In this document: in pieces, positions 1 through 64,000 of the stretch
Position numbering within the stretch: position 1 is the stretch's first letter
Layout: each line of letters begins with the position of its first letter
Assembly (NCBI GenBank): GCA_964493205.1
Contig: CAZBMJ010000001.1
Location: 73,611-137,610 of the forward strand
Direction of reading: 5' to 3'
Length of the DNA stretch: 64,000 bases
Source: an uncultured Myxococcales bacterium
GTDB taxonomy: Bacteria > Myxococcota > UBA727 > JABDBI01
Position numbers and translations under genes: made by a program
Notes under the pieces: generated by a model
The model's database searches: none
Told to the model about the DNA's origin: nothing
The model's input: the letters and a program-made list of their open reading frames with translations, nothing else

Positions 1-1091
1 TTAAGCAAATCACAGAAAATCCTTTTATTAATGAAGCGTTAATAACTCCAGCACGATTATTATATAAAAATAAGCTTTTAAAATCAGAAAAAATTGAAAA
101 TGGTAGTGTCTTACTAAAGCTAGAGTCAGAAGGGGCTGAAGATAAAATTCTTGATGAAACTAAGATGAAAGAGCTTTTTGGTGATTTTAAAAGAGAGGAA
201 AATCTTTTGGGCAAAGGGGGAATGGGTAGTGTTTATAAAGTGAATTATAAAGGCCAAGATTACGCTTTAAAAATAGGTACTTACGAATATGAAGAATTAG
301 AAGTATTGCAATCTACTGGTGCTGTAGCTAAAGTTTTTGGAACTTTTAGTTATGACAATAAGCCTTGTATGCTGATGGAAATTGGGCAAAAAAGTTTAGC
401 AGATATGAATAAAAATGGTGAAAAACTTACTAACGACCAGCTCACTACTGCTATTGCTAGTTTTACGAAGCTTATTGGCGAAGAAAAAAAAATTGGCATA
501 GAAAATAAGGATATTAAACCTGATAATCTTTTACTCACTAACGATAATAAGCTAGTGGTGATTGACATTTCTTCATCAGCTGAAACTACTGGCTATACTG
601 GTACTGAAGGGAAAAAATTTGCCATTTCTTTACTTGAAAATAAAAAAGGAATTTCTTTAGCTAGTGCTAATAAATTTATAACTACAGAAAGTCTATTAAA
701 TCCTGACCAAAAAACAAAAGGAGTATATTTTGTTGCTCCTTATGTTATTGCTCATTGGAGCAAAAAAGTATGTGTTGAAATACTTCTTTCCAAAGTCAAC
801 TGTGATGCTATAAAAACTCCTAAAGATTTTTTTGACCTTATTCCACCAGAAAAACGTGAAGAGCTAGCTCAACAAAAAAATGAAGAAATTAAACAAGAAA
901 ATGAGAAAAATATACATCATAAATTTAAAAAGAAAACTCTTGATAGTAATAATTATAATGATGTTATGGGTGTTTTAGCCGAAAAATACCCTCAGTATAC
1001 TGTTGAATATTTAGTTGATGATATTTTTAATAATGAATTAGATAAAAATGATGAAGTTAATAAAGGTTTAATTGAACTTTATAATTTGTAA
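1..1091 (+). CDS. Eukaryotic-like Ser/Thr protein kinase domain protein, 5' partial (reading frame is open to the window edge); paralog of 2179..4212
   Basis: Reading frame open from nt 3 onward. GKGGMGSVYKV glycine loop, YALKI (AxK), DIKPDNLLL catalytic-loop-like and VIDIS (DFG-like) motifs. N-terminal region aligns with the kinase 2 segment ENPFVGKDFITSARPS. Last 27 aa identical to kinase 2. Confidence 0.6.
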   Translation, partial: KQITENPFINEALITPARLLYKNKLLKSEKIENGSVLLKLESEGAEDKILDETKMKELFGDFKREENLLGKGGMGSVYKVNYKGQDYALKIGTYEYEELEVLQSTGAVAKVFGTFSYDNKPCMLMEIGQKSLADMNKNGEKLTNDQLTTAIASFTKLIGEEKKIGIENKDIKPDNLLLTNDNKLVVIDISSSAETTGYTGTEGKKFAISLLENKKGISLASANKFITTESLLNPDQKTKGVYFVAPYVIAHWSKKVCVEILLSKVNCDAIKTPKDFFDLIPPEKREELAQQKNEEIKQENEKNIHHKFKKKTLDSNNYNDVMGVLAEKYPQYTVEYLVDDIFNNELDKNDEVNKGLIELYNL

Positions 1092-1106
1092 ATTTACCTG
1101 CAGTGA

Positions 1107-1137
1107 CTAGCATGGTGCTAGCCAGTGATTTTTGTTG
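1107..1137 (+). terminator. Weak hairpin (ctagca-tgg-tgctag) followed by a T-rich stretch downstream of kinase 1
   Basis: 6-bp perfect inverted repeat with a 3-nt loop, then gatttttgttg. Weak for an intrinsic terminator. Confidence 0.25.
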
Positions 1138-1174
1138 CTATTATTAGTATATTATATTGATATGAATTTAAATA

Positions 1175-1417
1175 ATGCAGGAAAATAAGTTAATGCCAAC
1201 GATTAGTGCATTTTATGGAATACTGATTCAAATGTTTTGGGGTGATCATGCTCCACCTCACCTTCATGCGCTATACGCGGAATATGAGGTGCTGATCGAT
1301 ATCCACACTCTTGAAGTTATTCGTGGCTCTATGCCTCGTCGAGCATTAGCTTTAGTGTTGGAGTGGGCTTTTCAGTATCGTGCTGAGTTACTTGAGGATT
1401 GGAAATTATGCGAATAA
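1175..1417 (+). CDS. DUF4160-family small protein
   Basis: Sequence FYGILIQMFWGDHAPPHLHA...EVIRGSMPRRALALVLEWA is typical of the DUF4160 family. Locally higher GC than the flanks. Overlaps its DUF2442 partner. Confidence 0.6.
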   Translation: MQENKLMPTISAFYGILIQMFWGDHAPPHLHALYAEYEVLIDIHTLEVIRGSMPRRALALVLEWAFQYRAELLEDWKLCE

Positions 1418-1722
1418 AATCAATCGCCAAAGAAAATATCACCCCTAGAATAGTGTGTAACGCTCCTTGGCGGTTAATTAAAGTAAAACCACTACCAAAT
1501 TATGAACTTGAAGTTGAGTTTAATGATGGTACACATGGTTTTGTTGAAATGATTAAATTAATAATGAGTGATCATGCAGGAGTTTTTGCTGCGCTTAAAA
1601 ATAAAGATATATTTAATATGGTCCATCTTGAATATGGTGTATTAACTTGGCCAGGGGAAATTGATTTAGCGCCAGATGTTATGCACGATGTTGTTAAAGA
1701 AAAAGGACGCTGGGTTTTGTGA
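1399..1722 (+). CDS. DUF2442-family small protein, partner of DUF4160
   Basis: The DUF4160/DUF2442 pair is a conserved two-gene module. 19-nt overlap with the upstream gene. GC-richer than surrounding DNA. Confidence 0.55.
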   Translation: MEIMRIKSIAKENITPRIVCNAPWRLIKVKPLPNYELEVEFNDGTHGFVEMIKLIMSDHAGVFAALKNKDIFNMVHLEYGVLTWPGEIDLAPDVMHDVVKEKGRWVL

Positions 1723-1806
1723 ATAATCGTTTTTTTATCATCTGATAGCTTTACGAAAATTAATTTTGGGCCTCTTTTGTACCGGCCCAAATTATCTAAA
1801 ATCCTT

Positions 1807-1902
1807 TTTACATACTCAGTAAATATTCAACTAAAGTTCTAATGGCAAAGCCTGTGCCACCATACAAGCCCCTGTAAGAGTCGCAATATCAATAATTACA
1901 TC
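1807..1902 (-). pseudogene. Remnant of the pepA 3' end (duplicate of 4428..4480 plus 4777..4820, with a ~298-bp internal deletion)
   Basis: Near-identical nucleotide match to the 3' end of pepA at 4428..5948. The deletion is flanked by a gccacca direct repeat in the intact copy. Its length is not a multiple of 3. Confidence 0.7.
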
Positions 1903-2178
1903 AACTTAGAGACTTATGATAATAATGATTTAGATATAAATAGCTGTAGTTAACTTAAAGTAAGGCGGTTTGCTGTTGCTAACTATTATTTATCTGCTTA
2001 ATTAGCAATGCTTAGGTATGTAAGATTTTTGATCTACTTTATATGCTTAATTTAGCTATGAGCAACAGTTAAAAAGGCTAACCAATCGTTAAATAAAGTA
2101 AATTTATAACCATTTAACCTATTGGCTTATTTTTTTTTAATCTATTGATATGTGTTTTAAAAATGTTAAATAAATAGT

Positions 2179-4212
2179 ATGAAAAATATTTTTAAAATTT
2201 ATTTTATTATTGTGTTGTTATTTTTTATATCTTCTTGTGTTGATGTTGGAAAATCTGTGGAAAGAAAGCAATCTGGCGCCACAGGAAGTACAGATTCTTC
2301 TGGCTCAAATAACGATGAAACACTAAAAAAATGTAGCGAGCGTTCTAAGACTGAACTTAACTGTAGTTCAGATGGTAAATGCGAACTTTATCAAAATAAC
2401 TGTGTAGATGCTTGTCATACTATAAAAGAACCGACTGCTTGTGATGCACAAAAGCCAAGATGCCAATATTATAATGGAACTTGTTTACAATATTTTAAAG
2501 CTAAAGAACAAGAAGACGCTAAAAAAGAGGCAGAAGAGAAAGCTAAAAAAGAAGCAGAAAAGAAAGCTAAAGAAGAAGCTAACAAAATAGAGATATTAGG
2601 TGAGAATAAATATTTCAAAGTTAGTAAACAAGCTGGAAAAACTAGTTATGAAATAAAAGAAGCCGTTACCAAACCTACATTTATAAAAAAAGATGGGACG
2701 TTAGTGGAAAGTTCTAGTCTAGAGACTATTTCTTATGATGATTTTTCTAAGCTATCTCATATTGCTTTGCCTGAATCACATCCATTTACTAAACAGTTTT
2801 TAGAGAATCCCTTTGTCGGTAAAGATTTTATTACTTCAGCTAGGCCGTCTATGTGGGGCAAACTTTTAGTAGCACAAAAAACTGAGAAAAACACAGTGGT
2901 GTTTAGCATTGATAAAGATGTTTCAAAGCCAGATAAAAAAGTTATTGATGAAGCTAAGCTAACAGAACTTTTTGATGATTTTAAAAAACCAGAAAATCTT
3001 TTGGGCAAAGGTGGGGAGGGCAGTGTTTATAGAGTTAAGTACAATGGCGAAGATTATGCCTTAAAAATAAATGCAGCAGAGTACGAAGATTTAGAAAAAT
3101 TGCAGTCCACTGGGGCAGTGGCCAAAGTTTTTGGGACTTTTACATATGGCAATCAGCCTTGTATGCTCATGGAAGTTGGACAAAAAACTCTAGAAGATAT
3201 GAACAAACGTGGCGAAAAACTTAGTGAAGAGCAACTAAAAACTGCTATTACAAGTTTTAAAAACCTTGTTGCAGTGCAGAAAAAACTTGGGATTAGAAAT
3301 AACGATGTTAAACCAAACAATTTTTTGCTTACTAAAGATAATAAACTTGTAGTTATTGATATAAGTTCGATGCGCACTCGAGGATATGAAAGTTCAGATA
3401 CACAGCTTTTAGCTAGATCATTATTAGAAAATAAATTAGAAATGTCACTTAGAGGTGGTTATAGCGATTTGCAAGGCGTTCCTTTTCATGATCTAGAATA
3501 TATTAATCCAGAAATAATATCTCCAGACCTTTTGGTTAAGTGGAATAAAAAAGTTTGCAGTGAATTTTTACCTAAAGAGGATAAATGTAAAGATATCAAA
3601 AATTTTGCTGAATTTTTTAAACTTATTCCAACAGAGAAACTTTATGAAATTGCTTTGAAAATTAACCAAAAGTGGAATGATGTTTCAGGTACTGTTGATC
3701 AAGATAAGAATCTTATGGCGGGGGGGGGCAAATATCGTACTGGATTACCTATGCCTTTAGTGCAAGAACTAGATAATAACGTTTGGCAACAATACTTTGA
3801 TAAAAAAGACAATGTAATAAGTGGATTTTGTCGTTCTATTATTGCCAATTCTCAATATACTGAAGAAGAAGAAAAAGAAGGCCTTACAGGGGAAAAGGCT
3901 TTTTATAAACCATTTAAAGATAAATATAAGAAAGATTGTCTAGAAGATGGGACTGAAACTAACATCCATCTTCCAGGTAGAAAAGTTACAAAATATAAGT
4001 TAACTAAAAATTTTACTTCATCAGCAGATGAGGAATTTATACAATTTATTAAGGATGCTTATTCCTATCATATTTATCAACAAACCATGGCAAAATTAAT
4101 TGAAGATTATTCTAAATATACTGTTAAATATTTAATTAGTGATATTTTTAATAATGAATTAGATAAAAATGATGAAGTTAATAAAGGTTTAATTGAACTT
4201 TATAATTTGTAA
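2179..4212 (+). CDS. Eukaryotic-like Ser/Thr protein kinase lipoprotein (signal peptide plus lipobox FFISSC, Cys-rich N-terminal module, KEAEEKAKKEAEKKAK coiled-coil-like repeat, kinase domain, long C-terminal region)
   Basis: GKGGEGSVYRV, YALKI, NDVKPNNFLL and VIDISS motifs. Paralog of the 1..1091 gene with an identical C-terminus. Contains a G9 homopolymer at 3720..3728. Confidence 0.6.
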   Translation: MKNIFKIYFIIVLLFFISSCVDVGKSVERKQSGATGSTDSSGSNNDETLKKCSERSKTELNCSSDGKCELYQNNCVDACHTIKEPTACDAQKPRCQYYNGTCLQYFKAKEQEDAKKEAEEKAKKEAEKKAKEEANKIEILGENKYFKVSKQAGKTSYEIKEAVTKPTFIKKDGTLVESSSLETISYDDFSKLSHIALPESHPFTKQFLENPFVGKDFITSARPSMWGKLLVAQKTEKNTVVFSIDKDVSKPDKKVIDEAKLTELFDDFKKPENLLGKGGEGSVYRVKYNGEDYALKINAAEYEDLEKLQSTGAVAKVFGTFTYGNQPCMLMEVGQKTLEDMNKRGEKLSEEQLKTAITSFKNLVAVQKKLGIRNNDVKPNNFLLTKDNKLVVIDISSMRTRGYESSDTQLLARSLLENKLEMSLRGGYSDLQGVPFHDLEYINPEIISPDLLVKWNKKVCSEFLPKEDKCKDIKNFAEFFKLIPTEKLYEIALKINQKWNDVSGTVDQDKNLMAGGGKYRTGLPMPLVQELDNNVWQQYFDKKDNVISGFCRSIIANSQYTEEEEKEGLTGEKAFYKPFKDKYKKDCLEDGTETNIHLPGRKVTKYKLTKNFTSSADEEFIQFIKDAYSYHIYQQTMAKLIEDYSKYTVKYLISDIFNNELDKNDEVNKGLIELYNL

Positions 4213-4427
4213 ATTTATAAAAAAGAGTGACAACTATCTTGCAAAACACCAGGAGCATAGCAACGAGGCAGTCCATCTTCATAATGCCTAGATTGCCACA
4301 TCTTTCGCTATGCTCAAGATTCGCAAAGACGCTTATGTGAAGAGCTCTTCTTTAGAAGGGCTCTCTGGGCGACGTGGAACTCTTGGGTTGACTCCTATGG
4401 AGCACACCATAGCAAACATATTTAGCT

Positions 4428-5948
4428 TTACATACTCAGTAAATATTCAACTAAAGTTCTAATGGCAAAGCCTGTGCCACCAGTACCCAAGTATGGATGT
4501 GCTTTAGAATTGGTTGCTGGGCCTGCAATGTCTAAATGAGCCCATTTGGTATCGTTGGTTATAAATTGTTGTAAAAATAATGCTGCAGTGATGCTTCCGC
4601 CCCATCTATCTCCACAATTTTTAAAGTCAGCATTGGGAGTTTTTAAGCCTTCAAGCAGATCTTGGTTTAGAGGCAGTCGCCAAAATTGCTCTCCAGTTTT
4701 TTTATCTAGGCTTAATAAACTATTAGCGAGTTCATCGTCGTTACTAAAAAGGCCTGCACATTTGGTACCTAGCGCCACCATACATGCGCCTGTAAGAGTC
4801 GCAATATCAATAATTACATCGGGTTTATCATTGTCTATAGCATAGGTGATAGCATCAGCTAATATTAAACGACCTTCGGCGTCTGTATTGCTTATTTCAA
4901 TGCTTAAGCCATTTCTAGCGATAAAAATATCTCCTGGATGATAAGCTTTTGCATCAACGCCATTTTCTACACAAACCATGTAGCCAATAATATTAAAGTT
5001 AAGATTAAGGCTGGCTATAGTTTTCATCACACCTAGCACAGCTGCAGAGCCTGACATATCAACTTTCATATCAAGCATGCCATCAGCTGGTTTTATATCG
5101 AGGCCGCCTGAATCAAAAGTTACACCTTTGCCAATTAAAACTACAGTTTTTTTACTAGCTTTTTTAGGTTTATAAATAAGCTTTATAAGTCGGGGTGGCG
5201 CGAATTCTGATGCAGCACTGGCTACAGCAAGCATCAAGTTCATTTTTTCTTTTTGCAAAGCTTTTTCATCGAGTATTTCTATGCTTAAGCCAGTTTCTTT
5301 TGCAACTTTTTGTGCTTCTTTGGCTAATTGCACAGGATTAGCAAATATGGGAGGCTCGTTGATTAAATCTCTTGCCAAAATAACGCTACTAGCAATATTT
5401 TGTCCTGAAATTAAGGCTTTTTTTAACGCATCGGTGGGAGTTTCATGAATTATGAGATCTACTGTTTCAACATGGATAGTATGTTTATCCATATCTTTCG
5501 AATGATATTTTTTAAAAGTATATGAGGCTAAAATAATACCTTCAGTTATGGCTTGAATGGCATCAAATAAAGGAACTTCAGTATTTTTTGGTAGTAGTAT
5601 TTGTAAGCTTTTAATTTGTTTTTTGTTGGCTAGTTTATATGCATGGGCACCAGCTTGCCTAAAATGATCCACTGATTGTTTATAAGCATCTCCTAAACCA
5701 ATCAGTGCGATGCTCGTATTTGTTTCTTCATTAAAAATATTGCTTACAAATGTTTGATTAAGATCCGCGAGAAAACTTTCACGTTTAGCATGCTCAAATA
5801 AGTTTGAAGAGCACCATTTGTTTATGGTTTCTGCATTATCGTATATATCAAATTCATGTTTTTTGCTTTTTAAAGCTTTTTTATTGACTAAAACCACGCT
5901 TAAATCAGTTTTTTTTAAGGTTTTTGGGTTATTAAGACTAAATTTCAT
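4428..5948 (-). CDS. pepA: Leucyl aminopeptidase (M17 family)
   Basis: NTDAEGRL M17 signature, and VGKGVTFDSGGLDIKP metal-site motif. Length 506 aa. Confidence 0.9.
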   Translation of the reverse strand: MKFSLNNPKTLKKTDLSVVLVNKKALKSKKHEFDIYDNAETINKWCSSNLFEHAKRESFLADLNQTFVSNIFNEETNTSIALIGLGDAYKQSVDHFRQAGAHAYKLANKKQIKSLQILLPKNTEVPLFDAIQAITEGIILASYTFKKYHSKDMDKHTIHVETVDLIIHETPTDALKKALISGQNIASSVILARDLINEPPIFANPVQLAKEAQKVAKETGLSIEILDEKALQKEKMNLMLAVASAASEFAPPRLIKLIYKPKKASKKTVVLIGKGVTFDSGGLDIKPADGMLDMKVDMSGSAAVLGVMKTIASLNLNFNIIGYMVCVENGVDAKAYHPGDIFIARNGLSIEISNTDAEGRLILADAITYAIDNDKPDVIIDIATLTGACMVALGTKCAGLFSNDDELANSLLSLDKKTGEQFWRLPLNQDLLEGLKTPNADFKNCGDRWGGSITAALFLQQFITNDTKWAHLDIAGPATNSKAHPYLGTGGTGFAIRTLVEYLLSM

Positions 5949-6027
5949 GAAGACCTCTTTTGCAAGTGATGATTTTATCTTTATATTCTCTAAACCAATA
6001 AAGCAAAATGTTAATAAGGATTATTAA

Positions 6028-7257
6028 ATGTTAAATGAACTGGACTCTAAATTAATAGGCGGAATTTTATTAGTCGCCGGTACTACTATTGGCGCTGCAA
6101 TGCTTGCTATGCCTATTACCACTGGTTTATTTGGCTTTTTAGGCACATTGGTTATATTGTTAGGCTGCTGGTTATTTATGTATTGGACTGCCACACTTAT
6201 TTTAGAAGCCACTTTGCATTTTGGCCAATCGGCTAGTTTTATTAGTATGGCCAAAAATACTTTAGGACCTATTGGCTTAGGCGTTACGTGGGTATCTTTT
6301 TTATTGTTTTTTTATGCCTTGATTGCAGCTTACTTAAGCGGAAGTGGTGCCATTTTTATCGATGCTATGACTGGTTTTGTGGGCGTAGAAGTTCCTTCAT
6401 GGTTTAAAATGTTACCTATGCTTATATTTTTTTCACCATTTATTTATTTTGGTTTATCAGTAGTTGATCACTTAAATCGTTACTTAATGATTGCTATGTT
6501 ATTAGCATACCTAATTATTATTATTATGCTTTATCCTCAGGCTGGTTCTGGTAAATTATTACATACTGATTGGTCTTTTTCTTTATTATCTTTTTCGGTG
6601 GTAATTACCAGTTTTGGTTTTCACTCTACCATTCCTACCTTGGTGGATTATTTAGAAAGAGATGTCAAAAAGATTAAACAGTGCTTATTCTTTGGCAGTT
6701 TAATACCATTAGCTATTTATATAATTTGGGAAGCTTTAATCTTAAGTATTGTGCCTATTTCGGGAAATTTTGGTTTGGCCTATGCTTTTAGTTACGATAT
6801 GTCTTTATCTCAAGTTCTGCAAAAGCATAACAATAATGATTTTTTAATAATTATTATCAGAGTTTTTTCGTTGTTTACTATTGTCACTTCTTTTTTAGGA
6901 GTGGCACAAGGGCTATTTGACTTTTTGAAAGACGGCGTAAAAGCTAAAAATCATCAAGGTCGTTTATTTGCTTTTATTTTAACTTTTTTACCTCCAGTTT
7001 TATTTATTTTGTTTTTTGAAAAAGGTTTTATAACTCTTTTAGAATATGCTGGGGCCTTAGTATCAATTATTTTAGGTATTATACCAATATTAATAGTCTG
7101 GCATTTGCGATATACTCATAAAAAATCTTTTGGCTATCAGGCTGTAGGGAATAAATTTGCTTTATTATTGGGCTTAGTATTCTTTGGGTTTGTTGTTTTA
7201 CTTGTGCTCTTAAAAAATATGAATTTTATAACCTTTTCTACTGCTGGTTTAATATAA
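6028..7257 (+). CDS. Aromatic amino acid (Tyr/Trp) permease, HAAAP family
   Basis: N-terminal sequence KLIGGILLVAGTTIGAAMLAMPI is typical of the TyrP/Mtr/TnaB family. Polytopic membrane protein of about 11 TM segments. Confidence 0.7.
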   Translation: MLNELDSKLIGGILLVAGTTIGAAMLAMPITTGLFGFLGTLVILLGCWLFMYWTATLILEATLHFGQSASFISMAKNTLGPIGLGVTWVSFLLFFYALIAAYLSGSGAIFIDAMTGFVGVEVPSWFKMLPMLIFFSPFIYFGLSVVDHLNRYLMIAMLLAYLIIIIMLYPQAGSGKLLHTDWSFSLLSFSVVITSFGFHSTIPTLVDYLERDVKKIKQCLFFGSLIPLAIYIIWEALILSIVPISGNFGLAYAFSYDMSLSQVLQKHNNNDFLIIIIRVFSLFTIVTSFLGVAQGLFDFLKDGVKAKNHQGRLFAFILTFLPPVLFILFFEKGFITLLEYAGALVSIILGIIPILIVWHLRYTHKKSFGYQAVGNKFALLLGLVFFGFVVLLVLLKNMNFITFSTAGLI

Positions 7258-7258
7258 A

Positions 7259-8035
7259 ATGCAAAAATTTATTACTGTTGATAAAAAAGATCATATTTTA
7301 CTTATTACTCTTAAGCGCCCTGAAGTAAGAAATGCCCTATCAACAATGCTGCTTTTAGAGTTACAAGCTATTATTTCTAGCATTAAATTAAGTGACACAC
7401 GATGTTTAATTATTACTGGTAGCGGCGATAAAGCTTTTTGTTCTGGAGCAGATTTAAAAGAACGCTCAAGTATGTCGAGTGTTGAAACATTAGATTTTTT
7501 AAACTTGATTGGCAGCACCTTTAATTTATTGGCAAACTTACCCATTCCAACCATTGCTCTTATTAATGCTGATGCATTTGGAGGGGGTTTAGAACTTGCA
7601 CTCGCTTGTGACTTAAGAATTACCCACGAGCAAGTTTTATTAGGGCTTACAGAAACAAGTTTAGGCATTATTCCAGGAGCAGGTGGTACGCAAAGATTAT
7701 CCCGATTAATAGGCGTTTCTAGGGCTTTAGATATGATTTTATGTGCTAAAAAAATTTCAGGCCAAGAAGCTTTTGATATCTCTTTGGTTAATTATTTAGT
7801 ACCAAAAGAACAATTATTGCTCTTTGCATATGAGTTAGCTCACAAAATTAGTAATAATGGGCCACTAAGTTTGGCAGCAGCTAAAAATGCTGTTATTAAT
7901 GGGCTAGACATAAGTTTAAAAGAGGGTTTAGAATTAGAGCGCAATGCTTATAAATCCATTTTATTGAGCCAAGACAGAAAAGAAGGTATTAATGCTTTTT
8001 TACAAAAGCGCCAAGCTTTATTTATAGGCAAATAG
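7259..8035 (+). CDS. Enoyl-CoA hydratase/isomerase (crotonase family)
   Basis: Crotonase fold motifs GSGDKAFCSGADL and FGGGLELALACD. Length 258 aa. Confidence 0.85.
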   Translation: MQKFITVDKKDHILLITLKRPEVRNALSTMLLLELQAIISSIKLSDTRCLIITGSGDKAFCSGADLKERSSMSSVETLDFLNLIGSTFNLLANLPIPTIALINADAFGGGLELALACDLRITHEQVLLGLTETSLGIIPGAGGTQRLSRLIGVSRALDMILCAKKISGQEAFDISLVNYLVPKEQLLLFAYELAHKISNNGPLSLAAAKNAVINGLDISLKEGLELERNAYKSILLSQDRKEGINAFLQKRQALFIGK

Positions 8036-8107
8036 AAATACTTTTATTCTTAATCCAAAAAATCCTCAGTATAGCTATACTAGTTAAATAGCTAAGGGGA
8101 GGGTTAA

Positions 8108-8206
8108 ATGAAAGAAGAAATAATAGCTGATTTAGAACTTGATATTGTAGAAGAGGCAGAACTACCTGAGTTTGATGTTCTTTTACAAAGAGAGTACGAA
8201 GGTTAG
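8108..8206 (+). CDS. 32-aa acidic peptide (MKEEIIADLELDIVEEAELPEFDVLLQREYEG), candidate precursor peptide of the downstream modification operon
   Basis: Very strong Shine-Dalgarno sequence (aaggggaggg) 5 nt upstream. Followed by a hairpin plus T-tract. Sits directly upstream of an HExxH/E1-like/YcaO/MFS operon. Not in the supplied ORF track because it is too short. Confidence 0.45.
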   Translation: MKEEIIADLELDIVEEAELPEFDVLLQREYEG

Positions 8207-8218
8207 TGTTATTTTCTA

Positions 8219-8247
8219 GGGTAGGCGCAGGTCTACCCATTTTTATT
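8219..8247 (+). terminator. Intrinsic terminator or attenuator hairpin (gggtag-gcgcaggt-ctaccc then atttttatt) between the small peptide gene and the enzyme genes
   Basis: 6-bp GC-rich stem with an 8-nt loop, followed by a T-run. Position is typical of a partial terminator that raises precursor-to-enzyme transcript ratio. Confidence 0.5.
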
Positions 8248-8258
8248 AAGGTGCATAT

Positions 8259-9194
8259 ATGCAAGATCAAAAAATATTTCATAAAGATTTAACCCTTACA
8301 AATTCTTTATTTTTTATGGATAATTTGGCATTAAGAGTTAAGAAAATTTTACTTTCTAGACTATTAGATTCTGAAATAGAATTAAAAAACCAAATAGAAT
8401 TTATGTTTAACAAAAAAATTGGCAATAGAAGTTTGTTATTGCATTCAGATATATTTTTTTGGATTAAAAGCCAAGAAAAAACTCCTCTAGAAAATATCTT
8501 AAAAAGTGTTTTAGATAGCTTTAAAACTATGCAAAATAACAAAAATAATTTTGGTTTTTTTATAAGCATTAATTATTTAAATAAAATTTTTACGAGTAAT
8601 CGTCTAGCACGAGCTCAAAGAGCAGCTTCTGAGGCAGGAACTGGAGAAATTTCTTTTAGTATTGTTGATGCTGATCTAGATTTATTCAATGAATCAATAA
8701 GGCTTTTATGTGATTATTATCCTTCTATTATGCAAGAGACAGAAAATTTTGTAAGCAATATTTGTTTTTTTGAAGGTAAGACTATTATAGGCTTTACTGA
8801 TTTTCAAAATCATGGCTCTATTTTTATGAAGTATCGATTAGTAAAAGATAATCCAATACGCCTAGCTGAAGAAATTGTTCATGAAGCAGGACATACAGTG
8901 CTTAATACTATTATGGTCAAAGATAGATTGATTTTAAATACTAAAGACGAGCGCTATAGTAGCCCGTTAAGGCAAGACTTAAGGCCGATGTTTGGCTTAT
9001 TTCATCAGTTATATGTTTTATCTAGGCTTAAAAAATTTTATATGGCCATCAGTAAAGCCCATAGCTCAGTAGCACAAAAGCAGTTACAAAAAATATGTGC
9101 GCAGCAAGATTTAGCTTTTGATATTGTTTCAAAAAATGCAAAATTTACCCCATTTGGTAAACAATTTTTTAATGAGCTTGAGTGTAATGCATGA
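8259..9194 (+). CDS. HExxH-motif protein (putative metal-dependent peptide-modifying enzyme or peptidase)
   Basis: IVHEAGHTVLNT HExxH motif. 4-nt ATGA overlap with the downstream E1-like gene indicates translational coupling. Confidence 0.4.
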   Translation: MQDQKIFHKDLTLTNSLFFMDNLALRVKKILLSRLLDSEIELKNQIEFMFNKKIGNRSLLLHSDIFFWIKSQEKTPLENILKSVLDSFKTMQNNKNNFGFFISINYLNKIFTSNRLARAQRAASEAGTGEISFSIVDADLDLFNESIRLLCDYYPSIMQETENFVSNICFFEGKTIIGFTDFQNHGSIFMKYRLVKDNPIRLAEEIVHEAGHTVLNTIMVKDRLILNTKDERYSSPLRQDLRPMFGLFHQLYVLSRLKKFYMAISKAHSSVAQKQLQKICAQQDLAFDIVSKNAKFTPFGKQFFNELECNA

Positions 9195-10219
9195 GCTTAT
9201 TAGTCTTAGCACCAAAAGTACAAATAGTGCCTCTTGATGAAAACAAAATAATATTATTTAAAAAGCATGCAAAATCTGCAAAACTAAGTATCGAACCATA
9301 TAAACATGAAATTTTTGCTAATCTTTTAGTAAGTGGTTTTAAAAAAGAAGATCTAAGTTTTTTACTGGAAAAGCCTCAAAATATTATTGATAATTTAATT
9401 CAAAAATTGCTTGAACATAAAATTTTATCTTTTAAGTCAGAAAACCATGTTTTGGCAAAATATAGAAGGCTAGAAGCTTATTTAGAAAATTCTCAATTAG
9501 AAAGCTTACAAAACAGTTCTGTTTTATTATTAGGAGTAGGCGGTCTTGGTAGTTATATTTTTGAACATTTAGTTGCCAATGGAATTAAAAATATTACTGT
9601 TCTTGATGATGATAGCGTTGAAGAAAGTAATTTATCCAGACAGACTTTGTATTCTGATGAAGATGTAGGAAACCTCAAAGTTGAGGCGGCAGCTGTATAT
9701 GCTCATAAGCATGGTATAAATATCCGCGCTTTAGCATGCAGAATTAACACTACTGATGATATACTAAAGATTATTAAAGATAATAAATTTGATTTGATCA
9801 TATCCACCATAGATGAGCCCATATGGCAAGTTACGAGATATGTTATTAACGCTGCAAAAGCAACAAATATACCAGTATTACGAGCTAATAGTAGGGCTGT
9901 GGGGCCATTTTATTTTCCTCATAAATCAGCGTGTCCTTTGTGTAAATCTTTTTATAAGGCGAAAAATATACCAAATGCTAAAAGTATTATGGAGCGTTAT
10001 AATAATGGTTTTCCAGCTCGTAAAACCTGCGCTATTAGCTATGAACTTGCCTATGTTAGTTTAATCGTCATAAAAGAGGCTATTAATTTTTTAGCCAATG
10101 TGGGTCAACTTGCCAGTTTCAATAAAGAGCTTACCTGGAATGCACAAGAACTAAGTGTTGCATCTCACAAAGTTATTGCTTGTAGTAATTGCATCGCTTG
10201 CGGTGATGTTTATGAGTGA
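9191..10219 (+). CDS. E1/ThiF/MoeB-like adenylyltransferase-family protein with a ~100-aa N-terminal extension and C-terminal CxxC...CxxCxxC cysteines (MccB/PaaA-like architecture)
   Basis: Rossmann motif LLLGVGGLGS, ThiF signature DDDSVEESNLSRQ, and C-terminal CPLCK...CSNCIACG. Confidence 0.6.
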   Translation: MSLLVLAPKVQIVPLDENKIILFKKHAKSAKLSIEPYKHEIFANLLVSGFKKEDLSFLLEKPQNIIDNLIQKLLEHKILSFKSENHVLAKYRRLEAYLENSQLESLQNSSVLLLGVGGLGSYIFEHLVANGIKNITVLDDDSVEESNLSRQTLYSDEDVGNLKVEAAAVYAHKHGINIRALACRINTTDDILKIIKDNKFDLIISTIDEPIWQVTRYVINAAKATNIPVLRANSRAVGPFYFPHKSACPLCKSFYKAKNIPNAKSIMERYNNGFPARKTCAISYELAYVSLIVIKEAINFLANVGQLASFNKELTWNAQELSVASHKVIACSNCIACGDVYE

Positions 10220-11354
10220 GATGTTTGGAGGCATAGGCACTGATAATGTTATTACTAAAAAATTTTTTCATGAAGAGTCAAGTTTTTATATTGCATACTT
10301 AGCAGCTAAATCACCTAAATTTTTAGGCAATTATAACATACCTGCAGGATATTTAGTGGGTAATGGTTTTTCTTTTAACGAAGAAGAAGCTAAAATAAAG
10401 GCTTTAGGCGAATTTATTGAGAGGTATTGTGCAGAAGTAAGTGTTCATGAAAAAGAAATTTATCGTTATTCTATAAAAGAGCTCGTTAAAAAATCTTTGG
10501 CTTTTGTTCACCCTAATACTCTTAGACCATACAAAAATTGTTCAAAATATCCAGAAATTCAAGATGATGAAGTTATCTCCTATGTTAAAGGTTATGAAGC
10601 ACTTGATAAAAAAGAAATTCTAATACCTGCCTTAGCTGCATTTTTGCCTTTTAAGCCTATTAATTTAGAAACAACTTTTTTTAGCCCCAGTGCTACTGGT
10701 TTGTCAGCTTATACTAATCAAGAACAAGCAGAATTATCAGCTTTATTAGAGGTTCAGGAAAGAAGCGATTTAATGGCCAGTTGGCGAATTAAAAACCTTA
10801 AAATTCAAAAATTGCTTACAAACGATTTGCCTGACCATATTACAAAATTTTTATATTATAATAATTTTAAGTTAAGGCTATTTGTAATTAATCAGACTGT
10901 TTTAGCTATGCTGTGTCATATAAACGATACTGGGTTAACTATTGGCTCTAAATCAGGAGTCATTAATATTATTACGATACTTGCTGCTATTAATGAAGCA
11001 ATTGCTTTGCAAATTACCATGCTAAATAAACGTGTGAGATTTAACGCTATCCCTAAAAATAGTTTAGAACATGTTATGTATGCTTATTTTAACTCTGAAA
11101 TATTTATAGAATTTTATGAGAAAAAAGTTGATGCACAACTAAGTTTTATTTCTGAAAATCAAATAAATAAAAATATATTTTTTGTGGATTTAAGTACTAA
11201 AAAAGCTAAAGAATCAGGTTGGTATTGCGCTAGATGCATAAATATAGAAGCTTTTAGCAAAGAAAATAATGCATATTATCCGCACTTAAAAAACTTTTTT
11301 GAACACGGATTCACTGAGGCTGAGTTAAACTTATTGCCGCATCCTTTTGGTTAA
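10206..11354 (+). CDS. YcaO-domain protein (ATP-dependent peptide backbone-modifying enzyme family)
   Basis: GNGFSFNEEEAKIKALGEFIERY matches the YcaO A-x-GE-x-IERY signature. C-terminus ends in LPHPFG (PxPxP-like). Start chosen at ATG 10206, overlapping the E1-like stop. The ORF track starts it at 10155. Confidence 0.55.
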   Translation: MFMSEMFGGIGTDNVITKKFFHEESSFYIAYLAAKSPKFLGNYNIPAGYLVGNGFSFNEEEAKIKALGEFIERYCAEVSVHEKEIYRYSIKELVKKSLAFVHPNTLRPYKNCSKYPEIQDDEVISYVKGYEALDKKEILIPALAAFLPFKPINLETTFFSPSATGLSAYTNQEQAELSALLEVQERSDLMASWRIKNLKIQKLLTNDLPDHITKFLYYNNFKLRLFVINQTVLAMLCHINDTGLTIGSKSGVINIITILAAINEAIALQITMLNKRVRFNAIPKNSLEHVMYAYFNSEIFIEFYEKKVDAQLSFISENQINKNIFFVDLSTKKAKESGWYCARCINIEAFSKENNAYYPHLKNFFEHGFTEAELNLLPHPFG

Positions 11355-11357
11355 AGA

Positions 11358-12539
11358 ATGAAAAAATCATTGATTATTTTAGGTGTTTCACAAACTATAT
11401 CTTCTATTAGTGTAACTATACTTATATTTGCCCTTATGATGAGCTCTTATGGTAATTCCAAAAGTATTTTAGATCTTGCTTGGGTTTATATAGCCACATC
11501 TTTGCCAGTTTTTTTAGTAGCACCTTTTTGTGGATTATTAATAGATAAGCTTAATAAAAAGCTTAATTTAGTAATAGCCGATAGTATTTGTATTTTATCA
11601 GTACTCTTTCTTTATTTTAATAACTATTTTATTTTCTTGGTAGTTTTTTTTGTACAATTAAGCATAAGTTATCAGGGCTTAACCAATCAAACTTTGGTGT
11701 CGCTATTTTTTAATAAAGATAAACTTCATATGATACTTGGGTGGATGCAATTTAAAAAAGCTTTGCAGCGTTTAGTAGCGCCAGCTTTAGGTGGATATTT
11801 ATATAATATGTTGGAATTAAAATATATTATAGCTGTTAGCATTATTAGTTTAATAATAGCTTTAATTAGTTTAATTTTTGTGAATATACCTAGTGTTAAT
11901 ATTGGAAAATTATCTAACAGCAATTTTATTAATAATGCCGGATTAAAATATATATTGAGCGATAAAAATTTATTTAATATATGCATTTTTTTTATATTTC
12001 TTAATTTTTTATCTGGTATTTATTCTGTTGTTTATACTCCCATATTATTAGCTTTTAGCGATGAACAAGCTTTGGGTTATGCATTAAGTATTGGCAGTTT
12101 GGGAATGATTTTTGCAAGTTTAACGAGCGCTCATATAAAAAGCCTTACACAAAAAAAATATCAAGCTCTTTTGCTATATGTTTTTATGAATGGCTTAAGT
12201 GAAATATTTATGGCTTCATACCCAAATTTTTGGGTCTATTCTGTGGGTTTGTTATTTGGTTGTATTACTTCTTCTTATATAGCTGTTTGTAATAATATTA
12301 TATGGCAGTCTAGTGTGCCGTTCTCTATTCAAGGTGCTACTTTTGGGGCAAGAGATTTTTTTGCTCTTGGTGCATTACCATTGGGTATGCTGATTGGTGG
12401 AATTTTTGGTGATTTTATTAAATCCAACTATGAGCTTTCTCATATATTAATCTTAACGGGAATTTTGCAGTTAATTTTAGTAGCTTTTTATAGCTATGCG
12501 TGGAGGTTTGAGCATGAAGGGGTATATAGTAATAGATAA
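11358..12539 (+). CDS. MFS-family transporter, putative exporter of the modified peptide
   Basis: About 12 predicted TM helices. Starts 4 nt after the YcaO stop. MFS exporters are typical of microcin C and pantocin-type clusters. Confidence 0.55.
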   Translation: MKKSLIILGVSQTISSISVTILIFALMMSSYGNSKSILDLAWVYIATSLPVFLVAPFCGLLIDKLNKKLNLVIADSICILSVLFLYFNNYFIFLVVFFVQLSISYQGLTNQTLVSLFFNKDKLHMILGWMQFKKALQRLVAPALGGYLYNMLELKYIIAVSIISLIIALISLIFVNIPSVNIGKLSNSNFINNAGLKYILSDKNLFNICIFFIFLNFLSGIYSVVYTPILLAFSDEQALGYALSIGSLGMIFASLTSAHIKSLTQKKYQALLLYVFMNGLSEIFMASYPNFWVYSVGLLFGCITSSYIAVCNNIIWQSSVPFSIQGATFGARDFFALGALPLGMLIGGIFGDFIKSNYELSHILILTGILQLILVAFYSYAWRFEHEGVYSNR

Positions 12540-13134
12540 TTTTTATGAGAATCCTGATTTAATTAGAGCTCAAGCTTTAGAAGCTGATTTTTCTAAAAAG
12601 CATCCAAAATATCCAGGTATTGATAGCTCGTTAATGTTTAATAATAGTGAAGCTGAAGAGAAAATTAAAAGTATTATAAAATATGATACTCAAAGAGCAA
12701 GCTATTCAGGATTTTTTCGATTATCTACTGCGGATGAATATTACAAAGAAGGACATGGTATTCATATTGATAAATATGATATTGCTGCGATAATTTATTT
12801 AGCTCAGCCTGGCCAAAATAAACAGGTAGGTACAAGCTTTTTAAAGCATAAAGCTTCTGGTCTTACTAATTTTTATAATATTAAAAGAGATCCTAATCTT
12901 AATCCTGATTGGCAGCGTTTGGATACTCAAGAAATTATGAAAATAATTGTTAACGATATGGAAAAAAATGATGCAACTTTATGGGATTTAGTAGAAGAAG
13001 TGGAGTTTAAATATAATCGCGCTGTTTTAATGAGAGGTAACTTATTTCATAAGTTGAGTAACGGCTTTGGGCAAAATGTAGAAAACGGTCGCTTAACTCA
13101 AAATTTCTTTTTAAATATACCAAGAACTTTATAA
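12514..13134 (+). CDS. Putative 2OG-Fe(II) oxygenase-like protein (candidate HxD...H facial triad: HIDKYD and LFHKLS)
   Basis: N-terminal VIDNFYENPD motif resembles putative 2OG-Fe(II) oxygenase families. The ORF track start at 12496 overlaps the MFS gene. The second Met at 12514 is preferred. Confidence 0.35.
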   Translation: MKGYIVIDNFYENPDLIRAQALEADFSKKHPKYPGIDSSLMFNNSEAEEKIKSIIKYDTQRASYSGFFRLSTADEYYKEGHGIHIDKYDIAAIIYLAQPGQNKQVGTSFLKHKASGLTNFYNIKRDPNLNPDWQRLDTQEIMKIIVNDMEKNDATLWDLVEEVEFKYNRAVLMRGNLFHKLSNGFGQNVENGRLTQNFFLNIPRTL

Positions 13135-13231
13135 AAAATTTTTTTGTTTTTCCCCAAAAATGTCTTGATTCTACTATGGTAATAAAATAGTTATTTAAAA
13201 ATTATTTTTATTATTTATATTTAGGATTTTT

Positions 13232-14425
13232 ATGTTAAAAATTAAATTATTATATTTATTATTGCTTTTACAGTTTTTTTCTTGCACTAATTATAATAAA
13301 CAAATCAAAAAAAATAATAATTTATTGTCCTTATGGCTCCCTTTTTCTTCTAAAAGAACAAAACAAGCTTATGAGCATTCTTTAATTAGAACTTCTAGGC
13401 TTAGTTCTGATTGCGGCAAAAATTGTCCTGATATTGATGTTTGGCAATATAAATACAAAAATATAACTAGTGATAAACCTATTTCTACTCAAAAAAAATA
13501 CTGGAAATCACCTAATGAAGCTCGAGTCATAGCTATAAGTTTATTTGGAACCAATGAGTTTTATTATAATGCTTTGCTGCAATATATAGATAGTTTTGCT
13601 TATATTAAAAATATTAATAATATAAAAGATAAAATTTGGGGTTATGAAACGTTTACTGTTAGAGTTTATGTTCCCAAACGAAATCCTAAATTTTTAAAAG
13701 AATTAGGGGTGATTGGAGGCGGCTTAGAGCAGAAAAAAATAGATAAATTATTAGATTTAGGATGCGAAATAGCATTTGTTGATAATAAATTATCTGAGGC
13801 TAAGAAAGATGCTACTTTTTGGCGATTTATGATTACTCAAGAAGCCATGTTAGAAGGCGAAAAAATTAGATATCTACTTAGAGATGCAGACAGTATTTTA
13901 ACTGCTGGTGAAATGTACACAGTTGCCGATTGGATCAATAGCCATAAAAAATATCATAGAATGCATACCATACCCATTTGTATAGGTCCTTTAACGGCAA
14001 GTATTTGGGGGGGGACTCATAGCGAAAAGGGTGATTTTAGTGATTTTTATGACTCGGTAAAAAATTACCCTTATAGATTTGAATACGGCGATGATGAATT
14101 ATTTTTAAGAGACATTATTTGGCCAAAAATAAAATTTTCTGGTTCTGTTCTTACTCATCATTTTGATCGTGATTCATATATAACTAAAATAGCCAACCCT
14201 TATAAAAATAGTTGCGAAGAGCCTACACAGGATTTTTGCTTACAACTAAATCCTAATTCTCAGTGTGAAGATCGTATTTTGCCCAACGTAAAAAATTTAC
14301 AAGGTGCCGTAGAAGCTTTAGGATTAAGAAAAACCTTAAAAGAGTTATCAGAAAAGCACCCAGAGTTTTTTGATCTAGATTTAGCCAACAAAGATAGAAA
14401 ATTTGTTTACGAAACATTTAGGTAA
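13232..14425 (+). CDS. Hypothetical lipoprotein (signal peptide, lipobox FFSC)
   Basis: N-terminal MLKIKLLYLLLLLQFFSCTN. No motif recognised. Confidence 0.5.
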   Translation: MLKIKLLYLLLLLQFFSCTNYNKQIKKNNNLLSLWLPFSSKRTKQAYEHSLIRTSRLSSDCGKNCPDIDVWQYKYKNITSDKPISTQKKYWKSPNEARVIAISLFGTNEFYYNALLQYIDSFAYIKNINNIKDKIWGYETFTVRVYVPKRNPKFLKELGVIGGGLEQKKIDKLLDLGCEIAFVDNKLSEAKKDATFWRFMITQEAMLEGEKIRYLLRDADSILTAGEMYTVADWINSHKKYHRMHTIPICIGPLTASIWGGTHSEKGDFSDFYDSVKNYPYRFEYGDDELFLRDIIWPKIKFSGSVLTHHFDRDSYITKIANPYKNSCEEPTQDFCLQLNPNSQCEDRILPNVKNLQGAVEALGLRKTLKELSEKHPEFFDLDLANKDRKFVYETFR

Positions 14426-14428
14426 AGT

Positions 14429-16669
14429 ATGATTAAATCAAGATGGTTTTACGATATATCTTCTAGCATAACAGTATTTTTAGTCGCATTGCCCTTGTGC
14501 CTAGGTATTGCTCTTGCTTCTAATGCTTCTTTAGTTTCAGGTATTTTATCAGGCGTTGTAGGAGGTATAGTTGTAGGGTTTCTAAGTGGTTCTCATGTAA
14601 GTGTCAGTGGCCCTTCTGCAGCTCTTGCTTCTATTATTGTTACACAAATTCTTGTTCTAGGATCGTTTGAAGCATTTTTAATAGCTTTAATTATTGCAGG
14701 ATTAATCCAAATAATAATGGGCTTATTTAAAATTGGTTTTATTGCAGCTTTTTTCCCAAACAGCGTCATTAAAGGCCTACTTTTTTCTGTTGGTGTAATT
14801 ATAGTATTAAAACAGTTGCCCCATTTAGTTGGTTTAGATTTAGATTATGAAGGCGACATGTCTTTTTGGCAACTTGATCATGAAAATACTTTTAGTGAAA
14901 TTGTTAAAATGTTTTCTTTTTTTCATACCGGTTGCTTAATAGTAGGTATGTCTTCTTTAGCTTTTATAGTGGCCTGGAATAAGTTTACTTTTTCTAAAAA
15001 AGTTAAAATTCCTTCTGCTTTATTGGTTGTATTATTTGGTAGTTTTTTAGGTTTTTGCTTGCCTTATATAAATAAGTGGTGGTTTATTGACGCAGGGCAC
15101 TTAGTTCAAGTGCCGTTAGTAACCAGCCTACATGATATAAAAAATTTTTTTATTTTACCAAATTTTATTCACTTGAATAACCCAGAAGTTTATATAGCAG
15201 GTTTTACTTTGGCGTTAGTTGCATCTTTGGAAACTTTATTAAATTTAGAAGCTGTTGATAAAATAGATCCAAAAGGTCGTAAGTCTCCTGCTAATAGAGA
15301 GTTAATAGCCCAGGGGATAGGAAATTTAGTTTTAGGCTTTATAGGTGGCTTGCCAGTGACTTCGGCAGTTATTCGTAGCTCTGTTAATATTAATGCTAAA
15401 GCGCAAAGTAAATTATCAGCTATTCTTCATGGTTTTTTTTTGCTATTTTGTGTGACTTTATTGCCTCAAGTATTAAATTATATTCCACTTTCTTGTTTGG
15501 CAGCTATATTGATAGTTACAGGGGCTAAACTTGCTAATTTATCGGTTATAAAACAAATATGGCAGGAAGGTTTAAACCAATTTTTACCATTTTTAGTAAC
15601 TTTTTTAGCTATTATGTTTTCTGATTTATTAATGGGTGTACTTATTGGCTTAGGAACAAGCATATTTTTTATTTTGAAAAGTAATTTAAAAACGCCTGTT
15701 AAAATCTGTACTGAAAATCACCCCTCAGGTGAGCGCAAGCGTATGATTTTATCTAATCAGGTAAGCTTTTTAAATCGTGCATCTTTAAATAGAGCTCTTG
15801 ATAGCATTACTAATGGTAGTCATTTAGTAATTGATGCAACAGAGACTGATTATATAGATGCTGATGTTCTAGATTTAATAAAAGATTTTAAAGATAGTGA
15901 ATCTCAAAAAAGAGACATAGTAATAAGTTTAATAGGTTTTAAAGATTCTTACGATATAGAAAATTTTATTCAATATGAAGAGCATATTACCCATGAACTA
16001 CAAAAAAATCTTACTCCATTAGAAGTGCTTGATATTATTAAAAAAGGGAATGATAGGGTTATTAAAGGACAAAAACTTAAGCGTGATCTTAACCGCCAAA
16101 TACAAGGAACTAAAGAAGGTCAATTTCCTATGGCAGTGGTTTTAAGTTGTATCGATTCAAGAGTGCCCGTTGAACTTATTTTTGATTTAGGCATAGGTGA
16201 TGCTTTTAGTGTTCGTATGGCGGGCAATGTGATAAGTCCTAAAGTATTAGGAAGCTTAGAATTTTCTTGTGCGGTTGCCAAAGCAAAACTTATTGTTGTC
16301 ATGGGCCATACCAAATGTGGGGCAGTTGCTGCTGCAATTGAATGCTTAAAAAATAACCAATCTATTGAGGAAAAAACAGGATGCTATAATTTAGGCGGTA
16401 TAATTAATGATATTCAAAAAGTTATTGATAAGCCTTTAATTAACCAGAGTGATGCTTACCTCAATGAAGTAGTGAAATCTAATGTTTTGCAGGCGATTCA
16501 TGATATAAAAAATAAAAGTTTTGTGCTTAATAACTTACTCAAACAAAATAATATAGCTATAGTTGGTTGTATTTATGATGTATCAAGTGGCAAAGTGGAA
16601 TTTTTAGATTTAGCAAAAAATAGATTATTTTCTTCCGCTAAACAAGAGCTATTAGAATTGCTTAATTAA
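14429..16669 (+). CDS. SulP-family anion transporter with STAS domain, fused to a C-terminal beta-carbonic anhydrase
   Basis: SulP membrane domain about 420 aa. C-terminal CIDSRVP and VMGHTKCGAV are the beta-carbonic anhydrase zinc ligand motifs (CxDSR and HxxC). Confidence 0.7.
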   Translation: MIKSRWFYDISSSITVFLVALPLCLGIALASNASLVSGILSGVVGGIVVGFLSGSHVSVSGPSAALASIIVTQILVLGSFEAFLIALIIAGLIQIIMGLFKIGFIAAFFPNSVIKGLLFSVGVIIVLKQLPHLVGLDLDYEGDMSFWQLDHENTFSEIVKMFSFFHTGCLIVGMSSLAFIVAWNKFTFSKKVKIPSALLVVLFGSFLGFCLPYINKWWFIDAGHLVQVPLVTSLHDIKNFFILPNFIHLNNPEVYIAGFTLALVASLETLLNLEAVDKIDPKGRKSPANRELIAQGIGNLVLGFIGGLPVTSAVIRSSVNINAKAQSKLSAILHGFFLLFCVTLLPQVLNYIPLSCLAAILIVTGAKLANLSVIKQIWQEGLNQFLPFLVTFLAIMFSDLLMGVLIGLGTSIFFILKSNLKTPVKICTENHPSGERKRMILSNQVSFLNRASLNRALDSITNGSHLVIDATETDYIDADVLDLIKDFKDSESQKRDIVISLIGFKDSYDIENFIQYEEHITHELQKNLTPLEVLDIIKKGNDRVIKGQKLKRDLNRQIQGTKEGQFPMAVVLSCIDSRVPVELIFDLGIGDAFSVRMAGNVISPKVLGSLEFSCAVAKAKLIVVMGHTKCGAVAAAIECLKNNQSIEEKTGCYNLGGIINDIQKVIDKPLINQSDAYLNEVVKSNVLQAIHDIKNKSFVLNNLLKQNNIAIVGCIYDVSSGKVEFLDLAKNRLFSSAKQELLELLN

Positions 16670-16771
16670 CGCTGTCAGCGCGTAATTTCATTTTATTACC
16701 CAATATGCTTTACAAAAAAATAATAATGAATATTAATATGAAATTTGTAAAATTTTAATTAAGAGAAGAAA

Positions 16772-19700
16772 ATGAACAAAATATTTTTATATTGTTTAGT
16801 GTTTATTACTGCTAATTATTTATCAGCTATGAAATTTAATCCAATTAATAAAGATTGCTATATTGAAAGAAATTATGAGGTATTAAATAACTATAATAAT
16901 TTTAGTGTTTATATTAAATCTAAAATTGTTGATGTTATTGATAATTTTTATGAAAAATATGTGAAAAAAGATCTTCATAATGAAAGATATATGACTAGGT
17001 TGTTATTATTTTTAGTAAATATGGCACATGAATATAATATTGTAGATGATATTTTAGAAAATATTGAAAAAAATAATGAACAAGAAATTATAATTTACGC
17101 AAAAGAAATATACTTAAAATTTAGTAAAAATAATAATGAATTAATTCAAAATGCTTACACGGCTTTTGACGATAAAATATCAATAGAAGAATTAAATAAA
17201 TTAAGTCTTAATAATTCATATGGCATTGATGTTGTATATAAAAATAATAACATGATTAATCACCATTTAGTGGATATGATATTTTTTAAAATTATTAAAA
17301 ATAATTGTGATTTAGAAATAACTAGCCCTTCTTTAGGAATAACACTTCCAGCATCTATATGGTTTAAGTTGATTATTCTTGATCAGCAAGTAAAGATTTT
17401 ACTTTATAAAGAAAAATTTATATATAAACCATATTTTCCTTCAGTTGTTATAGAAACTTTATTTGATGATAATAATCATAGTAATTGTAGTAATATCGAG
17501 AAAATTAATAAATTATTAAGTGGTTTATTTTTATTTAATAAAAGTGATTTTGATATTATAAAAAATGCATTTAAGTTTATAAAAAATATAGAAGATTTTA
17601 AAAATTTTAATAAAAAAGATCATTTTTTTCTTTTTAGATATATTGCTTATAAATACGATGATAAAAAAAAATATACAATGTTAAATTATTTTACAGAAAA
17701 TATTATATCTAAGAATTATGTTGATTTTTATAATGATAATTTTGGATTTTCTTCATTAGTAAATGAACTCAATCTTAATGTAAATGATTATAGTGCTGAA
17801 AAGATTGAAAATATTAAAAATAATATAATCAACCAACATAAAAAACGTATGTATGAAATTTTATCTAAAAAATATTTTTACAATAAAGAAGTGAGTGATA
17901 ATATTGCTCGAATAGAATATGATAATTTTCTGTTTGAAAGTGAAATTGTTAATAATTATAATAAAATAATTATTGATTTTAATAAAAAAAATAAAGATAT
18001 ATTAACTGTTGATAAAATTTTAAAAATTAAAAGCAATTTCAATGAATCTTTTAAGAAAAAAATTTTTGATATAACTGAAATATTAAAAAATAATTTAAAT
18101 AATAAACAAATTGGCATTTATAATAAATTTAATAATATTTATTTTGATTATAATGAATTTAAAAACATTGAGATTTTTGATTATAATTATGAGATGACAG
18201 ATTTTTATAAAAAAATTAGAAATAGATTGTTTGCTAATGAAATTGTTAAATTGATAATTATTAAATCGATTAAATTTAATTTTATAAACGATAATTCAAC
18301 GGAACAAGATGTTATTAATTTAATTAAAGAAAGGACTAATTTTTTATTAAATAGTAATAGTAAAAACATGTTCGATAATGAAATTATTTATTTAAATAAT
18401 ATTGTAGATATTAAATATAAGTCAAAATCTAAAAATTTAATAGGTATTGATGTATTTATTTTTAATGAATTTTTAAGAGAGTTTTATTTGAAAATATTTT
18501 ATATATCTCCTGAAAATAAATATAATTTTTCTACAAAAAGCAATAAATTAGATATTGAATTACGATTTGATGAATGGCTCTTATTATTTGAAACTTTATC
18601 AAAAAAAGCAATTTTTAATGAGTTAGCAGTGCAAAATATTTTTGATAAAATAGTTGAGAAATTTAAAGATATTAAAGCTTATATAAAATACAACAATGAG
18701 AATCCATTTTTTGATAATTATTTAGCGGGTAAAAACAATCAATCTCTTAGAAAAAAACTGTTTGTTTATTATTTATATAATGAAAATAAAGAACTTATTG
18801 ATAATATTAAAAATGAAAATAATGAAGAAATTATAAGAAATAAATTTAATAATTTTTTAAGCAAAATTAATTACGCTAATAAGATTTTAATCAATAATAA
18901 AGAACAAGAAGAGCTAAAAGAACAAGATAAAGCGATTATCGATGAATATTTAGAAGAATTATTAGGTAAAACTTCTCATATAAGTTTTGCGTCAAATAAA
19001 AAAAATAATAAAAAAACGCAAGCTAAGAAAAAAACAAAAGTAAAACCAGATAAAAAAACAGAAAATAAAAAAGAACTAGAACCAGAGGCAACTAAAAATA
19101 ATAAAGACAAGCAAAAAACAACTAAAACTAATAAAAACAACAAAAACCCACAAAACCAAACTGGTGGTTTTATTGCAGATATACCTCTTCATAATAATAC
19201 AAAAAAAACAAAGAAAGCTTTGACGAAAGGGAAAATATTAGTCCAAGAAGCAGAGGCAGAAAATAAAAAAGAAGTAGAGCCGAATGCAACTAAAAGTAAT
19301 AAAAACAAGAAAAACCAACAAGAACAAACTGGTGGTTCTGTTGCTGAAAGTCCAGGTGTAGGGCTTCGTGAAGTTTTTGAAGCAACGCCTAGTCCTCCTG
19401 AGAATTCAAAAGTTTTTTTACCAAAAGCCTCTAATAAAGTTTTGCCGAAAAGGGAAATATTAGTCCGAGAAGCAGAGGTAGAACCAGAAGCAGAACCATC
19501 TACAGATTTATCTAAATACAAATATTTATCAAAAAAAGTTATTGTACCACAAATAAATAGCCAGTTTGGAGCTTTGCAGTATAAACTTGATAAAAAATAT
19601 GAAGATAAGCAAGAAAAAGTAGGGAAAAATGATGTAGTTTCTCTGCCTAACAGTAATGAGAAACCAGTAGCTATTAAACAAAAAACTGAATTGAGTCCTG

Positions 19701-20917
19701 TTCAAAATATTGAAAAAGAAGAATCAATAGTTTCAGAAGAAAAAAAAGAAATGTCAAAAAGAAAAATAAGAAAAGCAGAAATCAAAAGAATGAAAATTAA
19801 AGAAGATAGGGCTGAAAGAAAAAAAATTGCTATAAATGCTATAAATAATCAAAAATCTTTAAAAGCTAGTAAGGACAATTGGGAAAAAGAACAGCAAAAT
19901 AGAGAATTAGCATCAAAGAATAATTATGAAAAACTCTTATTAGAGTTAGAAAACAGAAATAGGGTTATAGAAAAAGCACTGTTAAAAAATGATTTTAAAG
20001 TAGTAGCGCTTAAAAAGAAATTAGAAGACGAATTGGAACGCAATAAAGTATCAATAAATCAAATACGCAAAAAAATAAACGATAAAACATTAAACTTAAA
20101 AGAGGCAGAAAAAAGTGTATCTATTTATTCAATTGAAAATTATGAAAAACCAGTAGTTATTCAACAAAAAACTGAATTAAGTCCTGTTCAAAATATTGAA
20201 AAAGAAAAGCCAAAGGCTGTACAAAAAAGAAAGGAAAATAATAATAAAGTAAGAAATTTTTTCGATACTACTAAAAATATTGCTAAAGATGCTATTTCTG
20301 CAGCTTCTGCAACTAAAAAAGTTGTTTTAGGGGATTTTGCATATGTGGCCAATTTTTTAAGTCAAAGACAAATAAATAGAATACAAACAGAAAATAAAAA
20401 ATTTATTGATAATTTTTCTAAAGATAAGGAAAAATACACTGAAATGATAAAAGAAATTTCAAAAAATTATTGCAATAATATTTTTGCTTTAGATGAGTTT
20501 ATAAATATATTGATTAATGAAAAACATAATGAAGATATTAATTATTTTAATATTAAATTATCAGAGGTTGATCTATATATTAAGAATATTTCTTTAAATC
20601 AGAATAATAAAAATGTTAATAATCTTGTTGAGCAAATATGTAATAATTTTAAATATTTAAATGAACATGAGGCAAATTTTATACAATTGATTTATTCATC
20701 ATCACATTATCAAAATTTGGTATATTCATTTATGCAAGTAGATGGTAATATTAGTGAACAAGATTTTAGTAAGTTATTGTTATGGGGTACTGCACATATA
20801 AAACAAAAAACTTTACTAAGTGATCGAGTTCTTGCTTATAAAAATAAAAGAAACATGTATTATGGCTATATAATTTCTTCTTATGAAAGATTAAGAGAAA
20901 TTTTAAAGCAAGAATAG
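16772..20917 (+). CDS. Giant (1381 aa) low-complexity Asn/Lys/Ile-rich secreted protein with internal tandem repeats
   Basis: 4.1-kb ORF in 30% GC DNA cannot plausibly arise by chance. Signal peptide MNKIFLYCLVFITANYLSA. Repeats at 19061..19482 and at 19658..19721 / 20144..20209. Confidence 0.6.
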   Translation: MNKIFLYCLVFITANYLSAMKFNPINKDCYIERNYEVLNNYNNFSVYIKSKIVDVIDNFYEKYVKKDLHNERYMTRLLLFLVNMAHEYNIVDDILENIEKNNEQEIIIYAKEIYLKFSKNNNELIQNAYTAFDDKISIEELNKLSLNNSYGIDVVYKNNNMINHHLVDMIFFKIIKNNCDLEITSPSLGITLPASIWFKLIILDQQVKILLYKEKFIYKPYFPSVVIETLFDDNNHSNCSNIEKINKLLSGLFLFNKSDFDIIKNAFKFIKNIEDFKNFNKKDHFFLFRYIAYKYDDKKKYTMLNYFTENIISKNYVDFYNDNFGFSSLVNELNLNVNDYSAEKIENIKNNIINQHKKRMYEILSKKYFYNKEVSDNIARIEYDNFLFESEIVNNYNKIIIDFNKKNKDILTVDKILKIKSNFNESFKKKIFDITEILKNNLNNKQIGIYNKFNNIYFDYNEFKNIEIFDYNYEMTDFYKKIRNRLFANEIVKLIIIKSIKFNFINDNSTEQDVINLIKERTNFLLNSNSKNMFDNEIIYLNNIVDIKYKSKSKNLIGIDVFIFNEFLREFYLKIFYISPENKYNFSTKSNKLDIELRFDEWLLLFETLSKKAIFNELAVQNIFDKIVEKFKDIKAYIKYNNENPFFDNYLAGKNNQSLRKKLFVYYLYNENKELIDNIKNENNEEIIRNKFNNFLSKINYANKILINNKEQEELKEQDKAIIDEYLEELLGKTSHISFASNKKNNKKTQAKKKTKVKPDKKTENKKELEPEATKNNKDKQKTTKTNKNNKNPQNQTGGFIADIPLHNNTKKTKKALTKGKILVQEAEAENKKEVEPNATKSNKNKKNQQEQTGGSVAESPGVGLREVFEATPSPPENSKVFLPKASNKVLPKREILVREAEVEPEAEPSTDLSKYKYLSKKVIVPQINSQFGALQYKLDKKYEDKQEKVGKNDVVSLPNSNEKPVAIKQKTELSPVQNIEKEESIVSEEKKEMSKRKIRKAEIKRMKIKEDRAERKKIAINAINNQKSLKASKDNWEKEQQNRELASKNNYEKLLLELENRNRVIEKALLKNDFKVVALKKKLEDELERNKVSINQIRKKINDKTLNLKEAEKSVSIYSIENYEKPVVIQQKTELSPVQNIEKEKPKAVQKRKENNNKVRNFFDTTKNIAKDAISAASATKKVVLGDFAYVANFLSQRQINRIQTENKKFIDNFSKDKEKYTEMIKEISKNYCNNIFALDEFINILINEKHNEDINYFNIKLSEVDLYIKNISLNQNNKNVNNLVEQICNNFKYLNEHEANFIQLIYSSSHYQNLVYSFMQVDGNISEQDFSKLLLWGTAHIKQKTLLSDRVLAYKNKRNMYYGYIISSYERLREILKQE

Positions 20918-20918
20918 C

Positions 20919-22025
20919 TTAATCAATTTTAAGTAATGTCTCTAATAATTTATATGAAACTAAATAGGGGTCAGAGTTGGCCCCTGGTCTTCTATCTTCT
21001 ATATAACCGCATTTTTCTCGTTCAACCATATCTGGTATTCGTATGGAAGCACCTCGGTCTCGTGGGCCGGCTCTAAAGGTATTAATATCACAGGTTTCAT
21101 ATTTGCCAGTTAACCTTTTTTCTAAACCATGGCCGTAGTATTTTATATGCTCTGGATGCCTTGTTTTTAGTGTTTCTATAAATTTATTTATAAACTCCAT
21201 GCCACCAATTTTATTGCGCATTTGGATAGTAGAAAAATTAGTATGATTGCCCGCTCCATTCCAATCGCCTGCCATAGGTTTATTATCAAAAGACACATGA
21301 ATATTAAGATCTTCAGCTATACGAACTAGCAACCATCTTGCTATCCATAATTGGTCACAAACGTTAATAGGGCTTGCATCTTCATTCTCAATATTTCTAT
21401 AGCCGATCTGAAATTCCCAACTTGAAGGCATGACTTCTGCATTAGTTCCAAAAATCATTAAATCAGCTTTTAAACAAGCCTGCATATGAGCTTCTACAAG
21501 CTCTCTTCCAAACATTTTGTTGCTACCAATGCCGCAATAATAATCGCCCTGAGGTTTGGGTAAGCTTTCTTTGGGCCAACCTAACGGTCTACTTTTATCA
21601 AATTCAAATAGGGTATATTCTTGTTCAAAACCAATATAGCAATCATATTTTTTACAATCTTTACTTAAACTTGCTAGTTGTGCTCTAGTATTTGATTCAA
21701 TAGGGTTATATTGATCATCAACAACTTCACAAAGAACCAAAAAATTGCCCAAACCTCTAATAGGATCTTTAAAAAATGATACGGGCATAAGCACTAAATC
21801 AGATTTATTACCACTAGCTTGGTAAGTGGATGAACCATCAAAAGACCAGTAAGGGAAATCCTTTATTGTAATATTATTTGTAGTATCAAAATCAAGTATT
21901 CGACATTTGCTGCGAAGTTTAGGAGTTAGTTTTTTGCCGTCTAGCCAAATATATTCAACGCATGATTTCATTAATTTATCGCCTGTAAATTTTCTACAAC
22001 TATTAAAACAAATAGCTTTAATCAA
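20919..22025 (-). CDS. glnII: Glutamine synthetase type II (eukaryote-like)
   Basis: Motifs KPQGDYYCGIG, NGAGNHTNFS, RLTGKYETCDINTF and RGASIRIP are type II glutamine synthetase signatures. True start probably at the internal Met (MKSCVEY). Confidence 0.8.
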   Translation of the reverse strand: MIKAICFNSCRKFTGDKLMKSCVEYIWLDGKKLTPKLRSKCRILDFDTTNNITIKDFPYWSFDGSSTYQASGNKSDLVLMPVSFFKDPIRGLGNFLVLCEVVDDQYNPIESNTRAQLASLSKDCKKYDCYIGFEQEYTLFEFDKSRPLGWPKESLPKPQGDYYCGIGSNKMFGRELVEAHMQACLKADLMIFGTNAEVMPSSWEFQIGYRNIENEDASPINVCDQLWIARWLLVRIAEDLNIHVSFDNKPMAGDWNGAGNHTNFSTIQMRNKIGGMEFINKFIETLKTRHPEHIKYYGHGLEKRLTGKYETCDINTFRAGPRDRGASIRIPDMVEREKCGYIEDRRPGANSDPYLVSYKLLETLLKID

Positions 22026-22269
22026 ATATTCTTTTTATAACCCATTGTTTATATTAATAAATTTATAAATTGATGAAAATCATCCATTTGATGGTTGATT
22101 TTTAGCCACTAGGTGGTTAATATTGTAATATGTTTAAAAGAAATATGACCCTTGCACAAGAGACAGGTTCTAATTTTCAACGTGGCATTGTTTTATATCT
22201 TGGTGATACTGTGGTACCTTTTGGGCCTAAACTACATGCGGTACCGTTGAGCTTTCTGTTTACGAAATC

Positions 22270-22755
22270 CTAAATATTCTTTCTATAAAAAACTTCAGCC
22301 AAGGCGAGAGACAAAGCATCAGAAGCATCTTCTTTATTGGGTAAACTAATTTTTAATTCAAGAGATATAATTTGAGCAACTTGAAATTTCTGTGCTCTCC
22401 CTCGTCCTGAAATTAAAGATTTTACTTGGGTAGGAGTAAAAGACCTAACGTCTATGTTGTGTATGCCCAATATAGCCATAACTGCTCCTCGTGCTTGAGC
22501 TAAGATTATGGCAGAACGAGGGTTTTTAAACAAAAATAAATCCTCTACTACTGCTTTATTAGGTTTGTATTTATCAAGCAAAAAAGATAAATCATGAGAC
22601 AGATCTTTTATGCGTTCTGACAATATTTTTTTAGGCTTTAATGAAATTACTCCATGGCTAATATGGAAAAAACTACCGTCTGCATTAAGTTTTATAATTC
22701 CAAATCCAGTATTTATAGAACCAGGATCTATGCCAATAATAATTTCATCTGCCAC
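22270..22755 (-). CDS. ruvC: Holliday junction resolvase
   Basis: N-terminal IIIGIDPGSINTGFGII and overall RuvC length and pattern. Confidence 0.85.
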   Translation of the reverse strand: MADEIIIGIDPGSINTGFGIIKLNADGSFFHISHGVISLKPKKILSERIKDLSHDLSFLLDKYKPNKAVVEDLFLFKNPRSAIILAQARGAVMAILGIHNIDVRSFTPTQVKSLISGRGRAQKFQVAQIISLELKISLPNKEDASDALSLALAEVFYRKNI

Positions 22756-23508
22756 TTACATAATTTCCATGAGTTCTTTTTCATCAAAATCTATATTGCT
22801 ATAAACATTTTGAACGTCGTCATTATCTTCTAAGCCTTCTATCATTTCAAATATTTTTTTAGCATTATCAGCAGTTACTTTAACCAAAATATCTGGAATC
22901 ATTGTTATTTCACTATTTGAGGGATTAAGTTGCGCGGTAATCAAAGCATCTTTAAGCGTTAAATAATTTTCAGGAGCACAAGTAATACTCATTATTTCGC
23001 CATCATTTTGTAAGTCTTCTAACCCATGATCAAGGCCAAGTTCTAATATTTTATCTTCATTTGGTAGGGTGGCAGATTCTGAATCAAAAATTATTTGTCC
23101 TTTTTTCTTAAACAAAAATAAAACTGAACCAGGTGCACCAAGGCTACCACCTTTTTTCTGAATAATAGTTCTTACTTCACTTAGAGTACGATTGCGATTA
23201 TCAGTCATGCATTCAACCACTATGGCAACACCTCCTGGAGCGTAGCCTTCATACACAAGTTCTTCTACATCATTGCCACCGCCACCAAGACCTTTGCTTA
23301 TAGCTCTAGTAATATTGTCTTTAGGCATATTTGATGATTTAGCGTCGTCTAAGGCTTTTCTAAGTCTAGGATTGCATCCTGGGTCCTCACCTGAAAGTTT
23401 TACAGCCAGTGTAATTTCACGAATTATTTTTGTCCATACTTTTGATTTTTTAGCGTCAGCTGCGCCTTTTTTATGTTTTATCTTCGACCATTTATTATGT
23501 CCAGCCAT
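22756..23508 (-). CDS. yebC: YebC/PmpR-family probable transcriptional regulator
   Basis: MAGHNKWSKIKHKKGAADAKK N-terminus is diagnostic of the YebC family. Conserved ruvC-adjacent position. Confidence 0.85.
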   Translation of the reverse strand: MAGHNKWSKIKHKKGAADAKKSKVWTKIIREITLAVKLSGEDPGCNPRLRKALDDAKSSNMPKDNITRAISKGLGGGGNDVEELVYEGYAPGGVAIVVECMTDNRNRTLSEVRTIIQKKGGSLGAPGSVLFLFKKKGQIIFDSESATLPNEDKILELGLDHGLEDLQNDGEIMSITCAPENYLTLKDALITAQLNPSNSEITMIPDILVKVTADNAKKIFEMIEGLEDNDDVQNVYSNIDFDEKELMEIM

Positions 23509-23529
23509 GTAAAAACTCCCACAAAATTT

Positions 23530-24702
23530 TCAATAAGCCAAATAGCAGTAATTTTCCTCTTCATCTATCCCCATTAAATCTTTTCTTTTAATGCTATCGC
23601 CTTTTTTTGGCGGCCATAAAAATCCATGATATTCATCAAAATATTCACGTTCATTTTTAAAAATACTAATAATCTTTGATTCTTTATCACTCATTCCTAA
23701 GGACACATGATCAGTTTTAAATATAGTATCATTTTCTTTGTGAAAATTTTTTCCTGTAATAAAAATTTCAGAATTTGCTGGAATTTCTTTGTTTATATTT
23801 ACAGTAAAATAATCTATTTTTTTGTAATCTTTTTTGTTTATAATTTCTAAAATTATAGTATCTATAAATAATTCTTTATTGGAGATATTTTTTATTTTTA
23901 TAAATTCATATTCATTTTGCTTTTCATCTTTTAAAACTTTTGGATTTATCATTATTTCAGATATTTTTAATGCACTATTTTCTGCTGTTTTAAAATTTCC
24001 ATTAAATATTTTAGTATTAGACTGATAATCTGTAGCTGTAATAATAAATTCATAATTAGTATTTGGTGTTAAATTATTAATATGAACTTCGCACGTAGCT
24101 CCAATAGCGTAGCTACATTGATTAAATAAAATATTTTTTCCTTTTTCCCCAATTAAACTAACCTCTAGTGTCACTATGTTGTTAAACCTTAAATTAAATC
24201 TAGCAGAGTTAGACGATATTTTAATAATGGGTTTTCTAAGGCTTATTAAGTGAGGGTCTGGAGAAATTAGTTTAATATCTAGTGGCTTAAAAATTATTAC
24301 TTGCTCATCAATGGTTTGTAAATTTTCTATTTCTAATAAAAAATTTTCTGTAGGGATAATATTGGTTTTATCAAATAAATTATTCACTAAAATTTCTAAA
24401 TTTTTATTATTATTTGTATGTAAAAAATTATCTATTTTGTAAATAAATTTTTTATTGTTTTTATTGGTAATTTTTATTTGTGATTCAGGTGTTAATTTAA
24501 CTGGTCTATCAAAGTTAAGAATAAAGCGGCTTTGTAAATAGGTAACAGCCTCTTCAAAATTGGAGTTTATTAATTTAGGTGTTGGCTGCAATGTTTTAGG
24601 CTTTTGAGTGCTTGTATGTGCGTGTGCAAAAAAAATACTTTCGTCTATTTCGCTGCAGCCTGCTATGAAAACAATATGTATTATTAGTATAGATATTTTC
24701 AT
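23530..24702 (-). CDS. Hypothetical lipoprotein (lipobox FIAGC), co-operonic with comEA
   Basis: Signal peptide plus lipobox. Its start overlaps the comEA stop by 1 nt. Confidence 0.5.
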   Translation of the reverse strand: MKISILIIHIVFIAGCSEIDESIFFAHAHTSTQKPKTLQPTPKLINSNFEEAVTYLQSRFILNFDRPVKLTPESQIKITNKNNKKFIYKIDNFLHTNNNKNLEILVNNLFDKTNIIPTENFLLEIENLQTIDEQVIIFKPLDIKLISPDPHLISLRKPIIKISSNSARFNLRFNNIVTLEVSLIGEKGKNILFNQCSYAIGATCEVHINNLTPNTNYEFIITATDYQSNTKIFNGNFKTAENSALKISEIMINPKVLKDEKQNEYEFIKIKNISNKELFIDTIILEIINKKDYKKIDYFTVNINKEIPANSEIFITGKNFHKENDTIFKTDHVSLGMSDKESKIISIFKNEREYFDEYHGFLWPPKKGDSIKRKDLMGIDEEENYCYLAY

Positions 24703-25502
24703 TATTTTAACTCCCTAATTTTTATGAAATTACTAAATTCATAGTTGCTATAGCTATCTAGTATTGCTTGATTGGTAGTCATTTGATTTTTTATATTATT
24801 TAGTTCTTCTGTTGATTTTGCTTTTTTAGCTAGTTCTATTAAGCTTGTATAAGCAAAGTAATGCTTATGAATTTTTTCTATTAAATCATATCGCTGTTCA
24901 AGTTTTTTTAGTGTTAAATTAGCCAGAGCTATTTCATCTTCATTAAATATTAACTTATTTAAGTCAAAACTAGCTTTAACACCAAATCCATATCCATCAG
25001 TTTTTTTTAGTACGGGATCTTTTTTTTGTGTGGATGATTTTTCTTTATCAAAGTCGGCTATTAATGTTAAATTTGGTAAGGCTGCTGAGCTTCTTAAACG
25101 TTTAAAAGCATTTTCGTCTAAGCTTTTTTGTAGGTTTAAATTATTTAGTACTTTTTCTTCTAAATCTTTCAGGGGGATCACTATAAAATTAGGGATTTCT
25201 AATACTTGCTTAGAACTATTTTTTATATATTTTTTTAAAGTTTGTGTGCTCGGTGGTGAAGAAAATGTCACAAGATTTTTAATAAGCTCTATTTTGTTTT
25301 CGCTTATTCCTTTAATATTCGTAAGCTCTTCAATACTATTAAATTTTTTTTGTTGCCTTTGAGCTATAATCTGTTCTGCAGCTGATTTTCCTATGCCAGG
25401 AAGTAGGGCGATCTGTTCTTTATTTGCTGTATTTAGATCAATTTTTTGCCAAGAAAAAACTTTTATGCAACTTATAAGCATAAACAATAAAATTATTTTC
25501 AT
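24702..25502 (-). CDS. comEA: ComEA-like helix-hairpin-helix DNA-binding competence protein with a long C-terminal extension
   Basis: IDLNTANKEQIALLPGIGKSAAEQIIAQRQ is the ComEA HhH motif. The 266-aa length is about 2.5 times that of a typical ComEA. Confidence 0.65.
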   Translation of the reverse strand: MKIILLFMLISCIKVFSWQKIDLNTANKEQIALLPGIGKSAAEQIIAQRQQKKFNSIEELTNIKGISENKIELIKNLVTFSSPPSTQTLKKYIKNSSKQVLEIPNFIVIPLKDLEEKVLNNLNLQKSLDENAFKRLRSSAALPNLTLIADFDKEKSSTQKKDPVLKKTDGYGFGVKASFDLNKLIFNEDEIALANLTLKKLEQRYDLIEKIHKHYFAYTSLIELAKKAKSTEELNNIKNQMTTNQAILDSYSNYEFSNFIKIRELK

Positions 25503-25581
25503 TAAAAATCCCCCTAAAAATAGTTTTAATGCCTAATATAAAATAAAACACTCATAAAAAGAAAGTGAAAGTTTTGTTTTT

Positions 25582-25896
25582 TTGGCGGCGCGCATGAAAA
25601 TTTTTTTTATATTTATTTTAGTTCTTAATACATCATATATAAACGCTCATGATAATCTTGATTATATACTACAAGACATAAATTCTCGTGCGCATAAGCC
25701 TAGTATTTGGTATTTTTTACTACCAGAAACAAGCTTTGGTATAAGTGTGCAAGATAATTATTCTAAGAACGATACAGTGTTTTTTATAAATTTATTATGG
25801 CAATCAAAAAATATTTCAATGCAAGAACAAGAAAAAATTAAAAATATTGTAATAAGCCATGAGCTTTTAACCCATGGCGAAGTTATGAAATATTAG
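25582..25896 (+). CDS. Small hypothetical secreted protein
   Basis: Signal-peptide-like N-terminus MKIFFIFILVLNTSYINA. Confidence 0.35.
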   Translation: MAARMKIFFIFILVLNTSYINAHDNLDYILQDINSRAHKPSIWYFLLPETSFGISVQDNYSKNDTVFFINLLWQSKNISMQEQEKIKNIVISHELLTHGEVMKY

Positions 25897-26516
25897 TTAA
25901 AGCAAGCTTTTTGTTGTACTAAATTATCATAAGAAATTGGTTTTTGTGCTTCGCCAGTTTCCCATGTTTTTACATATTCTCTTATAGTTGTAGTAATTGA
26001 TTCATCTTCTACTTCTTCTGTATGGTCAAGTACAATAGTTTCTTTTATTTTTACGTTTCTCATTTCTTCTGCTGCATCTGTTTGCATTACTCTTGCAATT
26101 ACATCGCAATTACTTTCTTGTTGAGAAAAATTTTTATCAGCTTTTTGTGCATAAGCATTATCTTCTATCCATCGTTGCTCACGTTCGCAGAAAGTTACTT
26201 TATTAAGTGGATATTTTTTCTTTGTTTCTGTTCCAGTTTGCCAATTTTTTACTCTACCATTTATAAGTTTGGTAGTAGTAGTTTCTATTACAGTGCATTT
26301 GAATGCTTTATGAGTAGTTTGTTCGCAGCTTACAAGTCTACTTGATTCTGTAGGTGCATTGCAATTTATAATTTTTGTTATTTTAGGCATTTGTTCTAGA
26401 TAATCTTGGATTTGACTTTGGCTTTGATTAGCTGCATTACTGCCAACTGAACACAAAAGCGCTGCAATTAGTATACCAAAACACTTCTTAGATAAATTTG
26501 AAATAGTAAACATCAT
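25893..26516 (-). CDS. Hypothetical secreted protein
   Basis: Signal peptide with 207-aa ORF. No motif recognised. Confidence 0.4.
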   Translation of the reverse strand: MMFTISNLSKKCFGILIAALLCSVGSNAANQSQSQIQDYLEQMPKITKIINCNAPTESSRLVSCEQTTHKAFKCTVIETTTTKLINGRVKNWQTGTETKKKYPLNKVTFCEREQRWIEDNAYAQKADKNFSQQESNCDVIARVMQTDAAEEMRNVKIKETIVLDHTEEVEDESITTTIREYVKTWETGEAQKPISYDNLVQQKACFN

Positions 26517-26686
26517 ATATATTAACCTCGTTAATTTTAGTTATCGTGGTTGGTTAACATTGTTAAACATATATGCATTCCAAAAAATGATAATTATAAT
26601 TAAATTTATATTATTATATATGATATTAGCATTAATCTATAACATAATTATTATTGCCCAGATCTATAAACATTAAATAATGAGTT

Positions 26687-27367
26687 TTATTCATAATTTA
26701 AGAATATTTTTGGGTCTTGTGGCTTTTGGTCAACTCTGACTTGAAAATGTAACATTGGTGTTGGAATGCCGCCTGACTTACCCACAGTTCCAATTATTTG
26801 ACCTTTTTTTACCACTTGTTCTGTTTTAACTAACGCAGTATTTAAGTGAGTATAAACAGTTATTAAAGAATTTTTATGTTCAATAATAACTAAAAGACCA
26901 AATTTTGTGCCATCGTTACCTACAAATAAGACTTTTCCATTTTGAGAGGCTGCTATTTGACTGCCCATTTTAGCTTTTATGGCTATCCCATCGTAAGGGT
27001 CTTTTTTAGTACGAGAAAAATTTTTGATAATTTGACCATTTTTTACAGGAAATAATAAACATTTTTCAATAGGTTTTGCTTCTTTTTTAGTTTTTTGTGG
27101 TTTACTACGAGATAATATAGCTTTTATTGGTTCTGCTTGAGGGATAAAGATAATTTGTCCAGGTTTAATACTTGAATTTTTTAAGCCATTTACAAAAATA
27201 ATTTCGTCGGCACTGACATTATATTTACTAGATATTTGTGCAAGACTATCACGAGGTTTAACTCGATAGTAGCCACCAGCAATGTCACTGCGCTGTAATT
27301 TAGTGCTTAGTGTTACACATCCGCTTAGTAATAAAATTACTACTATATAAAAAACTTTTTTAGTCAT
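26687..27367 (-). CDS. LysM-domain M23 peptidase lipoprotein (NlpD-like)
   Basis: Lipobox LLLSGC. LysM sequence DSLAQISSKYNVSADEIIFVNGL. C-terminal M23 HxxxD/HxH-type region. Confidence 0.7.
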   Translation of the reverse strand: MTKKVFYIVVILLLSGCVTLSTKLQRSDIAGGYYRVKPRDSLAQISSKYNVSADEIIFVNGLKNSSIKPGQIIFIPQAEPIKAILSRSKPQKTKKEAKPIEKCLLFPVKNGQIIKNFSRTKKDPYDGIAIKAKMGSQIAASQNGKVLFVGNDGTKFGLLVIIEHKNSLITVYTHLNTALVKTEQVVKKGQIIGTVGKSGGIPTPMLHFQVRVDQKPQDPKIFLNYE

Positions 27368-27403
27368 AATTATTATAATAGCAAATATTATATAAAATAA
27401 AAT

Positions 27404-28777
27404 TTATAAGAAAGGTTTTGATAAAGGTGAAAAATAATTAAATAACCAGCTTTTATTATCTGAATTACTTAAAGAGTGAGTCTTAATCCAATCAGCGGCA
27501 GTAATATTATTACTAATAAGAGCATTTAATGGTTCCAAGTAGCACTCTTCTGGAGAATTTTTAGTTAATGCTATAAGCTCTTGCCACCAGTCCCATAAAC
27601 TTTTTTCTAAAAATTTAGTCCTGCAGCCATTTATAATAACTTCATTATGCATTTTTTCTACATCATTAAAACTAACTAAATTAAATTTATTTTCTAATTG
27701 TTTAAATATTTTATCGTTATAGAAAAAACACCAAATTAATGCCGATAGGGCGTTAACATAAATTACTGGTAGGCAATCTATACTTCTAAATTCAATAAAT
27801 GGCTTAAGCCTAACTTCTGTAAATATAGTTGACATATGATCAATAAAGTCTCTTGCTGAAGCTTTAAAACCTAAAAAGCCATTGTTAATAAAATCTCTAA
27901 AAGATTTACCAGACATGTCAATATATTGCTCATTACGCCTAATAAAATACATTGGGACATCAAGAACAAATTCTATCCAATGATCATAGGAAAAATTGGG
28001 GGAAAAAACGGCTTTTGGTATACCAGTTCTGTTTTTATCAGTATTTTGCCAGACATGGCCCCTAAAAACAGCTTGATTTACCAGCTTATTTTCATTAAAA
28101 GCACAAGAAGAAAATAGGGCTGAAAACATAGGGGAAAGTATTGCTGCTATGCGCATTTTTTTTGCCATGTCAGCTTCGTTTTCATAATCAATATTTATTT
28201 GTATGGCACAGGTTCTATACATCATGTCTAAGCCCATACTTCCTACTTTTGGCATATAGTTTTTCATAATACTATAGCGGCTTTTTTTTACACGAGCCAT
28301 TTCTTCTTTGCTAGCCCAAGGTTGAAAACCTAAGGATAAAAGTTTAATACCTAGTTCGTTGGCGCATTGATTAATAAACAAAATTAAATCGTTAAAAATC
28401 TTTATGCATTGAACTAGACTATCTTTTGGTTTAGCTGCTATTTCAAGCTGACCACCTGGTTCTAAAGCTATAATAGTTTCTTTATTCTCTAAAGCAACTA
28501 AATTGCCGTCATCATATATAGGTGATAGCTCATCTCCATATTCAAAAGATTTTTGCATGAGGTGTTTAAAAAGTGTAGCAATACTTAGGCTACCTTCAAA
28601 AGGTAGAGGGGATAAATCATTACTACACACTGCAAACAATTCATATTCAACGCCTATCATAAACTTATTTTTGGGTTTTTGAGCATTTTCAAAAATTCGT
28701 CTAAGGATTTTCGTGTCTGTTATTTCCATGTTCCATGGATCTAAATTTTCTGATGAATAATTGGTAGGTTGACTCAA
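27404..28777 (-). CDS. gshA: Glutamate-cysteine ligase (plant/proteobacterial type)
   Basis: 457 aa. Pattern FMIGVEYELF...ALEPGGQLEI is typical of this GCL family. Confidence 0.6.
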   Translation of the reverse strand: MSQPTNYSSENLDPWNMEITDTKILRRIFENAQKPKNKFMIGVEYELFAVCSNDLSPLPFEGSLSIATLFKHLMQKSFEYGDELSPIYDDGNLVALENKETIIALEPGGQLEIAAKPKDSLVQCIKIFNDLILFINQCANELGIKLLSLGFQPWASKEEMARVKKSRYSIMKNYMPKVGSMGLDMMYRTCAIQINIDYENEADMAKKMRIAAILSPMFSALFSSCAFNENKLVNQAVFRGHVWQNTDKNRTGIPKAVFSPNFSYDHWIEFVLDVPMYFIRRNEQYIDMSGKSFRDFINNGFLGFKASARDFIDHMSTIFTEVRLKPFIEFRSIDCLPVIYVNALSALIWCFFYNDKIFKQLENKFNLVSFNDVEKMHNEVIINGCRTKFLEKSLWDWWQELIALTKNSPEECYLEPLNALISNNITAADWIKTHSLSNSDNKSWLFNYFSPLSKPFL

Positions 28778-28787
28778 TGTTTTTCCT

Positions 28788-29585
28788 CTAAATACTTTCT
28801 TTGTAAAGAGCTATGGATTTAGCTTTTGTTTTTAATCTTGATAGTTCGTCTAATAAAGAAATTTTTGTCAGGTTTAGTGTTAGCGGAGTAACAGAAATCA
28901 TACCTTGAGCAATAGCTCTGCAGTCAGTACCTGGTAGATCTTGATAACCACTCCAAATGCCTCCAATCCAATAGTATGACATACCCCTCGGATCGATTCT
29001 TTCACTTACTTCTGTGGTGTATTCATGATGGCCTAGATGGGTGATTGCATAATTTTCATGGGTAACTCTTTTAGGAATGTTTACATTAAACAATGTTGAT
29101 TTAGGCCAAGGTTTTGCAAGTAAAGCCTGACAAAAATCAGCTATAAATTCTTTAGTCTTATCAAAATTAAAGCTATGTCGTGAAACTAGTGATACGGCTA
29201 CAGAAGTTATACCAAACATAGAAGCTTCCATGGCTGCTGATACGGTACCGGAATAAAACACATCGTACCCTAAATTAGCGCCATGATTTATTCCAGAGAC
29301 CACTAAATCAGGTTTTTCATCTTTTAGCACATGGTGAAGACCCATATAAACCGAATCAGTAGGGGTGCCATCTACACTGTATACTTCCACTTCACCAAGT
29401 GGTTCTTCTTTGTGAAGCCTTAGGGGCCTATTTAATGAAATTGCATGGCTTATAGCGCTTTGGTCACTAGAGGGCGCTACAATAATAACTTTAGCAAAAG
29501 ACGATAAAGCTTCTGCTAATGATTTAATACCTAAAGAAAAATAACCATCGTCGTTGGTTACTAAAATAAGTGGCTTTTTCGCCAT
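28788..29585 (-). CDS. surE: 5'/3'-nucleotidase SurE
   Basis: ILVTNDDGYFSLGIKSLAEAL and VVAPSSDQS SurE signatures. Confidence 0.85.
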   Translation of the reverse strand: MAKKPLILVTNDDGYFSLGIKSLAEALSSFAKVIIVAPSSDQSAISHAISLNRPLRLHKEEPLGEVEVYSVDGTPTDSVYMGLHHVLKDEKPDLVVSGINHGANLGYDVFYSGTVSAAMEASMFGITSVAVSLVSRHSFNFDKTKEFIADFCQALLAKPWPKSTLFNVNIPKRVTHENYAITHLGHHEYTTEVSERIDPRGMSYYWIGGIWSGYQDLPGTDCRAIAQGMISVTPLTLNLTKISLLDELSRLKTKAKSIALYKESI

Positions 29586-29589
29586 AATT

Positions 29590-29979
29590 TTACCTCATTA
29601 TAACATAGGGGTATTTGCTTAAATACTGGCTTGCCCTTGAATCTTCTGTTGTTTCAACGCTTTTCATAAACACGCTACGTTCAAAACCACCATTTTTAAG
29701 TTTTTTTTGTCTTTTTATTATATCTATTTCTTCATGGTCAATACATAATTTTTGAGCTAAGGCGTCAATAACTTCTCTAAGATCAGCTAATTCTTCAATT
29801 ATTTGTTGCCTGTCATCAGCATCAAGTACTTCTTTGGCTTCTTCACAGAGTTTTTCTTTTAGGGCCATTATAGAAGATTTTCGATCAAGAGTTTCTACAC
29901 AAGGAAAACCTCCTTGTTCTTTGATAATTTCAGGCATACGATCACGAACTAATTTTTCACACTTAAAAGAGTATTTCAT
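29590..29979 (-). CDS. MazG-like nucleotide pyrophosphohydrolase
   Basis: KLVRDRMPEII...EELADL MazG-type helical NTP-PPase pattern. Confidence 0.6.
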   Translation of the reverse strand: MKYSFKCEKLVRDRMPEIIKEQGGFPCVETLDRKSSIMALKEKLCEEAKEVLDADDRQQIIEELADLREVIDALAQKLCIDHEEIDIIKRQKKLKNGGFERSVFMKSVETTEDSRASQYLSKYPYVIMR

Positions 29980-30045
29980 ATCCAGTCCATCAAAATAGTA
30001 TTTAAGCTACTTTGTCTGGACTAGTATATTTTAGCAATACCATAC

Positions 30046-30360
30046 TCACTGAAATGTATGATTGCTTACCAACCAATCCGAACAACCGTTTATCATTAGA
30101 GAAGCACAATGTTCGCACACATTGGCTAAGTCGTGTTCTGCTAAGGTTGGTTCAAAACTTAACTTAAATGCCTTAGTGTAAAGGCTTAGGGCATCTTGTT
30201 GGTCAAAATTATCATACATTAATTTTTGGCAAACGGGTTCATTTGGACATTGTTTAGTAAATCCCTTGCATTTTTTCACCATTGTTTGATAGTAATTTAT
30301 GCCAAAACCTGTAAGGATAGAACATGTGAAAATAAATACTATGCCTATAATTTTTTTCAT
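30046..30360 (-). CDS. Small secreted cysteine-containing hypothetical protein
   Basis: Signal peptide. 8 Cys in 104 aa. Confidence 0.4.
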   Translation of the reverse strand: MKKIIGIVFIFTCSILTGFGINYYQTMVKKCKGFTKQCPNEPVCQKLMYDNFDQQDALSLYTKAFKLSFEPTLAEHDLANVCEHCASLMINGCSDWLVSNHTFQ

Positions 30361-30434
30361 AACCGCTCCTAAGGTGTTAGTAAGCCTAAATAAACATTTG
30401 GTAACGCAAGTTTATTCCAAAAAAATGATTATTT

Positions 30435-31229
30435 ATGAAAATTAACAATAAAATTAGTGATTTAGCTAAAAATTACCAATGGTTTGAGCAAATACTTTAT
30501 TTTGAAGAAGTTGATTCTAGCAATAATTTGGCCTCTAGTATGAGCCAATATTATCCCCAAGGTAGAATAGCTTTTGTCGCTGGAACACAAAAATCAGGAA
30601 AAGGACGATTAGCTAATACTTGGATCTCACCCAAGGGAAATATTTATTTATCTATTTTGCTTGGATCTCATAGCATTCCTCAGAATTTAAGTATTTTGAG
30701 TATGTTGCCAGCTGTTGCTATTATTGAAGCGTTAAAACCATTAGGAATAACATCTTATATAAAGTGGCCAAATGACATTGTTATAAAAGATAGTAATAAT
30801 AAGCAATTAGCATATTTTGGAGAATACCGAAAAATAGGTGGCATTTTAGCTGAAACTACTTTTGAAGTGTCTGGTATAAAATCAGCTGTAATTGGTATTG
30901 GTATCAATATAGCTTTTAATGAGCAAATAGCCCAAACTGTAGCACATGCAGGATTTTTAGAACAAATTGCTAAAGTTGATTATTTTGATGTGCTATCAAG
31001 TGTTTTGTTAGTAATAGATTCTTATTTATTTAACTTAGAGGACAAAGAAAAAGATATTTTTAACGCGTATGTCACACATTGCATAAGTTTGGGCAGAGAT
31101 GTTACTTTTGAACACATGGGCAAAAAAATAACTGGCAAAGCCATAGCCATAAAAACCAGTGGTGCTCTGATTATTAATAACAATGGCGAAGACTTTTTAG
31201 TGAATGCTAAAGAAGTTCATTTTGTTTAA
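30435..31229 (+). CDS. birA: Biotin--[acetyl-CoA-carboxylase] ligase (catalytic domain only)
   Basis: GRIAFVAGTQKSGKGRLANTWISPKGNIYLSILL biotin-protein-ligase signature. Confidence 0.8.
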   Translation: MKINNKISDLAKNYQWFEQILYFEEVDSSNNLASSMSQYYPQGRIAFVAGTQKSGKGRLANTWISPKGNIYLSILLGSHSIPQNLSILSMLPAVAIIEALKPLGITSYIKWPNDIVIKDSNNKQLAYFGEYRKIGGILAETTFEVSGIKSAVIGIGINIAFNEQIAQTVAHAGFLEQIAKVDYFDVLSSVLLVIDSYLFNLEDKEKDIFNAYVTHCISLGRDVTFEHMGKKITGKAIAIKTSGALIINNNGEDFLVNAKEVHFV

Positions 31230-31321
31230 TAACTATTAAATAATAAATATAAAAATTTCTTTTATATTAAAATCAGTTTAATTTCTTATTTTTTAGATAT
31301 TTTATTACCTGGCTTAACTTT

Positions 31322-32056
31322 TTGAGAGTTTGCTTTATGTGTAATATAAAATCTTTAATTATGTTCTTTTTAGCCTTATTGCTTATAGGTTCTTGCAGTT
31401 CTTCTGTTAAACGGGATAAACCTGACTTTTTTGCTTCCTATAATGCTTCAGAAACATCAGAAGAACAGCCGGCAGCAAGTGATGCTGAAGCGGTAGAAGA
31501 AAAAAAAGAAGAAATATCTGAAGAAAAGCCAGAAGAAGTCCAAAAGCAAGATGAAAAAGAGGAAAAAAAAATTTCAAATTCTCCATCTTTAGGAAGCGAT
31601 AGAAGAAGCCGTGATAATAGTCCTATTATAGAACCACCAGAAAATTCATTTTTACCAGATGAAGATGGCCCCGGATTACCACTACCTATTCCCTTTGATG
31701 ACGAATTGGCTCCAATAGATGTAATACCTAATTTTGGTTCAAGATTTGCAATTTGTGGCAACGGAAAGAGGGAGCCATCAGAACAATGTGATGATGGAGA
31801 TGACGATAATAATAATGGTTGTAATATTATATGCAAGCTACCTTCTTGTGGTAATGGTTTAACTGAAAAAGGTGAAACTTGCGATGATGGGGCTAACGAA
31901 TCAGGAGATGGATGCTCTGCTACGTGCCAGTTAGAATATTGTGGTAATGGAACTATAGATTCGAAAGGAGAGGATAAAGAACAGTGTGATGATGGTAATA
32001 GAAAAAATAATGATGGTTGTTCTATTATTTGCACATACGATACTATTATACCATGA
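31322..32056 (+). CDS. Lipoprotein with acidic linker and three tandem Myxococcus-type cysteine-rich repeats (CGNG...E-x-CDDGN...DGC...C)
   Basis: Lipobox LLIGSC. Three repeats of about 37 aa matching the Myxococcus cysteine-rich repeat pattern. Confidence 0.6.
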   Translation: MRVCFMCNIKSLIMFFLALLLIGSCSSSVKRDKPDFFASYNASETSEEQPAASDAEAVEEKKEEISEEKPEEVQKQDEKEEKKISNSPSLGSDRRSRDNSPIIEPPENSFLPDEDGPGLPLPIPFDDELAPIDVIPNFGSRFAICGNGKREPSEQCDDGDDDNNNGCNIICKLPSCGNGLTEKGETCDDGANESGDGCSATCQLEYCGNGTIDSKGEDKEQCDDGNRKNNDGCSIICTYDTIIP

Positions 32057-32278
32057 GGATAGTTGCGTGCTTGAAGTTCCTTAAAAATAAAATATACTAG
32101 AGTTATTTAACGTGAGTTTGCTGTTCAAATTGCGTTTTTAGCCCTTTTCTACGTGCCGTCGGCTTGTCCGCGGCATCTAGGTAATTAATCTTTACAATTG
32201 TAGAAATTAGTTTTCTGGATACCGTGAACTAGTCACGGTACGTAGGGAACCGCCGTTATTTAATATTGAGGTTTCTTC

Positions 32279-33232
32279 ATGTACACCAGAATGCCAGAAT
32301 GGCTTAGCAACAAAATTATCTATCTGGCTTGGCCTTATGCTGAAAATTTGTGGCAGCATAATTTGCTGCCAGCACAACAAGAATTTTTACAGCTTTTAAA
32401 AGCCCTAGAAAACCAAGAAAAAGTTATTTTAGTGCCAGATAGTTTGGTTAAATTTGAACTAGATTCTAAAACAAAGATACAAGTACTACCTTATGGCGAT
32501 ATTTGGTTACGAGACACGTTGCCTATTTTTGTAAATGCTCATCATAAAACTAAGGCTATTGTACCCAAGTTTAATGGCTGGGGTAATAAGTATTTATTTG
32601 AAGCTGACAAAACTTTGGCTTCTTCATTAGTGAACTTGTTAGGGATTGAATATCAAGAGTCTTTTTTAACTTTTGAAGGTGGGTCCCTGGAGTTTGATGG
32701 TGCAGGCACTTTGTTAACTACTAAGCAATGTTTGTTAAACTCTAATCGTAATCCAAGTATAAGCGTAAGTGTTATTGAAGATGAGCTTAAAAGGTTATTT
32801 GGTGTTACAAAAATCATTTGGTTTGATGAAGGTTTGCAAAATGACCATACAGATGGCCATGTAGATACTATTGCTAGATTTATTGCTCCTCACACTGTAG
32901 CAATAATGACAAGCAGCGATAAAGAAGATCCCAATGAACAAGTATTAACTGCTATAAAAAATACTTTATTAAAAAATGGCCTAAAAATTGTAGAATTACC
33001 TTCACCAGGAAAAATTTTAGATGATAATAGCGATATTATGCCTGCAAGTTATTTGAATTTTATTTTTAGTAATGATGAAATTATTATGCCAATCTATGGC
33101 AGTAAGTATGACGAATTAGCGACTAAAACCTTAGCTAAGGCAACTAATAAGAAAGTTATTGGTTTAATGGCAAAAGCTATATTAACTGGTGGTGGGGCTT
33201 TTCATTGTATGTCACAAGAATACTTCTTATAA
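32279..33232 (+). CDS. aguA: Agmatine deiminase / peptidyl-arginine deiminase-family protein
   Basis: Motifs GGSLEFDGAGTLLTT, DGHVDTIARF and C-terminal GGGAFHCMSQE (catalytic Cys). Confidence 0.8.
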   Translation: MYTRMPEWLSNKIIYLAWPYAENLWQHNLLPAQQEFLQLLKALENQEKVILVPDSLVKFELDSKTKIQVLPYGDIWLRDTLPIFVNAHHKTKAIVPKFNGWGNKYLFEADKTLASSLVNLLGIEYQESFLTFEGGSLEFDGAGTLLTTKQCLLNSNRNPSISVSVIEDELKRLFGVTKIIWFDEGLQNDHTDGHVDTIARFIAPHTVAIMTSSDKEDPNEQVLTAIKNTLLKNGLKIVELPSPGKILDDNSDIMPASYLNFIFSNDEIIMPIYGSKYDELATKTLAKATNKKVIGLMAKAILTGGGAFHCMSQEYFL

Positions 33233-33235
33233 AAA

Positions 33236-33312
<77 letters not shown>

Positions 33313-33351
33313 ATATTTTGTAAAGTGCGCAAAATATCTTTTATTGTCAAT

Positions 33352-33850
33352 GAGGATGTATATTATGATGAATAAAATATTACAACGTATAGAAACAATG
33401 CTCGTGTACCTACTTAATCCCGCAAGTGGAGAGTCCTTAGAAAGATTGCAATTAAAACAAATAATTATACATAGTTTAGATTTAAATAATAAGTCAGAAA
33501 TAAAAATAGCTAAGAATATTACCAATCAAGAGCTTATATTAAGTGATGACAATATTGATATAATCTATTTTTTACGTGGAAAAAGAAAATATTTTTTACC
33601 GAATATAGAAGATAAAATATTGGAAAATAAAAAGTCTATTTTAATAAATAAGCAAGAGTTTGATAATTCTTTATTTGTATCTAATCAAGTATTAATAGGG
33701 ATAGTTTTAGATGTAATGAGAAATCCTGTTTCTATTACGTTTGCTAAAAGTGCTTTATATGATATTGATTTAGATATTTTTTATGATGCTGATAACTTAA
33801 TAGTAAAACAGAATAATATAATTGTTTTGTCAGTTAAAGCGATAAGCTGA
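33352..33850 (+). CDS. Hypothetical protein (track ORF 33254..33850 trimmed so it does not overlap the tRNA)
   Basis: First Met after the tRNA. Its stop overlaps the next gene's start (TGATG). Its C-terminal 24 codons are duplicated as a fragment at 35003..35076. Confidence 0.4.
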
Positions 33851-34506
33851 TGGGCAAAATAACTAAATTATTCTTGCTTATAAGCGTAATTATAAGCTTT
33901 AGTGCTTGCGTTACAAAAGCATTTTTAAGTGCTGATAATATATTGTATTACAAAGGTAAGTTATCGGCTGAGGCTAATAATAATTTAATGAATCTCTATG
34001 AGAGAGCTTGTGTGAAACCTAGACTTCTTAGAATAAAATCTAGTGGAGGAGACGTTTTTTTAGGCTTAGATTTAGGTGATTGGGTATTTAAAAATAAATT
34101 AAATATTGAAGTTATAGACTATTGTCTTTCTTCTTGTGCTAATTATGTTTTTACTGCGGGAGAAGCTAAACTTTTAAATCCTAATTCTGCTCTTGTATGG
34201 CATGGAGGATCTTTACAAGCTGATCTGTTAAACGAGTCTAATAAGGAGTTTATATTAGGCTGGCGTGAACGAGAAAAACTATTTTTTAAAAAAATAGGAG
34301 TAGATCAAAAAATAACTATTTATGGTCAAGAATTACCTTATAAGCAAAATTGTTTTAATTGTATAGGGTTTGATTATAGTGTAGATGACATGAAAAAAAT
34401 GGGTTTAAAAAATATAATAGAACTCAAAACAGATTGGAATTGGCGACGTTATCGCAAAGGATTAAGAGCATTTAGAGTTAATTTAGATCTAGTTAGTTAT
34501 TATTAA
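33850..34506 (+). CDS. Periplasmic ClpP/crotonase-fold-like protein (COG3904-like), hypothetical
   Basis: Signal peptide. SSGGDVFLGLDLGDWV...CLSSCANYVFTAG resembles ClpP-class serine peptidase motifs. Weak call. Confidence 0.3.
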   Translation: MGKITKLFLLISVIISFSACVTKAFLSADNILYYKGKLSAEANNNLMNLYERACVKPRLLRIKSSGGDVFLGLDLGDWVFKNKLNIEVIDYCLSSCANYVFTAGEAKLLNPNSALVWHGGSLQADLLNESNKEFILGWREREKLFFKKIGVDQKITIYGQELPYKQNCFNCIGFDYSVDDMKKMGLKNIIELKTDWNWRRYRKGLRAFRVNLDLVSYY

Positions 34507-34526
34507 AGATAGCTAGAGAAAGCAAA

Positions 34527-34763
34527 TTAACGCTGAACAATTTTTTCAAAACAAAGCCAACCAAGCCCCGCGCCTCCACCAAGCTGCATAAAACTATAAA
34601 GCGCTCCTGCATAACCAGCAATTTTTCCAAAAGGAGCAAAAGCTCCTGCGAAGGAGTTGGGCCAAATCAAAGTGCCACCAAATAACGCTCCACAGCCTTG
34701 AATAAAGCGGCTTAAAATCAGTATTGATGGGTCAGATGAAATAGTTGATGTTAACGTCTTCAC
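34527..34763 (-). pseudogene. Probable fragment of a membrane transporter (78-aa glycine-rich TM segment, no proper start)
   Basis: Short ORF beginning with GTG or an internal Met. Sequence GALFGG...GAFAPFGKIAGYAGALY looks like the C-terminal helices of an efflux pump. Lies in a region with other gene fragments. Confidence 0.3.
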
Positions 34764-35002
34764 GAAAAAAATACTTAAAGCGAAATAGACAAGGAAGGAG
34801 TATATATATCAGAGGCTGTCCCCGTGAGACAAGCCACCAAAATCATAATAAAAAGAAGGCCTAGATGTTTGTATGGAGTATTCATAATAAGCTTTGCTTA
34901 AACCTTTAGCTGGTTTTTGTAAAGTTAGGTTTATTGAGGTATTTTTTATATGTTATTATGCTTAAATTTTGTCGCATTAATTGTTTTTATTAATTTAGCT
35001 GG

Positions 35003-35076
35003 TTGAATTAGATATTTTTTATGATATTAGTAATTTAATAATAAAACAGCAGAATAGTGTAATTTTATTTTGCTAA
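35003..35076 (+). pseudogene. Gene fragment: ~80% identical copy of the 3' end of the 33352..33850 gene (encodes ELDIFYDISNLIIKQQNSVILFC*)
   Basis: Nucleotide similarity to 33775..33840. The reading frame is retained but there is no upstream coding context. Confidence 0.5.
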
Positions 35077-35096
35077 TTACAATATGGAAATTAAAT

Positions 35097-36158
35097 ATGA
35101 CTAAATTTAAAAATATTTTTGCAGTATTATTTATGTTTTTACAAGCTTTATCTGTTTTTGCTGCAAAAAAAGAGTATGGGATTAAGGTAGCGGTGGCTCG
35201 TGTAGTGAATGATTCATTTACCGCCCCAGAAAATGAGCCTTCATACAAACAAACAGCTGTTTTTAAAAATCTTAACCAAAATCCCTCTTTGTATTCTTTG
35301 CAAACTACTGAATTTTTGCTTGGTGAAAAAGTACGAGGCAAAGTTGATGAAGCTACAGGTGAATGTTATGTTTCTTTTGAAAAATTGGGCGGAAAAATTC
35401 CTCTAAAATATTTAGAAGAAAAACTATTTTTTTCCCATCCTTACTGTAATTTAGTTACAATAATGCCACTGGTTACTTTAGAAATATTAAAAGAAAACGA
35501 GATGACTATATCAATGGGAACTAGCTTATATAGCCCTGATGAAAATGAAACATGGAAATATTATCACTACCCTGCAAATGCTGACGAGTTAAAAGGGCAG
35601 GAGGATGAAAATTATATTGTAATGCTTACCCCTGAAAGAATTGGATGTATTCCTAAAGATAATGTGTGTAAAATTGATGATTTAAGAAGGTTAACTATAC
35701 AACAAAAAAGAACTAACATTATAGAGCAAGCCAGAAAATTACTAGGACAACCTTATCAGTGGGGAGGAAGAGCTGCATTGGAAGGGCATGGTTATGATTG
35801 TGCGGCGTTAGTTCAAATAGCTTATTTGACAGGTGCTGGAATTGATCTTCCCAGAGCAGACTTTGAACAAGCAAATTATGGAAAAGAAATTAACCCTGAT
35901 GATTTAGCATCAGGTGATTTACTCTTTACTTTATGGCATAGGCCGATGAGGAATGAAGATATTATGATTATTCCTATTCATGTTATGATTTGGGTGGGCG
36001 GCGACATGCTTATTGAGGCATCGCCCATAAGCATGACGGTAAGAGAAGCATCAGTTGAAGACGTTTTTTATGGTCGCTCTTTGAATGAGATTAAAAATGG
36101 TCAGAAATTTTTTGCTAACGAAAAAATGCGTTCAGTACAGTTTCGCCGCTTTTTATAA
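35097..36158 (+). CDS. NlpC/P60 (C40) peptidase-domain secreted protein
   Basis: Signal peptide MTKFKNIFAVLFMFLQALSVFA. C-terminal GYDCAALVQIAYL...LPRADFEQ NlpC/P60 Cys motif. Start moved to the second Met. Confidence 0.65.
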   Translation: MTKFKNIFAVLFMFLQALSVFAAKKEYGIKVAVARVVNDSFTAPENEPSYKQTAVFKNLNQNPSLYSLQTTEFLLGEKVRGKVDEATGECYVSFEKLGGKIPLKYLEEKLFFSHPYCNLVTIMPLVTLEILKENEMTISMGTSLYSPDENETWKYYHYPANADELKGQEDENYIVMLTPERIGCIPKDNVCKIDDLRRLTIQQKRTNIIEQARKLLGQPYQWGGRAALEGHGYDCAALVQIAYLTGAGIDLPRADFEQANYGKEINPDDLASGDLLFTLWHRPMRNEDIMIIPIHVMIWVGGDMLIEASPISMTVREASVEDVFYGRSLNEIKNGQKFFANEKMRSVQFRRFL

Positions 36159-36160
36159 TA

Positions 36161-38428
36161 TTACGCTTCCTGCGCTAACGCATTTAGTGCAGAGCCCGCT
36201 CTAAACCAATTTAATTGCCCTTCAGAAAAGCTATGATTACAAACTATGGCTTCTGTTTGGCCGTTAGCATGTTTAATAATCACTTTGACGGGCAAATTTT
36301 CAGCTAATTGATGTAGGTTGACAATAGAAATTCTGTCGTCTTCTAATATTTTATCGTAATCTTTTGGATTAAAGAAAGTTAAGGGCAATATTCCGTGTTT
36401 TTTAAGGTTAGTTTCGTGGATTCTGGCAAAACTTCTTACAATAATGGCTTTACAACCTAAATGCCTTGGTTGCATAGCTGCATGTTCTCTGCTGGAACCT
36501 TCACCAAAATTTTCATCGCCAATCACTACCCAAGAAATATTATTCGCCATATATTTGCGTGCCAAATCAGGAATAAGCATTGGCTTTTTATTGTCTAACA
36601 AATCTAGCCCAAATCCAGGTTGATTAGTAAAACTATTAACAGCTCCAATATAAGTGTTATTAGAAATTTTATCTAAATGGCCTCGATATTTTAACCAAAC
36701 CCCAGCTTGTGAAATATGATCAGTGGTGCATTTGCCAGAAGCTTTTAAAATCACTGGTAAATCAATAAAATCATTGCCATCCCAAGGGCTAAATGGCTTT
36801 AATAAGGCCAGCCTATCAGAATTAGGATCAATTTTTATAGTGATTTTTGCAGGATTATCACTTGGTCTAACATACCCACTATTACTTAAAAGCATACCTG
36901 CTTTAGGAAGCATTTTTCCTATGGGAAGGGAAAGCTTTATTTTTTGGGAATCTTTGGTTAAATAATCATGCTGTGGATCAAAATCTAAATTTCCTGATAA
37001 GGCCATGGCTACTACTATTTCTGGGCTTGTTAAAAATGACAATGTTTCGCTATTGCCGTCGTTTCGACCAGGAAAATTTCTATTGTAAGAACTCACAATA
37101 GTGTTTTTTTGGCCTTTTTTAATATCGTCTCGCTGCCATTGTCCAATACATGGGCCACACGCATTGGCTAATACTACGCCGCCAATTTTTTCTAATGGCT
37201 CTAGTAAACCGTCGTTCTTTACAGTTTGAAAAACAGTTTCACTACCTGGAGTAATATAAAAAGGTACTTTACTTGATAAGCCTAAACTTAAAGCTTGTTT
37301 GGCGATAGAAGATGCTCTTGAAATATCCTCATAAGAACTATTAGTGCAGCTGCCAATAAGAGCAGCCGTTATGTTATTTAAATAGCCTTTTTCTTTTATT
37401 TCGTTTTTAAGTTTGCTTACTGGCCTACATAAATCAGGAGAATGAGGGCCTACTATTTGCGGTTCTAATTTATTTAGATCAATTTTTATGAGTTGGTCAT
37501 AGTAATCTTGTGGTTCTGCATAAACTTCTGGATCAGCTTTTAAAAATTCTGCATATTGATCAGCCAATGTTGCAATATCTTTTCTTGAGGTGGCTATTAA
37601 ATATTTGCTCATAGAGGAATCATAAGGAAATATAGAACATGTAGCACCATGTTCTGCGCCCATATTGGTGATCGTGCCTTTGCCTGTTGCTGATATAGAT
37701 TCGCAAGCCTGACCAAAAAATTCTACAATATGTCCAGTTCCACCCTTTACTGTTAATATTTCCATAAGTTTTAGAATAATATCTTTAGGAGAGCTCCAGC
37801 CATTTAAGCTGCCAGTAAGTTCTACGCCAATAACTTTAGGCCACTTTAATAATAATGGGCCGCCCACCATCACGTCAACTGCATCAGATCCGCCAACGCC
37901 TATGGCGATCATGCCTAAGCCACCAGCATTTGGGGTGTGAGAGTCTGTACCAATCATCATGCCCCCAGGAAAAGCATAGTTTTCTAAAACTACTTGATGA
38001 ATGATACCTGAGCCTGGCTTGAAAAAACCTATACCATATTTTTCACAAGAGCTTTGTAGAAAATCATAAACTTCTTGATTGGTTACTAAAGCGTTATTTA
38101 AGTCTTTATCAGCTCCAATCCTAGCTTGAATTAAATGGTCACAGTGCACGGTGGTAGGGACTGCTACACGTTCTTTTTGTGCAGATGCAAATTGTAATAT
38201 CGCCATTTGTGCTGTGGCATCTTGCATAGCAACTCTATCGGGATAAAAATAGCCATAGGAAGTTCCAGGAATGATTTGGTTTTTATTTTCATCGCACATT
38301 TCTAGCAAATGACTTGATAAAATTTTATGAGTTAATGTTAAAGGCTTTGCAAAATGTTCTCTTGCTTGGTCATGTTTTTTTTTAAGTTTGCTGTAAAGAT
38401 TTTTGGCGATAGTTAATTGATCTGTCAT
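36161..38428 (-). CDS. acn: Aconitate hydratase, short (mitochondrial-like, ~755 aa) form
   Basis: Aconitase signatures include IGSCTNSS and NRNFPGRNDGN. The 755-aa length fits the mitochondrial-type rather than the ~890-aa AcnA type. Confidence 0.85.
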   Translation of the reverse strand: MTDQLTIAKNLYSKLKKKHDQAREHFAKPLTLTHKILSSHLLEMCDENKNQIIPGTSYGYFYPDRVAMQDATAQMAILQFASAQKERVAVPTTVHCDHLIQARIGADKDLNNALVTNQEVYDFLQSSCEKYGIGFFKPGSGIIHQVVLENYAFPGGMMIGTDSHTPNAGGLGMIAIGVGGSDAVDVMVGGPLLLKWPKVIGVELTGSLNGWSSPKDIILKLMEILTVKGGTGHIVEFFGQACESISATGKGTITNMGAEHGATCSIFPYDSSMSKYLIATSRKDIATLADQYAEFLKADPEVYAEPQDYYDQLIKIDLNKLEPQIVGPHSPDLCRPVSKLKNEIKEKGYLNNITAALIGSCTNSSYEDISRASSIAKQALSLGLSSKVPFYITPGSETVFQTVKNDGLLEPLEKIGGVVLANACGPCIGQWQRDDIKKGQKNTIVSSYNRNFPGRNDGNSETLSFLTSPEIVVAMALSGNLDFDPQHDYLTKDSQKIKLSLPIGKMLPKAGMLLSNSGYVRPSDNPAKITIKIDPNSDRLALLKPFSPWDGNDFIDLPVILKASGKCTTDHISQAGVWLKYRGHLDKISNNTYIGAVNSFTNQPGFGLDLLDNKKPMLIPDLARKYMANNISWVVIGDENFGEGSSREHAAMQPRHLGCKAIIVRSFARIHETNLKKHGILPLTFFNPKDYDKILEDDRISIVNLHQLAENLPVKVIIKHANGQTEAIVCNHSFSEGQLNWFRAGSALNALAQEA

Positions 38429-38448
38429 AAATGATCCTAAAATACTTT

Positions 38449-40830
38449 TTAATATTCTATGCTTAAGAGTTTGTTTTGATAAGACTGCTTAAAAGTATTA
38501 ACACTAAAATTTTCCTTACTTATTTCAATAATTATTTCTCCATCTTGTGCTGTGTCAAAAATTTTAACTTGTTTTTCGCTATAGCGTTCTAGTACTTCTT
38601 TATGAGGAAAGCCAAATCTATTATTTAGCCCAGTAGAAAAAATTACTATGTTAGGCATTACTGCTTCAATAAATTCTTTAGTAGAAGAGGTTTTAGAACC
38701 ATGATGTGGGGCTTTTAGAATATCAGCCTTAATATTTGCCTGAGATAATAATAATTTTTCTTCAGCTTCATCTTCTATATCACCTGGCCATAACAGAGTT
38801 TTATTAGCAAAACTAATTTTTATAACTAAGCTGTTATTATTAATAGATAATTTATGGTCATATTCTTTAGGTGCGAGTACTTCTAAAATAGTATCACCAA
38901 ATTTATTTTCACCTAAAATATTATTTATGGATTTTATAGGGATATTTTTAGATAAAGCTTTTTTTAAAAAAGCCTCCAAATTATCATTTTTAATAGTCTT
39001 GCTGCCTAGCCAAATTTCATTAATTTTAAAATTATCCATTATAGCAAAAGAACCTAAAATGTGATCAGCATCAGGATGAGTGATAGCTAAAACATCAAGT
39101 TTATTTACACCTTTTCTTTTTAATAAAGGAGTAATAATATATTTTCCTGGATCAAAGTTTGATTTAGGTGCTCCTGCGGCATCAATTAAAATAGTATGAC
39201 CACTTGGGGTTTGAATAAGCGTTGAATCACCTTGCCCCACTGCTAAGATAGAGACAAGTAAACTATTTTGTTGGGGCCAATAAAAACTGCTTGCACAAAG
39301 CATGCTTGCTAAAATTAATGCACAAGAAAATTTAAATTTTTGTTGTAATAAGTATGTAAAAATTAAAAATAATAAAAAGCAAAAAATAAATAATATAAAA
39401 TTATTAGTTATAGGAAAAAAAATACTTAAAGAAAAGTAATTAGAAAGAAATTCCGCTACTATTTCTATACTTAAGGCTAAAAAGGAAGCTAGGTGTAATA
39501 AAATTGAACTACTAAAAATATTGCCCAAAAATCCTAATAAAATAGCTATACTTTGGCATAGGGTAGCTACTTGTAACAAAAAGAAATTACTCAGTATGCT
39601 CAATACAGAGGTTTGGCCAAAACAAATAGCTAATATTGGTAGGGTAGCTAAGTAGGCAGCTAAACAACTTGAAAATAAACTAATGCTATAAAATAAAACA
39701 AAAGAATATTCTTTTAATGGTTCTAATAGCTTTTTTGATGATTGATTGGCCACTATTAAACCAAATACAGCGGCGTAAGATAATAAAAATCCTAAATCCA
39801 AAACACAAGCTGGATTAAGTAGCAAACTTATAAACCCGCTGGCATAAAAAGCATCAAATATATCTATTTTTCTTATAAATAAATTAGGCAAAAGCAAAAT
39901 AGATGACATAAACGCAGCACGCGCAGCACTTCTTGGAAATCCACAAATAGCCACAAAAAACCATATAAAGCATAAGCAAATAACGGATGCTATGGGCTTT
40001 GATCTATGAAGAAATTTTATAGGAAAAACTAATGCTAATAACCAACTTAATAATAAATATAAGAAAAAGCTTAATAAACTAACTTGTAAACCACTTACAG
40101 CCAATAAATGCTGTGCACCAATAGCGTTAAAAATTTCTGTTTGTTCTTGATCAAGCAAACTTGTATCACCGATCATAAGGGCTAATAATAAAGATGCTTC
40201 TTTAATCGTTAAATATTTTAATAAGTTTATTCTTAAATTCTCTTGAAATTTTATAGATAAGCTTGTTTTTTGAGTAGTAATTTTATGAATTAAAGCAGAA
40301 TCTTTAATAGCTATTTTGCCATGAATATTATTGGCTAAGCCATATTTTATGCCATTAAAGTGTACAACAGATAAACTTTGGCTTAATGGATTAAACTTAG
40401 CTTTGAATTTTATTAAATCACCAGCTTTTAAGTCTAGTGCACTTGCAGAGTCATAAAAGTTTATGATTAAATTTAACGAATTATTAGGATTTTTTTGTTC
40501 ATAGGCATTTACTAAAGCTGTTTTTGAAGCATCTTCTTTGATCTTTATATTTTTTATGAGACCGTTATAAATAATATATTTTTGTTTTTGCACATTAGTA
40601 ATTTTTTCAAAATAATTTTGTTTATAAATTTTGCTATTTATAGAACTTAGTAAAAAGCAAAAACATAAAAATAATATAGTTCTTATGACAGATAATTTAA
40701 TAACAAGAATGCTTATAATGCATGCGAATAAGGCTATTGAATAAAAAATAATAGTGTATTGGTTATAAAACCCAAACAATGCACCTAACATGCAAAATAA
40801 AAATATAAAAGCTGATGGTCTTTTGTTCAT
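38449..40830 (-). CDS. comEC: DNA internalization competence protein ComEC/Rec2 with C-terminal metallo-beta-lactamase domain
   Basis: N-terminal membrane and competence domains. C-terminal sequence SILAVGQGDSTLIQTPSGHTILIDAAG...ITHPDADH is the MBL motif. Confidence 0.8.
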   Translation of the reverse strand: MNKRPSAFIFLFCMLGALFGFYNQYTIIFYSIALFACIISILVIKLSVIRTILFLCFCFLLSSINSKIYKQNYFEKITNVQKQKYIIYNGLIKNIKIKEDASKTALVNAYEQKNPNNSLNLIINFYDSASALDLKAGDLIKFKAKFNPLSQSLSVVHFNGIKYGLANNIHGKIAIKDSALIHKITTQKTSLSIKFQENLRINLLKYLTIKEASLLLALMIGDTSLLDQEQTEIFNAIGAQHLLAVSGLQVSLLSFFLYLLLSWLLALVFPIKFLHRSKPIASVICLCFIWFFVAICGFPRSAARAAFMSSILLLPNLFIRKIDIFDAFYASGFISLLLNPACVLDLGFLLSYAAVFGLIVANQSSKKLLEPLKEYSFVLFYSISLFSSCLAAYLATLPILAICFGQTSVLSILSNFFLLQVATLCQSIAILLGFLGNIFSSSILLHLASFLALSIEIVAEFLSNYFSLSIFFPITNNFILFIFCFLLFLIFTYLLQQKFKFSCALILASMLCASSFYWPQQNSLLVSILAVGQGDSTLIQTPSGHTILIDAAGAPKSNFDPGKYIITPLLKRKGVNKLDVLAITHPDADHILGSFAIMDNFKINEIWLGSKTIKNDNLEAFLKKALSKNIPIKSINNILGENKFGDTILEVLAPKEYDHKLSINNNSLVIKISFANKTLLWPGDIEDEAEEKLLLSQANIKADILKAPHHGSKTSSTKEFIEAVMPNIVIFSTGLNNRFGFPHKEVLERYSEKQVKIFDTAQDGEIIIEISKENFSVNTFKQSYQNKLLSIEY

Positions 40831-40873
40831 GAGCTTTTAAAAGCTTTTTAAAGCTCATATTATGCCCAAAATT

Positions 40874-41263
40874 TTATTCTAATATACGTTTTTTTTCTTC
40901 TAGTGAAAATAATCGGCATTGTTCTTTTTTGCCAAACAAGTCGTATCTATGTTTAGCAATAAATTTATAAACATGATCTCTTATAAATTTTGGTATTATT
41001 TTAAAGATATAAACAGAATAATACCACTTATTAATATTTACTAAAAGTTTAATAATGGCATCAGATTGAGTGTAAAGCTGATCATCTTGCATAAAAACTA
41101 CTGTTGTAAGTTTTTGTGTGTATGAGCTTGGTAAGAGTTCCTGTGCTGTTTTTCCTTGCAGTGTGGCAAACTTTATTTGGTGAGATTTATCGTGTTTTAA
41201 AACAAAATCTACCAATGCATTACACATGATACAGACACCGTCAAAAAATAATATTTTTTTCAT
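40874..41263 (-). CDS. DCC-family thiol-disulfide oxidoreductase (DUF393)
   Basis: ILFFDGVCIMCNALVDFVLKHD matches the DUF393 CxxC pattern. Confidence 0.65.
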   Translation of the reverse strand: MKKILFFDGVCIMCNALVDFVLKHDKSHQIKFATLQGKTAQELLPSSYTQKLTTVVFMQDDQLYTQSDAIIKLLVNINKWYYSVYIFKIIPKFIRDHVYKFIAKHRYDLFGKKEQCRLFSLEEKKRILE

Positions 41264-41289
41264 AATTTTTATTTTATACTAAATAATTA

Positions 41290-41409
41290 TTATTTGCTAT
41301 AATAAGCAAAACTTACAATTTTGTTTGTCCAAGCATCACAAGATGGTTGCATGCTCATAAAAGTTGCTATAACAAACATGGCCGTTGTAAAAAATAGTGT
41401 TTTGAGCAT
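41290..41409 (-). CDS. Possible 39-aa small hydrophobic peptide (MLKTLFFTTAMFVIATFMSMQPSCDAWTNKIVSFAYYSK)
   Basis: Short ORF upstream of the DCC gene on the same strand. No ribosome-binding-site analysis was possible. Speculative. Confidence 0.15.
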   Translation of the reverse strand: MLKTLFFTTAMFVIATFMSMQPSCDAWTNKIVSFAYYSK

Positions 41410-41522
41410 AAAAAACCCTTTGGGCTCATTGTTTTTAACTTTTATTTATTTAACAATAAAGATATTCTTTGCCAGTTAAATATTAATAAAAATTATATAA
41501 TTTATTTGGTGAGATTTTACCT

Positions 41523-42308
41523 ATGTCTACTTACATCGTCGGTGATATTCAGGGATGTTTTGATACGTTTATGAATTTATTGAAAAAAATTAATTTTGAT
41601 ACTAAAAAAGATCAAGTTTATTTATTGGGTGATTTTTTAAATAGAGGCCCAAAATCTTTGGAAGTTATGAATTTTATTTTTGAGCATCAAAATAATATAA
41701 AAGTAGTTTTGGGAAACCATGAAATATATGCCTTAGGATTATATTTTGAAGCTAAAATTAATAAAAAGCCTCATAGTTTAGATAAATTATTAAATGATAA
41801 ACAAGCACCTAAGTTATTTGAATTTTTAAGAAATCAGCCTTTAGTGCTTAACTTAGAAAATAATTATTTTGTGCATGCTGGTATATCAGCATGTCTTAGT
41901 ATTCAAGAAGCCCTAGATGAATCACATAAGATTAGTGAAATGTTAAAAGGCGATACCATAGCTGAATTTTTAACAGATTTTTATGCTAATTCTAAACTAG
42001 ATAAAACTAAAGAAGCATTTGCTTCTTTTATTTTTATGCGCATGTGTAAGATTAATGGGGAAGCTGATTATACTTATACTGGAACTATCAAAGATGCACC
42101 TAGTGATTTAGTACCATGGTTTAAATTACGAAACGATCAAAATATCAATATTTTCTTTGGTCATTGGGCTGCTATTGGTTTTTTACAGTATAAAAATTAT
42201 TTTGCTCTTGATTCCGGCTGTGGTTGGGGAAAAGTTTTAAGTGTTTATTGTTTAGAAGAAAAAAAACTTACTCAAGTGGATAATATAGATATTAAAAAAA
42301 GTTTATAA
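41523..42308 (+). CDS. apaH: Bis(5'-nucleosyl)-tetraphosphatase, symmetrical
   Basis: Motifs MSTYIVGDIQGCFD, VYLLGDFLNRGPKSLEV and VLGNHE are ApaH metallophosphatase signatures. Confidence 0.85.
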   Translation: MSTYIVGDIQGCFDTFMNLLKKINFDTKKDQVYLLGDFLNRGPKSLEVMNFIFEHQNNIKVVLGNHEIYALGLYFEAKINKKPHSLDKLLNDKQAPKLFEFLRNQPLVLNLENNYFVHAGISACLSIQEALDESHKISEMLKGDTIAEFLTDFYANSKLDKTKEAFASFIFMRMCKINGEADYTYTGTIKDAPSDLVPWFKLRNDQNINIFFGHWAAIGFLQYKNYFALDSGCGWGKVLSVYCLEEKKLTQVDNIDIKKSL

Positions 42309-43011
42309 AAAGGACATAAAAAATACTTAATAAATTTAATATAATAAAAATAATTAACACGAAAGATAGTAAAAAAGTTTTAATATTTTGTAATAAAATA
42401 TTTTTAAAATTAGTTATTATAATGCCTGTTATTAAAAACCCACAGATACCACCGCCTAAGTGAGCCCAAATGTCGATCATTGGAAGCAAAGAAATAGCTA
42501 AGTTTAATACTATGTTAATAGCCGCTGTTTTTAATAAAATGCTTCTTGCATAAGGTGCTACATAGATTGATGGAAAAATTGATAAAGCAAGGGTTGCGCC
42601 TAAAAATCCCCAAATAGCTCCAGATGCTCCAACGCTTACACCTGCTTTTCCTAAATAAATACTGGCAATACTGCCACATAAGCCACTTGTGAAAAATAGT
42701 AATAAAAAGTTTTTAGTGCCAAGTATATCTTTAAAAAAACTACCAAAGCTAAAAAGTACATAAGAATTAAAAAATAAATGCATTAAGCCAGAGTGCAAAT
42801 ATATCGAAGTAAATAAGCGATAAAATTCATGATGTTGCAATACTAATATTTTATTATTTGCCCCCATTTTTAAAAGCGCAATAATGTTATTTGAACCGCC
42901 AATATACTCTTCCATAATAAATAGAGAAAATATTACGAAAAGAATTATATAAATTACTGATTTATCTTTATAACTATTGGTGTCCATTATAAGTTTCCTT
43001 GTTTGTTTCAA
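42292..43011 (-). CDS. Rhomboid-family intramembrane serine protease
   Basis: GASGAIWGFLGA (catalytic Ser) and AHLGGGICG (catalytic His) motifs. Confidence 0.8.
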   Translation of the reverse strand: MKQTRKLIMDTNSYKDKSVIYIILFVIFSLFIMEEYIGGSNNIIALLKMGANNKILVLQHHEFYRLFTSIYLHSGLMHLFFNSYVLFSFGSFFKDILGTKNFLLLFFTSGLCGSIASIYLGKAGVSVGASGAIWGFLGATLALSIFPSIYVAPYARSILLKTAAINIVLNLAISLLPMIDIWAHLGGGICGFLITGIIITNFKNILLQNIKTFLLSFVLIIFIILNLLSIFYVLFINFF

Positions 43012-43142
43012 TAAATATTTGAGCTAAGGGTTGACAAATCCTGTTGATTTAGCTCTTATTTAATAAAGTTTATTATGTTTTAAGTAAATCCGCCTCCTTT
43101 ATAAAATAATAAAAGTAAGCGTGATATTTGGAGTTAAATAGC

Positions 43143-43478
43143 ATGGTTGGATATGCGGTAGTTCAAGTCGGTGGCAAACAGCATCGAGTTTCTGTAGGCG
43201 AGAAAATTCTTGTGGACCTACAAGCTGATAGAAAAGTAGGCGATACTTTTAAAATTACTGATGTAATGATGCTCGGTGGCGAATCTTACACCATTGGTTA
43301 TCCCTTTGTTAGTAATGCAGGTGTGAATTGTTTAGTAACTTGCATGGGCAAAGATGAAGAAGGTGTTAAGGGCGAAAAAGTTAGGGTTTATAAGAAAAAG
43401 CGCCGTAAGGGTTTTACTAAAACTATTGGTCATCGTCAAAGATATACAGAAATTTCTATTGAAAGTATCGATGCGTAG
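43143..43478 (+). CDS. rplU: 50S ribosomal protein L21
   Basis: YAVVQVGGKQHRVSVGEKILVD. Start set at the Met matching the typical L21 N-terminus. The track ORF begins at 43128. Confidence 0.9.
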   Translation: MVGYAVVQVGGKQHRVSVGEKILVDLQADRKVGDTFKITDVMMLGGESYTIGYPFVSNAGVNCLVTCMGKDEEGVKGEKVRVYKKKRRKGFTKTIGHRQRYTEISIESIDA

Positions 43479-43500
43479 TTTTTAATTTAAGGAGATAATT

Positions 43501-43755
43501 ATGGCTCATAAGAAAGGGCAGGGATCAACTAGAAATGGTCGCGATTCAAATCCTAAGTTTTTAGGCGTAAAAAGAGCTGATGGTCAATTTGTGCTAGCAG
43601 GTAATATATTGGTTAGACAAAGAGGCACCAGAATTAAAGCAGGAAAAAATGTAGGTGTAGGTAGAGATCATACCCTATTTTCTATGATCGAGGGTGTTGT
43701 AAAGTTCATTAAAGGCCGAAATGATAGAGTTTTTGCTAATATCGTTCCAAACTAA
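43501..43755 (+). CDS. rpmA: 50S ribosomal protein L27
   Basis: [25 protein letters not shown]. Confidence 0.95.
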
Positions 43756-43785
43756 TTAAATAAATAATTTTTGTTTATAAAAGTT

Positions 43786-43820
43786 CACCAAAGCGCATTG
43801 TCTTTGGTGATTTTTTTATT
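43786..43820 (+). terminator. Rho-independent terminator after rpmA (caccaaag-gcgcattgt-ctttggtg plus T7)
   Basis: Perfect 8-bp stem and 9-nt loop, followed by atttttttatt. Confidence 0.7.
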
Positions 43821-44079
43821 TACGGTGACAAAAAAATAAAGCCGAAAGGGTTAACTTCCGGCTTTTGGGGATAAATAATATAAAAATTCAAAAAATATTA
43901 AATAAAAATAAATATAAAGTATAAATAATGTTTACTGTAACTAACTTTCTGCTTTAATATGTTTCTTATATACCACTTTTTTTGATCGATCAAGCGAATT
44001 ATTAAAAAAAAGATTTATTTTTGTGATTTTTATGCTAAAAGTAACTTTATTGAAATAAATCATTACATTAGGACCATAT

Positions 44080-44730
44080 ATGACAGTTCGCAAACTTTTT
44101 ACTAATGAAGAAATTCAAAAAATTGGTTTACGAATGAAGTCTTGTCGGGTTTTAACTAATTTAAATCAAGAAGAATTCGCAGATGAACATCAAATTCCTT
44201 ATACAACCATAAGAAATTGGGAGTATGGCAGAGTAGTTCCAAGGCTTAGTGGCGTTAACGATTTTGTCGAGTCGTTAAAAAAGAACAATGTTTATGTAAA
44301 TAGTGATTGGATTTTATATGGTGAAGGTTATGGTCCTTCTTTTTTTAGTTCTCAACAGGGTGAGATTGTTTTATCTAAGCCAGAAATATCTGATATTGAT
44401 AATTTTAAGGATGAATGTCGCAAAAGTAAAAAAATCCCAATTATTTCTCAAATAGATAATGATTCTATGGCTCCTTGGTTTGTTAAAGGAGATATAGTCG
44501 CTGGTATTTTAGTGAATCCCGAACAAATTGATGAAGAGCTTGAAAAGTCACAGCAAACAAACACTTATCCATTATTGGTCAGAGTGCAAAATGGCAAATA
44601 TGTTCCAAGATGGGCAAAAAGATTAAACGGTGAGTGGGTATTTTTTTCCAATGAAAAATTCATGGAACAGTATAACTCTATTTCCATAGCTATTATCTTG
44701 TATCATCAATGGGTATTTCCAAGAAATTAA
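44080..44730 (+). CDS. XRE-type HTH plus S24 peptidase (LexA/CI-like) repressor
   Basis: N-terminal HTH region. C-terminal DNDSMAPWFVKGDIVAG (Ser nucleophile) and downstream WAKRL (Lys) match the S24 LexA/CI self-cleaving fold. Confidence 0.6.
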   Translation: MTVRKLFTNEEIQKIGLRMKSCRVLTNLNQEEFADEHQIPYTTIRNWEYGRVVPRLSGVNDFVESLKKNNVYVNSDWILYGEGYGPSFFSSQQGEIVLSKPEISDIDNFKDECRKSKKIPIISQIDNDSMAPWFVKGDIVAGILVNPEQIDEELEKSQQTNTYPLLVRVQNGKYVPRWAKRLNGEWVFFSNEKFMEQYNSISIAIILYHQWVFPRN

Positions 44731-45266
44731 AGCTTAAACCCTAGTGAAGCTGTTAAAAACAAATTATCGTACCCTTCTCCATAGACTCCTTTTAAATTAA
44801 ACACTCTATCAAGCCAAATAATGCTTGATAATTCTAAAAATAATAAATCAGTTGCTTGGTAGCTAAAAGAGCCAGATAAACCCCAAGCATAAGCCATGCC
44901 TAATGTTATTTTGTAATCATTGTTAATAATATAACCAAATTTTAAGTCGCTAATGGGGATATACCATAAGCTTACTGGGGGAGTAAAAAAATTAAATTTT
45001 TGATTGTTAAAATTAAAACTTCGGGGATAAATAATACTCCAATCAAGCGCTGCCCCCAAATATAGATTATTTGTAAAGCCATACCCGTATTCAAAACCAT
45101 ATTTAATCATGGCTTCTGTTGGTAAACCAGTTCCTTTTTTATTTATACCTGTTTCAAAATCAAAGGTATTACCAAGGCCTGCTCTTAATAGGTAATTATG
45201 AGATAAAGCAAATAAATTATTAGTTAATAACAAATATAAAAAAGTAATTTTAATTAATCTAATCAT
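44727..45266 (-). CDS. Small outer-membrane beta-barrel protein (OmpW/OmpA-TM-like)
   Basis: Signal peptide. Alternating aromatic and hydrophobic beta-strand pattern. 179 aa. Confidence 0.45.
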   Translation of the reverse strand: MIRLIKITFLYLLLTNNLFALSHNYLLRAGLGNTFDFETGINKKGTGLPTEAMIKYGFEYGYGFTNNLYLGAALDWSIIYPRSFNFNNQKFNFFTPPVSLWYIPISDLKFGYIINNDYKITLGMAYAWGLSGSFSYQATDLLFLELSSIIWLDRVFNLKGVYGEGYDNLFLTASLGFKL

Positions 45267-45364
45267 TTTTTATTATCCTTGATATTTTATTTATATTATA
45301 AATCTTTTTTTATTTTAAATAAATATTTTTAGATTGCAAAGACCTTTGCCTTCTTTATTTTCCT

Positions 45365-64000: not shown

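Follow-up and report, generated by a model that had tools for sequence, protein, structure and literature searches.

How did two paralogous kinase genes come to stand side by side with a fragment of an aminopeptidase gene lodged between them, and could a single event have put them there? The genes open the window, that is, the whole 64,000-nt stretch of DNA from an uncultured Myxococcales bacterium that was analyzed. A preliminary description of this DNA held that a kinase gene and the 3' end of its neighbor, pepA, had been duplicated in tandem, after which the upstream copy decayed and diverged. Every element that it named is present in the sequence, 1-4 nt from where it had been placed. The question is less what the locus contains than how old its various parts are and what has happened to them since.

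Two kinase genes and the pepA scar between them

The first kinase gene, K1 (1..1091, plus strand), is cut by the window start; its 3' 363 codons lie within the window (frame 3..1091), open up to the window start, and the first 138 codons, which fall outside it, were taken from an ENA contig, L031. The complete K1 protein is 500 aa long and has a lipoprotein-type signal. K2 (2179..4212, plus strand), an intact paralog of 677 aa and likewise of predicted lipoprotein type, is adjacent to K1 on the same strand and in direct orientation. The paralogy claimed at the outset is borne out: BLASTP aligns the proteins at 44% identity over 373 aa (E=4e-92), with a second, C-terminal match of 56 aa at 63%, and the DNA blocks 144-565 and 2937-3359 are 78% identical.

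Are these proteins kinases? Against Pfam Pkinase, K1 scores 33.0 bits (cut-off 31.7) and K2 31.3 bits, slightly under that cut-off, and the matches cover only positions 4-149 of 263, the N-lobe and the catalytic loop. Residues G276/G278/G279/G281, K296, D376, K378, N381, and D394 are invariant in the family alignment; these are the Gly-rich loop, the beta3 Lys, the catalytic Asp and Asn, and the metal-binding Asp. An AF2 model has a pLDDT of 75.6, and the top Foldseek matches in the PDB are MEK1, PknB, CDK2, and Aurora (E about 1e-6, ~180-200 columns). Judged by predicted kinase fold and catalytic residues, K1 and K2 are putative Hanks-type protein kinases. Both begin with the signal MKNIFKIYFII.LLFFISSC, which fits the lipobox [LVI][ASTVI][GAS]C (a pattern match by eye), and homologues carry LSAC, VAAC, LFAC, and similar lipoboxes; the family is rare, uncharacterized, and of lipoprotein type. 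The proposed decay of the upstream kinase does not hold up, given that the K1 reading frame and all of its catalytic residues are intact. K1 is the faster-evolving copy (70 unique changes versus 31 in K2, p=1e-4), and ~130 family-conserved residues are missing from it; a Cys-rich insert is present in K2.

Convergent with K2 lies pepA (4428..5948, minus strand), an intact M17 leucyl aminopeptidase gene whose product has Peptidase_M17 catalytic and N-terminal domains (Pfam, E=2e-118 and 6e-15) and passes NCBIfam NF002083 (478.9 bits, cut-off 468). It is the donor of the remnant between the kinases, which is also on the minus strand and consists of two parts. Part 1 (1807..1862) is identical to pepA 4427-4482 at 56/56 positions and encodes the last 17 PepA residues plus the stop; part 2 (1856..1902) is identical to pepA 4774-4820 at 45/47 positions, which brings the two together to 101/103 (BLAST E-values of 1e-18 and 5e-13 in a small search). 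That the pepA 3' end recurs at 1807..1902 with an internal deletion of 298 nt at a 7-nt GCCACCA repeat stands as first reported. The repeat has exactly two sites in pepA (4476 and 4774) and a single copy in the remnant, at 1856-1862, where the parts join, and one repeat copy is included in the 298 nt that are missing. With a short direct repeat at both ends and one copy kept, the loss is a good candidate for a microhomology-mediated deletion. At its other end, between 1902 and 1903, the remnant adjoins the K2 upstream region, a novel joint that brings the unit's distal end up against its proximal end. A further remnant copy, absent from the preliminary description, probably lies upstream of K1.

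Between K1 and the remnant is a segment found in unit 1 only (1097..1806, plus strand), with a GC content of 36% (42% in the DUF4160 gene) versus 31% for the window. It holds a DhiTA-like toxin-antitoxin (TA) pair that had been overlooked: a DUF4160 gene predicted to encode a DhiT-like toxin of 80 aa (1175..1417, plus strand; Pfam E=1.3e-19) and a DUF2442 gene predicted to encode a DhiA-like antitoxin of 104 aa from the ATG at 1408 (1408..1722, plus strand; Pfam E=1.3e-9), which overlaps the toxin gene and whose mechanical ORF begins at a TTG at 1399. At 77.6 bits against the NCBIfam DhiT equivalog, below the cut-off of 100, the DUF4160 protein is best regarded as a relative of DhiT, not an equivalog. 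Which kinase precedes the cassette differs between assemblies, a conflict that was also overlooked: contig L032, from the window strain and the same assembly as L031, joins the K2 body to the cassette, whereas the window has K1 and then the cassette, and the two disagree across a 78-nt exact repeat in the kinase tails.

The corresponding stretch between the convergent K2 and pepA is a spacer (4218..4426) with a GC content of 45% and a stable fold that betters its shuffles (z=-3.2). A search of Rfam assigned neither the spacer nor the TA region to a family, whether at gathering scores or at E<=1, and the idea that the spacer is an RNA gene was set aside, since part of it is deleted in a related strain. 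Because parts of the spacer are found 3' of the upstream kinase in that strain, the spacer would be the ancestral intergenic segment of the unit, and because the TA segment (1097-1806) has no similarity to the spacer (4218-4426), the cassette would have replaced it and not simply been inserted.

Old gene bodies within young borders

How old, then, is the duplication? The kinase bodies are only 72-78% identical in DNA, given which K1 and K2 are, by sequence, two distinct genes. Overall dS is 0.79, dN is 0.29, and pS is 0.49; windows within the bodies give a dS from 0.9 up to saturated, and the bodies in general range from ~0.8 to saturated. The ends of the genes are another matter, as dS falls to 0.19 in the first 30 codons and the last 26 codons have zero differences (dS 0). 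The conserved 3' tails (996..1096 and 4117..4217, both plus strand) are identical at 97/101 positions (~96%) and contain an exact run of 78 nt (1019-1096 = 4140-4217). The near-identity of the kinase 3' ends had been correctly recognized, with an implied offset of 3120; the true offset is 3121. Tail homology ends 5 nt past the stop codons, and 5' of position 1019 identity falls to about 55-60%, a sharp boundary directly beside the exact run; identity shifts sharply both here, at 1018/1019, and at ~codon 40.

The other border of the unit is just as well conserved. The 276-nt upstream (promoter) region of K2 (1903..2178, plus strand), whose first base is the duplication joint, has a near-identical copy ahead of K1 in L031, with a 247-nt exact run common to both, and the K2 leader (2179-2298, plus strand) is identical to that of K1 at 113/120 nt (~94%). 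In total, the tail, the pepA remnant, and the upstream region are 96-100% identical between copies and the first 40 codons are 94% identical; all sequences are short-read metagenome assemblies, in which near-identical repeats may collapse, so the identities of 100% are perhaps overstated. A candidate third, decayed kinase end at 1920-1960 (41 nt, 83% similar to the tail) was rejected as chance in AT-rich DNA, its score being matched in 95/1000 shuffles and 10/210 control windows.

A contig from a related strain, L034, provides an independent view. Assembled from another sample with another assembler (k141), it has 85-95% identity with the window and carries on 1.1 kb, in this order, a kinase tail, parts of the spacer (4218-4250 and 4311-4344), pepA 4843-5124, the upstream region, and the 5' part of a K2-like gene, Cys-rich insert included. 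The tandem layout and the pepA scar are probably not artifacts of one assembly, because L034 shows the same order. Its upstream region opens with the same first bases as that of the window, AACTTAGAG, and on this side the joints of the two strains coincide to the base; the pepA side lies at 4820 in the window and at 5123/5124 in L034. Since the L034 fragment extends that far, the original breakpoint in pepA was probably elsewhere than at the joint of 4820 to 1903. Between the strains, the pepA remnants share no overlap, and the common ancestral fragment (4427-5124) is therefore a reconstruction, not something seen. The motif TTACA has only four sites in pepA, and two of them, 4814 and 5120, lie 0-2 nt from the two strain-specific fragment ends. 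Two explanations built on this motif were considered and dropped: an IS200/IS605-like "TTAC target" for the joints, as the kinase-unit flanks are not contiguous pepA and the TTAC offset is strain dependent, and a plain direct-repeat deletion at TTACA, which fails to give the window joint, falling 3 nt short.

Are the borders young because they are conserved or because they have been exchanged? In the upstream region and leader, there are 24 sites at which the two window-strain copies, one of which comes from the low-coverage L031, share a base that L034 lacks, alongside 6+2 mosaic sites; the tail has 5 sites of the shared kind. Border copies within this genome thus appear to be more alike than either is to the orthologous module of the related strain.

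Within the family tree, K1 and K2 are sisters (NJ bootstrap 0.91-0.98) in a sampling that is thin, at about 41 clusters. The preliminary description had proposed a check of relatives for a single-copy state, and this is what they have: the homologues P0002, P0004, and P0006 are single copy and stand at other, unrelated loci. The closest pepA loci (57-58% identity, GTDB species representatives) keep the divergent transporter gene and have no kinase, in a comparison with relatives from outside the genus in which L004 ends inside pepA, so that the downstream side is visible in L003 only. A protein search with K2 minus its low-complexity N terminus found no further paralogs or strain fragments, and two scans of JGI metagenome contigs with 32- and 35-nt patterns conserved in the upstream region and the tail gave no match.

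A proposed history and its rivals

Taken together, the repeats, the joint, the contrast in age, the sister relationship of the kinases, and the independent contig fit a history to which we assign a probability of roughly 60%: an old, lineage-specific tandem duplication whose unit borders later underwent gene conversion or unequal exchange and whose scar was eroded by deletions. In this model, illegitimate recombination or a replication slip would have duplicated in tandem a unit that begins ~276 nt before the kinase start, takes in the kinase and the spacer, and ends at pepA ~5123/5124 (~700 nt of its 3' part), leaving a truncated pepA pseudogene at the joint. The kinase bodies would then have diverged over a long time and asymmetrically, with K1 evolving faster and losing ~130 residues and K2 carrying the Cys-rich insert. 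Because the kinase bodies are much older than the borders that enclose them, we posit that the copies recombined at a later stage. Much later, gene conversion or unequal crossing-over, both among units and with the intact pepA, would have kept or made near-identical the stretches that form the borders: the upstream region and the signal-peptide leader on one side, the final ~100 nt of the gene and the pepA remnant on the other. In the window strain, the scar would have been eroded by the 298-nt deletion between 7-nt direct repeats and by a second deletion that removed 4821-5123, and one spacer would have given way to the DhiTA-like cassette. We infer both the order of these events and gene conversion as the homogenizing mechanism; on present evidence, gene conversion and a second recent duplication with recombination between units cannot be separated. 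We also note that the second deletion would end 1-2 nt from the original joint, an uncomfortable coincidence.

Would a single event suffice? A lone tandem duplication of the kinase and the pepA 3' end, followed by decay and divergence of the upstream copy and no later exchange, fits the direct-orientation paralogs, the pepA remnant at the joint, and the faster K1. The part of that first account that survives, with the support of L034, is the tandem duplication of upstream region, kinase, spacer, and pepA 3' part with a remnant at the joint; the single event and the uniform decay founder on the contrast in age. At the age of the bodies (dS ~0.8 or more), ~50% identity would be expected at neutral sites, but the pseudogene and noncoding parts are 98-100% identical; 26 final codons free of synonymous change would have a probability of about 4e-5 (an estimate from the overall pS of 0.49); and the copies within the genome are closer to each other than to the module of another strain. 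We regard this history as very unlikely. Or is the array itself an illusion, in which one kinase-pepA unit, or kinases from different loci, had their repeats mis-threaded in a de Bruijn graph? There are reasons to ask: the window opens inside K1, and the K1 protein is missing from the NCBI-record set that has K2, PepA, and DUF4160, which suggests a contig end in repeats; L032 and the window part ways at the 78-nt repeat; and the ENA assembly has contigs with chimeric ends, L031, the sole source of the K1 5' end and the K1 upstream copy, having 2.7x coverage and an unrelated tail. However, the joints of GCCACCA to TACAAG and of ATC to AACTTAGAG have 7-nt or no homology and so could not be created by shared k-mers, L034 (k=141, another sample) unites kinase tail, pepA fragment, and K2-like 5' end on one contig, and the divergence of the kinase bodies marks them as distinct genes, all of which makes an artifact highly improbable.

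If the borders are young, might the duplication be recent too, with one kinase body swapped afterwards for a diverged homologue, from foreign DNA or a distant paralog, by exchange via the leader and the tail? Such a swap would explain the young borders and the sharp changes in identity at ~codon 40 and 1018/1019, and the presence of the kinase gene at unrelated loci in other organisms indicates that it moves between locations. Yet K1 and K2 pair with each other and neither pairs with an outside homologue, within the thin sampling of the family, and in the related strain a K2-like gene already follows a K1-like tail, which makes both types older than the young borders; a swap is unlikely. Duplication could instead have recurred independently in each strain, with the left breakpoint fixed at a recombination-prone start of the upstream region and the right ones at TTACA in pepA. 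That would agree with a joint that is base-identical on its upstream side and differs on its pepA side (4820 versus 5123/5124), with the position of 2/4 TTACA sites at the fragment ends, and with borders more alike within the genome than between strains. But in both strains the joint has a K1-like tail before it and a K2-like gene after it, which implies that the array predates their split, the TTACA-to-joint offset differs by 2-3 nt between strains, and neither a recombinase gene nor a structured site is evident at 1903; we find independent recurrence quite unlikely. Bolder, and a long shot, is the proposal that the array is a recombination-driven diversification locus in which the conserved promoter-leader and tail modules, together with the pepA-derived joints, act as homology arms for the exchange, duplication, or replacement of bodies. 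If this were true, a low-GC, possibly host- or prey-associated bacterium would possess a small, fast-changing repertoire of surface-anchored extracytoplasmic kinases.

What the locus means and what it resembles

With an old tandem duplication and later exchange at its borders as the preferred history, the locus is a clean but ordinary case of genome evolution, a duplication dated by its own scar. Its value would lie in direct evidence that unit borders can be homogenized later and that pseudogene scars can erode via short-repeat deletions. Events of this kind are known, and the genes are more interesting than their duplication: if lipoprotein-type Hanks kinases outside the cytoplasm are real, what is their substrate, and what is their source of ATP? 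There is also a warning here, in that short-read assemblers are inconsistent in how they resolve the exact repeats of the locus, which measure 78, 56, and about 247 nt, and gene order at this locus, the place of the TA cassette above all, is not trustworthy without spanning reads.

Which known systems provide a useful framework? As Hanks-type Ser/Thr kinases, for which PknB of M. tuberculosis can serve as the reference, K1 and K2 match the Pkinase N-lobe and catalytic loop and have the predicted fold, and the Gly-rich loop, the ALK lysine, the D-x-K-P-x-N motif, and the metal-binding Asp are invariant in their family. Unlike PknB, they match only the first ~145 of 263 Pfam positions, with no recognizable activation segment or APE motif, and in place of a cytoplasmic kinase with a transmembrane helix they have a lipoprotein-type signal and family-specific N- and C-terminal domains. 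The TA cassette resembles DhiTA of Dickeya dadantii, a type II system in which a DUF4160/DUF2442 pair is encoded by overlapping genes with the toxin gene first (PMC8198452). The window pair, recognized from sequence, has the same domains, gene order, and overlap; it differs in that its DhiT-like score is below the equivalog cut-off and in that the place of the cassette in the array differs between contigs.

For the array as a whole, there are two analogies. Tandem duplication by illegitimate recombination, as in bacterial gene amplifications, likewise produces two direct units with a truncated flanking gene at a joint where the right end of the unit, here within pepA, meets the left end, which lies upstream of the kinase, and homologues elsewhere are single copy; what sets this locus apart is that its borders are far younger than its bodies and that trimming has left a different joint fragment in each of the two strains. 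Concerted evolution by gene conversion in families of surface proteins and lipoproteins differs from what we describe in that the array has two (perhaps three) units, that these encode putative kinases and not adhesins or antigens, and that it has no sign of phase or antigenic variation, silent cassettes, or a dedicated recombinase. Nonetheless, the array shares with those families a near-identical promoter, leader, and tail around a diverged center, and copies within one genome that are closer to each other than are the orthologous modules of different strains.

Layout and repeats of the kinase-pepA locus

The window has a GC content of 30.8%, and its first 6 kb begins with K1 (3..1091, + strand, frame open at the window start), the first of two paralogous Hanks-type kinase genes. 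It is followed by a unique segment with two small genes (1097..1806, +), a 96-nt pepA-derived remnant (1807..1902, −), a 276-nt AT-rich upstream region (1903..2178, +), the second kinase gene, K2 (2179..4212, +; 677 amino acids), a 209-nt spacer without strand assignment (4218..4426), and a complete pepA gene for an M17 leucyl aminopeptidase (4428..5948, −; Pfam/NCBIfam). NCBI records put K2, PepA, and the DUF4160 protein on a single 203,336-nt contig. Lying between the convergent K2 and pepA genes, the spacer has a GC content of 45% versus 31% in the genome, has no match in Rfam, and folds more stably than shuffled sequences (z = −3.2 on the + strand and −2.3 on the − strand); it could hold terminator hairpins or a new small RNA. 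Further along (9191-12539), the genes for a ThiF-family protein (9191-10219) and a YcaO-domain protein (10155-11354) overlap, and an MFS transporter gene comes next (11358-12539); together they could form a small azoline/thioamide-type peptide modification cluster.

All of the repeats listed in the preliminary description were found when the window copies were aligned. The kinases share 44% protein identity over 373 amino acids (E = 4e-92) and 78% DNA identity in the best blocks. Their 3' tails (996-1096 and 4117-4217) are the same at 97 of 101 positions, including a 78-nt exact run, and the homology stops 5 nt past both stop codons. The remnant matches pepA in two parts, 1807-1862 with 4427-4482 (56/56) and 1856-1902 with 4774-4820 (45/47), both well above chance in a local search (E = 1e-18 and 5e-13). 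The proposed microhomology deletion inside the remnant is supported as well: GCCACCA occurs at both ends of the missing 298 nt in pepA (4476 and 4774, and nowhere else in the gene), and a single copy is left in the remnant.

A lipoprotein-type kinase family

Against the Pfam Pkinase cut-off of 31.7 bits, K1 scores 33.0 and K2 scores 31.3, and the kinase core is truncated relative to the Pfam model. The Hanks-type catalytic residues (Gly-rich loop, ALK lysine, D-x-K-P-x-N, and the I-D-I Asp) are invariant across the family, K1 included, and the AlphaFold model of K2 (mean pLDDT, 75.6; kinase part high) matches MEK1, PknB, CDK2, Aurora, and other kinases in Foldseek (E about 1e-6 over ~180 to 200 columns); the label “eukaryotic-like kinase” is therefore justified. 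K1 and K2, like most relatives, start with a predicted signal that ends in a lipobox (FFISSC in K1 and K2; identified by pattern only). Members of the family have 500 to 700 amino acids, with a lipoprotein-type signal, a beta-rich N-terminal domain, the truncated Hanks core, and a helical C-terminal domain. K2 residues ~41 to 113 (window 2299-2520) form a Cys-rich insert and a Lys/Glu-rich helix; the insert is also present in a related strain (contig L034, reverse complement 830-1020) and is missing from K1 and every other aligned family member. An extracytoplasmically anchored kinase would be out of the ordinary, and this rare family is a more interesting by-product than the duplication.

When 1.84 billion representatives were searched with a profile, full-length relatives filled only ~41 clusters at E < 1e-30, past which only generic kinase N-lobes appeared. 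The preliminary description had looked to relatives for a single-copy state, and the homologues in other low-GC contigs are indeed single copy, in unrelated neighborhoods (3' of rplL, alongside the atp operon, and next to an aminotransferase gene). Homologues lie on low-GC metagenome contigs at L001 3558-5213, L035 10001-11683, and L037 5906-7582. On L001, the kinase gene of P0002 is directly 3' of rplL (3040-5213), and the contig stops before the next gene; rpoB normally comes next after rplL. On L035, a gene for a 1,276-amino-acid product without Pfam matches stands directly upstream of the kinase gene; a 1,381-amino-acid open reading frame in our window (16772-20917) matches nothing in Pfam at E ≤ 1e-5. 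The nearest PepA proteins (57 to 58% identity) come from Myxococcota MAGs in a species-representative collection; their loci retain a divergently transcribed aromatic-amino-acid transporter gene and show no kinase, with one locus alone (L003) running beyond the pepA 3' end.

Could one kinase body have been replaced by a distant foreign homologue? Relative to the outgroup P0004, K1 has 70 unique changes and K2 has 31 (p = 1e-4), and K1 lacks ~130 residues found in all other family members. Replacement is argued against by neighbor joining, in which K1 and K2 are sisters (bootstrap 0.91 over 263 shared-core columns and 0.98 for the kinase core), though sampling of the family is thin. Given this sister relationship and the single-copy homologues, we conclude that the duplication is lineage specific and old relative to the borders of the unit.

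Ages of the parts and the joint

When full-length K1 (500 amino acids) was rebuilt and aligned codon-wise to K2, overall dS was 0.79 and dN was 0.29; dS ranged from 0.9 to saturation in most 30-codon body windows and was 0.19 in the first 30 codons, and the last 26 codons had zero differences. The noncoding or nonfunctional parts of the unit are 98 to 100% identical between copies: the remnant matches pepA at 101 of 103 positions, and the upstream regions differ at 3 of 276 nt (the K1 copy being from a low-coverage contig, L031). At the age of the kinase bodies, a pepA pseudogene fragment should be about half diverged; thus, the parts differ greatly in age, and the original account of one duplication followed by divergence does not hold for the young borders.

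Four ENA metagenome contigs are informative on this locus. L034, from a different sample (k=141 assembly; 85 to 95% identity to the window), carries in window orientation a kinase tail, spacer 4218-4250 plus 4311-4344 (4251-4310 being absent), pepA 4843-5124, and an upstream region that opens with exactly the first bases of ours (AACTTAGAG...), and it runs on into a K2-like 5' end bearing the Cys-rich insert; its unit has the spacer and no toxin-antitoxin (TA) cassette there. L034 independently confirms that a kinase tail and pepA fragment precede K2 and that the fragment once extended to 5123/5124 or beyond. In a three-way comparison, both window-strain copies agree against L034 at 24 sites in the upstream region and leader and at 5 sites in the tail, with mosaic sites in the minority (6+2 and 5+3), while the joint itself, flanked upstream by a K1-like tail and downstream by a K2-like gene, is common to both strains. 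The pattern of agreement is a signature of either concerted evolution or re-duplication after the strains split.

As a less likely alternative, a recurrent, site-preferring mechanism may have made the joints. The upstream-region side is fixed to the same base in both strains, and the pepA side varies (4820 versus 5123/5124); TTACA occurs four times in pepA (4428, 4814, 5120, and 5744), and two of these sites are 0 to 2 nt from those fragment ends. Three of the four coincide with edges of pepA-derived fragments (4428, 4814, and, in L034, 5120). A simple TTACA-mediated deletion does not by itself yield the window joint, as its product is 3 nt too short; such a deletion would fit if the ancestral joint were TTACA followed directly by TCAACTTAGAG and 3 nt had been lost in L034.

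The other three contigs are from ENA assembly ERZ22158298; L031 and L032 belong to the window strain. L031 (coverage, 2.7×) gives the missing 138 codons of K1, whose leader is lipoprotein type, the same as that of K2. Ahead of K1, the upstream region and remnant part 2 recur, identical to window 1862-2298 at 427 of 437 positions with a 247-nt exact run, and this copy shares the two substitutions that set the remnant apart from pepA. Its first 11 nt are unlike the window, which suggests, on a low-coverage contig, a second left flank and thus at least a third pepA-derived joint. L033 confirms pepA and its upstream neighbors; its GC-rich foreign end indicates that contigs of this assembly can be chimeric. 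Sequence unrelated to the window occupies the ends of L031 (1114-1412) and L033 (2880-2979). L032 contradicts the window, fusing K2 body 3672-4217 to TA segment 1097-1779; that is, the segment (1097-1806) follows K1 in the window and K2 in L032 (1-1229). Because the segment lies between exact 78- and 56-nt repeats, a path swap is possible in either assembly, so that its order, after K1 or K2, is ambiguous; the conflict reflects such a swap in one assembly or a polymorphic population, and the existence of the array is unaffected.

A proposed history and the toxin-antitoxin pair

The earlier reading thus stands as to tandem duplication, pepA scar, and microhomology deletion and is incomplete on later history, given the young borders, exchange after duplication, TA replacement, a breakpoint deeper in pepA, and the assembly ambiguity. 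In the most likely history, of which the duplication and the scar deletions come directly from the sequence and the other three steps are inferred, illegitimate recombination doubled a unit of upstream region, kinase, spacer, and pepA 3' part to about 5124, which left a pepA pseudogene at the joint. The paralogs would then have drifted apart asymmetrically. Once the L034 strain had split off, unequal crossing-over or gene conversion would have evened out the unit borders (tail, remnant, upstream region, and leader) and homogenized the remnant against pepA, and it probably made or kept an additional unit or joint 5' of K1. Deletions are eroding the scar: 298 nt between the GCCACCA repeats plus 4821-5123 in the window strain and 4345-4842 and 4251-4310 in L034. 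Finally, a DhiTA-like cassette of higher GC content (36 to 42%) than the window would have taken the place of one spacer copy. In total, the locus is a fresh example of well-known processes.

The two small genes of that cassette (1097..1806) are a DUF4160/DUF2442 pair in Pfam, and the DUF4160 product is similar to the DhiT toxin (77.6 bits, under the equivalog cut-off of 100). DhiTA of Dickeya dadantii is an experimentally demonstrated toxin-antitoxin system (PMC8198452), and the window pair matches it in its two domains, in having the toxin gene first, and in the overlap of the genes.

Follow-up and report, generated by a model that had tools for sequence, protein, structure and literature searches.

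Two tandem genes, here termed K1 and K2, in the 64-kb stretch of DNA analysed in this work (the window) encode paralogues that probably belong to a rare and so far undescribed family of Hanks-type Ser/Thr kinases that are exported and lipid-anchored and most likely work where ATP is available. Bacterial kinases known so far are either cytoplasmic regulators or effectors injected by dedicated secretion machines, and a conserved family with its catalytic domain behind a predicted lipoprotein signal would challenge the view of kinases as cytoplasm-only proteins in bacteria.

Gene extents and domain architecture

K2 is a complete coding sequence of 677 aa (positions 2179..4212, plus strand, as are K1 and all domains and motifs of both proteins), and the identical sequence is found in an NCBI genome, on a contig of 203 kb. 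It opens with a predicted lipoprotein signal peptide (2179..2238), in which a K-rich n-region and then ~14 hydrophobic residues precede the lipobox MKNIFKIYFIIVLLFFISS followed by C; this ISS/C site (Cys20) fits the pattern [LVI][ASTVI][GAS]C and falls in the Cys column of the family alignment. A K2-specific tether (2332..2583) combines an 8-Cys module at residues 52-102 (Cys 52, 62, 68, 75, 79, 88, 95 and 102) with a K/E-rich linker (residues 106-135) containing two AKKEAE repeats at nucleotides 2518-2559; it gave no Pfam match at E<=1 and shows no similarity to other Cys-rich proteins of the window. Beyond the tether lie a family-specific, beta-rich N-domain with LLP, NPF and RPSxWG motifs (residues 136-260; 2584..2958), the kinase core (residues 261-420; 2959..3438) and a family-specific helical C-region ending in a conserved L..LY helix (residues 421-677; 3439..4209). 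The lipoprotein signal, Cys-rich N-terminal module and AKKEAE repeat that the initial annotation had read in K2 are thus all present.

Only the 3' part of the K1 gene (3..1091) lies in the window: translation from base 3 meets no earlier stop, and the gene extends past the 5' edge. The start previously placed at position 165 is an internal Met in a frame that is open upstream to base 3. The missing 5' end is supplied by a metagenome contig (L084) that is 100% identical to window positions 1-377, giving an N-terminus of MKNIFKIYFIIALLFFISSC... and a full reconstructed protein of 500 aa; this contig, from which the K1 N-terminus is taken, has low coverage (2.7x) and is chimeric further downstream.

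A family profile searched against 1.84 billion representatives recovered 33 at E<=1e-30 and 48 at E<=1e-10. All of these 33-48 matches are full-length, whereas ordinary kinases align over the N-lobe through the DFG position only, at ~1e-8. In the shared architecture the lipobox signal leads into a linker that varies between members (low-complexity, long disordered, Cys-rich or ankyrin-like); the beta-rich N-domain and the kinase core follow, and a helical C-region of ~260 aa, in which four cysteines are conserved, completes the protein. The N-domain is conserved across the family and modelled with a pLDDT of 79.6, but has no fold match in the PDB (best E 0.61) and no match in Pfam; searches of the PDB likewise found no sequence relative of the C-region.

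An intact Hanks-type catalytic core

Comparison across the family and a predicted structure together confirm that K1 and K2 encode a Hanks-type kinase core with the full catalytic set intact. The K1 core (165..644) was delimited by motif coordinates and alignment with the family. All the motifs listed in the initial annotation were recovered, with the catalytic Lys and Asp located on the family alignment: the G-loop is LLGKGGMGSV in K1 (204-233) and LLGKGGEGSV in K2 (2998-3027), and is followed by the beta3 Lys in YALK (261-272; in K2 K296, 3055-3066), EYEDLE in K2 (3079-3096), the catalytic loop (DIKPDN, 510-527; DVKPNN, 3304-3321), the Mg-binding VVIDIS (555-572; 3349-3366), TTGY (585-596) or TRGY (3376-3387), and SLLENK (627-644; 3418-3435). 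In K2 numbering, D376, K378, N381 and D394 are invariant in 33/33 family sequences, K296 is kept in 32/32 and the alphaC E301 in 31/32 (G278, K296 and E301 are all >=97% conserved), and the GxGxxG pattern of the Gly-rich loop is provided by G276/G278/G281. Neither the His-Arg of HRD nor the Phe-Gly of DFG is conserved, their places being taken by N-x-D (N-N-D, N-K-D or N-S-D) and I-D-I-S. As regards the APE that closes a canonical activation segment, a conserved TxGYxG ... ARSLLE stretch puts Glu417 23 residues after D394. Between K1 and K2 the core has a dN/dS of 0.20 at a dS of about 1.1, and both cores are under purifying selection.

The initial annotation had named the Pfam Pkinase profile (PF00069) as a check of kinase identity; its gathering score of 31.7 bits K1 just exceeds (33.6 bits, E 3.4e-8) and K2 just misses (31.3 bits, E 1.8e-7), the match in both being limited to profile positions 4-149 of 263. 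Despite these borderline single-protein scores the identification is firm, owing to the family profile, the predicted structure and the family-wide invariance of the catalytic residues. Pkinase is matched at E<=1e-3 by 31/33 family members (best 1.7e-15), and the family profile retrieves human TTK/Mps1 from the PDB at E 1.2e-13. An AlphaFold model (pLDDT 73.6), built on 5 sequences only and with several low-confidence stretches in the C-region, matched >1,400 PDB kinase chains with a Foldseek probability of 1.00, over 170-230 aligned columns at TM 0.40-0.47, as expected of a bilobal kinase fold. Both the HMM and the PDB-profile alignments extend only as far as the DFG position, and sequence comparison does not reveal a recognisable C-lobe.

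Predicted export signal and conserved cysteines

The signal of K1, as read from the metagenome contig, is almost the same as that of K2 (MKNIFK-...-ISS/C in both), and K1 and K2 are therefore both predicted lipoproteins. The same signal occurs in two further members (P0002 and P0007), and nearly all full-length members have a strict or relaxed lipobox by a rule-based call (charged n-region, hydrophobic h-region, [LVI][ASTVI][GAS]C). Together with a Cys in the lipobox column of 26/27 family sequences having a residue there, this supports the lipoprotein signal as a trait of the family. Such a predicted signal would put the enzyme beyond the cytoplasm of the bacterium, an unusual place for a kinase.

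The four cysteines of the C-region, Cys460, Cys470, Cys551 and Cys587 in K2, are conserved in 31/33, 31/33, 27/30 and 25/29 sequences respectively. In the alignment K1 is seen to lack a ~120-aa sub-region of the C-region that carries Cys551 and Cys587 in K2; this joint loss of one pair, with Cys460 and Cys470 retained, is as expected for two separate disulfides. Alternatively, the four cysteines could bind a metal.

Relationship to known kinases

Among solved structures, the family profile scores best with human TTK/Mps1 (for example PDB 5eh0 and 5n84; 53.7 bits), which stands ~15 bits above nearly all other kinases, with only CDPK2 (50.9 bits) near it. These profile scores support K1 and K2 being closer in sequence to eukaryotic kinases such as TTK/Mps1 than to any solved bacterial kinase. 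TTK and the family have in common a YM(I/V)ME-G hinge and a D-(I/L)-K-P-x-N ... (L/V)-I-D pattern, and TTK superimposes on the family model with a TM of 0.47 and an rmsd of 4.1 over 178 columns. The likeness ends once the DFG position is reached. TTK works inside eukaryotic cells and has a normal C-lobe; it has no signal peptide and nothing comparable to the family's N-domain or C-region. Mycobacterium tuberculosis PknB (Foldseek matches 6i2p and 3orm) agrees with the family in fold and catalytic residues but has the opposite topology, its kinase being cytoplasmic and connected by one transmembrane helix to extracellular PASTA sensor domains. Furthermore, PknB is an RD kinase controlled by activation-loop phosphorylation, whereas K1, K2 and their relatives are without the HRD His-Arg and have the kinase behind a lipobox.

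Several eukaryote-like Ser/Thr kinases of bacteria act in another cell, namely Legionella LegK1-4/7, Yersinia YopO/YpkA, Shigella OspG and E. coli NleH, Salmonella SteC and Pseudomonas HopBF1; their C-lobes are often divergent or minimal. The initial annotation had this class in mind in proposing secreted or lipidated, host-directed effectors. The catalytic set and the lipoprotein signals of both proteins bear out that proposal in part; the type III/IV context and an operon partner that might have accompanied it were not found. Membership in the translocated class itself was rejected, as these effectors are described as delivered by type III/IV machines whereas the K1/K2 family has a predicted Sec/SPII signal and lipid anchor, the 64-kb window contains no genes for type III/IV or other secretion systems, and no sequence relation extends past the generic kinase core. 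A 2025 review (PMC12756638) mentions no lipoprotein, signal-peptide or vesicle route.

The same concept is seen in the eukaryotic secretory-pathway kinases (Fam20C, VLK) and the rhoptry kinases, with which no homology is detectable beyond the fold. Fam20C and the Toxoplasma rhoptry (ROP) kinases have an export signal, disulfide stabilisation and often an N-lobe extension, and work outside the producer's cytosol. ATP is supplied to the lumen of the eukaryotic secretory pathway; no such supply is known for the periplasm. STPKLRR of Vibrio splendidus, described as secreted (PMC10237653), belongs with these signal-peptide-bearing kinases and likewise shares no detectable homology with the family beyond the fold; none of them is known to be a bacterial lipoprotein.

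Possible sites of action

In the mechanism that we favour, the proteins would leave the cytoplasm through Sec and be held at a membrane by acylation of Cys20, the kinase being folded and disulfide-stabilised on the outside. Their D-x-K-P-x-N signature would mark them as Ser/Thr phosphotransferases that depend on ATP. Since the periplasm is generally considered free of ATP, the most likely site of action is one where ATP is available: the kinases might operate at the cell surface, or on vesicles, touching or inside another cell (host or prey), or might use extracellular ATP. The lipoprotein export signal itself suggests a kinase acting on another cell, and a host-directed effector role is plausible by elimination, since ATP, which an exported kinase requires, is held to be missing from the periplasm.

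The same lack of ATP, with the same export signal, could be read as indicating lipoproteins retained in the periplasm or outer membrane, with a kinase fold not used for ATP-dependent phosphorylation of foreign targets, and the large family-specific N- and C-domains without known function would sit well with this. We judge it unlikely, as the canonical phosphotransfer set is invariant, including the Lys of the Ser/Thr-type D-x-K-P-x-N, and such a set is usually lost in scaffolds and pseudokinases. Roles of this kind would include ligand or nucleotide sensing, scaffolding, use of a different phosphate donor, or a different reaction of the sort catalysed by SelO or SidJ, and the active-site signatures of the SelO and SidJ types differ from that of the family.

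Somewhat less probable still is that these are ordinary Hanks-type kinases of the cell's own signalling, with the N-terminal hydrophobic segment as an uncleaved anchor and the kinase on the cytoplasmic face of the inner membrane. ATP is present there, most bacterial Hanks kinases are cytoplasmic regulators, and the NCBIfam and PADLOC matches of K1 and K2 are cytoplasmic kinases. However, positive charges lie N-terminal to the hydrophobic run, which at ~14-16 residues is too short to span a membrane and is terminated by the Cys in 26 of those 27 sequences; the long tethers that follow this Cys, the four conserved cysteines of the mature part and the failure to find a partner phosphatase or FHA gene near the kinases also argue against it.

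It is very improbable that K1 and K2 defend against phages as PD-T4-6-like or Stk2-like kinases within a defence or toxin-antitoxin islet: the best PADLOC matches are indeed PD-T4-6 models (K1 E 1.1e-10, K2 1.2e-7) and mad6, and the locus has undergone recombination and contains a candidate toxin-antitoxin pair (see below), but these matches span the generic N-lobe through DFG only (model ~5-164) with the same strength as Pfam Pkinase, defence kinases must work in the cytoplasm whereas K1 and K2 carry a lipobox signal, plasmid records contain no match to these kinases, and homologues adjoin the housekeeping genes rplL and mnmA. PD-T4-6 membership was accordingly rejected, there being no specific full-length match and the export signal being incompatible with a cytoplasmic role. 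No conserved operon partner or other neighbour context pointing to a host or prey was found.

If the exported kinases are active and surface-exposed, they would represent a new route for delivering phosphorylation to a host or prey, and would also offer two protein domains of unknown fold for study. The family is small and drawn from poorly sampled lineages, which makes two tandem copies with clear domain boundaries a practical start for expression and assay.

Organization of the locus

The gene bodies of K1 and K2 are old duplicates (dS about 1), yet their ends are nearly identical. A 3' block of 78 nt is 100% identical between its copies at 1019..1096 (the last 23 K1 codons, the stop codon and 5 nt) and 4140..4217 (the end of K2), both on the plus strand. 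At the other end, a 5' block of K2 (1866..2298, plus strand), made up of 313 nt upstream and the first 120 nt of the coding sequence, the latter coding for the signal peptide plus about 20 residues of the mature protein, matches the K1 5' end in the metagenome contig at 97.9% identity (12-444 of L084; 9 mismatches/433 nt). Diverged bodies between near-identical ends mark the locus as a recombination mosaic. A parallel is known, for example, from Mycoplasma, whose variable surface-lipoprotein genes (Vlp/Vsp) form families with conserved 5' ends. K1 and K2 resemble these in being lipoprotein paralogues with a near-identical block of promoter, 5'UTR and signal peptide and differing mature parts; in contrast to Vlp/Vsp, the variable part is an enzyme rather than a repeat antigen, only two copies were seen, and these gave no evidence of switching or phase variation. 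A fuller scenario, which we regard as possible and advance only tentatively, is that K1 and K2 represent the first bacterial Ser/Thr kinase family to be lipid-anchored and extracytoplasmic, which on the surface or on vesicles would phosphorylate host or prey proteins or use extracellular ATP, by a Sec/lipoprotein effector route independent of type III/IV injection, with the kinase bodies being swapped by recombination via the conserved promoter and signal-peptide block and the 3' block.

Between the kinase genes, on the plus strand, lie a DUF4160 protein (1175..1417; Pfam E 1.3e-19) and, overlapping its end, a DUF2442 protein (1399..1722; Pfam E 1.3e-9), a DhiT-like candidate toxin and a DhiA-like candidate antitoxin. 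A firm assignment of the pair to DhiT/DhiA was rejected, the NCBIfam scores of 77.6 and 18.6 bits being below the equivalog cut-offs of 100 and 200, the second by a wide margin. A 56-nt perfect direct repeat also brackets K2: the copy at 4427..4482 is the true 3' end of pepA (4428-5948, minus strand), and that at 1807..1862 is an orphan copy of this end, the two being 100% identical in unrelated flanks.

The initial annotation had further invoked a eukaryote-like repertoire in the window. The disintegrin/FG-GAP protein and the glutamine synthetase (367 aa) that it listed are both present, whereas no FHA domain was found in the window ORFs scanned; with FHA missing the argument is weak, as disintegrin/FG-GAP/DUF4215 proteins alone do not indicate a host. 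The other genes of the window include pepA, aconitase, polA, ruvC, surE/nlpD-like genes and trigger factor, and this remainder looks like the ordinary chromosome of a metabolically capable diderm.

Two divergent kinases of a small family

ORF calling at the kinase region recovered four genes on the + strand, namely those of kinase 1 (K1; first called at 165..1091, 308 aa), of a DUF4160 protein (1175..1417, 80 aa), of a DUF2442 protein (1399..1722, 107 aa, overlapping the DUF4160 gene) and of kinase 2 (K2; 2179..4212, 677 aa), downstream of which lies the convergent pepA gene (Peptidase_M17; 4428..5948, minus strand). K1 and K2, the only two copies of this kinase in the window, are paralogues with 46% identity over 317 residues (E 2e-80), and their last 23 residues are identical. 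That both are real protein kinases, as the initial annotation had proposed, is borne out by the Pfam Pkinase match, the family profile, the predicted structure and the invariant catalytic residues. Taken as single sequences, both match Pkinase significantly yet at the borderline, with scores of 33.6 bits (K1) and 31.3 bits (K2) against a gathering score of 31.7, in alignments limited to profile positions 4-149 of 263; NCBIfam and PADLOC return only weak generic kinase matches to the same stretch. Pkinase is matched by 31 of the 33 family members, with a best E of 1.7e-15. The alignment of these 33 sequences shows D376, K378, N381, I393 and D394 (K2 numbering, as throughout) to be invariant, and G278, K296, E301, M331 and L338 to be at least 94% conserved. 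The best match of the family profile among all solved structures is human TTK/Mps1 (E 1.2e-13, reaching the DFG position only), to which the Hanks-type core of the family is closest in sequence.

An AlphaFold model of K2 136-677, built on a shallow alignment of 5 sequences (pLDDT 73.6, pTM 0.68), recovers more than 1,400 kinase chains from the PDB at E<=0.001. All 50 PDB matches listed have a probability of 1.00, most of them with 170-230 aligned columns, and the compact kinase-domain matches among those listed give TM values of 0.40-0.47; from a viral structure library the model retrieves kinases only. A chance motif match was considered and rejected. In the Hanks classification, a catalytic loop reading D-x-K-P-x-N is the Ser/Thr signature, and the His-Arg of the HRD motif is missing in K1 and K2, which makes them non-RD kinases. 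The overall dS between the two genes is ~1.0 and the dN/dS of the kinase core is 0.20, implying that the function of both copies has long been maintained. K1 was likewise rejected as a pseudogene, its core being intact and under purifying selection, even though a C-terminal sub-region of ~120 aa is missing.

HMMER, run exhaustively against 1.84 billion representatives, delimited a distinct family of 33 proteins at E<=1e-30, or 48 at E<=1e-10. In this search every member aligned over the full length, and ordinary kinases aligned from the N-lobe through the DFG position only, at ~1e-8. Scanning GTDB genomes for the kinase pattern yielded no relative, a metagenome scan with generic G-loop/VAIK patterns yielded ordinary kinases only, and plasmid records held no match to the kinases. 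Genomic context was available for three relatives, on contigs L001/L002, L083 and L084. One homologue (P0002) is located after nusG-rplKAJL and another (P0004) upstream of mnmA; these neighbours are unrelated housekeeping genes, and across these three relatives there is no conserved operon partner. P0002, from a related metagenome organism, lies at L001 3558-5213, directly after rplL in the place usual for rpoB, and a further homologue, P0006, is a close variant of it without most of the N-domain.

Predicted lipoprotein architecture

The start given to K1 in the initial annotation, at 165, proved to be an internal Met, the reading frame being open from base 3 of the window. The homologue search returned a protein, P0005, encoded on the metagenome contig L084, to which window 1-377 is identical (100%), and joining the two sequences gives a K1 of 500 aa with the N-terminus MKNIFKIYFIIALLFFISSC. 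The reconstructed K1 bears the same lipobox signal as K2 (MKNIFKIYFIIVLLFFISSC). L084 has a coverage of 2.7x and diverges from the window past base 377, which makes its downstream part chimeric or rearranged. The 5' part of the contig has 9 differences from the K2 5' region and none from the window in the 377-nt overlap, so that it represents a distinct copy and not a mis-joined K2.

Nearly all full-length members of the family begin with a short positive stretch followed by a hydrophobic run of ~14-16 residues and a closing Cys in a lipobox-like context. The lipobox column holds Cys in 26 of 27 sequences, and members without it look N-terminally truncated; predicted lipoprotein status is thus a trait of the family. 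The tether that follows this Cys is variable, being K/E-rich in K1 and K2, with an added 8-Cys module in K2, and P/T/Q-rich in other members, some of which have ankyrin-like repeats (Ank_2 at E<=1e-3 in one member). The Cys-rich module of K2 showed no similarity to the other Cys-rich proteins of the window. In the mature enzyme Cys460, Cys470, Cys551 and Cys587 are conserved. K1, which is without the ~120-aa sub-region, has lost Cys551 and Cys587 together and kept Cys460 and Cys470, the pattern to be expected of two disulfides independent of each other, with Cys460-Cys470 and Cys551-Cys587 as the predicted pairs. From these features we infer that the catalytic domain is probably extracytoplasmic and disulfide-stabilised.

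The N-domain (K2 136-260) is beta-rich, with NPF and RPSxWG motifs, and its confident model (pLDDT 79.6) matched no PDB fold (best E 0.61, probability at most 0.14). The C-region of ~260 aa has no Pfam match, and its profile matched no PDB sequence; NCBIfam profiles gave no match to a recognisable domain for sorting, a T9SS tail for instance.

Mosaic organization of the locus

The bodies of the two kinase genes differ with a dS of ~1, yet three short blocks are identical or nearly so between the units. The 5' block (window 1866-2298 versus L084 12-444; 433 nt, 97.9% identity) comprises 313 nt of upstream sequence, the signal peptide and ~20 mature residues. The 3' block (1019-1096 = 4140-4217; 78 nt, 100%) comprises the last 23 codons, the stop and 5 nt. 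The third is a direct repeat of the pepA 3' end (1807-1862 = 4427-4482; 56 nt, 100%), whose copies flank K2; the orphan copy stops 3 nt short of the K2 5' block and marks a duplication or insertion junction. The spacer after K1 holds the DUF4160/DUF2442 pair, and that after K2 is only ~210 nt long.

Such a cassette-like mosaic points to gene conversion or to replacement of the body through recombination. A unit of 5' block, kinase, 3' block, spacer and pepA end may have been duplicated in tandem, after which recombination would have swapped the body and spacer of one copy; the pattern also accords with gene conversion at the ends only. In short-read assemblies of this organism, contigs L106 and L107 end in or beside pepA.

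The G+C content is ~30% across the whole window and the same in the kinase region. Shine-Dalgarno usage, at 16 of 44 genes, is not diagnostic of the lineage. Around the kinase genes neither an Rfam element nor a convincing promoter or terminator was detected. A T9 homopolymer (2135-2143) lies ~40 nt upstream of the kinase starts, within the conserved 5' block, and also occurs in L084; its length is equal in both copies, leaving phase variation without support.

Possible site of action and genomic context

The predicted topology of K1 and K2 is reversed relative to that of PknB-type receptor kinases. To our knowledge, the periplasm offers no obvious source of ATP for an ATP-dependent kinase. 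Because of this, the most economical reading, reached by elimination, would have them act on a partner cell from the cell surface or from vesicles, or else use extracellular ATP. Such an export route differs from those of all effector kinases treated in a 2025 review, which names no route by way of a lipoprotein, a signal peptide or vesicles (PMC12756638), and none of the literature recovered in our searches describes a lipoprotein kinase. A periplasmic role other than that of a kinase appears unlikely for a family with invariant catalytic residues, and an anchor leaving the kinase domain facing the cytoplasm seems less probable still for proteins with a lipobox Cys. A role as an anti-phage defence kinase is highly improbable, the PADLOC similarity being to kinases in general.

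No genes for type III, IV or VI secretion were seen in the window. Of the eukaryote-like context in which the initial annotation had placed the kinases, the disintegrin protein and the glutamine synthetase are present, but no FHA protein was found in the scanned ORFs. The overlapping DUF4160/DUF2442 genes (1175-1722) form a DhiT/DhiA-like candidate toxin-antitoxin pair, below the NCBIfam cut-offs. The rest of the window is ordinary chromosomal content, including genes for an amino-acid permease, an enoyl-CoA hydratase, a YcaO-ThiF cluster, a sulfate permease-carbonic anhydrase fusion, glutamine synthetase, ruvC, yebC, a surE...nlpD-like pair, aconitase, comEC, L21/L27, polA, an FG-GAP and disintegrin protein, a DUF4215 protein, trigger factor and PrkA, and suggests a metabolically capable diderm. 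A scan with the aconitase gave only 55-60% matches, spread over many phyla. Membership of Silvanigrellales/Bdellovibrionota, considered in view of the 30% G+C and the DUF4215 and FG-GAP proteins, was a guess at most.

FG-GAP repeats and the disintegrin domain are combined in one protein of 942 aa (49820-52648), and the DUF4215 Cys-rich repeat occurs in a protein of 244 aa (31322-32056). The cluster at 8259-13134, encoding an uncharacterised 311-aa protein, a ThiF-like E1 enzyme, a YcaO protein, an MFS transporter and a DUF6445 protein, may serve as a small locus for YcaO-dependent modification or export of a peptide. An ORF of 1381 aa (16772-20917), lying in a stretch with 23% G+C and a strong AT skew, is matched by no Pfam profile even at E<=1, and its product is recorded identically from NCBI and Logan assemblies. 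Two further kinases of the window, a sodium:solute-symporter-fused histidine kinase of CbrA-like architecture (54329-57016) and the PrkA-type AAA kinase (61581-63830), are unrelated to the lipoprotein kinases.

Follow-up and report, generated by a model that had tools for sequence, protein, structure and literature searches.

A poly-G tract late in the gene of a predicted lipoprotein kinase, a candidate contingency locus in an AT-rich uncultured bacterium

Poly-G phase variation is textbook biology, and a run of nine G inside a reading frame of an AT-rich uncultured bacterium raises the question of whether a switch of this kind operates there or whether the run is incidental. The stretch of DNA analysed here, referred to as the window, comprises 64,000 nt with a G+C content of 30.8%. 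On its forward strand, exactly nine G occupy positions 3720-3728 with a C on each side (..ATGGC GGGGGGGGG CAAATAT..), and positions 3710-3735 read ATCTTATGGC GGGGGGGGG CAAATA. The tract, hereafter G9, is located at 76% (relative position 0.76) of an ORF of the same strand (2179..4212, 677 aa) whose product is called kinase 2. It consists of the last base of GCG (Ala514), the codons GGG (Gly515) and GGG (Gly516) and the first two bases of GGC (Gly517). The preliminary description of this DNA had placed an in-frame G9 coding for Ala-Gly-Gly-Gly at these positions inside kinase 2, and direct readout of the sequence confirms it. The main reading proposed here, to which a probability of roughly 0.45 is attached, is that G9 is a plausible candidate contingency locus corresponding to the C-terminal truncation type of translational phase variation.

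The first point to settle is the reality of the tract. Some sequencing platforms are error-prone at homopolymers and the source is apparently a metagenome-assembled genome, in which the true tract could be shorter, interrupted or of another length. Nevertheless, nine G keep the 677-aa ORF intact, and the 160 residues encoded downstream are conserved across the protein family. Moreover, a contig assembled from another sample (ENA ERZ22158298, a SPAdes node with a coverage of 2.7, here L017) matches 546 nt of the window, positions 3672-4217, at 100% identity and carries the same G9, at its nt 49-57, within the same flanks. Since this independent assembly contains an identical tract, G9 is not considered an assembly artefact. 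With an intact ORF and two concordant assemblies, the artefact explanation was rejected as largely refuted and deserves hardly any weight.

The same contig is the only other assembly in which the kinase 2 locus was found, and it derives from nearly the same strain as the window, which makes it a weak test of variability. Both assemblies have nine G, i.e. no variation in tract length was observed between these two nearly identical strains. The combination of a protein search, a GTDB scan, a JGI scan and a DNA pattern retrieved only the exact NCBI protein, one homologue at 47% identity and L017. JGI metagenome contigs, interrogated with a protein pattern and with a degenerate DNA pattern flanking the tract, provided no further copy. 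No truncated or frameshifted kinase 2 was found among the 5.8 billion protein clusters searched, in which the cluster of kinase 2 has one member. Exact look-ups of kinase 2, of the G8 protein described below and of aconitase in a contig index gave no match. A Logan contig of the same strain, from run SRR12762304, is 100% identical to window positions 4791-17257; it ends inside pepA at position 4791, short of kinase 2.

Kinase 2 (2179..4212, + strand) is best described as a putative lipoprotein-anchored, eukaryote-like Ser/Thr kinase belonging to a small unannotated family. Pfam, alignment, an AlphaFold2 model, Foldseek and the lipobox all contribute to this assignment. Its N-terminus, MKNIFKIYFIIVLLFFISS followed by C, fits the strict lipobox pattern (PROSITE PS51257-type), and the protein is therefore predicted to be exported and lipid-anchored. 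The lipobox region (residues 1-20) is followed by a low-confidence segment extending to about residue 100, a KAKE-rich helix (102-135), a beta-rich domain (about 138-245), the kinase core (about 270-500), a disordered linker (503-524) and a helical/hairpin C-terminal domain (525-677). The Pfam Pkinase profile (PF00069) matched residues 273-395 with an E-value of 1.8e-7 and a score of 31.3 bits, just under the 31.7 cut-off, and this match covers only the N-lobe up to the DFG motif; the neighbouring paralogue, kinase 1, scored 33.6 bits, above the cut-off. As in other eukaryote-like Ser/Thr kinases (PF00069), a Gly-rich loop (GKGGEGSVY), a VAIK-type Lys296, the Asp376-x-Lys-x-x-Asn381 motif and a conserved DFG-equivalent Asp394 can be recognized. 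In a 23-sequence alignment of the family, G276, G278, G281, K296, D376, K378, N381 and D394 are invariant or nearly so. The AlphaFold2 model, built from a shallow 5-sequence alignment, has a mean pLDDT of 71.7 and a pTM of 0.64; its predicted fold matches protein kinases in Foldseek with a probability of 1.00, including human MYT1, Nek7 and CDK2. Unlike the other PF00069 kinases, kinase 2 combines an N-terminal lipobox with a divergent C-lobe and a family-specific C-terminal domain.

Relatives of kinase 2 are few. When 1.84 billion representatives were searched exhaustively with HMMER, 66 of them were recovered, 40 at E<1e-10, and the only annotation that these about 40 clusters have in the databases searched is a precomputed Pfam PF00069 hit. 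Profile searching with the full family alignment was overwhelmed, most likely by the low-complexity region rich in Lys and Glu, and with a trimmed alignment it returned P0006 and P0007 only. A strict lipobox is present in 13 of 22 aligned members.

Where G9 falls in this architecture matters for what a change in its length would do. It is located in the disordered, hypervariable linker (aa 503-524, encoded at 3685..3750, + strand), for which pLDDT is below 50. This linker lies between two conserved motifs, 'SGT.D' and 'Y.T.LP.P', and contains the lineage-specific stretch QDKNLMAGGGK. Across the 23 aligned family members, the inter-motif stretch varies from no residue to about 12 residues and shows no sequence conservation, the version of kinase 2 being among the longest. 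Many family members have a Gly directly in front of the conserved Tyr. Y519 and L523, at the end of the linker, are nearly invariant. Because the tract is located in an unconstrained disordered segment, as judged from the model and the alignment, it probably costs little or nothing at the protein level.

Downstream of the linker, the C-terminal domain (aa 525-677, encoded at 3751..4212, + strand) appears conserved and folded according to the alignment and the model. P526, C551, Y583, F612, F620, D626 and A627 are nearly invariant among the 23 sequences, and mean pLDDT over 10-residue blocks is mostly 73-93, with one dip to 52 near the low-confidence residues 595-599. The last ~70 nt of the gene are near-identical to the 3' end of the kinase 1 gene (repeats D2 and D4). 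Kinase 1, the tandem paralogue located upstream on the same strand (3..1091, listed as 165..1091), was delimited by alignment and ORF inspection: its frame is already open at base 3, continues past the window's left edge and aligns, upstream of the listed start, with the invariant N-P-F motif of the family. The two proteins are 57% identical in the kinase core. Kinase 1 has neither the linker nor the G tract, and it also misses part of the C-terminal domain.

The consequences of a change of one G were simulated. With eight G, translation continues as ...MAGGANIVLDYLCL*, i.e. 12 out-of-frame codons before a stop, giving a product of 526 aa; with ten G, it continues as ...MAGGGQISYWITYAFSARTR*, with 16 out-of-frame codons and a product of 532 aa. 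Either variant loses the 160 native C-terminal residues, 24% of the protein, the loss beginning at Gly517 for G8 and at Lys518 for G10. The preliminary description had anticipated a truncation of about 165 aa that would include the tail common to kinase 1 and kinase 2, and the simulation agrees, the tail being included in the loss. The predicted outcome of a change of one G is a truncated protein that retains the kinase core and not a null. Termination-reinitiation at Met525, a few nucleotides before the stop of the -1 frame, was envisaged and set aside, since no Shine-Dalgarno motif was noticed and a reinitiated protein would be devoid of signal peptide. No sigma-70-like promoter or terminator of note was detected around the kinase 2 gene.

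The same two short products could also arise with an unchanged DNA sequence. Slippage of RNA polymerase or frameshifting of the ribosome on G9 would yield full-length and truncated kinase 2 in fixed proportions from a single genotype. Homopolymers of 9 or more can indeed cause transcriptional slippage, as described for the poly(A) tracts of Buchnera (cited in PMC2831843). Both shifted frames of kinase 2 end quickly and would yield a defined short isoform. However, known cases of productive transcriptional slippage involve A/T runs; neither a stimulatory stem-loop nor a slippery heptamer was seen, no long alternative-frame ORF lies downstream and comparative support is absent. An action at the RNA or translation level is thus regarded as improbable.

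How exceptional is such a run at this base composition? Across the whole window, G/C runs reach a length of 6 at just three places, the G9 at 3720, a G8 at 14007 and a G6 at 53217, and none of them is a C run. Runs of nine A or T (A9/T9) are found at 484, 2130, 15433 and 17663. If bases were drawn independently, about 0.006 G or C runs of 9 or more would be expected in 64 kb, and shuffles preserving dinucleotides gave a mean of 0.15 G8 matches against the 3 overlapping matches observed. The null model judged the fairest is codon-aware: the proteins are kept and synonymous codons are resampled according to the usage of the window's own ORFs. Under this model a window is expected to hold 0.02 runs of at least nine bases and 0.16 runs of at least eight; the two runs of at least eight that are present correspond to a Poisson P of about 0.012. 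The codons themselves are uncommon, GGG being the rarest Gly codon of the window (11.5%) and GCG the rarest Ala codon (7%), and the G9 and G8 tracts are the only two places where GGG-GGG codon pairs occur. In addition, prokaryotic coding genes generally contain fewer poly-G/C runs than expected (PMC2831843), so G9 calls for an explanation.

These numbers must be set against the way the tract was chosen. G9 was noticed post hoc, for standing out, and extrapolation of the codon-aware null to a genome of 1-2 Mb predicts roughly 0.3-0.6 chance G9 runs. One chance G9 across a whole genome is thus not very unlikely. The run had been called statistically striking; it is indeed unusual for one window (0.02 expected), but since 0.3-0.6 chance occurrences are predicted per genome, the wording was overstated once this look-elsewhere effect is taken into account. 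G9 is unusual for a single window, and the rarity statistic alone is suggestive, not compelling. No other classical contingency repeat (di-, tetra- or pentanucleotide) was found in the window.

Comparison with organisms in which switching has been measured is more favorable to a switch. In Campylobacter, whose genomes have about 30% GC, a working cut-off of 7 or more is used for poly-G/C tracts and tracts of 8 or more were shown to vary; G9 is the modal length (53%), followed by G10 (26%) (PMC6321876). Reporter assays in this genus revealed high switching rates for one G8 and one G9 tract (PMC3401435). The tract of kinase 2 thus has the type and the length of a hypermutable repeat (poly-G/C of 7-8 or more; PMC6321876; PMC3401435). 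The resemblance with the poly-G/C genes of Campylobacter jejuni, such as cj1139 (G8) and cj0031 (G9), extends to the low GC content of about 30%, the intragenic poly-G on the coding strand with a modal length of 9, the nearby stop after a slip of one base and the density of tracts, two per 64 kb in the window being of the same order. In contrast, switching in C. jejuni was measured and tract length varies between isolates, whereas the present tract is a candidate. The C. jejuni phasome is also defined and composed mostly of surface-glycan and flagellar-modification genes, whereas the gene concerned here encodes a kinase and carries the tract late. In Neisseria meningitidis, hmbR and hpuA likewise possess a poly-G inside the ORF that turns an envelope-associated protein ON or OFF, a role for which kinase 2 is only a candidate. 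These genes are unrelated to kinase 2 and well documented, with length variation among isolates, in a mismatch-repair-proficient host of about 52% GC (PMC3786947). No precedent for a phase-variable Ser/Thr protein kinase was found in the literature.

The late position of the tract is the main departure from an ordinary switch. Homopolymers that serve as ON/OFF switches tend to occur in the first fifth of genes and are least expected in the internal three-fifths (PMC2823697), where G9 is found, at a distance from the 5' end that counts against a switch. Late tracts have nevertheless been described under the name of 'C-terminal phase variation' in Helicobacter canadensis (Snyder et al. 2010, PMC2823697). 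There, a G tract is found late in the frame, as in kinase 2, and slippage alters or removes the C-terminus and does not abolish synthesis. The H. canadensis tracts are longer (G10-G17), mostly concern a few terminal residues and show length heterogeneity among reads, whereas 160 residues (24%) are at stake in kinase 2 (PMC2823697).

Slippage at the DNA level was adopted as the mechanism because G9 tracts are slippage-prone wherever they have been measured. Slipped-strand mispairing during replication would add or remove one G, and the resulting frameshift would lead to a stop 12 or 16 codons further and to a protein of 526 or 532 aa. The truncated kinase 2 would keep the signal peptide, the lipid anchor and the kinase core and would lose the folded 153-aa domain (aa 525-677) together with the tail that it has in common with the paralogue. 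Another slip would bring back nine G. We infer that slippage may take place at a useful rate in this organism and that the truncated protein would be non-functional or differently functional. Maintenance of the tract by selection is likewise a candidate proposition.

Homologues give this contingency-locus reading little comparative help. DNA could be read for three of them, P0002 (47% identical), P0006 (about 50%) and P0007 (41%), the first two spanning 47-52%. In the three genes G/C runs do not exceed 4, and runs of at least 7 are absent from the roughly 40 kb of non-redundant sequence in the corresponding contigs (24-37% GC). Since both the genes and the contigs are devoid of them, tracts are not a family trait. 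In P0006, the closest homologue, the Gly-Gly at the position of the tract is encoded by GGT GGT. No close relative of the window's organism was found among GTDB species representatives, its PolA having a best match there of 39% identity. The window contains no rRNA.

The second long run of the window offers another comparison. The G8 (14007..14014, + strand) reads TGG GGG GGG, i.e. Trp-Gly-Gly, and is located about 10 kb from G9 in an ORF (13232..14425) whose 397-aa product has a signal peptide, a loose lipobox and no family match. Both long runs are thus G on the coding strand of signal-peptide genes, in a 64-kb window where strict lipoboxes are found in 8 of the 42 ORFs in any case. The G8 was compared with three metagenomic relatives at 97% nucleotide identity (L003, L004 and L005), two of which have it interrupted: L003 and L004 read GGGGAGGG, a synonymous GGG>GGA change that leaves the protein unchanged. 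The tract is kept in L005 and also in L015. Populations at 97% identity are represented in JGI 3300005989, ERZ27257526 and ERZ3602259. The three lineages bearing this locus are star-like and lack an outgroup, and the direction of the change is therefore not polarised. The interruption would fit neutral turnover: with two synonymous sites, a single change is the amount that neutrality predicts at this divergence, and the G8 accordingly provides no evidence for or against selection to keep the tract.

Taken as a whole, the data leave two explanations for G9 that are judged about equally likely, the contingency switch and an incidental tract. According to the latter, a Gly-rich linker would have come by chance to be written in G-ending codons, perhaps through an in-frame slippage duplication of GGG; the run would be young or drifting, unselected and without regulatory role, and occasional frameshift mutants would be purged. 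The linker is the most indel-prone and least conserved part of the protein, in a family where Gly before the conserved Tyr is common. The expected chance occurrences per 1-2 Mb genome and the post hoc choice of the tract point the same way, as do the homologues and contigs without tracts, the synonymous turnover of the G8 expected under neutrality, the nine G of both assemblies and the late position in the CDS. However, three consecutive rare G-ending codons are unlikely at 31% GC (about 1e-3 for this peptide with the codon frequencies of the window), a second long G run is present 10 kb away (P about 0.012 for two) and coding sequence is normally poor in poly-G runs (PMC2831843). The mutational load of a G9 should also favor its synonymous interruption unless something maintains the tract.

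The contingency switch is favored by an exact and in-frame G9 in which a gain or loss of one base leads to quick stops, by the rare codons of which it is built and the second long run, and by its location in an unconstrained linker upstream of a conserved and confidently folded domain. Contingency genes are also typically of the kind seen here, a predicted lipoprotein gene next to a tandem paralogue. The suggestion of a phase-variation switch made in the preliminary description hence holds as far as length, base and strand are concerned, which fit validated switches, and is weakened by the identical G9 of both assemblies, by the homologues without tract and by the late position.

If the tract switches, the presence of the lipoprotein kinase would be alternately useful and harmful, a signature of exposure to hosts, prey, phages or immune-like pressures, and poly-G contingency loci would exist in an uncultured lineage beyond the classic pathogens. 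The new elements, if confirmed, would be the lineage, with its PolA at 39% identity to the best match among GTDB representatives, and the kinase target. A broader proposal, considered unlikely, is that this AT-rich uncultured lineage uses Campylobacter-style poly-G tracts, G9 toggling the C-terminal domain of a surface-anchored kinase and G8 switching a neighbouring secreted protein. If true, poly-G phasomes would reach into a new lineage, and the kinase would be the first exported one to be phase-variable. Should the tract be incidental, it would show that an isolated long homopolymer says little by itself when the genome is low in GC. The kinase family itself, with about 40 clusters that are apparently exported since most members carry lipoboxes, may outlast the tract in interest.

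The two kinase genes of the window, the tandem paralogues kinase 1 (window 3..1091, + strand) and kinase 2 (2179..4212, + strand), are about 79% identical in their core DNA (repeat pair 144-443 versus 2938-3237). Towards the 3' end they share an exact 22-nt repeat and, as judged by the overlap in the ENA contig L017, their last ~70 nt (1028-1096 versus 4149-4217) are near-identical. On the sequence, this likeness of the 3' ends suggests gene conversion or else that the C-terminal tail (..IFNNELDKNDEVNKGLIELYNL) is strongly constrained. The same stretch is involved in the structure of L017 (ERZ22158298), whose nucleotides 1-1229 match window positions 3672-4217 followed by 996-1779. In this contig, the 3' end of kinase 2, including its G9 tract, abuts the DUF4160/DUF2442 genes, which in the window come after kinase 1. 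The junction is either a recombinant arrangement with a single kinase gene or a misjoin over the ~70 nt of identical paralogue 3' ends. A second ENA contig, L016, is 99.9% identical to window positions 4593-7470 beyond its first 100 nt, which are GC-rich, unrelated to the window and probably a chimeric contig end. The junctions of that ENA assembly should therefore be read with caution. The DUF4160 (80 aa) and DUF2442 (107 aa) genes themselves form a small overlapping pair between the kinase paralogues (1175-1722).

Other homopolymers were observed in the window. A T9 run (2130-2138) precedes the start codon of kinase 2 by 41-49 nt; the region upstream of the DUF4160 gene (1137-1177) is similar to that of kinase 2 and lacks the T9. 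An A9 run (484-492) is found inside kinase 1, in the codons GAA GAA AAA AAA ATT. The AT-rich window has many runs of this kind (A9 and T9 occur three times each), so both may be without meaning. A second G tract, a G8 (14007-14014, + strand) read as TGG GGG GGG (Trp-Gly-Gly), is located within the ORF 13232..14425, which codes for a 397-aa product with a signal peptide and for which no family match was found. Among relatives' sequences with 97% identity, the G8 is intact in two (L005 and L015) and broken by a synonymous GGG>GGA change in two others (L003 and L004).

Further along the window, a co-directional cluster (8259-12539) encodes a 311-aa protein of unknown function, a ThiF-family protein, a YcaO-domain protein and an MFS transporter, followed by DUF6445; in layout it is similar to a small modification cluster of the azoline/RiPP or thioamide type. 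A 1381-aa ORF (16772-20917) with many short A-rich tandem repeats sits where the window is richest in AT (23% GC) and gave no family match. Of two lipobox proteins (31322-32056 and 49820-52648), one carries DUF4215, a Myxococcus-type cysteine-rich repeat, and the other FG-GAP and disintegrin repeats. Together with the strict lipobox present in 8 of the 42 large ORFs, these proteins hint, from sequence features, at a Bdellovibrionota/Myxococcota-like affinity.

The family that includes both kinases and their homologues P0002 and P0006-P0029 comprises about 40 clusters at E<1e-10. Its members, 470-790 aa long, share an architecture in which an N-terminal lipobox and a beta-rich domain are followed by a kinase core of eukaryote-like type and, at the C-terminus, by a conserved helical domain. 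They are thus predicted to be protein kinases that are exported and lipid-anchored, and this predicted export raises the question of the source of their ATP and substrates.

Follow-up and report, generated by a model that had tools for sequence, protein, structure and literature searches.

Organization of the operon

The analysed stretch of DNA (64,000 nucleotides; the window) carries six consecutive + strand genes at positions 8108–13134, which were confirmed by independent gene calls (Table 1). The first-pass annotation had proposed the same six-gene operon, and each of its domain assignments was borne out by HMM, profile or fold evidence. The independent calls place the YcaO start at the ATG at 10212 and the DUF6445 start at the ATG at 12514, the latter with GGAGG 7 nt upstream.

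Table 1. Genes and expression signals of the operon (window positions).
Feature	Position	Strand	Details
Shine-Dalgarno AAGGGGAGGG	8094–8103	+	4 nt 5' of the peptide ATG; direct sequence reading
Precursor peptide gene MKEEIIADLELDIVEEAELPEFDVLLQREYEG	8108–8206	+	32 aa; net charge −10; independent gene call
GC-rich hairpin and T-run, terminator-like or attenuator	8219–8247	+	between precursor gene and enzyme genes
aKG-HExxH-type peptide hydroxylase (predicted)	8259–9194	+	311 aa; HEAGH at residues 208–212; TIGR04267
MccB-like E1/ThiF adenylyltransferase	9191–10219	+	342 aa; ~95-aa N-terminal extension; PF00899
YcaO-domain ATP-dependent amide-activating enzyme	10212–11354	+	380 aa; C-terminal PHPFG; PF02624
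MFS exporter, MFS_1/MFS_3 'secretion effector' type	11358–12539	+	393 aa; PF07690
DUF6445 Fe(II)/2-oxoglutarate oxygenase (predicted)	12514–13134	+	206 aa; PF20043

The genes had been described as packed throughout by 4-nt overlaps or gaps. This applies to the HExxH/E1 junction, a 4-nt ATGA overlap, but not to the others: the peptide and HExxH genes are separated by 52 nt that contain the hairpin, the E1 and YcaO genes overlap by 8 nt (ATGAGTGA), the YcaO and MFS genes are 3 nt apart, and the MFS and DUF6445 genes overlap by 26 nt.

The identical gene order was found in five diverged lineages (GC 29–52%) in four unrelated genomic contexts. Because this order recurs in the four other lineages with junctions similar to those of the window, the arrangement is not due to chance. 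Four of the five lineages have overlapping E1 and YcaO genes, and in L002 the two are 13 nt apart. All homologous loci keep the genes together beside a conserved small peptide, an outcome in favour of the first-pass interpretation, for which scattered genes would have counted as refutation. It is well supported that positions 8094–13134 form an autonomous, self-contained RiPP biosynthetic operon. The operon belongs to a very rare family: among 1.84 billion representative proteins, just 17 YcaO clusters fell below 1e-30, and the representative genomes of 185,579 species contained no close relative.

Precursor peptide and its expression signals

The peptide gene is present as one copy in every locus. 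Its orthologues are 65–88% identical over the last 26 residues, compared with 38–64% for the enzymes across the five lineages, and the codon differences between lineages are mostly synonymous or conservative. By this sequence comparison, the peptide is the best-conserved element of the operon, more so than any enzyme, and the 32-residue acidic peptide is evidently a real gene under strong purifying selection. The block LPE[FL]DVLLQREY[DE][GNA], which reads LPEFDVLLQREYEG in the window peptide, is invariant in all five lineages, as is VEE, which is followed by A, I, S or V. The last residue varies between G, N and A, being Gly in the window and L002 and Asn in L010 and L013 (two of the five lineages), while the residue before it is Asp or Glu in every lineage. 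The window peptide contains no Cys, Ser or Thr, as noted in the first reading, and none of these is conserved in the peptide of any lineage. DLELDIVEE is proposed as the leader in the window peptide, although the leader/core split is only a guess because the whole peptide is conserved.

The strong ribosome-binding site claimed earlier for this gene was found, and L002, L010 and L013 likewise have comparable GGAG-type sites ahead of the peptide gene. No promoter-like site was found directly 5' of the peptide gene. The hairpin that had been proposed is a terminator-like stem-loop located 3' of the peptide gene, GGGTAGGC-GCAG-GTCTACCC at 8219–8238, followed by ATTTTTATT. Its free energy is −14.5 kcal/mol (z = −2.7). 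The position of the hairpin is kept in all five lineages, whereas its sequence differs.

The conservation of the peptide above any enzyme, its synonymous-dominated substitutions and its occurrence at every locus make it highly improbable that the locus is not a RiPP cluster at all. In that case, the small ORF would either not be a true gene or serve in regulation, with the enzymes modifying a metabolite or a protein such as ribosomal uS12, or the E1 would be an anti-phage E1-E2 (Cap2-like) component. Ribosomal protein uS12/RPS23 is a target of both E. coli YcaO and OGFOD1-type hydroxylases, and the DUF6445 protein has OGFOD1 as its best structural match, which speaks for a protein substrate. 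The PADLOC E1-E2 models match the E1 generically; however, these matches are confined to its nucleotide-binding part and fall short of those to ThiF and MccB in strength, and no E2, JAB or CD-NTase is encoded in the operon. The MFS exporter also fits an exported product.

Oxygenases and exporter

The HExxH protein matches TIGR04267 with 78 bits (cut-off 40), and its family profile matches the ChlH structure 8s5f (E = 4.8e-12), with the HExxH motif and the PLRxDxRPxxGLxH block aligned. TIGR04267-type HExxH proteins are aKG/Fe-dependent peptide hydroxylases rather than proteases, and their chemistry includes hydroxylation and oxidative cleavage, from which C-terminal amides can result (PMC12636437). 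On these matches, the product of 8259–9194 is assigned as an aKG-HExxH-type peptide hydroxylase. The lack of Cys, Ser and Thr had been taken to exclude azoline formation. The lack itself stands, but the exclusion does not follow, since a residue hydroxylated by an enzyme of this family could supply the nucleophile for azoline-type rings.

The last gene had been described as a putative Fe/2OG oxygenase, with PF13759 as the suggested family. It has no PF13759 match and belongs instead to PF20043 (DUF6445; 59.8 bits). Throughout the wider family, H84-x-D86...H179 and R193 never vary, and the AF2 model (pLDDT 88) has OGFOD1, proline hydroxylases, P4H and PHD2 as its top Foldseek matches. Sequence and model together identify it as a predicted Fe/2OG oxygenase with a fold nearest to protein prolyl hydroxylases. 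The DUF6445 family is also present in other RiPP-type clusters, and it adjoins TfuA in another cluster. The exporter matches PF07690 (MFS_1, 63 bits) and is 44–53% identical across all five lineages.

E1 adenylyltransferase

The ThiF assignment of the E1 is supported by a PF00899 match of 120 bits. Its closest solved relative is MccB (profile E = 3e-28; hhalign 99.4%), and the similarity extends over the whole adenylation and Zn domain. All five lineages share GVGGLGS, DxD, SNLSRQ, K163, D208 and two CxxC pairs without change, so that all ATP-, Mg- and Zn-binding residues are kept despite an overall identity of 46–48%. No Cys outside the Zn site is conserved in the five lineages, making a relay through a thioester or persulfide less likely. 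Neither the MccB clamp nor PqqD-type RREs showed significant similarity to the N-terminal domain.

The relationship to MccB raises the possibility of a microcin C-like Trojan-horse compound, in which the E1 makes a C-terminal N-P-linked peptidyl-nucleotide that is exported by an MccC-like MFS protein. The nearest plasmid-borne relatives also lie in ThiF and MFS mcc-type clusters, and two of the five lineages have Asn-terminal peptides. However, the C-terminal Asn that is essential in MccB chemistry is absent from the window and two other lineages, and a last residue that varies speaks against MccB-type chemistry in its strict form. The alignment shows no equivalent of MccB Tyr239, HMM searches of the operon found no MccD/E/F homologues, an acidic 32-aa peptide conserved in full does not resemble the Mcc peptides that are directed to uptake, and no role is left for YcaO or DUF6445. 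One variant can accommodate the changing last residue. In it, this residue would first be removed oxidatively by the HExxH enzyme, as by PflC/PosC, leaving an Asp or Glu alpha-amide, which the E1 would cyclise to an imide and nucleotidylate to give an aspartyl- or glutamyl-adenylate mimic. The constant Asp/Glu before a small, variable last residue agrees with this, as does the formation of C-terminal amides by HExxH enzymes (PMC12636437). Overall, a product of this kind is unlikely.

A pantocin A-type small molecule is given a very low probability. As PaaA does, the E1 would modify the side chains of neighbouring internal Glu residues, for which the invariant VEE is available, DUF6445 and MFS would take the roles of the PaaB oxidase and PaaC, and the C-terminal block would be a follower peptide. 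The set of precursor, E1, aKG oxidase and efflux pump equals paaPABC (PMC12596934), the precursors are similar in length (32 vs 30 aa) with comparable overall conservation, and PaaA is among the solved relatives of the E1. Nevertheless, the PaaA match (E about 1e-13) covers only the N-terminal half of the domain and is far weaker than that of MccB, the residue after EE is never the Asn of the EEN core, and the YcaO and HExxH enzymes would be unexplained.

YcaO enzyme

The YcaO assignment was also supported by HMM (PF02624, 90.7 bits). Both ATP-binding ExxER motifs and the C-terminal PHPFG (PxPxG) are invariant in the five lineages, and we take this terminus to resemble the PxPxP motif of TOMM enzymes. 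The best NCBIfam model is SagD (TIGR03604), although the scores of 85–125 bits across the family are well below its cut-off of 219 (reported as less than half). Among solved structures, the profile is closest to 6pe3 and 6ci7, two archaeal YcaOs that form thioamides.

SagD as the best model and the PxPxG end suggest a canonical linear azoline (TOMM/LAP) pathway, in which the E1-like protein would be a non-catalytic leader-binding partner of a YcaO cyclodehydratase and both oxygenases would act in late tailoring. Neighbouring E1-like and YcaO genes are the defining TOMM arrangement (PMC12596934, section 3.6), and the E1 has a weak TIGR03882 match in its C-terminal half. This pathway is nonetheless improbable, given the SagD scores below cut-off and peptides with no conserved Cys, Ser or Thr. 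The invariant ATP, Mg and Zn residues of the E1 would be unexpected in a mere scaffold, and no McbB-type docking protein was found among the best 60 of its 67 solved relatives or among 43 profile-search matches. The functional link between E1 and YcaO is uncertain because a mere YcaO docking partner needs no intact adenylation site.

There is similarly little probability of a thioamide or amidine pathway, in which YcaO would activate a backbone amide so that sulfide or an amine can attack it, and the ThiF-like enzyme would take part in mobilising sulfur, for example as a C-terminal thiocarboxylate on the peptide, as ThiF/MoeB do on ThiS/MoaD. The archaeal relatives, the Gly-terminal peptides of the window and L002 (like ThiS and MoaD), a ThiS gene adjoining the distant HExxH-YcaO locus L014 and the DUF6445–TfuA pair are in its favour. 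However, the thioamide-YcaO matches are partial, with a weak E-value of 1.8e-7, and SagD scores about twice as high as the thioamidation model. TfuA, ThiS and rhodanese are absent from the operon in every lineage, the C-terminal Gly is not conserved, and the E1 has no conserved Cys beyond its Zn site.

Proposed biosynthetic pathway

By sequence, all four enzymes keep the residues predicted to be needed for catalysis. The operon most likely serves to make a small natural product for export from the very acidic 32-residue peptide. It is likely to represent a new RiPP family, with all four enzymes required for the product. In the best reading, this family merges pantocin/microcin C logic (active E1, oxygenase and MFS) with YcaO chemistry. 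We infer every chemical step of the pathway.

The strong ribosome-binding site and a leaky hairpin would provide the precursor in excess over the enzymes. The N-terminal half, acidic and aliphatic with the pattern [DE]L[DE]L[DE][IV]VEE, may be the leader bound by the E1 N-terminal domain. The aKG-HExxH enzyme would hydroxylate a side-chain carbon within the invariant DVLLQREY[DE]x, where Asp, Gln and Glu are precedented target types; enzymatic hydroxylation probably supplies the nucleophile missing from the peptide. YcaO, translationally coupled to the E1, would phosphorylate a backbone amide and close a ring with an internal nucleophile. The new hydroxyl is the most plausible one because no Cys, Ser or Thr is conserved, and an oxazoline-type ring would result. 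This specific hydroxylation-then-cyclodehydration step is put forward tentatively. In curacozole, a non-Ser/Thr residue is proposed to be hydroxylated and then cyclised to an oxazole (PMC11575548). The E1 would adenylate a carboxylate, either that of a Glu/Asp side chain or the alpha-carboxylate at the C-terminus, on the small last residue, and the adenylate may be captured within the same peptide, as with MccB, PaaA, GrcB and IndF. The DUF6445 oxygenase could oxidise the product further. Housekeeping peptidases would trim the peptide, as the operon encodes no protease, and the MFS pump would export a small, fixed product, as for pantocin A and microcin C.

Comparison with known systems

The combination of four modifying enzymes appears to be new; the first-pass annotation recognised no described cluster type, and no description was found in the literature. 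Its likening of the locus to microcin C and pantocin A (E1, MFS and oxygenase) and to TOMMs (E1 and YcaO) was apt, since MccB is the closest solved E1 relative and YcaO scores best against the SagD TOMM model.

As in TOMM/LAP cyclodehydratases (E1-like C and YcaO D; McbBCD, BalhCD), the E1-like and YcaO genes are adjacent and translationally coupled, and YcaO has SagD as its best family model and a Pro-rich extreme C-terminus. Unlike in these systems, the substrate has no conserved Cys, Ser or Thr, an FMN dehydrogenase is absent, the E1 keeps a complete adenylation site, and YcaO is under the SagD cut-off. The phenyloxazole of curacozole/YM-216391 offers a precedent, as a non-Ser/Thr residue is thought to be beta-hydroxylated before YcaO-type cyclodehydration (PMC11575548). 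However, the hydroxylase there is a P450 whose step was not reconstituted, those peptides also contain ordinary Cys/Ser, and a catalytic E1 is absent. The HExxH enzyme resembles the aKG-HExxH hydroxylases (ChlBH/ChlH, BpmH, PflC/PosC; IPR026337/TIGR04267) in its score above the family cut-off, in the HExxH and PLRxDxRP...H motifs that align with solved ChlH, and in a gene directly following the precursor gene, whereas its partners are YcaO and E1 instead of rSAM or MNIO enzymes.

The locus shares with microcin C7 (MccA/MccB/MccC) an E1 most similar to MccB across the adenylation and Zn domain, an acidic residue near the peptide C-terminus and an MFS exporter, which lies two genes downstream of the E1 here and directly downstream in mcc. 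It differs in its long, acidic, invariant precursor without a conserved C-terminal Asn (G/N/A), in an E1 N-terminal domain not detectably homologous to the MccB clamp, in the absence of MccD/E/F homologues, and in the added YcaO and two oxygenases. Pantocin A (paaPABC; PaaP precursor, PaaA E1-like, PaaB aKG oxidase, PaaC efflux pump) is defined by a catalytic RRE-E1, an aKG oxidase and an efflux pump (PMC12596934). The present operon differs by its added YcaO and aKG-HExxH hydroxylase, by the absence of an EEN core and by an E1 nearer to MccB than to PaaA. The two systems are alike in a precursor of about 30 aa conserved end to end, an E1 with an N-terminal extension (predicted from its intact residues to be catalytically competent), a Fe/2OG-type oxidase, an MFS exporter and the absence of a dedicated protease. 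From these pantocin A-like gene features (PMC12596934), a small, fixed exported product is therefore expected.

Organization of the operon

The operon consists of six genes, found both in the ORF listing of the window and, independently, in the gene call of an identical contig in a public assembly (Logan SRR12762304). The ThiF, YcaO, and HExxH assignments, which the first-pass annotation had made from the DNA alone, were borne out by profile matches to PF00899 (120 bits), PF02624 (90.7 bits), and TIGR04267 (78 bits, E = 8e-22, above the curated cut-off of 40), respectively. The transporter matches MFS_1 (63 bits). The genes are tightly packed, as was first described, but not by uniform 4-nt overlaps or gaps. 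The successive junctions are a 52-nt gap (peptide/HExxH), a 4-nt ATGA overlap (HExxH/E1), an 8-nt overlap (E1/YcaO), a 3-nt gap (YcaO/MFS), and a 26-nt overlap (MFS/DUF6445). A ribosome-binding site, AAGGGGAGGG, lies 4 nt 5' of the peptide ATG, and an 8-bp GC-rich hairpin with a T-run (-14.5 kcal/mol, z = -2.7) follows the peptide gene. No sigma-70-like promoter was detected directly 5' of the peptide gene, and Rfam returned only two tRNAs on the window. With six genes in about 5 kb, the operon is compact enough for direct synthesis and heterologous expression.

Features of the window, with the identity of the operon products from further lineages to the window protein
Feature	Position (nt)	Strand	Product (aa)	Gene call	Identity to window protein
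Precursor peptide	8108-8206	+	32	ORF listing and independent call	65-88% (last 26 residues)
HExxH protein	8259-9194	+	311	ORF listing and independent call	42-48%
E1/ThiF protein	9191-10219	+	342	ORF listing and independent call	46-48%
YcaO	10212-11354	+	380	ORF listing and independent call	38-44%
MFS transporter	11358-12539	+	393	ORF listing and independent call	44-53%
DUF6445 protein	12514-13134	+	206	ORF listing and independent call	58-64%
Peptide codons compared across loci	8156-8200
Hairpin with T-run	8219-8247
ORF directly 3' of operon	13232-14425		397
SulP/beta-carbonic anhydrase fusion	14429-16669
Protein 3' of the fusion gene	16772-20917		1381
Protein kinase domain ORF	165-1091
Protein kinase domain ORF	2179-4212
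Disintegrin/FG-GAP protein	49820-52648		942

Elsewhere in the window, two ORFs of this 31% GC genome carry eukaryotic-type protein kinase domains (Pkinase, E ~1e-7 to 1e-8), and a large protein has a disintegrin domain together with FG-GAP repeats, which are eukaryote-like adhesion modules. A SulP sulfate transporter is fused to a beta-carbonic anhydrase, and the protein encoded 3' of this fusion gene has no Pfam match.

Conservation of the operon

Four further lineages (loci L002-L004, L008-L009, L010-L012, and L013) were found by protein searches with YcaO and the HExxH protein, followed by a look-up of the encoding contigs. They carry the identical six genes in the identical order. Three of the five lineages escaped a word-indexed YcaO search and were recovered later via the HExxH protein. 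A scan of metagenome DNA for the pattern DVLLQREY[DE]G added one true locus, L006, a close variant of the window locus; a second match, L007, was a chance occurrence in another reading frame. Because the pattern demanded a final Gly, it was blind to variants ending in EA or DN, and the family is therefore undercounted.

The surroundings of the operon change from lineage to lineage. It is flanked by an enoyl-CoA hydratase gene upstream and a lipoprotein-like gene downstream in the window, by glmU and a radical SAM gene in L002, by a sensor kinase gene in L008, and by Na/H antiporter and DAG kinase genes in L010 and L013. Together with a GC content of the loci ranging from 0.29 to 0.52, these differing flanks indicate that the operon itself is the inherited or transferred unit. 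The ORF directly 3' of the operon in the window was excluded, since it is not conserved beside the operon in other lineages. Its product has a lipoprotein-like N-terminus (…LLLLQFFSC) and no Pfam, NCBIfam, or PADLOC match.

The precursor peptide

Judged by alignment, the peptide is the most conserved part of the unit. Its sequence is MKEEIIADLELDIVEEAELPEFDVLLQREYEG in the window, MSEINNGNIDLELEVVEEIELPELDVLLQREYDG in L002, MSETKKSNIELELEVVEEVDLPELDVLLQREYDN in L010, and MSETNKTNVELELEVVEEVELPELDVLLQREYDN in L013, and the C-terminal part in L008 reads ...MREEICEELELEIVEESELPEFDVLLQREYEA. The block LPE[FL]DVLLQREY[DE] is invariant across lineages, while the last residue varies (G, G, A, N, and N in the five lineages, with Gly in the window). 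VEE is also invariant, with A, I, S, or V as the next residue. The net charge is -8 to -10. The window peptide has no Cys, Ser, or Thr, and none of these residues is conserved among the lineages.

Lineage pairs differ at 11-19 codons of the peptide gene, and the window and L006 differ at 7. The majority of these differences are silent, and the others are chiefly D/E, I/V, or F/L exchanges, a pattern that marks a translated gene evolving under purifying selection. The hairpin 3' of the peptide gene is found in all five lineages with a different sequence in each, and such position-kept, sequence-variable hairpins are typical of attenuators that set the precursor-to-enzyme ratio.

Within the peptide gene, the GAT GTT (Asp-Val) and CAA AGA (Gln-Arg) codons are nucleotide-identical in all six sequences across GC contents of 29-52%, and the adjoining Leu and Glu codons vary freely. 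This identity may be due to chance, given the small sample, or to a constraint on the mRNA.

The two predicted oxygenases

The HExxH protein falls in the family now named by NCBI as aKG-HExxH-type peptide beta-hydroxylase (TIGR04267/IPR026337). H208, E209, H212, R238, D240, R242, and H249 are invariant in all six aligned sequences, and the family profile matches the solved hydroxylase ChlH (8s5f, E = 4.8e-12) with an alignment running through HExxH and the PLRxDxRP..GL.H block. The protein is thus placed among the predicted Fe/aKG-dependent peptide hydroxylases. Characterized members hydroxylate Asp, His, or Gln of RiPP precursors, and PflC and PosC additionally perform oxidative backbone cleavage to give a C-terminal amide (PMC12636437).

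A distant HExxH relative (35% identity over half of the query) is encoded in another small cluster, L014:232-3509. Besides the HExxH protein, this cluster encodes a GNAT, a highly divergent YcaO of 321 aa, and a peptide of 52 aa whose leader is of the Gly-Gly type (…LEKVVGG|KSGGKGLADGDFYTAVVTQERASAA); a ThiS gene lies on the other strand. Pairing of HExxH with YcaO thus reaches beyond the six-gene operon family, and sulfur chemistry may be involved in this cluster.

The last gene had been annotated as 2OG-oxygenase-like with an expected match to PF13759. The enzyme class was correct in view of its metal-binding triad and fold; the family was not, and the protein matches PF20043 (DUF6445, 59.8 bits). 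H84-x-D86, H179, and R193 are invariant in all 15 sequences compared, with identities as low as 26%. Confidence in the AF2 model is high (pLDDT 88), and the model gave 167 PDB matches at E <= 0.001; all 50 of the matches listed are Fe/2OG oxygenases, the best being OGFOD1, proline hydroxylases, the EF-Tu prolyl hydroxylase, and PHD2. The triad, the 2OG-binding Arg, and the modelled double-stranded beta-helix fold assign DUF6445 to the Fe(II)/2OG oxygenase superfamily. Full-text searching, the coverage of which excludes most subscription journals, gave no mention of DUF6445.

DUF6445, a domain without known function, recurs in at least three other families of RiPP-type clusters. In L026:6179-8735 and L027:6727-8945, ORFs of 48 and 52 aa with the common motif RTS[SN]NNM precede tandem arrays of two or three DUF6445 paralogues, and L026 also has an MFS transporter; the arrangement has the appearance of a further undescribed peptide-modification cluster centred on DUF6445. 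Std-type RiPP clusters with MNIO and carbamoyltransferase genes, at L028:2751-9667 and L029:599-10195 (Piscinibacter gummiphilus plasmid NZ_CP136338.1), have one or two DUF6445 genes. The L028 carbamoyltransferase is fused to a peptidase S8 domain, and the L029 DUF6445 gene adjoins TfuA and GNAT genes. The L028 precursor ends SNKEWQE, as in the paper on std-type clusters (PMC13174530), where DUF6445 is not among the enzymes characterized.

The E1 protein and the readings it bears on

Among solved structures, MccB of the microcin C pathway is clearly the best match of the E1 protein, and the match spans the whole adenylation and Zn-binding domain (72 bits for the single sequence; E = 3e-28 for the family profile, residues 80-333). 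An hhalign comparison with MccB from an E. coli mcc plasmid gave a probability of 99.4%, with only the adenylation domain aligned. PaaA, the pantocin A enzyme, is a weaker, partial match. The GVGGLGS glycine loop, DxD, SNLSRQ, K163, D208 (the catalytic-site Asp, aligned with MccB D214), and two CxxC pairs are invariant in all five lineages. This pattern fits genuine carboxylate adenylation and is at odds with the degenerate docking partners in LAP synthetases, described as proteins that "do not catalyse a specific reaction" (PMC12596934). No further conserved Cys occurs beyond the two CxxC pairs in the five lineages, and nothing in the pattern points to a relay through a thioester or persulfide.

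The E1 protein begins with a conserved extension of ~95 aa in the same place as the MccB peptide clamp. Neither hhalign nor Pfam found homology of this extension to the MccB clamp or an RRE fold; the N-terminal domains of the five orthologues alone gave only sub-threshold winged-helix matches in Pfam, and the single-sequence AF2 model (pLDDT 33.5) is unusable.

The homology of the adenylation domain to MccB could point to a microcin C-like nucleotide peptide, for instance one in which the HExxH protein removes the variable last residue to leave an Asp/Glu alpha-amide, from which E1 forms an imide and nucleotidylates it. Attractive as this version is, the C-terminal Asn is not conserved (the window peptide ends in Gly) and YcaO is left without a role, which makes this reading unlikely. 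The invariant VEE might instead undergo pantocin-type chemistry, yet the Glu-Glu-Asn (EEN) core is absent, and we regard this as very unlikely. A non-RiPP or anti-phage role is highly improbable and was rejected on account of the peptide conservation and the absence of E2/JAB partners; for an anti-phage E1-E2 system, PADLOC gave only generic E1-domain matches.

A search of plasmids for a pantocin cluster by way of PaaB recovered none, and a tblastn search of plasmids with DUF6445 gave no Pantoea match. What was found in Pantoea is an mcc-like ThiF and MFS pair (L032, Pantoea piersonii plasmid NZ_CP104760.1, 85373-87642). This minimal pair lies between malQ and malM within the maltose regulon, adjoining a winged-helix regulator, and looks like an mcc-type cluster without an annotated precursor gene.

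The YcaO protein and the substrate

Both ExxER ATP/Mg motifs of YcaO are invariant (E67/E70/R71 and E180/E183/R184), as is the extreme C-terminus, PHPFG (PxPxG). A C-terminal PxPxP motif marks partner-dependent TOMM cyclodehydratases, and PHPFG may be a PxPxG variant of this motif. The SagD TOMM model TIGR03604 is the best model for all family members, with 85-125 bits, far under the cut-off of 219, and its score is about twice that of the thioamidation model. Against solved structures, only archaeal thioamide-forming YcaOs were matched, and weakly (E = 1.8e-7). YcaO is thus a divergent lineage, the chemistry of which is not readable from homology.

A plain TOMM, in which E1 is only a scaffold for azoline formation, would agree with SagD being the best model, but is contradicted by a substrate without a conserved Cys/Ser/Thr nucleophile, by the conserved E1 active site, and by scores under the SagD cut-off; it is improbable. 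Thioamide or amidine chemistry is equally hard to credit; for thioamidation, TfuA, ThiS, sulfur-carrier, and rhodanese genes are absent from the operon in all lineages. As the substrate is short, invariant, and devoid of Cys, Ser, and Thr, the chemistry must be something other than azoline formation of the textbook kind.

The PxP[FY]G terminus is common to a wider clade of library proteins, P0045-P0052. These are YcaOs of ~390-420 aa (E = 1e-53 to 1e-37 against the family profile), for which SagD is likewise the best model, under cut-off. At L005:2115-6066, two YcaO genes lie on either side of a 61-aa Lys-rich ORF (MKKNLLKIRPTMCATWADPEPNSKK…), with a JmjC/cupin-type oxygenase and a GNAT close by; one of the two is the sole other weak word-index match to the window YcaO.

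Rarity and novelty

A YcaO profile built from two sequences, searched exhaustively with HMMER against 1.84 billion representative proteins, gave no more than 17 clusters below 1e-30. The first three are members of the operon family and the next ones end in PxP[FY]G. A YcaO alignment scan of one genome each of 185,579 species turned up no close relative, and the distant YcaOs among its matches (21-33% identity) are without E1, HExxH, or DUF6445 neighbours. Full-text searching gave no description of the combination of HExxH, YcaO, MccB-like E1, and MFS genes; most subscription journals are outside its coverage, and absence is no proof. Among the pathways listed in a 2025 review of ThiF-like RiPP chemistry, none has both a catalytic E1 and YcaO. 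The operon is rated as a new RiPP family assembled from known enzyme superfamilies, and its chemistry is likely new.

New enzyme chemistry and antibiotic leads come in large part from RiPP pathways. A catalytic E1 and YcaO are ATP-dependent activating enzymes of which a pathway normally has one or the other, and here they occur together with two non-haem iron oxygenases, one from the only recently recognized HExxH family. On a short invariant substrate, mass shifts are easily mapped.

Proposed pathway and comparison with known systems

In five lineages, a translated, strongly constrained peptide always occurs together with four enzymes and an exporter, and the four enzymes are predicted to be catalytically competent from their kept residues. 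It is probable that the operon represents a new RiPP family, the product of which needs all four enzymes. The acidic/aliphatic N-terminal half of the peptide would act as the leader, similar to acidic/aliphatic motifs proposed for RRE recognition in other families, and the core would lie within the invariant C-terminal block.

The HExxH protein may hydroxylate a side chain, after which the SagD-like YcaO would perform ATP-dependent cyclodehydration to an oxazoline-type ring. Since the peptide has no native beta-nucleophile and the next gene encodes a side-chain hydroxylase, hydroxylation followed by cyclodehydration is the most economical link between the HExxH protein and YcaO, and a like logic was proposed for the phenyloxazole of curacozole (PMC11575548); as the specific step, it is put forward tentatively. 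The intact E1 would adenylate a carboxylate for intrapeptide capture, on either the small C-terminal residue (alpha-carboxylate) or an Asp/Glu side chain, as adenylated carboxylates are captured within the same peptide by MccB, PaaA, GrcB, EnfB, and IndF. DUF6445 would add a further oxidation.

It can be hypothesized, with considerable doubt, that the operon defines a new RiPP class in which the HExxH protein makes the nucleophile on a nucleophile-free peptide, a TOMM-like YcaO uses it to cyclize the backbone, and a fully catalytic MccB-like E1 closes a second ring at a carboxylate with ATP or nucleotidylates, giving a small, invariant, highly oxidized, acidic product of uncultured bacteria that is exported by the MFS transporter. 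If true, this would be the first pathway with YcaO and active E1 chemistry on one substrate and the first function for DUF6445. The product could be an antimetabolite or Trojan-horse inhibitor, such as an Asp/Glu-adenylate mimic, or a metal-binding compound.

The tiarins (trifolitoxin-like) are defined by the TfxB/TfxC pair (bioRxiv 10.64898/2025.12.02.691738), an FMN-dependent dehydrogenase pair; the operon differs from them in that it encodes no nitroreductase-type protein. It resembles the pantocin A and microcin C systems, in which host peptidases release a small product, in having no protease gene, an MFS exporter, and a peptide sequence that is fixed across very different genomes. If its product is likewise a fixed small molecule, as in pantocin A and processed microcin C, it may provide a new antimetabolite scaffold.

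Follow-up and report, generated by a model that had tools for sequence, protein, structure and literature searches.

The tiarins (the trifolitoxin family) are encoded by short precursor genes with a strong Shine-Dalgarno sequence, placed immediately 5' of the enzyme genes. Their core has an invariant Gln, and the residue preceding it is reported to match the aminoacyl-tRNA synthetase (aaRS) that a subset of the biosynthetic gene clusters encode; in some tiarin clusters a YcaO and a ThiF-like protein are present as accessory enzymes (bioRxiv 10.64898/2025.12.02.691738). The feature that defines the tiarin clusters is the FMN-dependent dehydrogenase pair TfxB/TfxC. In microcin C, a small precursor gene is followed by the enzyme genes and an MFS pump, and the product targets an aaRS. 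The precursor MccA is a heptapeptide with a C-terminal Asn, which the chemistry of the E1 enzyme MccB needs. In the LAP/TOMM cyclodehydratases, an E1-like protein and a YcaO are encoded by adjacent, overlapping genes. RiPPs of the aKG-HExxH type (ChlBH, BpmH, PflC/PosC) involve enzymes of TIGR04267, and the substrate of the E1-like enzyme of pantocin A (PaaP/PaaA) is a ribosomal, acidic peptide with a Glu-Glu-Asn core.

The cluster described here lies in the window, by which we mean the whole 64-kb stretch of DNA that was analysed. It spans positions 8108..13134 and consists, in this order, of genes for a precursor peptide, an aKG-HExxH hydroxylase, an MccB-like E1/ThiF enzyme, a YcaO, an MFS exporter and a DUF6445 protein. 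The 32-codon gene at its 5' end is real and very probably encodes the substrate peptide of a RiPP family, and this family is probably new and perhaps directed at aaRSs. Full-text searches, including searches with the motif strings and with the enzyme sets HExxH+YcaO+ThiF and MccB+YcaO, returned no published description of it.

Like the tiarins, the cluster has a short precursor gene with a strong Shine-Dalgarno sequence immediately 5' of the enzymes and an invariant core Gln, and the match between the preceding residue and an aaRS takes the form of Met with MetRS in four lineages. This pattern mirrors the tiarin rule, although TfxB/TfxC are absent: the Pfam listings of the window and the family loci contained no nitroreductase or SagB-type protein, the constant enzymes being the HExxH enzyme, the MccB-like E1 and the YcaO. 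The peptide motif, LPxFxVL-X-Q-x-E-Y, is also unrelated to TfxA. With microcin C the cluster shares an MccB-type E1 whose catalytic and zinc-site residues are conserved, enzyme genes preceded by a small precursor gene, an MFS pump and, as proposed here, an aaRS target; however, the precursors are 32-97 aa long, Asn is the last residue in 2 of 37, and the HExxH enzyme and the YcaO are two extra core enzymes. The LAP/TOMM arrangement recurs in the adjacent, overlapping E1-like and YcaO genes, in the ATP-site residues and the P-H-P-x-G terminus of the YcaO, and in its best NCBIfam match, which is of the SagD type. In contrast to those systems, the core has no conserved Cys/Ser/Thr, a SagB-type dehydrogenase is absent, and the E1 is a catalytically intact MccB type instead of a degenerate scaffold. 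TIGR04267, an invariant HExxH and a precursor with a Gln-containing C-terminal motif are common to this cluster and the aKG-HExxH RiPPs. The resemblance to pantocin A lies in the E1-like enzyme and the acidic peptide, but not in the core, since a Glu-Glu-Asn is absent and the Glu-Glu-Ala found here is not conserved.

The Precursor Gene

The features at the 5' end of the cluster are the following.

8093..8102, + strand: Shine-Dalgarno region aaGGGGAGGg, with 5 nt between its GGAGG core and the ATG
8108..8206, + strand: precursor peptide gene, 32 codons plus stop, MKEEIIADLELDIVEEAELPEFDVLLQREYEG
8108..8161, + strand: variable acidic N-terminal part (residues 1-18), presumed leader, holding the non-conserved Glu-Glu-Ala
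8162..8197, + strand: family motif LPEFDVLLQREY, composed of LPxFxVL (presumed recognition) and X-Q-x-E-Y (presumed core)
8219..8247, + strand: stem-loop (8 bp, 4-nt loop) and T-run, at a position that recurs in relatives

A preliminary description of this DNA had proposed that a 32-codon ORF with a strong Shine-Dalgarno sequence encodes an acidic, RiPP-type precursor immediately 5' of its enzymes. The translation proved to be exactly as given there, aaggggagggttaaATG is present upstream of the ORF, and the peptide contains 12 Asp/Glu against 2 Lys/Arg, with no Cys, Ser or Thr. The sequence AGGGGAGG occurs once in the 64-kb window (0.31 occurrences expected), and GGAGG followed by ATG after 4-9 nt was found at two sites, the precursor and the DUF6445 start (12514). 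The ORF was independently predicted by the gene caller of a public collection, and the identical 32-aa peptide is recorded on four contigs from five sources. It shares place and orientation with the peptide-modifying enzyme genes, the next of which begins at 8259, as is generally the case for RiPP precursors, and homologous small ORFs occupy the same site in relatives. Conservation spoke decisively for the gene: each HExxH-ThiF-YcaO locus with upstream DNA contained one small ORF. We regard it as highly probable that the small ORF is a genuine RiPP precursor.

The Peptide Family and Its C-Terminal Motif

We collected 37 distinct related peptides from genomes and metagenomes; the profile search for the precursor yielded 34 peptide clusters. 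All 37 carry LPxFxVL-[L/M/V]-Q-x-E-Y, followed by 0-10 further residues past the conserved Tyr. In the window, the variable position X is Leu25 and the invariant residues are Gln26, Glu28 and Tyr29. When 12 divergent precursors were aligned (alignment A5), six columns (L, P, L, Q, E, Y) were invariant, and F and V were nearly so. The conserved part of the peptide is thus this C-terminal element and not the acidic N-terminus; the leaders of other members are unrelated to that of the window, some being Lys-rich. No Cys, Ser or Thr is conserved across all precursors, a Thr after the Gln being found only where X is Met, and in one peptide, P0186, the Q-x-E-Y unit is duplicated.

The peptide gene is under protein-level selection wherever the aKG-HExxH hydroxylase, the MccB-like E1 and the YcaO occur, and the ORF is kept in frame in orthologous clusters. 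Compared to the close relative L079, in which the Shine-Dalgarno sequence is identical, there are four synonymous and three conservative differences (E10D, A17V, E18D), the latter all in the leader. Within the motif, 6 of 36 nt differ between the window and L009, all of them synonymously, despite GC contents of 31% versus 52%. Across the family, the enzymes are 20-48% identical to those of the window and the GC content of the loci ranges from 31 to 52%. Exactly one motif-bearing ORF was present per locus, and no alternative candidate substrate gene was seen in any locus. The family occurs in Taibaiella, in Chitinimonas and in many uncultured bacteria.

The preliminary description had overlooked the LPxFxVL-X-Q-x-E-Y element and had drawn attention to two other features, which the relatives do not bear out. 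The Glu-Glu-Ala, likened to the Glu-Glu-Asn of pantocin, has A, V, S, T or E at its third position even in close relatives, and the Glu-Glu is missing in distant members. The C-terminal Gly, compared with that of ThiS/MoaD-like substrates, varies as well: the last residue of the 37 precursors is G in 13 and Y in 8, with A, Q, R, N, D, E, P or S in the others. A ThiS/MoaD-like sulfur carrier was rejected, the peptide having 32 aa against the ~65-90 aa of a beta-grasp fold and ending in Glu-Gly with no Gly-Gly.

A pattern scan of metagenomes for the motif gave 118 matches, against a rough chance estimate of ~120. Matches were genuine only where the family enzymes adjoin, and the remainder fit the chance number. 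Although it falls under the usual ORF-length cut-offs, the precursor is easily found through its motif.

Enzymes and Organization of the Cluster

The remaining genes of the cluster are listed below.

8259..9194, + strand: aKG-HExxH-type peptide hydroxylase, 311 aa, HEAGH motif, TIGR04267
9191..10219, + strand: MccB-like E1/ThiF adenylyltransferase, 342 aa, PF00899 at 1e-34, overlapping both flanking genes
10206..11354, + strand: YcaO, 382 aa, PHPFG C-terminus, PF02624 at 1.3e-25, TIGR03604 (SagD-type) at 4e-24
11358..12539, + strand: MFS efflux transporter, 393 aa, presumed to serve export and self-protection
12514..13134, + strand: DUF6445 protein, 206 aa, PF20043 at 4.7e-16, starting at the second GGAGG site

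The window shares the gene order precursor-HExxH-ThiF-YcaO with L009, L011, L014, L017, L018, L019, L141 and L144. L021 and L143 have the same genes rearranged, L143 carrying its ThiF and YcaO genes on the strand opposite to the precursor. Among the relatives on long contigs L008 is the closest, but its contig stops just short of the precursor.

The hydroxylase, the first enzyme of the operon, had been overlooked in the preliminary description. It scored 78 bits against TIGR04267 (cutoff 40), and the domain was detected in 11 of the 11 family loci tested, with more than 40 bits in 10 of them and 38.8 bits in L141. Across the family, residues H208, E209, H212, N216, R238 and R242 of the hydroxylase never vary. 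For the E1, the best solved relative is MccB (4e-47, 164 bits); PaaA (91 bits) and ThiF/MoeB (89-99 bits) score far lower. This lower PaaA score and the lack of a Glu-Glu-Asn in the peptide led us to reject pantocin-like chemistry. The Gly-rich loop, D139, D141, K163, D208, R231 and two CxxC pairs of the E1 are invariant in the family, and its S-R-Q motif has lost the Arg in L018 and the Gln in L017. An extra N-terminal domain of ~95 aa was examined for a leader-binding element (RRE or peptide clamp) and gave no Pfam match; the alignment of the family profile to MccB begins at residue 58-65. For the E1 and the DUF6445 protein, AlphaFold models built from one sequence each were unusable (pLDDT about 33).

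In the YcaO, for which the public gene caller places the start two codons further downstream, two ExxE(R) pairs and a C-terminal P-H-P-x-G are invariant in the family. This terminus reads P-H-P-F/Y-G throughout, that is, a PxPxP in which the final Pro is replaced by Gly. The best-matching proteins of solved structure are only weakly similar and of mixed type (thioamidation-type MJ1094, E. coli YcaO, MusD, TruD, LynD), and the lineage is rare, with seven representatives below 1e-30 among 1.84 billion. Genome contigs scanned with the window YcaO gave no match, a three-sequence profile retrieved only distant YcaOs (21-29% identity), and a word-index search found no protein beyond the YcaO itself. 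The MFS gene has the same position in L008, L009 and L011 and is also present in L021. The DUF6445 gene is co-located in the same L008, L009 and L011, and its HxD...H is invariant (alignment A7), so the protein is possibly a second Fe/2OG-type oxygenase, judging by this motif. It has no solved relative, and no profile relation was found to the Cupin_8 proteins that replace it at other loci.

The Intergenic Hairpin

A 6-bp GC stem with a T-run had been described between the small ORF and the enzyme genes. Both the hairpin and the T-run are real, but the stem (GGGTAGGC-GCAG-GTCTACCC, 8219..8238) has 8 pairs, five of them G-C and one G.U, and ATTTTTATTA lies directly 3' of it. The stem-loop has a folding energy of -14.5 kcal/mol (z = -1.9 versus shuffles). 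Since five terminator-like sites were seen in 7000..14600 against 3.9 expected by chance, the hairpin taken alone is weak evidence, although it is the strongest of these sites. A hairpin at the equivalent position was found in L079, where the two changes both preserve pairing, and in L009, L011, L014/L111, L019 and L021; it was absent in L017, L060 and L067, three of the 11 lineages compared. Lying between precursor and enzyme genes, it probably acts as an attenuator or terminates transcription in part. Together with the strong Shine-Dalgarno sequence, such a leaky hairpin would yield the precursor in excess over the enzymes.

MetRS Genes beside Met-Type Precursors

A gene for MetRS (TIGR00398, 480-523 bits, cutoff 336) adjoins the precursor in L014/L031/L111, L143 and L144, and in L060 the 3' end of a MetRS gene adjoins it. 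The pairwise identity of the cluster MetRS proteins is only 33-52%, indicating that they represent separate lineages. Met precedes the invariant Gln in four of the four MetRS-linked lineages, which show three differing gene arrangements, while MetRS was found in none of the seven Leu/Val-type loci (one-sided Fisher test, p = 0.035). The association of MetRS with these precursors, confined to the Met-type, is newly described here. An extra MetRS gene beside the cluster in several relatives suggests antibiotics that block tRNA charging, and by analogy the MetRS genes of the Met-type relatives are probable immunity genes.

Most family loci have no aaRS gene, and none was found within 8-10 kb of the window cluster or of the other Leu-type loci. 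The window peptide is of the Leu-type, and its predicted target is therefore LeuRS. A LeuRS immunity gene was looked for and rejected, there being no LeuRS within the 64 kb; with no aaRS gene nearby either, the aaRS idea for the window member rests on analogy. For the family as a whole we consider the case for an aaRS-directed function evenly balanced on this analogy, and for the window member somewhat less favourable. If the idea is correct, residue X before the Gln would constitute a sequence rule that may predict the target synthetase. In 18 of 19 Met-type precursors, Met before the Gln is accompanied by Thr after it. The Met-type may therefore use this native Thr, and the chemistry could differ among the subtypes.

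Proposed Pathway and Alternative Explanations

The best overall explanation, and in our view a likely one, is that the enzymes of an uncharacterised RiPP cluster act on the peptide encoded by the small ORF. The N-terminal part and LPxFxVL would act as leader and recognition element, and X-Q-x-E-Y as the core. Like PflC/PosC, the HExxH enzyme would first hydroxylate a beta-carbon, probably that of the invariant Gln; beta-hydroxylation of Gln is known for aKG-HExxH enzymes (PMC12636437). The E1/YcaO pair would then spend ATP to convert the X-Gln junction to an oxazoline-type heterocycle. Hydroxylation appears the most likely role of the HExxH enzyme because there is no universal Cys/Ser/Thr, yet the YcaO has an E1 partner and a near-canonical P-x-P-x-G. 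The PxPxP motif is a mark of azoline-forming YcaOs, and a YcaO may employ a nucleophile placed by earlier modifications (PMC12338566); a phenyloxazole has been proposed to originate from beta-hydroxy-Phe (PMC11575548). This product chemistry is a prediction, and the order of hydroxylation followed by cyclodehydration is a rather doubtful proposal. The E1 catalytic residues are kept, and the enzyme may therefore additionally activate the invariant Glu or a carboxy terminus; for a mere scaffold, intact catalytic residues would be superfluous, which counts against the main model. The MFS pump would export the product, including that of the Leu-type peptide of the window, and the product would, by analogy, inhibit an aaRS, with residue X setting the specificity.

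The MccB-like E1 could alternatively attach a nucleotide (N-P or acyl-AMP) to the peptide in the manner of microcin C, with X again setting the aaRS target. The tail, Q-x-E-Y or x-E-Y, would first be removed by oxidative cleavage through the HExxH enzyme, giving a terminal amide as with PflC/PosC, or by the YcaO in the role of an ATP-dependent peptidase, and the product would be a peptidyl-aminoacyl-adenylate mimic ending in X. Such a route agrees with an E1 that is nearest MccB throughout its adenylation domain and keeps the catalytic residues, with the ability of HExxH enzymes to cleave the backbone oxidatively at a C-terminal motif, with a tail of 0-10 residues past the Tyr, as for a discarded follower, with the NUDIX hydrolase gene 3' of the YcaO in L014-L016, and with the MetRS linkage, which is compatible with an aminoacyl-adenylate mimic. 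We nevertheless consider it quite unlikely. The C-terminal Asn required by MccB terminates the peptides of one lineage only and is not conserved, the invariant Glu-Tyr and the duplicated Q-x-E-Y of P0186 suggest modification and not discarding, and the YcaO would be left without an obvious role. Moreover, PosC beta-hydroxylated large residues such as Gln, with no cleavage (PMC12636437). A regulatory leader or ribosome-arrest peptide, with the hairpin controlling the operon and the ORF encoding no substrate, would account for the classic attenuator layout of a short ORF and a terminator-like hairpin 5' of an operon, and for a conserved C-terminal motif near the stop codon. Against it, the three lineages that lack the hairpin keep the motif, with a gap of 6-14 nt from the ORF to the next gene; the distance from motif to stop varies from 0 to 10 codons; the ThiF and YcaO genes of L143, being on the opposite strand, are beyond attenuation by the small ORF; and the trio consists of peptide-modifying families (TIGR04267, MccB-like, SagD-like YcaO) for which the loci offer no other substrate gene. 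We therefore regard a purely regulatory role as highly improbable.

It is unlikely, in our estimation, that the peptide is a RiPP precursor whose product serves another function and arises by other chemistry, such as the closure of a macrocycle, lactone or imide on Gln/Glu/Tyr. The E1 would then activate the Glu side chain or the C-terminus, like GrcB and IndF, the YcaO would make an amidine or take the Gln side-chain amide as nucleophile, and the product would serve in signalling, bind metal or be an antibiotic aimed at a different target, MetRS being a passenger or biosynthetic. The invariance of Glu and Tyr, the frequent second oxygenases (DUF6445 or Cupin_8), the two TonB-dependent receptor genes beside the Chitinimonas cluster and the lack of an aaRS gene at most loci can all be read in this sense, and cyclisation by ThiF-like RiPP enzymes is known to proceed through activated Glu side chains or C-termini (PMC12596934). 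However, MetRS genes in four lineages and three arrangements, at Met-type loci only, are unlikely to be there by chance. Returning to the hydroxylase-E1-YcaO pathway with an aaRS as target, we tentatively propose a second family of 'programmable' aaRS inhibitors of ribosomal origin, made by unrelated enzymes. Leu, Met or Val before the Gln would set the synthetase, the warhead would arise by hydroxylase-enabled YcaO heterocyclisation or by MccB-type nucleotidylation, with no native Cys/Ser/Thr, and the X-Gln logic would be convergent with that of the tiarins. If this is true, the precursor motif and the enzyme trio define a new RiPP family with at least 37 distinct precursors, and chemistry on a peptide that offers no native Cys/Ser/Thr nucleophile would be undescribed for an HExxH/E1/YcaO trio. 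It would raise the enzymological question of what an azoline-type YcaO does on a core devoid of Cys/Ser/Thr, and of why its E1 partner keeps an MccB-like active site.

Neighbouring Genes

PepA, a Trp/Tyr permease, an enoyl-CoA hydratase and a SulP-carbonic anhydrase recur only in the near-identical L008 and L079 and were rejected as cluster members because they are absent from the neighbourhoods of L009 and L011. The same applies to a 397-aa lipoprotein-like ORF, which recurs in L008 and L079 but not in L009 or L011. In a plasmid collection, the sole match was an unrelated thiopeptide/TOMM cluster in Anoxybacillus, which was set aside. The Rfam matches were two tRNAs only.

A conserved small ORF precedes the modification genes

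The preliminary description placed a candidate RiPP precursor gene at 8093-8247. The 32-codon ORF claimed there, 8108..8206 (+), translates exactly as written, MKEEIIADLELDIVEEAELPEFDVLLQREYEG (12 acidic against 2 basic residues); the same 32-aa ORF was called by an independent public gene caller, and the exact peptide is recorded from four contigs. aaGGGGAGGgttaaATG stands upstream of it. The count of AGGGGAGG in the window is 1, against 0.31 expected, and just two sites in 64 kb have a full GGAGG placed 4-9 nt ahead of an ATG, those of this ORF and of the DUF6445 gene. The latter site (12502-12514), in the same operon, fixes the DUF6445 start at 12514 (206 aa). The genes downstream of the ORF lie on the same strand, closely packed or overlapping.

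Genes downstream of the precursor ORF in the window
8259..9194, +, aKG-HExxH peptide hydroxylase with HEAGH motif (TIGR04267, 78 bits, cutoff 40)
9191..10219, +, ThiF/E1-like protein (PF00899, 1e-34)
10206..11354, +, YcaO (PF02624; top NCBIfam match SagD-type)
11358..12539, +, MFS efflux pump
12514..13134, +, DUF6445

This YcaO lineage is rare, with 7 proteins below 1e-30 among 1.84 billion representative proteins, and the contigs encoding these relatives were the loci compared (L-numbers). Every such locus with upstream DNA has a single small ORF straight before the aKG-HExxH gene, followed by ThiF and YcaO genes. The ORF was clearly neither lost nor disrupted in these loci, which establishes it as a real, conserved gene.

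Precursor C-termini in related loci
L009, metagenome: ...ELPEFDVLLQREYEA
L011, metagenome: ...DLPELDVLLQREYDN
L014, metagenome: ...KLPNFPVLMQTEYQ
L017, Taibaiella sp. KBW10: ...QLPDFGVLLQMEYAD
L018, metagenome: ...ELPNFRLLMQLEYSQKPEA
L019, metagenome: ...LLPDFSVLVQRNEYAE
L021, Chitinimonas sp. PSY-7: ...DLPMFRVLLQNEYQG

A degenerate DNA pattern of the motif gave 118 matches in a metagenome collection, where about 120 are expected by chance (a rough hand estimate); the genuine ones are those flanked by family enzymes (L031, L060, L079, L111), and for a further match, L067, the contig is too short for a verdict. A profile built from 12 precursors retrieved 34 peptide clusters among 5.8 billion proteins. 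In total there are 37 distinct precursors of 32 to 97 aa. Each contains LP-x-[F/L/I/V]-x-[V/L]-L-X-Q-x(1-2)-E-Y with 0-10 residues after it, and there is exactly one motif-bearing ORF per locus. The window and L009 differ in GC content (31% vs 52%), and their enzymes are 38-48% identical; the 36-nt motif differs at 6 positions, all synonymous. In the close relative L079 seven codons of the peptide gene differ, four of them synonymously, and the three replacements (E10D, A17V, E18D) are conservative and fall in the N-terminal half. Judged from these comparisons, selection on the precursor is at the protein level.

The conserved portion of the precursor is thus the C-terminal motif and not the acidic N-terminus; in distant precursors the leader is sometimes Lys-rich. 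The internal Glu-Glu-Ala, which had been likened to the Glu-Glu-Asn of pantocin, is replaced by EEV, EES, EET or EEE in close relatives and is absent from distant ones, leaving a PaaA-like EEN substrate unsupported. The final Gly varies as well: G, Y, A, Q, R, N, D, E, P and S all occur as the terminal residue, and the peptide stops directly at the motif Tyr in eight precursors, so that the proposed ThiS/MoaD-like C-terminal Gly substrate also finds no support. A long-leader subgroup (loci L017 and L018, database precursors P0192, P0194, P0196 and P0197) has a second motif near the N-terminus, G-K/R/H-[LI]-Y-x-[IL]-P, which may be an additional recognition element.

A frequent but dispensable hairpin

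A stem-loop, GGGTAGGC-GCAG-GTCTACCC, occupies 8219..8238, begins 13 bases past the stop codon and is followed by ATTTTTATTA. The hairpin reported earlier is real, but its "6-bp GC stem" was slightly off: we measured 8 pairs, 5 of them G-C (free energy -14.5 kcal/mol). With z = -1.9, and 5 terminator-like sites in the region against 3.9 expected, the window hairpin taken alone is modest evidence. A stable stem-loop recurs between the precursor and hydroxylase genes in L079 (where two substitutions against the window preserve pairing), L009, L011, L014/L111, L019 and L021; three lineages have none, the gap there being just 6-14 nt. It is therefore frequent but dispensable, which is consistent with a putative terminator that tunes the precursor-to-enzyme ratio.

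The enzymes keep their catalytic motifs

With a profile built from eight E1 proteins of the family, MccB, the microcin C synthetase, was matched over nearly its full length (4e-47, 164 bits), ahead of MoeB (99 bits), PaaA (91) and ThiF (89), and the ranking was unchanged with the window E1 as sole query. None of the profile's top 60 matches was one of the degenerate E1-like scaffolds known from azoline synthetases. Invariant in the family are the Gly-rich loop, D139, D141, N147, K163, D208, R231 and both CxxC pairs; in the S-R-Q motif, Arg and Gln are each lost once. Since the catalytic residues are kept, the family E1 looks like an active adenylyltransferase rather than a mere scaffold. An RRE was sought and none demonstrated.

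The YcaO proteins keep both acidic ExxE(R) pairs and end in an invariant P-H-P-F/Y-G; a PxPxP C-terminus is regarded as a mark of azoline-forming YcaOs (PMC12338566). Solved relatives of the family YcaO are distant and of mixed type. The hydroxylase keeps HExxH, N216, R238 and R242. A second oxygenase-like protein is common: the window, L008, L009 and L011 encode DUF6445, and L017 and L021 encode Cupin_8/JmjC. The invariant HxD...H pattern of DUF6445 is suggestive of a 2OG/Fe site, making it a putative oxygenase. Named by the residues before and after the invariant Gln, Leu/Arg-type members pair with DUF6445, and Leu/Asn (L021) and Leu/Met (L017) members with Cupin_8.

Some Met-type precursors adjoin MetRS genes

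We call precursors Met-, Leu- or Val-type after X, the residue before the invariant Gln; the window is Leu-type. Thr follows the Gln in 18 of the 19 Met-type precursors of the 37-precursor set, and Arg, Asn, Gln or Met in Leu-type precursors. In the Met-type locus L014 a MetRS gene adjoins the precursor, and L143, L144 and L060 were examined as further Met-type loci.

MetRS genes at Met-type loci
L014, 6025-7689, same strand as and immediately upstream of the precursor (TIGR00398, 523 bits, cutoff 336)
L143, 118-1776, same strand as and directly upstream of the precursor
L144, 1039-2808, -, divergent, upstream of the precursor
L060, 3-149, MetRS 3' end just before the precursor

The adjoining MetRS proteins are 33-52% identical pairwise, apart from the L060 fragment (49 residues), which is 75% identical to L143; this low mutual identity and the differing gene arrangements indicate independent lineages. 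No MetRS was found within the limited flank available at Met-type loci L018, L141/142 and L067, and no aaRS gene lies within 8-10 kb in any of seven Leu-/Val-type loci. The association (4/7 Met-type against 0/7 Leu/Val-type; Fisher one-sided p = 0.035) should be read beside the tiny prior chance that any given gene adjoins MetRS. A caveat is that Met before the Gln goes almost always with Thr behind it.

According to a recent preprint on tiarins, the trifolitoxin family, the residue before a conserved precursor Gln matches a cluster-encoded aaRS, which is a resistant copy of the target (bioRxiv 10.64898/2025.12.02.691738). The same pattern is seen here, as Met with MetRS. The TfxB/TfxC dehydrogenase pair that defines tiarins is missing from all loci examined, so the family is not tiarin by membership. 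It may nevertheless work like one; for the Leu-type member of the window, an aaRS target is our hypothesis by analogy.

The element that carries the L014 cluster also has ParB/RepB and resolvase genes; a NUDIX hydrolase gene follows the cluster. Adjoining the L141 cluster, 6390-12370 encodes a second YcaO and a guanylate cyclase, along with a MoeB-like ThiF and a tRNA-dependent cyclodipeptide synthase whose TIGR04539 score is just at cutoff; together they may be another tRNA-linked pathway.

Proposed pathway and its rivals

The comparisons show that the precursor is conserved and has a C-terminal motif, that the three enzymes are conserved and keep their catalytic motifs, and that exporters are frequent. 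The variable N-terminus and LPxFxVL would be the leader/recognition part and X-Q-x-E-Y the core. P0186, a precursor from a 1328-nt metagenome contig, has the core unit doubled (...LLQREYDG-VQGEYDGG), which favours Q-x-E-Y as the modified unit. The E1-YcaO pair resembles a cyclodehydratase, yet the precursors have no conserved Cys, Ser or Thr, so in the simplest scheme the HExxH enzyme would create the nucleophile. Gln beta-hydroxylation is known for aKG-HExxH enzymes (PMC12636437), a YcaO acting on a nucleophile from earlier modifications has precedent (PMC12338566), and the oxazoles of curacozole-type peptides are proposed to derive from a beta-hydroxylated residue (PMC11575548). Cyclodehydration of X-(beta-OH)Gln would bring the carbonyl of X into an oxazoline, which would explain why X could define an aaRS target. 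The intact MccB-like E1 site suggests a further step, in which the enzyme could activate the invariant Glu or a carboxy terminus, or carry out nucleotidylation.

That same site could instead be central to a rival peptidyl-nucleotide route, following removal of the tail. Another rival joins a different macrocyclisation chemistry to a different function. A purely regulatory leader peptide, with which a hairpin downstream of a small ORF might be associated, has a low probability.

This family has single features in common with tiarins, microcin C, azoline peptides and HExxH-modified RiPPs, but each of the first three has at least one defining feature that is missing here. Full-text literature searches with motif strings and enzyme combinations found no description of the family, and NCBIfam holds no model for the precursor peptide. 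On these grounds we rate the locus as a RiPP cluster, predicted from its genes, with a new precursor family and a new enzyme set.

Genes around the cluster

The outer genes (upstream leucyl aminopeptidase, Trp/Tyr permease and enoyl-CoA hydratase; downstream a 397-aa ORF and SulP-carbonic anhydrase) were rejected as cluster members, as they recur only in the near-identical L008 and L079 and not in more distant relatives. Cluster GC (26-33%) is similar to that of the flanks. Outside the cluster, the 746-aa SulP sulfate-permease/beta-carbonic-anhydrase fusion (14429-16669, +) is conserved in L008. A 1381-aa ORF (16772-20917, +), with GC down to about 15%, is without a Pfam domain; L008 encodes a similar-sized protein near its cluster. 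Two eukaryote-type protein kinase-domain proteins and one FG-GAP repeat/disintegrin-domain protein (165-1091, 2179-4212, 49820-52648), together with the 30% GC DNA, hint at a host-associated bacterium.

What the first reader, a model, noticed from the sequence alone, without database searches (positions are those of the whole stretch)
9191..10219. E1-like enzyme retains an intact ATP-binding signature and has MccB/PaaA-like accessory regions
E1 homologues in classical thiazole/oxazole-modified microcin (C-protein) complexes are usually catalytically degenerate. This protein keeps the GxGxxG loop and the DDDxVExSNLxRQ motif. It also has a ~100-aa N-terminal extension, comparable to MccB's peptide clamp, and a C-terminal CxxC...CxxCxxC cluster, comparable to MccB's Zn tetrathiolate. 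That suggests a genuinely adenylating enzyme working alongside the YcaO, not a docking scaffold.
Basis: partly seen in the sequence, partly recalled or inferred. Interest (0 to 1): 0.6.

Follow-up and report, generated by a model that had tools for sequence, protein, structure and literature searches.

The report
Intact E1-like adenylase beside a YcaO
This gene encodes a peptide-binding E1/ThiF-type enzyme that, unlike the dead E1-like helpers normally paired with YcaO enzymes, keeps every residue needed to use ATP, and it sits in a rare, undescribed gene cluster for a modified peptide whose chemistry cannot be the usual thiazole/oxazole formation.

Summary
ORF 9191-10219(+) encodes a 342-aa ThiF/E1 protein. 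It carries GVGGLG, DDDSVEESNLSRQ, Lys163, Asp208 (MccB Asp214), an arginine finger (Arg93) and a four-Cys site.

- **Conservation:** all 17 signature positions are invariant across the nine family sequences aligned (the window's plus eight homologues).
- **Structure:** the AlphaFold model (pLDDT 88) matches MccB, then PaaA, over its full length, including an N-terminal RRE-like domain.
- **Contrast:** microcin B17 McbB lacks the ATP motifs but keeps both CxxC pairs. Only the ATP signature discriminates; the RRE and the zinc site do not.

The gene lies in a conserved six-gene operon. A 32-aa acidic precursor (...LPEFDVLLQREYEG, no conserved Cys/Ser/Thr) is followed by an aKG-HExxH hydroxylase, the E1-like gene, an ATP-competent YcaO with no RRE, an MFS exporter and DUF6445.

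More distant relatives repeat the hydroxylase plus intact-E1 plus YcaO module, once as a single E1-YcaO fusion. The protein is therefore almost certainly the YcaO's docking partner as well.

My reading is a dual-role partner: leader docking plus probable carboxylate adenylation. Catalysis is inferred, not shown. No description of this cluster type was found in the searchable literature. I rate it a new variant of a known kind.

The parts
8094..8103 (+). Shine-Dalgarno sequence AAGGGGAGGG, 4-5 nt upstream of the precursor ATG
   Evidence: Read directly from the sequence.
8108..8206 (+). Precursor peptide gene, 32 aa: MKEEIIADLELDIVEEAELPEFDVLLQREYEG. It has an acidic beta-strand-like leader and an invariant C-terminal LPE[FL]DVLLQREY[ED][GAN]. 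The conserved part has no Cys, Ser or Thr.
   Evidence: ORF found. Orthologous peptides lie at the same position in L001, L003, L005, L007 and L040. Alignment A3.
8219..8247 (+). Terminator-like hairpin GGGTAGGCGCAGGTCTACCC followed by ATTTTTATT, lying between the precursor gene and the enzyme genes. Probably an attenuator.
8259..9194 (+). aKG-HExxH-type peptide beta-hydroxylase (311 aa, HEAGH motif). Its stop overlaps the start of the E1-like gene.
   Evidence: NCBIfam TIGR04267 at 8e-22, 78 bits against a cutoff of 40. PDB ChlH 8s5f at 2.7e-7.
9191..10219 (+). The finding: an RRE-fused ThiF/E1-like adenylyltransferase, 342 aa.
9191..9433 (+). N-terminal RRE-like winged-helix domain (residues 1-81). 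It corresponds to the peptide clamp of MccB.
   Evidence: AF2 secondary structure with pLDDT 83-95. Full-length Foldseek alignments to MccB, PaaA, LynD and TruD.
9467..9469 (+). Arg93, which aligns to the MoeB Arg14 arginine finger. Invariant in the family.
9533..9550 (+). GVGGLG nucleotide-binding loop (residues 115-120).
9605..9643 (+). DDDSVEESNLSRQ (residues 139-151). Contains the ribose-binding Asp139 and the phosphate-binding Arg150, equivalent to MccB Arg157.
9677..9679 (+). Lys163, equivalent to MccB Lys170 and MoeB Lys86.
9812..9814 (+). Asp208, equivalent to MccB Asp214 and MoeB Asp130. This is the Mg2+/catalytic aspartate.
9932..9943 (+). C248-P-L-C251, the first half of the Zn tetrathiolate.
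10190..10201 (+). C334-I-A-C337, the second half of the Zn tetrathiolate. C331 is not conserved.
10212..11354 (+). YcaO (380 aa from the likely ATG start; the mechanical GTG start at 10155 is probably wrong). ATP/Mg residues are retained, the C-terminus PHPFG is invariant, and there is no RRE.
   Evidence: Pfam YcaO at 1.5e-25. The database protein P0022 is 380 aa. Alignment with Ec-YcaO and McbD conserves E75, E78, E199, E202 and R203.
11358..12539 (+). MFS efflux transporter (393 aa), the likely exporter or immunity protein.
   Evidence: Pfam MFS_1 at 2.5e-17. NCBIfam TIGR00900 at 8.5e-35, 120.8 bits, well below that model's 319.6-bit cutoff.
12514..13134 (+). DUF6445 protein (206 aa from the conserved MKGY start). 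Invariant H-x-D...H suggests a 2OG/Fe oxygenase-like enzyme, but this is unproven.
   Evidence: Pfam PF20043 at 5e-16. Alignment A4.

Best explanation
The gene encodes a two-domain RiPP enzyme with the architecture of MccB and PaaA: an N-terminal RRE (peptide clamp) and a ThiF/E1 adenylation domain with a structural zinc site. It belongs to a six-gene operon that makes an undescribed modified peptide.

I propose it has two jobs.

1. **Docking.** Its RRE binds the acidic beta-strand leader (ELELE[IV]VEE) of the 32-aa precursor. This tethers the C-terminal core (DVLLQREY[ED]x) to the RRE-less YcaO, and possibly to the hydroxylase.
2. **Adenylation.** Its own intact active site uses ATP/Mg to adenylate a carboxylate of that acidic core. 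The target would be either the C-terminal carboxylate, whose position is fixed one residue after the invariant motif, or an Asp/Glu side chain. The acyl-adenylate is then captured intramolecularly to give a lactone, imide or lactam, as in PaaA, GrcB, EnfB and IndF.

The core has no Cys, Ser or Thr. The hydroxylase encoded just upstream probably installs the hydroxyl nucleophile. That hydroxyl would serve either YcaO-driven cyclodehydration to an oxazoline or E1-driven ester formation.

**Shown:** fold, motifs, conservation, operon structure, and recurrence of the hydroxylase-E1-YcaO module.

**Inferred:** actual adenylation, its target, the order of steps, and the product.
For: **Motif integrity and mapping to catalytic residues**
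- R150, K163 and D208 correspond to MccB R157, K170 and D214. R93 and D208 correspond to MoeB R14 and D130.

**Purifying selection**
- All 17 signature positions are invariant across nine sequences (the window's plus eight homologues at 45-90% identity to it). Only 30% of adenylation-domain columns and 15% of RRE-domain columns are invariant.
- The same residues are kept in the 38%-identical L041.
- They are also kept in the YcaO-linked relatives P0023, P0024 and P0044, which score only 145-203 bits against the family profile versus more than 510 bits for core members.

**Structure**
- The AF2 model has pLDDT 87.9 and pTM 0.80, with pLDDT 93-98 through the Rossmann core.
- Foldseek ranks MccB first at E about 1e-23 over the full length, then PaaA at 2e-18, above LynD and TruD.

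**Not a classical C- or F-protein**
- McbB lacks GxGxxG, NLxRQ, the Lys and the Asp.
- TIGR03882 scores 22.6 bits against a cutoff of 36.9. TIGR03603 and TIGR03693 are not hit.

**Relatives outside the YcaO-linked clade**
- P0013 and P0009 sit in peptide + ThiF + MFS clusters. Their peptides end in Asn (MccA-like) or contain TEEN (PaaP-like).

**Docking role**
- The YcaO domain starts about 50 residues into its protein.
- The E1 stop overlaps the YcaO start.
- P0044 is an E1-YcaO fusion.

**Cassette conservation**
- The six-gene cassette is conserved in unrelated flanks, in loci of 31-52% GC.

**Hydroxylase linkage**
- An HExxH hydroxylase lies upstream in the core family and in L121, where it is 34% identical.
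- A Cupin_8/JmjC hydroxylase lies upstream of the fusion in L123.

**Literature context**
- Hydroxylation followed by YcaO cyclodehydration has precedent in the phenyloxazole of curacozole (PMC11575548).
- Known ThiF-like RiPP chemistries all proceed through carboxylate adenylation (PMC12596934).
Against: - No biochemical data exist for this family.
- Every characterised E1-like partner of a YcaO is non-catalytic (PMC12596934 section 3.6; PMC6395948).
- The C-terminal residue varies (G, A, N), and no single obvious nucleophile/electrophile pair is identifiable from sequence.
- Only three of the next-nearest relatives could be checked for context.
- An intact ATP site could serve binding or regulation rather than chemistry.
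Confidence: 0.6

Rival explanations
1. Pure docking partner. The E1-like protein only binds the leader and activates the YcaO, like McbB, BalhC or the E1 domain of LynD. The ATP site is retained for folding, for dimerisation or as an allosteric nucleotide sensor, and it performs no chemistry on the peptide.
For: - All characterised YcaO-partner E1-like proteins are non-catalytic (PMC12596934; PMC6395948).
- The YcaO lacks an RRE, so it needs a partner.
- The fusion protein P0044 shows tight physical coupling.
- The YcaO keeps the cyclodehydratase-type C-terminus PHPFG and its ATP ligands. It could therefore do all the ATP chemistry itself.
Against: - A scaffold role does not explain why every catalytic residue stays invariant (Arg finger, Lys, Mg-Asp). 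They are conserved even in YcaO-linked relatives that score only 145-203 bits against the family profile.
- These residues have decayed in McbB.
- The adenylation domain is more conserved than the RRE, with 30% versus 15% invariant columns.
Confidence: 0.25
2. MccB-type nucleotidylation. The enzyme adenylates the C-terminal residue and converts it into a peptidyl-nucleotide (phosphoramidate) 'Trojan-horse' warhead.
For: - MccB is the best sequence and fold match.
- Two of the six precursors end in Asn.
- An MFS exporter is present, as in mcc clusters.
Against: - Four of the six precursors end in Gly or Ala. MccB chemistry requires a C-terminal Asn (established knowledge; PMC4010828).
- The invariant part is the preceding DVLLQREY[ED], not the last residue.
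- This reading gives no role to the YcaO or the hydroxylase.
Confidence: 0.05
3. Sulfur relay. Like ThiF or MoeB, the enzyme adenylates a carboxylate that is then converted to a thiocarboxylate. This would supply sulfur for YcaO-dependent thioamide formation in place of TfuA.
For: - The YcaO is present without an azoline-competent precursor.
- The closest NCBIfam models are ThiF, MoeB and SAMP-E1.
- YcaO thioamidation is well known (PMC13174530; PMC8120280).
Against: - The cassette has no ThiS/MoaD-like carrier, no rhodanese domain and no TfuA.
- The scores lie far below the ThiF and MoeB equivalog cutoffs, at 85.6 versus 275 bits.
- The protein carries an RRE, which points to a leader-containing peptide substrate.
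Confidence: 0.05

Closest known systems
MccB (E. coli microcin C7 synthetase; PDB 3H5A, 3H5N)
   Same: - It has the same two-domain build: an N-terminal peptide clamp (RRE) plus a ThiF adenylation domain with a Zn tetrathiolate.
- It is the best sequence hit (5e-19, residues 93-339) and the best fold hit (E about 1e-23, about 355 aligned columns).
- R157, K170 and D214 all have equivalents here.
   Different: - Identity is only about 21%.
- MccB acts alone on a 7-aa peptide that ends in Asn and makes a phosphoramidate.
- Here the precursor is 32 aa and ends in G, A or N.
- Here the enzyme is translationally coupled to a YcaO and a hydroxylase.
PaaA (pantocin A; PDB 5FF5)
   Same: - It is also an RRE + ThiF adenylating enzyme that acts on Glu side chains of an acidic core.
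- The paa cluster, as I recall it (not checked here), also pairs the E1-like enzyme with an oxygenase-like protein and an MFS exporter.
- The Foldseek match is 2e-18 over the full length.
   Different: - The sequence match is weaker, at 1.5e-9 and covering only the nucleotide-binding part.
- There is no YcaO in the paa cluster.
- The precursors here have no EEN motif.
TOMM/LAP C-proteins (McbB, SagC, BalhC) and the E1-like domain of fused cyclodehydratases (LynD, TruD, PatD)
   Same: - They are E1-like proteins with an RRE encoded next to, or fused with, a YcaO.
- The Zn-binding CxxC pairs are shared with McbB.
- LynD and TruD are recovered by the fold search at about 1e-14.
   Different: - Those proteins have lost the nucleotide-binding and catalytic residues and are non-catalytic (PMC6395948; PMC12596934).
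- Their substrates have Cys/Ser/Thr cores, and they usually come with an FMN dehydrogenase.
- Here the ATP signature is complete, the C-protein HMMs are not matched, the core lacks Cys/Ser/Thr, and there is no dehydrogenase gene.
GrcB, EnfB and IndF (ThiF-like RiPP macrocyclases)
   Same: They are RRE + ThiF enzymes that adenylate a Glu side chain or the C-terminal carboxylate. An internal nucleophile then closes a ring: a thiolactone, imide or indolylamide (PMC12596934; PMC12150305; PMC11256085). This is the chemistry I propose as most likely here.
   Different: - None of them is YcaO-associated.
- Their precursors and nucleophiles (Cys, a backbone amide N, the Trp indole) differ.
- I did not compare their sequences with this protein directly.
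Curacozole / YM-216391-type pathways (hydroxylase followed by a YcaO)
   Same: A residue without a native nucleophile (Phe) is thought to be beta-hydroxylated and then cyclodehydrated to a phenyloxazole (PMC11575548). This is a precedent for a hydroxylase feeding a YcaO.
   Different: - The hydroxylase there is a P450.
- The E1-like element is a degenerate domain fused to the dehydrogenase.
- The cores are rich in Cys, Ser and Thr.
aKG-HExxH peptide hydroxylases (ChlH/ChlBH, BpmH, PflC/PosC)
   Same: The upstream gene passes the NCBIfam model TIGR04267 (78 bits against a cutoff of 40) and matches the ChlH structure 8s5f. Known members hydroxylate Asp, His or Gln in RiPPs (PMC12636437).
   Different: Known members are linked to radical SAM, MNIO or biphenomycin-type clusters. 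No paper in the searchable library combines HExxH, RiPP and ThiF.

Membership tests
RRE-fused ThiF-like RiPP adenylyltransferases (MccB/PaaA type) | ThiF/E1 adenylation fold | tested here: met
   - Pfam PF00899 at 1e-34, 120 bits against a cutoff of 28.
- Foldseek matches to MccB, PaaA, MoeB and ThiF.
RRE-fused ThiF-like RiPP adenylyltransferases (MccB/PaaA type) | N-terminal RRE / peptide-clamp domain | tested here: met
   - In the AF2 model, residues 1-81 form strands followed by three helices, with pLDDT 83-95.
- Foldseek alignments to MccB and PaaA span about 350 columns, so they include this domain.
- This rests on a predicted structure only.
RRE-fused ThiF-like RiPP adenylyltransferases (MccB/PaaA type) | Complete ATP/Mg2+ site: Arg finger, GxGxxG, ribose Asp, NLxRQ Arg, Lys, catalytic Asp | tested here: met
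   R93, G115-G120, D139, R150, K163 and D208 are present. They align to the MccB and MoeB residues and are invariant in the family.
RRE-fused ThiF-like RiPP adenylyltransferases (MccB/PaaA type) | Short precursor peptide encoded alongside, with a carboxylate target | tested here: met
   A 32-aa acidic peptide lies 51 nt upstream of the operon's first enzyme gene (about 1 kb upstream of the E1-like gene). It is conserved in six loci. Which carboxylate is the target is unknown.
RRE-fused ThiF-like RiPP adenylyltransferases (MccB/PaaA type) | Demonstrated peptide adenylation | not testable with these tools
   This needs ATP-PPi exchange, detection of AMP release or of the adduct, and active-site mutants.
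TOMM/LAP C-protein (non-catalytic E1-like YcaO partner) | Adjacent or fused YcaO that depends on it for leader binding | tested here: met
   - The genes overlap.
- The YcaO lacks an RRE.
- A fused homologue, P0044, exists.
- Dependence itself is inferred.
TOMM/LAP C-protein (non-catalytic E1-like YcaO partner) | Degenerate nucleotide-binding site | tested here: not met
   The signature is complete here, and absent from McbB in the same alignment.
TOMM/LAP C-protein (non-catalytic E1-like YcaO partner) | Match to the curated C-protein/docking models (TIGR03603, TIGR03882) | tested here: not met
   TIGR03882 scores 22.6 bits against a cutoff of 36.9. TIGR03603 is not reported at E <= 0.01.
TOMM/LAP C-protein (non-catalytic E1-like YcaO partner) | Cys/Ser/Thr-rich core peptide, usually with an FMN dehydrogenase | tested here: not met
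   The conserved core DVLLQREY[ED]x has no Cys, Ser or Thr. No SagB-type gene occurs in any of the cassettes.
Ocin-ThiF-like F-protein (TIGR03693) | Match to the family model | tested here: not met
   The model does not appear among the 25 NCBIfam families listed (26 matched at E <= 0.01), so any match would be weaker than those shown.
ThiF/MoeB sulfur-carrier-activating E1 | Equivalog-level match and a ThiS/MoaD-type substrate | tested here: not met
   - The best scores are 85.6 bits against a cutoff of 275 (ThiF) and 73 bits against 449 (MoeB).
- No carrier gene occurs in any of the cassettes.
- The protein has an extra RRE domain.
MccB proper (microcin C-type) | Precursor with an obligatory C-terminal Asn | tested here: not met
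   The C-terminal residue is G, A, G, N, N and G in the six precursors.

The most novel reading that the evidence does not exclude
A new RiPP class in which one complex applies two different ATP-dependent activations to a hydroxylated, Cys/Ser/Thr-free acidic core. The E1 domain adenylates a carboxylate, and the YcaO phosphorylates a backbone amide. Together they give a heterocycle or macrocycle type not yet seen. This would be the first catalytically active E1-like partner of a YcaO. The recurrence of the hydroxylase-E1-YcaO module in relatives far below family-level profile scores, including a single-chain E1-YcaO fusion, would make it an overlooked branch of YcaO biochemistry rather than a one-off.
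Probability: 0.35. Interest if true: 0.8.

Novelty: new variant of a known kind. Interest (0 to 1): 0.62.

Why it matters
The textbook view is that E1-like partners of YcaO enzymes are dead scaffolds, and that YcaO cyclodehydratases need Cys, Ser or Thr in their substrate. This operon challenges both points:
- the E1-like partner keeps a complete catalytic site under strong selection;
- the strictly conserved core peptide has no classical nucleophile.

A peptide hydroxylase is always encoded next to the pair. If the E1 domain is active, it would be the first YcaO system with two distinct ATP-dependent activating enzymes in one complex. Such a system would probably make a new peptide scaffold.

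The test is cheap. The peptide is 32 aa and there are four enzymes, so it could be done by E. coli co-expression and mass spectrometry.

The family is also very rare. There are eight protein clusters among 5.8 billion and three representatives among 1.84 billion. None was found in the GTDB species-representative genomes.

Tried and rejected
**Searches that failed or found nothing useful**
- The model coordinates are not exposed, so I could not measure the pocket geometry.
- Single-sequence AlphaFold of DUF6445 failed, with pLDDT 35. A profile search of DUF6445 against the PDB found nothing. Its oxygenase nature rests only on an invariant HxD...H.
- A scan of GTDB representative genomes found only generic ThiF/MoeB at 30-37% identity, and no family member.
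- A metagenome scan added one 92%-identical fragment (L040) and one 38% relative (L041). None of the other roughly 110 ThiF loci contains a YcaO detectable with the family profile or with McbD.
- A YcaO homology search returned only the protein itself.
- The YcaO review PMC5406272 is not held.
- Literature searches for DUF6445, for HExxH + RiPP + ThiF, and for YcaO + ThiF + JmjC found no description of this cluster.

**Readings considered and rejected**
- Classical azoline formation is ruled out because the core has no Cys, Ser or Thr.
- MccB-type chemistry does not fit because the C-terminal Asn is not conserved.
- A ThiF/MoeB-type sulfur relay does not fit because there is no carrier, rhodanese or TfuA.
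- The gene at 13232-14425 is not part of the cassette. It is present only in the window and its close relative L008.

**Taxonomy**
It could not be resolved. The window's PolA is at most 62% identical to unnamed metagenomic proteins. It is 58% identical to a MAG labelled 'Myxococcales bacterium'.
Full report
**1. The observation**

The ORF lies exactly at 9191-10219 on the + strand (ATG start, 342 aa). Pfam assigns residues 99-328 to the ThiF family (1e-34, 120 bits against a cutoff of 28).

- LLLGVGGLGS
- VLDDDSVEESNLSRQ
- C248-P-L-C251
- C331-S-N-C334-I-A-C337

The best solved-structure relative by sequence is MccB, at 5e-19, aligned over residues 93-339. In that alignment the query's R150, K163 and D208 fall on MccB R157, K170 and D214. 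I fetched E. coli MoeB and McbB from annotated records and aligned them with MAFFT. R93 falls on the MoeB Arg14 finger, and D208 falls on MoeB Asp130. The roles of these residues come from established knowledge of MccB and MoeB, not from a test here.

**2. Is this more than chance?**

A search of 5.8 billion protein clusters found only eight close homologues, at 45-90% identity. Aligned with the window's protein, they show all 17 signature positions invariant. Only 30% of adenylation-domain columns and 15% of N-terminal-domain columns are invariant. The hypergeometric P is about 3e-10, with the caveat that the positions were partly picked after seeing the alignments.

A profile search of 1.84 billion representatives found three core representatives at 512-571 bits. 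After a sharp drop, a shell of roughly 370-aa full-length relatives appears at 200 bits or lower. I scored the signature in 165 relatives drawn from that search and from the first homologue search, and it is almost universally kept.

C331 is not conserved. The zinc ligands are therefore probably C248, C251, C334 and C337.

**3. Structure**

An AlphaFold2 model built from a 16-sequence alignment has pLDDT 87.9 and pTM 0.80. Residues 1-81 form four short strands, three helices and a final strand, which is RRE-like. The Rossmann core has pLDDT 93-98.

Foldseek against the PDB ranks the hits as follows:

| Target | E-value | Note |
|---|---|---|
| MccB (every chain) | about 1e-23 | about 355 aligned columns, full length |
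| PaaA | 2e-18 | full length |
| MoeB, ThiF, UBA5 | 1e-16 to 1e-14 | adenylation domain |
| LynD | 6e-15 | fused cyclodehydratase |
| TruD | 6e-14 | fused cyclodehydratase |

**4. Which features actually discriminate?**

In the same alignment, McbB, the non-catalytic C-protein of microcin B17 (PMC6395948), lacks GxGxxG, NLxRQ, the Lys and the Asp. It keeps both CxxC pairs. MoeB keeps them too. The RRE is shared with LynD, TruD and McbB.

Only the ATP signature separates this protein from classical C-proteins. The 'MccB-like accessory regions' do not.

NCBIfam agrees. The TOMM docking model TIGR03882 scores 22.6 bits against a cutoff of 36.9. The SagC-type (TIGR03603) and Ocin-ThiF-like (TIGR03693) models are not hit. 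The ThiF and MoeB equivalogs are far below their cutoffs.

**5. The surroundings**

The gene is the third of a tightly packed + strand operon.

| Coordinates | Feature | Evidence |
|---|---|---|
| 8108-8206 | 32-aa ORF behind a strong Shine-Dalgarno sequence: MKEEIIADLELDIVEEAELPEFDVLLQREYEG | |
| 8219-8247 | Terminator-like hairpin | |
| 8259-9194 | aKG-HExxH peptide beta-hydroxylase: TIGR04267 78 bits against cutoff 40; ChlH 8s5f at 2.7e-7 | |
| 9191-10219 | E1-like gene | |
| 10212-11354 | YcaO | |
| 11358-12539 | MFS exporter | |
| 12514-13134 | DUF6445 | |

The mechanical GTG start of the YcaO at 10155 is probably wrong. The database protein is 380 aa.

The YcaO keeps the residues equivalent to Ec-YcaO E75, E78, E199, E202 and R203, and it has an invariant C-terminal PHPFG. 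Its catalytic domain begins about 50 residues in, so it has no RRE of its own.

**6. Conservation of the cassette**

Four other loci with unrelated flanks (L001, L003, L005, L007), at 32-52% GC against 31% for the window, carry the same six genes in the same order. L008, a close relative of the window, starts inside the cassette and shows its last four genes. A fragment, L040, comes from a 92%-identical strain.

The precursors share ...ELE[IV]VEE.[ED]LPE[FL]DVLLQREY[ED][GAN] followed by the stop codon. The conserved part has no Cys, Ser or Thr. Classical azoline formation is therefore impossible on the unmodified peptide.

The stop codon always falls one residue after the invariant motif. This fixes the position of the C-terminal carboxylate.

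**7. Wider relatives**

The relatives split into two groups.

- **YcaO-less sequence relatives.** P0013 (Streptosporangium) and P0009 sit in MFS + short peptide + ThiF clusters. Their peptides end in ...SSGN (MccA-like) or contain ...TEEN... (PaaP-like). A third, P0014, also has no YcaO neighbour, but no peptide or MFS gene was called there and it carries Lys at the D208 position.
- **The three highest-scoring profile neighbours I could examine.** All three are YcaO-linked.
  - P0023 (L121) is preceded by an HExxH protein 34% identical to the window's. It is followed, with overlap, by a YcaO 28% identical to the window's that also ends in PHPFG, and then by a methyltransferase.
  - P0024 sits in the order 80 aa / 329 aa / ThiF / YcaO.
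  - P0044 is a 769-aa single polypeptide: an intact-motif E1 domain fused to a YcaO ending in PHPFG. It is preceded by a Cupin_8/JmjC hydroxylase at 5e-42.

The module 'peptide hydroxylase + intact E1-like + YcaO' therefore recurs in relatives that score only 145-203 bits against the family profile, versus more than 510 bits for core members.

**8. Interpretation**

The fusion, the gene overlap and the RRE-less YcaO argue that the E1-like protein is the YcaO's leader-binding partner. 'Not a docking scaffold' is not supported.

At the same time, every catalytic residue stays invariant in a YcaO-linked lineage, whereas the same residues have decayed in McbB-type partners. This argues that the ATP site is used.

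All characterised ThiF-like RiPP enzymes adenylate a peptide carboxylate, which an internal nucleophile then captures. Examples are MccB, PaaA, GrcB, EnfB and IndF (PMC12596934; PMC12250964; PMC12150305).

I therefore favour a dual role: RRE docking plus adenylation of the C-terminal or an Asp/Glu carboxylate of the acidic core. My confidence is 0.6.

The always-adjacent hydroxylase most plausibly creates the missing hydroxyl nucleophile, either for YcaO cyclodehydration or for E1-driven ester formation. The YcaO route has a precedent in the phenylserine-to-phenyloxazole step of the curacozole family (PMC11575548).

These mechanistic steps are inferred, not shown.

**9. Rivals**

| Rival | Confidence | Main argument against |
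|---|---|---|
| Pure scaffold with a vestigial or regulatory nucleotide site | 0.25 | Every catalytic residue is invariant |
| MccB-type phosphoramidate | 0.05 | C-terminal Asn in only 2 of 6 precursors |
| ThiF-type sulfur relay for thioamidation | 0.05 | No carrier, rhodanese or TfuA; an RRE is present |

**10. Novelty and context**

Reviews state that YcaO-partner ThiF-like proteins 'do not catalyze a specific reaction' (PMC12596934 section 3.6). I found no paper combining HExxH, RiPP and ThiF, none mentioning DUF6445, and none describing this cluster.

The protein is a new member of the RRE-ThiF adenylyltransferases. The operon is a new variant of E1-like/YcaO RiPP systems.

The host is an unassigned bacterium of about 31% GC. 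Its PolA is at most 62% identical to anything in the protein collection. The best named hit is a MAG labelled 'Myxococcales bacterium', at 58%.

Noticed in passing
window 8219-8247 (+): A GC-rich hairpin (GGGTAGGCGCAGGTCTACCC) followed by ATTTTTATT lies directly after the precursor stop and before the first enzyme gene. This looks like the partial terminator that often sets the precursor-to-enzyme transcript ratio in RiPP operons.
   Followed up: partly
window 10155-10221 and 12496-12514: The mechanical ORF starts are probably too far upstream. The YcaO most likely starts at the ATG at 10212, since the database protein P0022 is 380 aa. DUF6445 most likely starts at the conserved MKGY at 12514. 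Either way, neighbouring genes overlap, which suggests translational coupling.
   Followed up: yes
L123 1-3222; L121 1-3923: More distant relatives repeat the module. L123 has a Cupin_8/JmjC hydroxylase followed by a single 769-aa intact-E1-YcaO fusion (P0044). L121 has HExxH, then E1 (P0023), then a YcaO, then a SAM methyltransferase. Both YcaOs end in PHPFG, like the window's. Their precursor genes are cut off by the contig ends.
   Followed up: partly
L035 5811-5939; L037 4471-4563: Two YcaO-less relatives of the E1-like protein sit beside short peptides. One ends in ...SNSSGN (a C-terminal Asn, MccA-like). The other contains ...ISTEENLEL... (resembling the EEN core of the pantocin precursor PaaP). 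These are possible new microcin C-like and pantocin-like clusters.
   Followed up: no
window 12514-13134 (+): The last gene of the cassette is a DUF6445 protein. It has an invariant H90-x-D92 ... H185 (numbered from the 12496 ORF start) and is conserved in all five full cassettes. This suggests a second Fe/2OG-type oxygenase. However, it has no PDB relative and the single-sequence AlphaFold model failed (pLDDT 35).
   Followed up: partly
window 16772-20917 (+): A 1381-aa ORF in a 23% GC stretch encodes a highly repetitive protein rich in Lys, Asn and Glu, with duplicated segments (for example, 'KPVVIQQKTELSPVQNIEKE' occurs twice with one substitution). It has a signal-like N-terminus. Its function is unknown, and it is not part of the cassette.
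   Followed up: no
window 20919-22025 (-) and 36161-38428 (-): The window encodes a eukaryote-like (type II) glutamine synthetase-like protein and a mitochondrial-type aconitase (TIGR01340, 1038 bits). Both are unusual for bacteria. Together with a PolA at most 62% identical to any known protein, they point to a poorly sampled lineage.
   Followed up: partly
window 13232-14425 (+): A 397-aa protein with a signal or lipoprotein-like N-terminus and no Pfam or NCBIfam match follows the cassette. It occurs only in the window and in its close relative L008. It is absent from the other cassettes, so it is probably unrelated to the pathway.
   Followed up: partly
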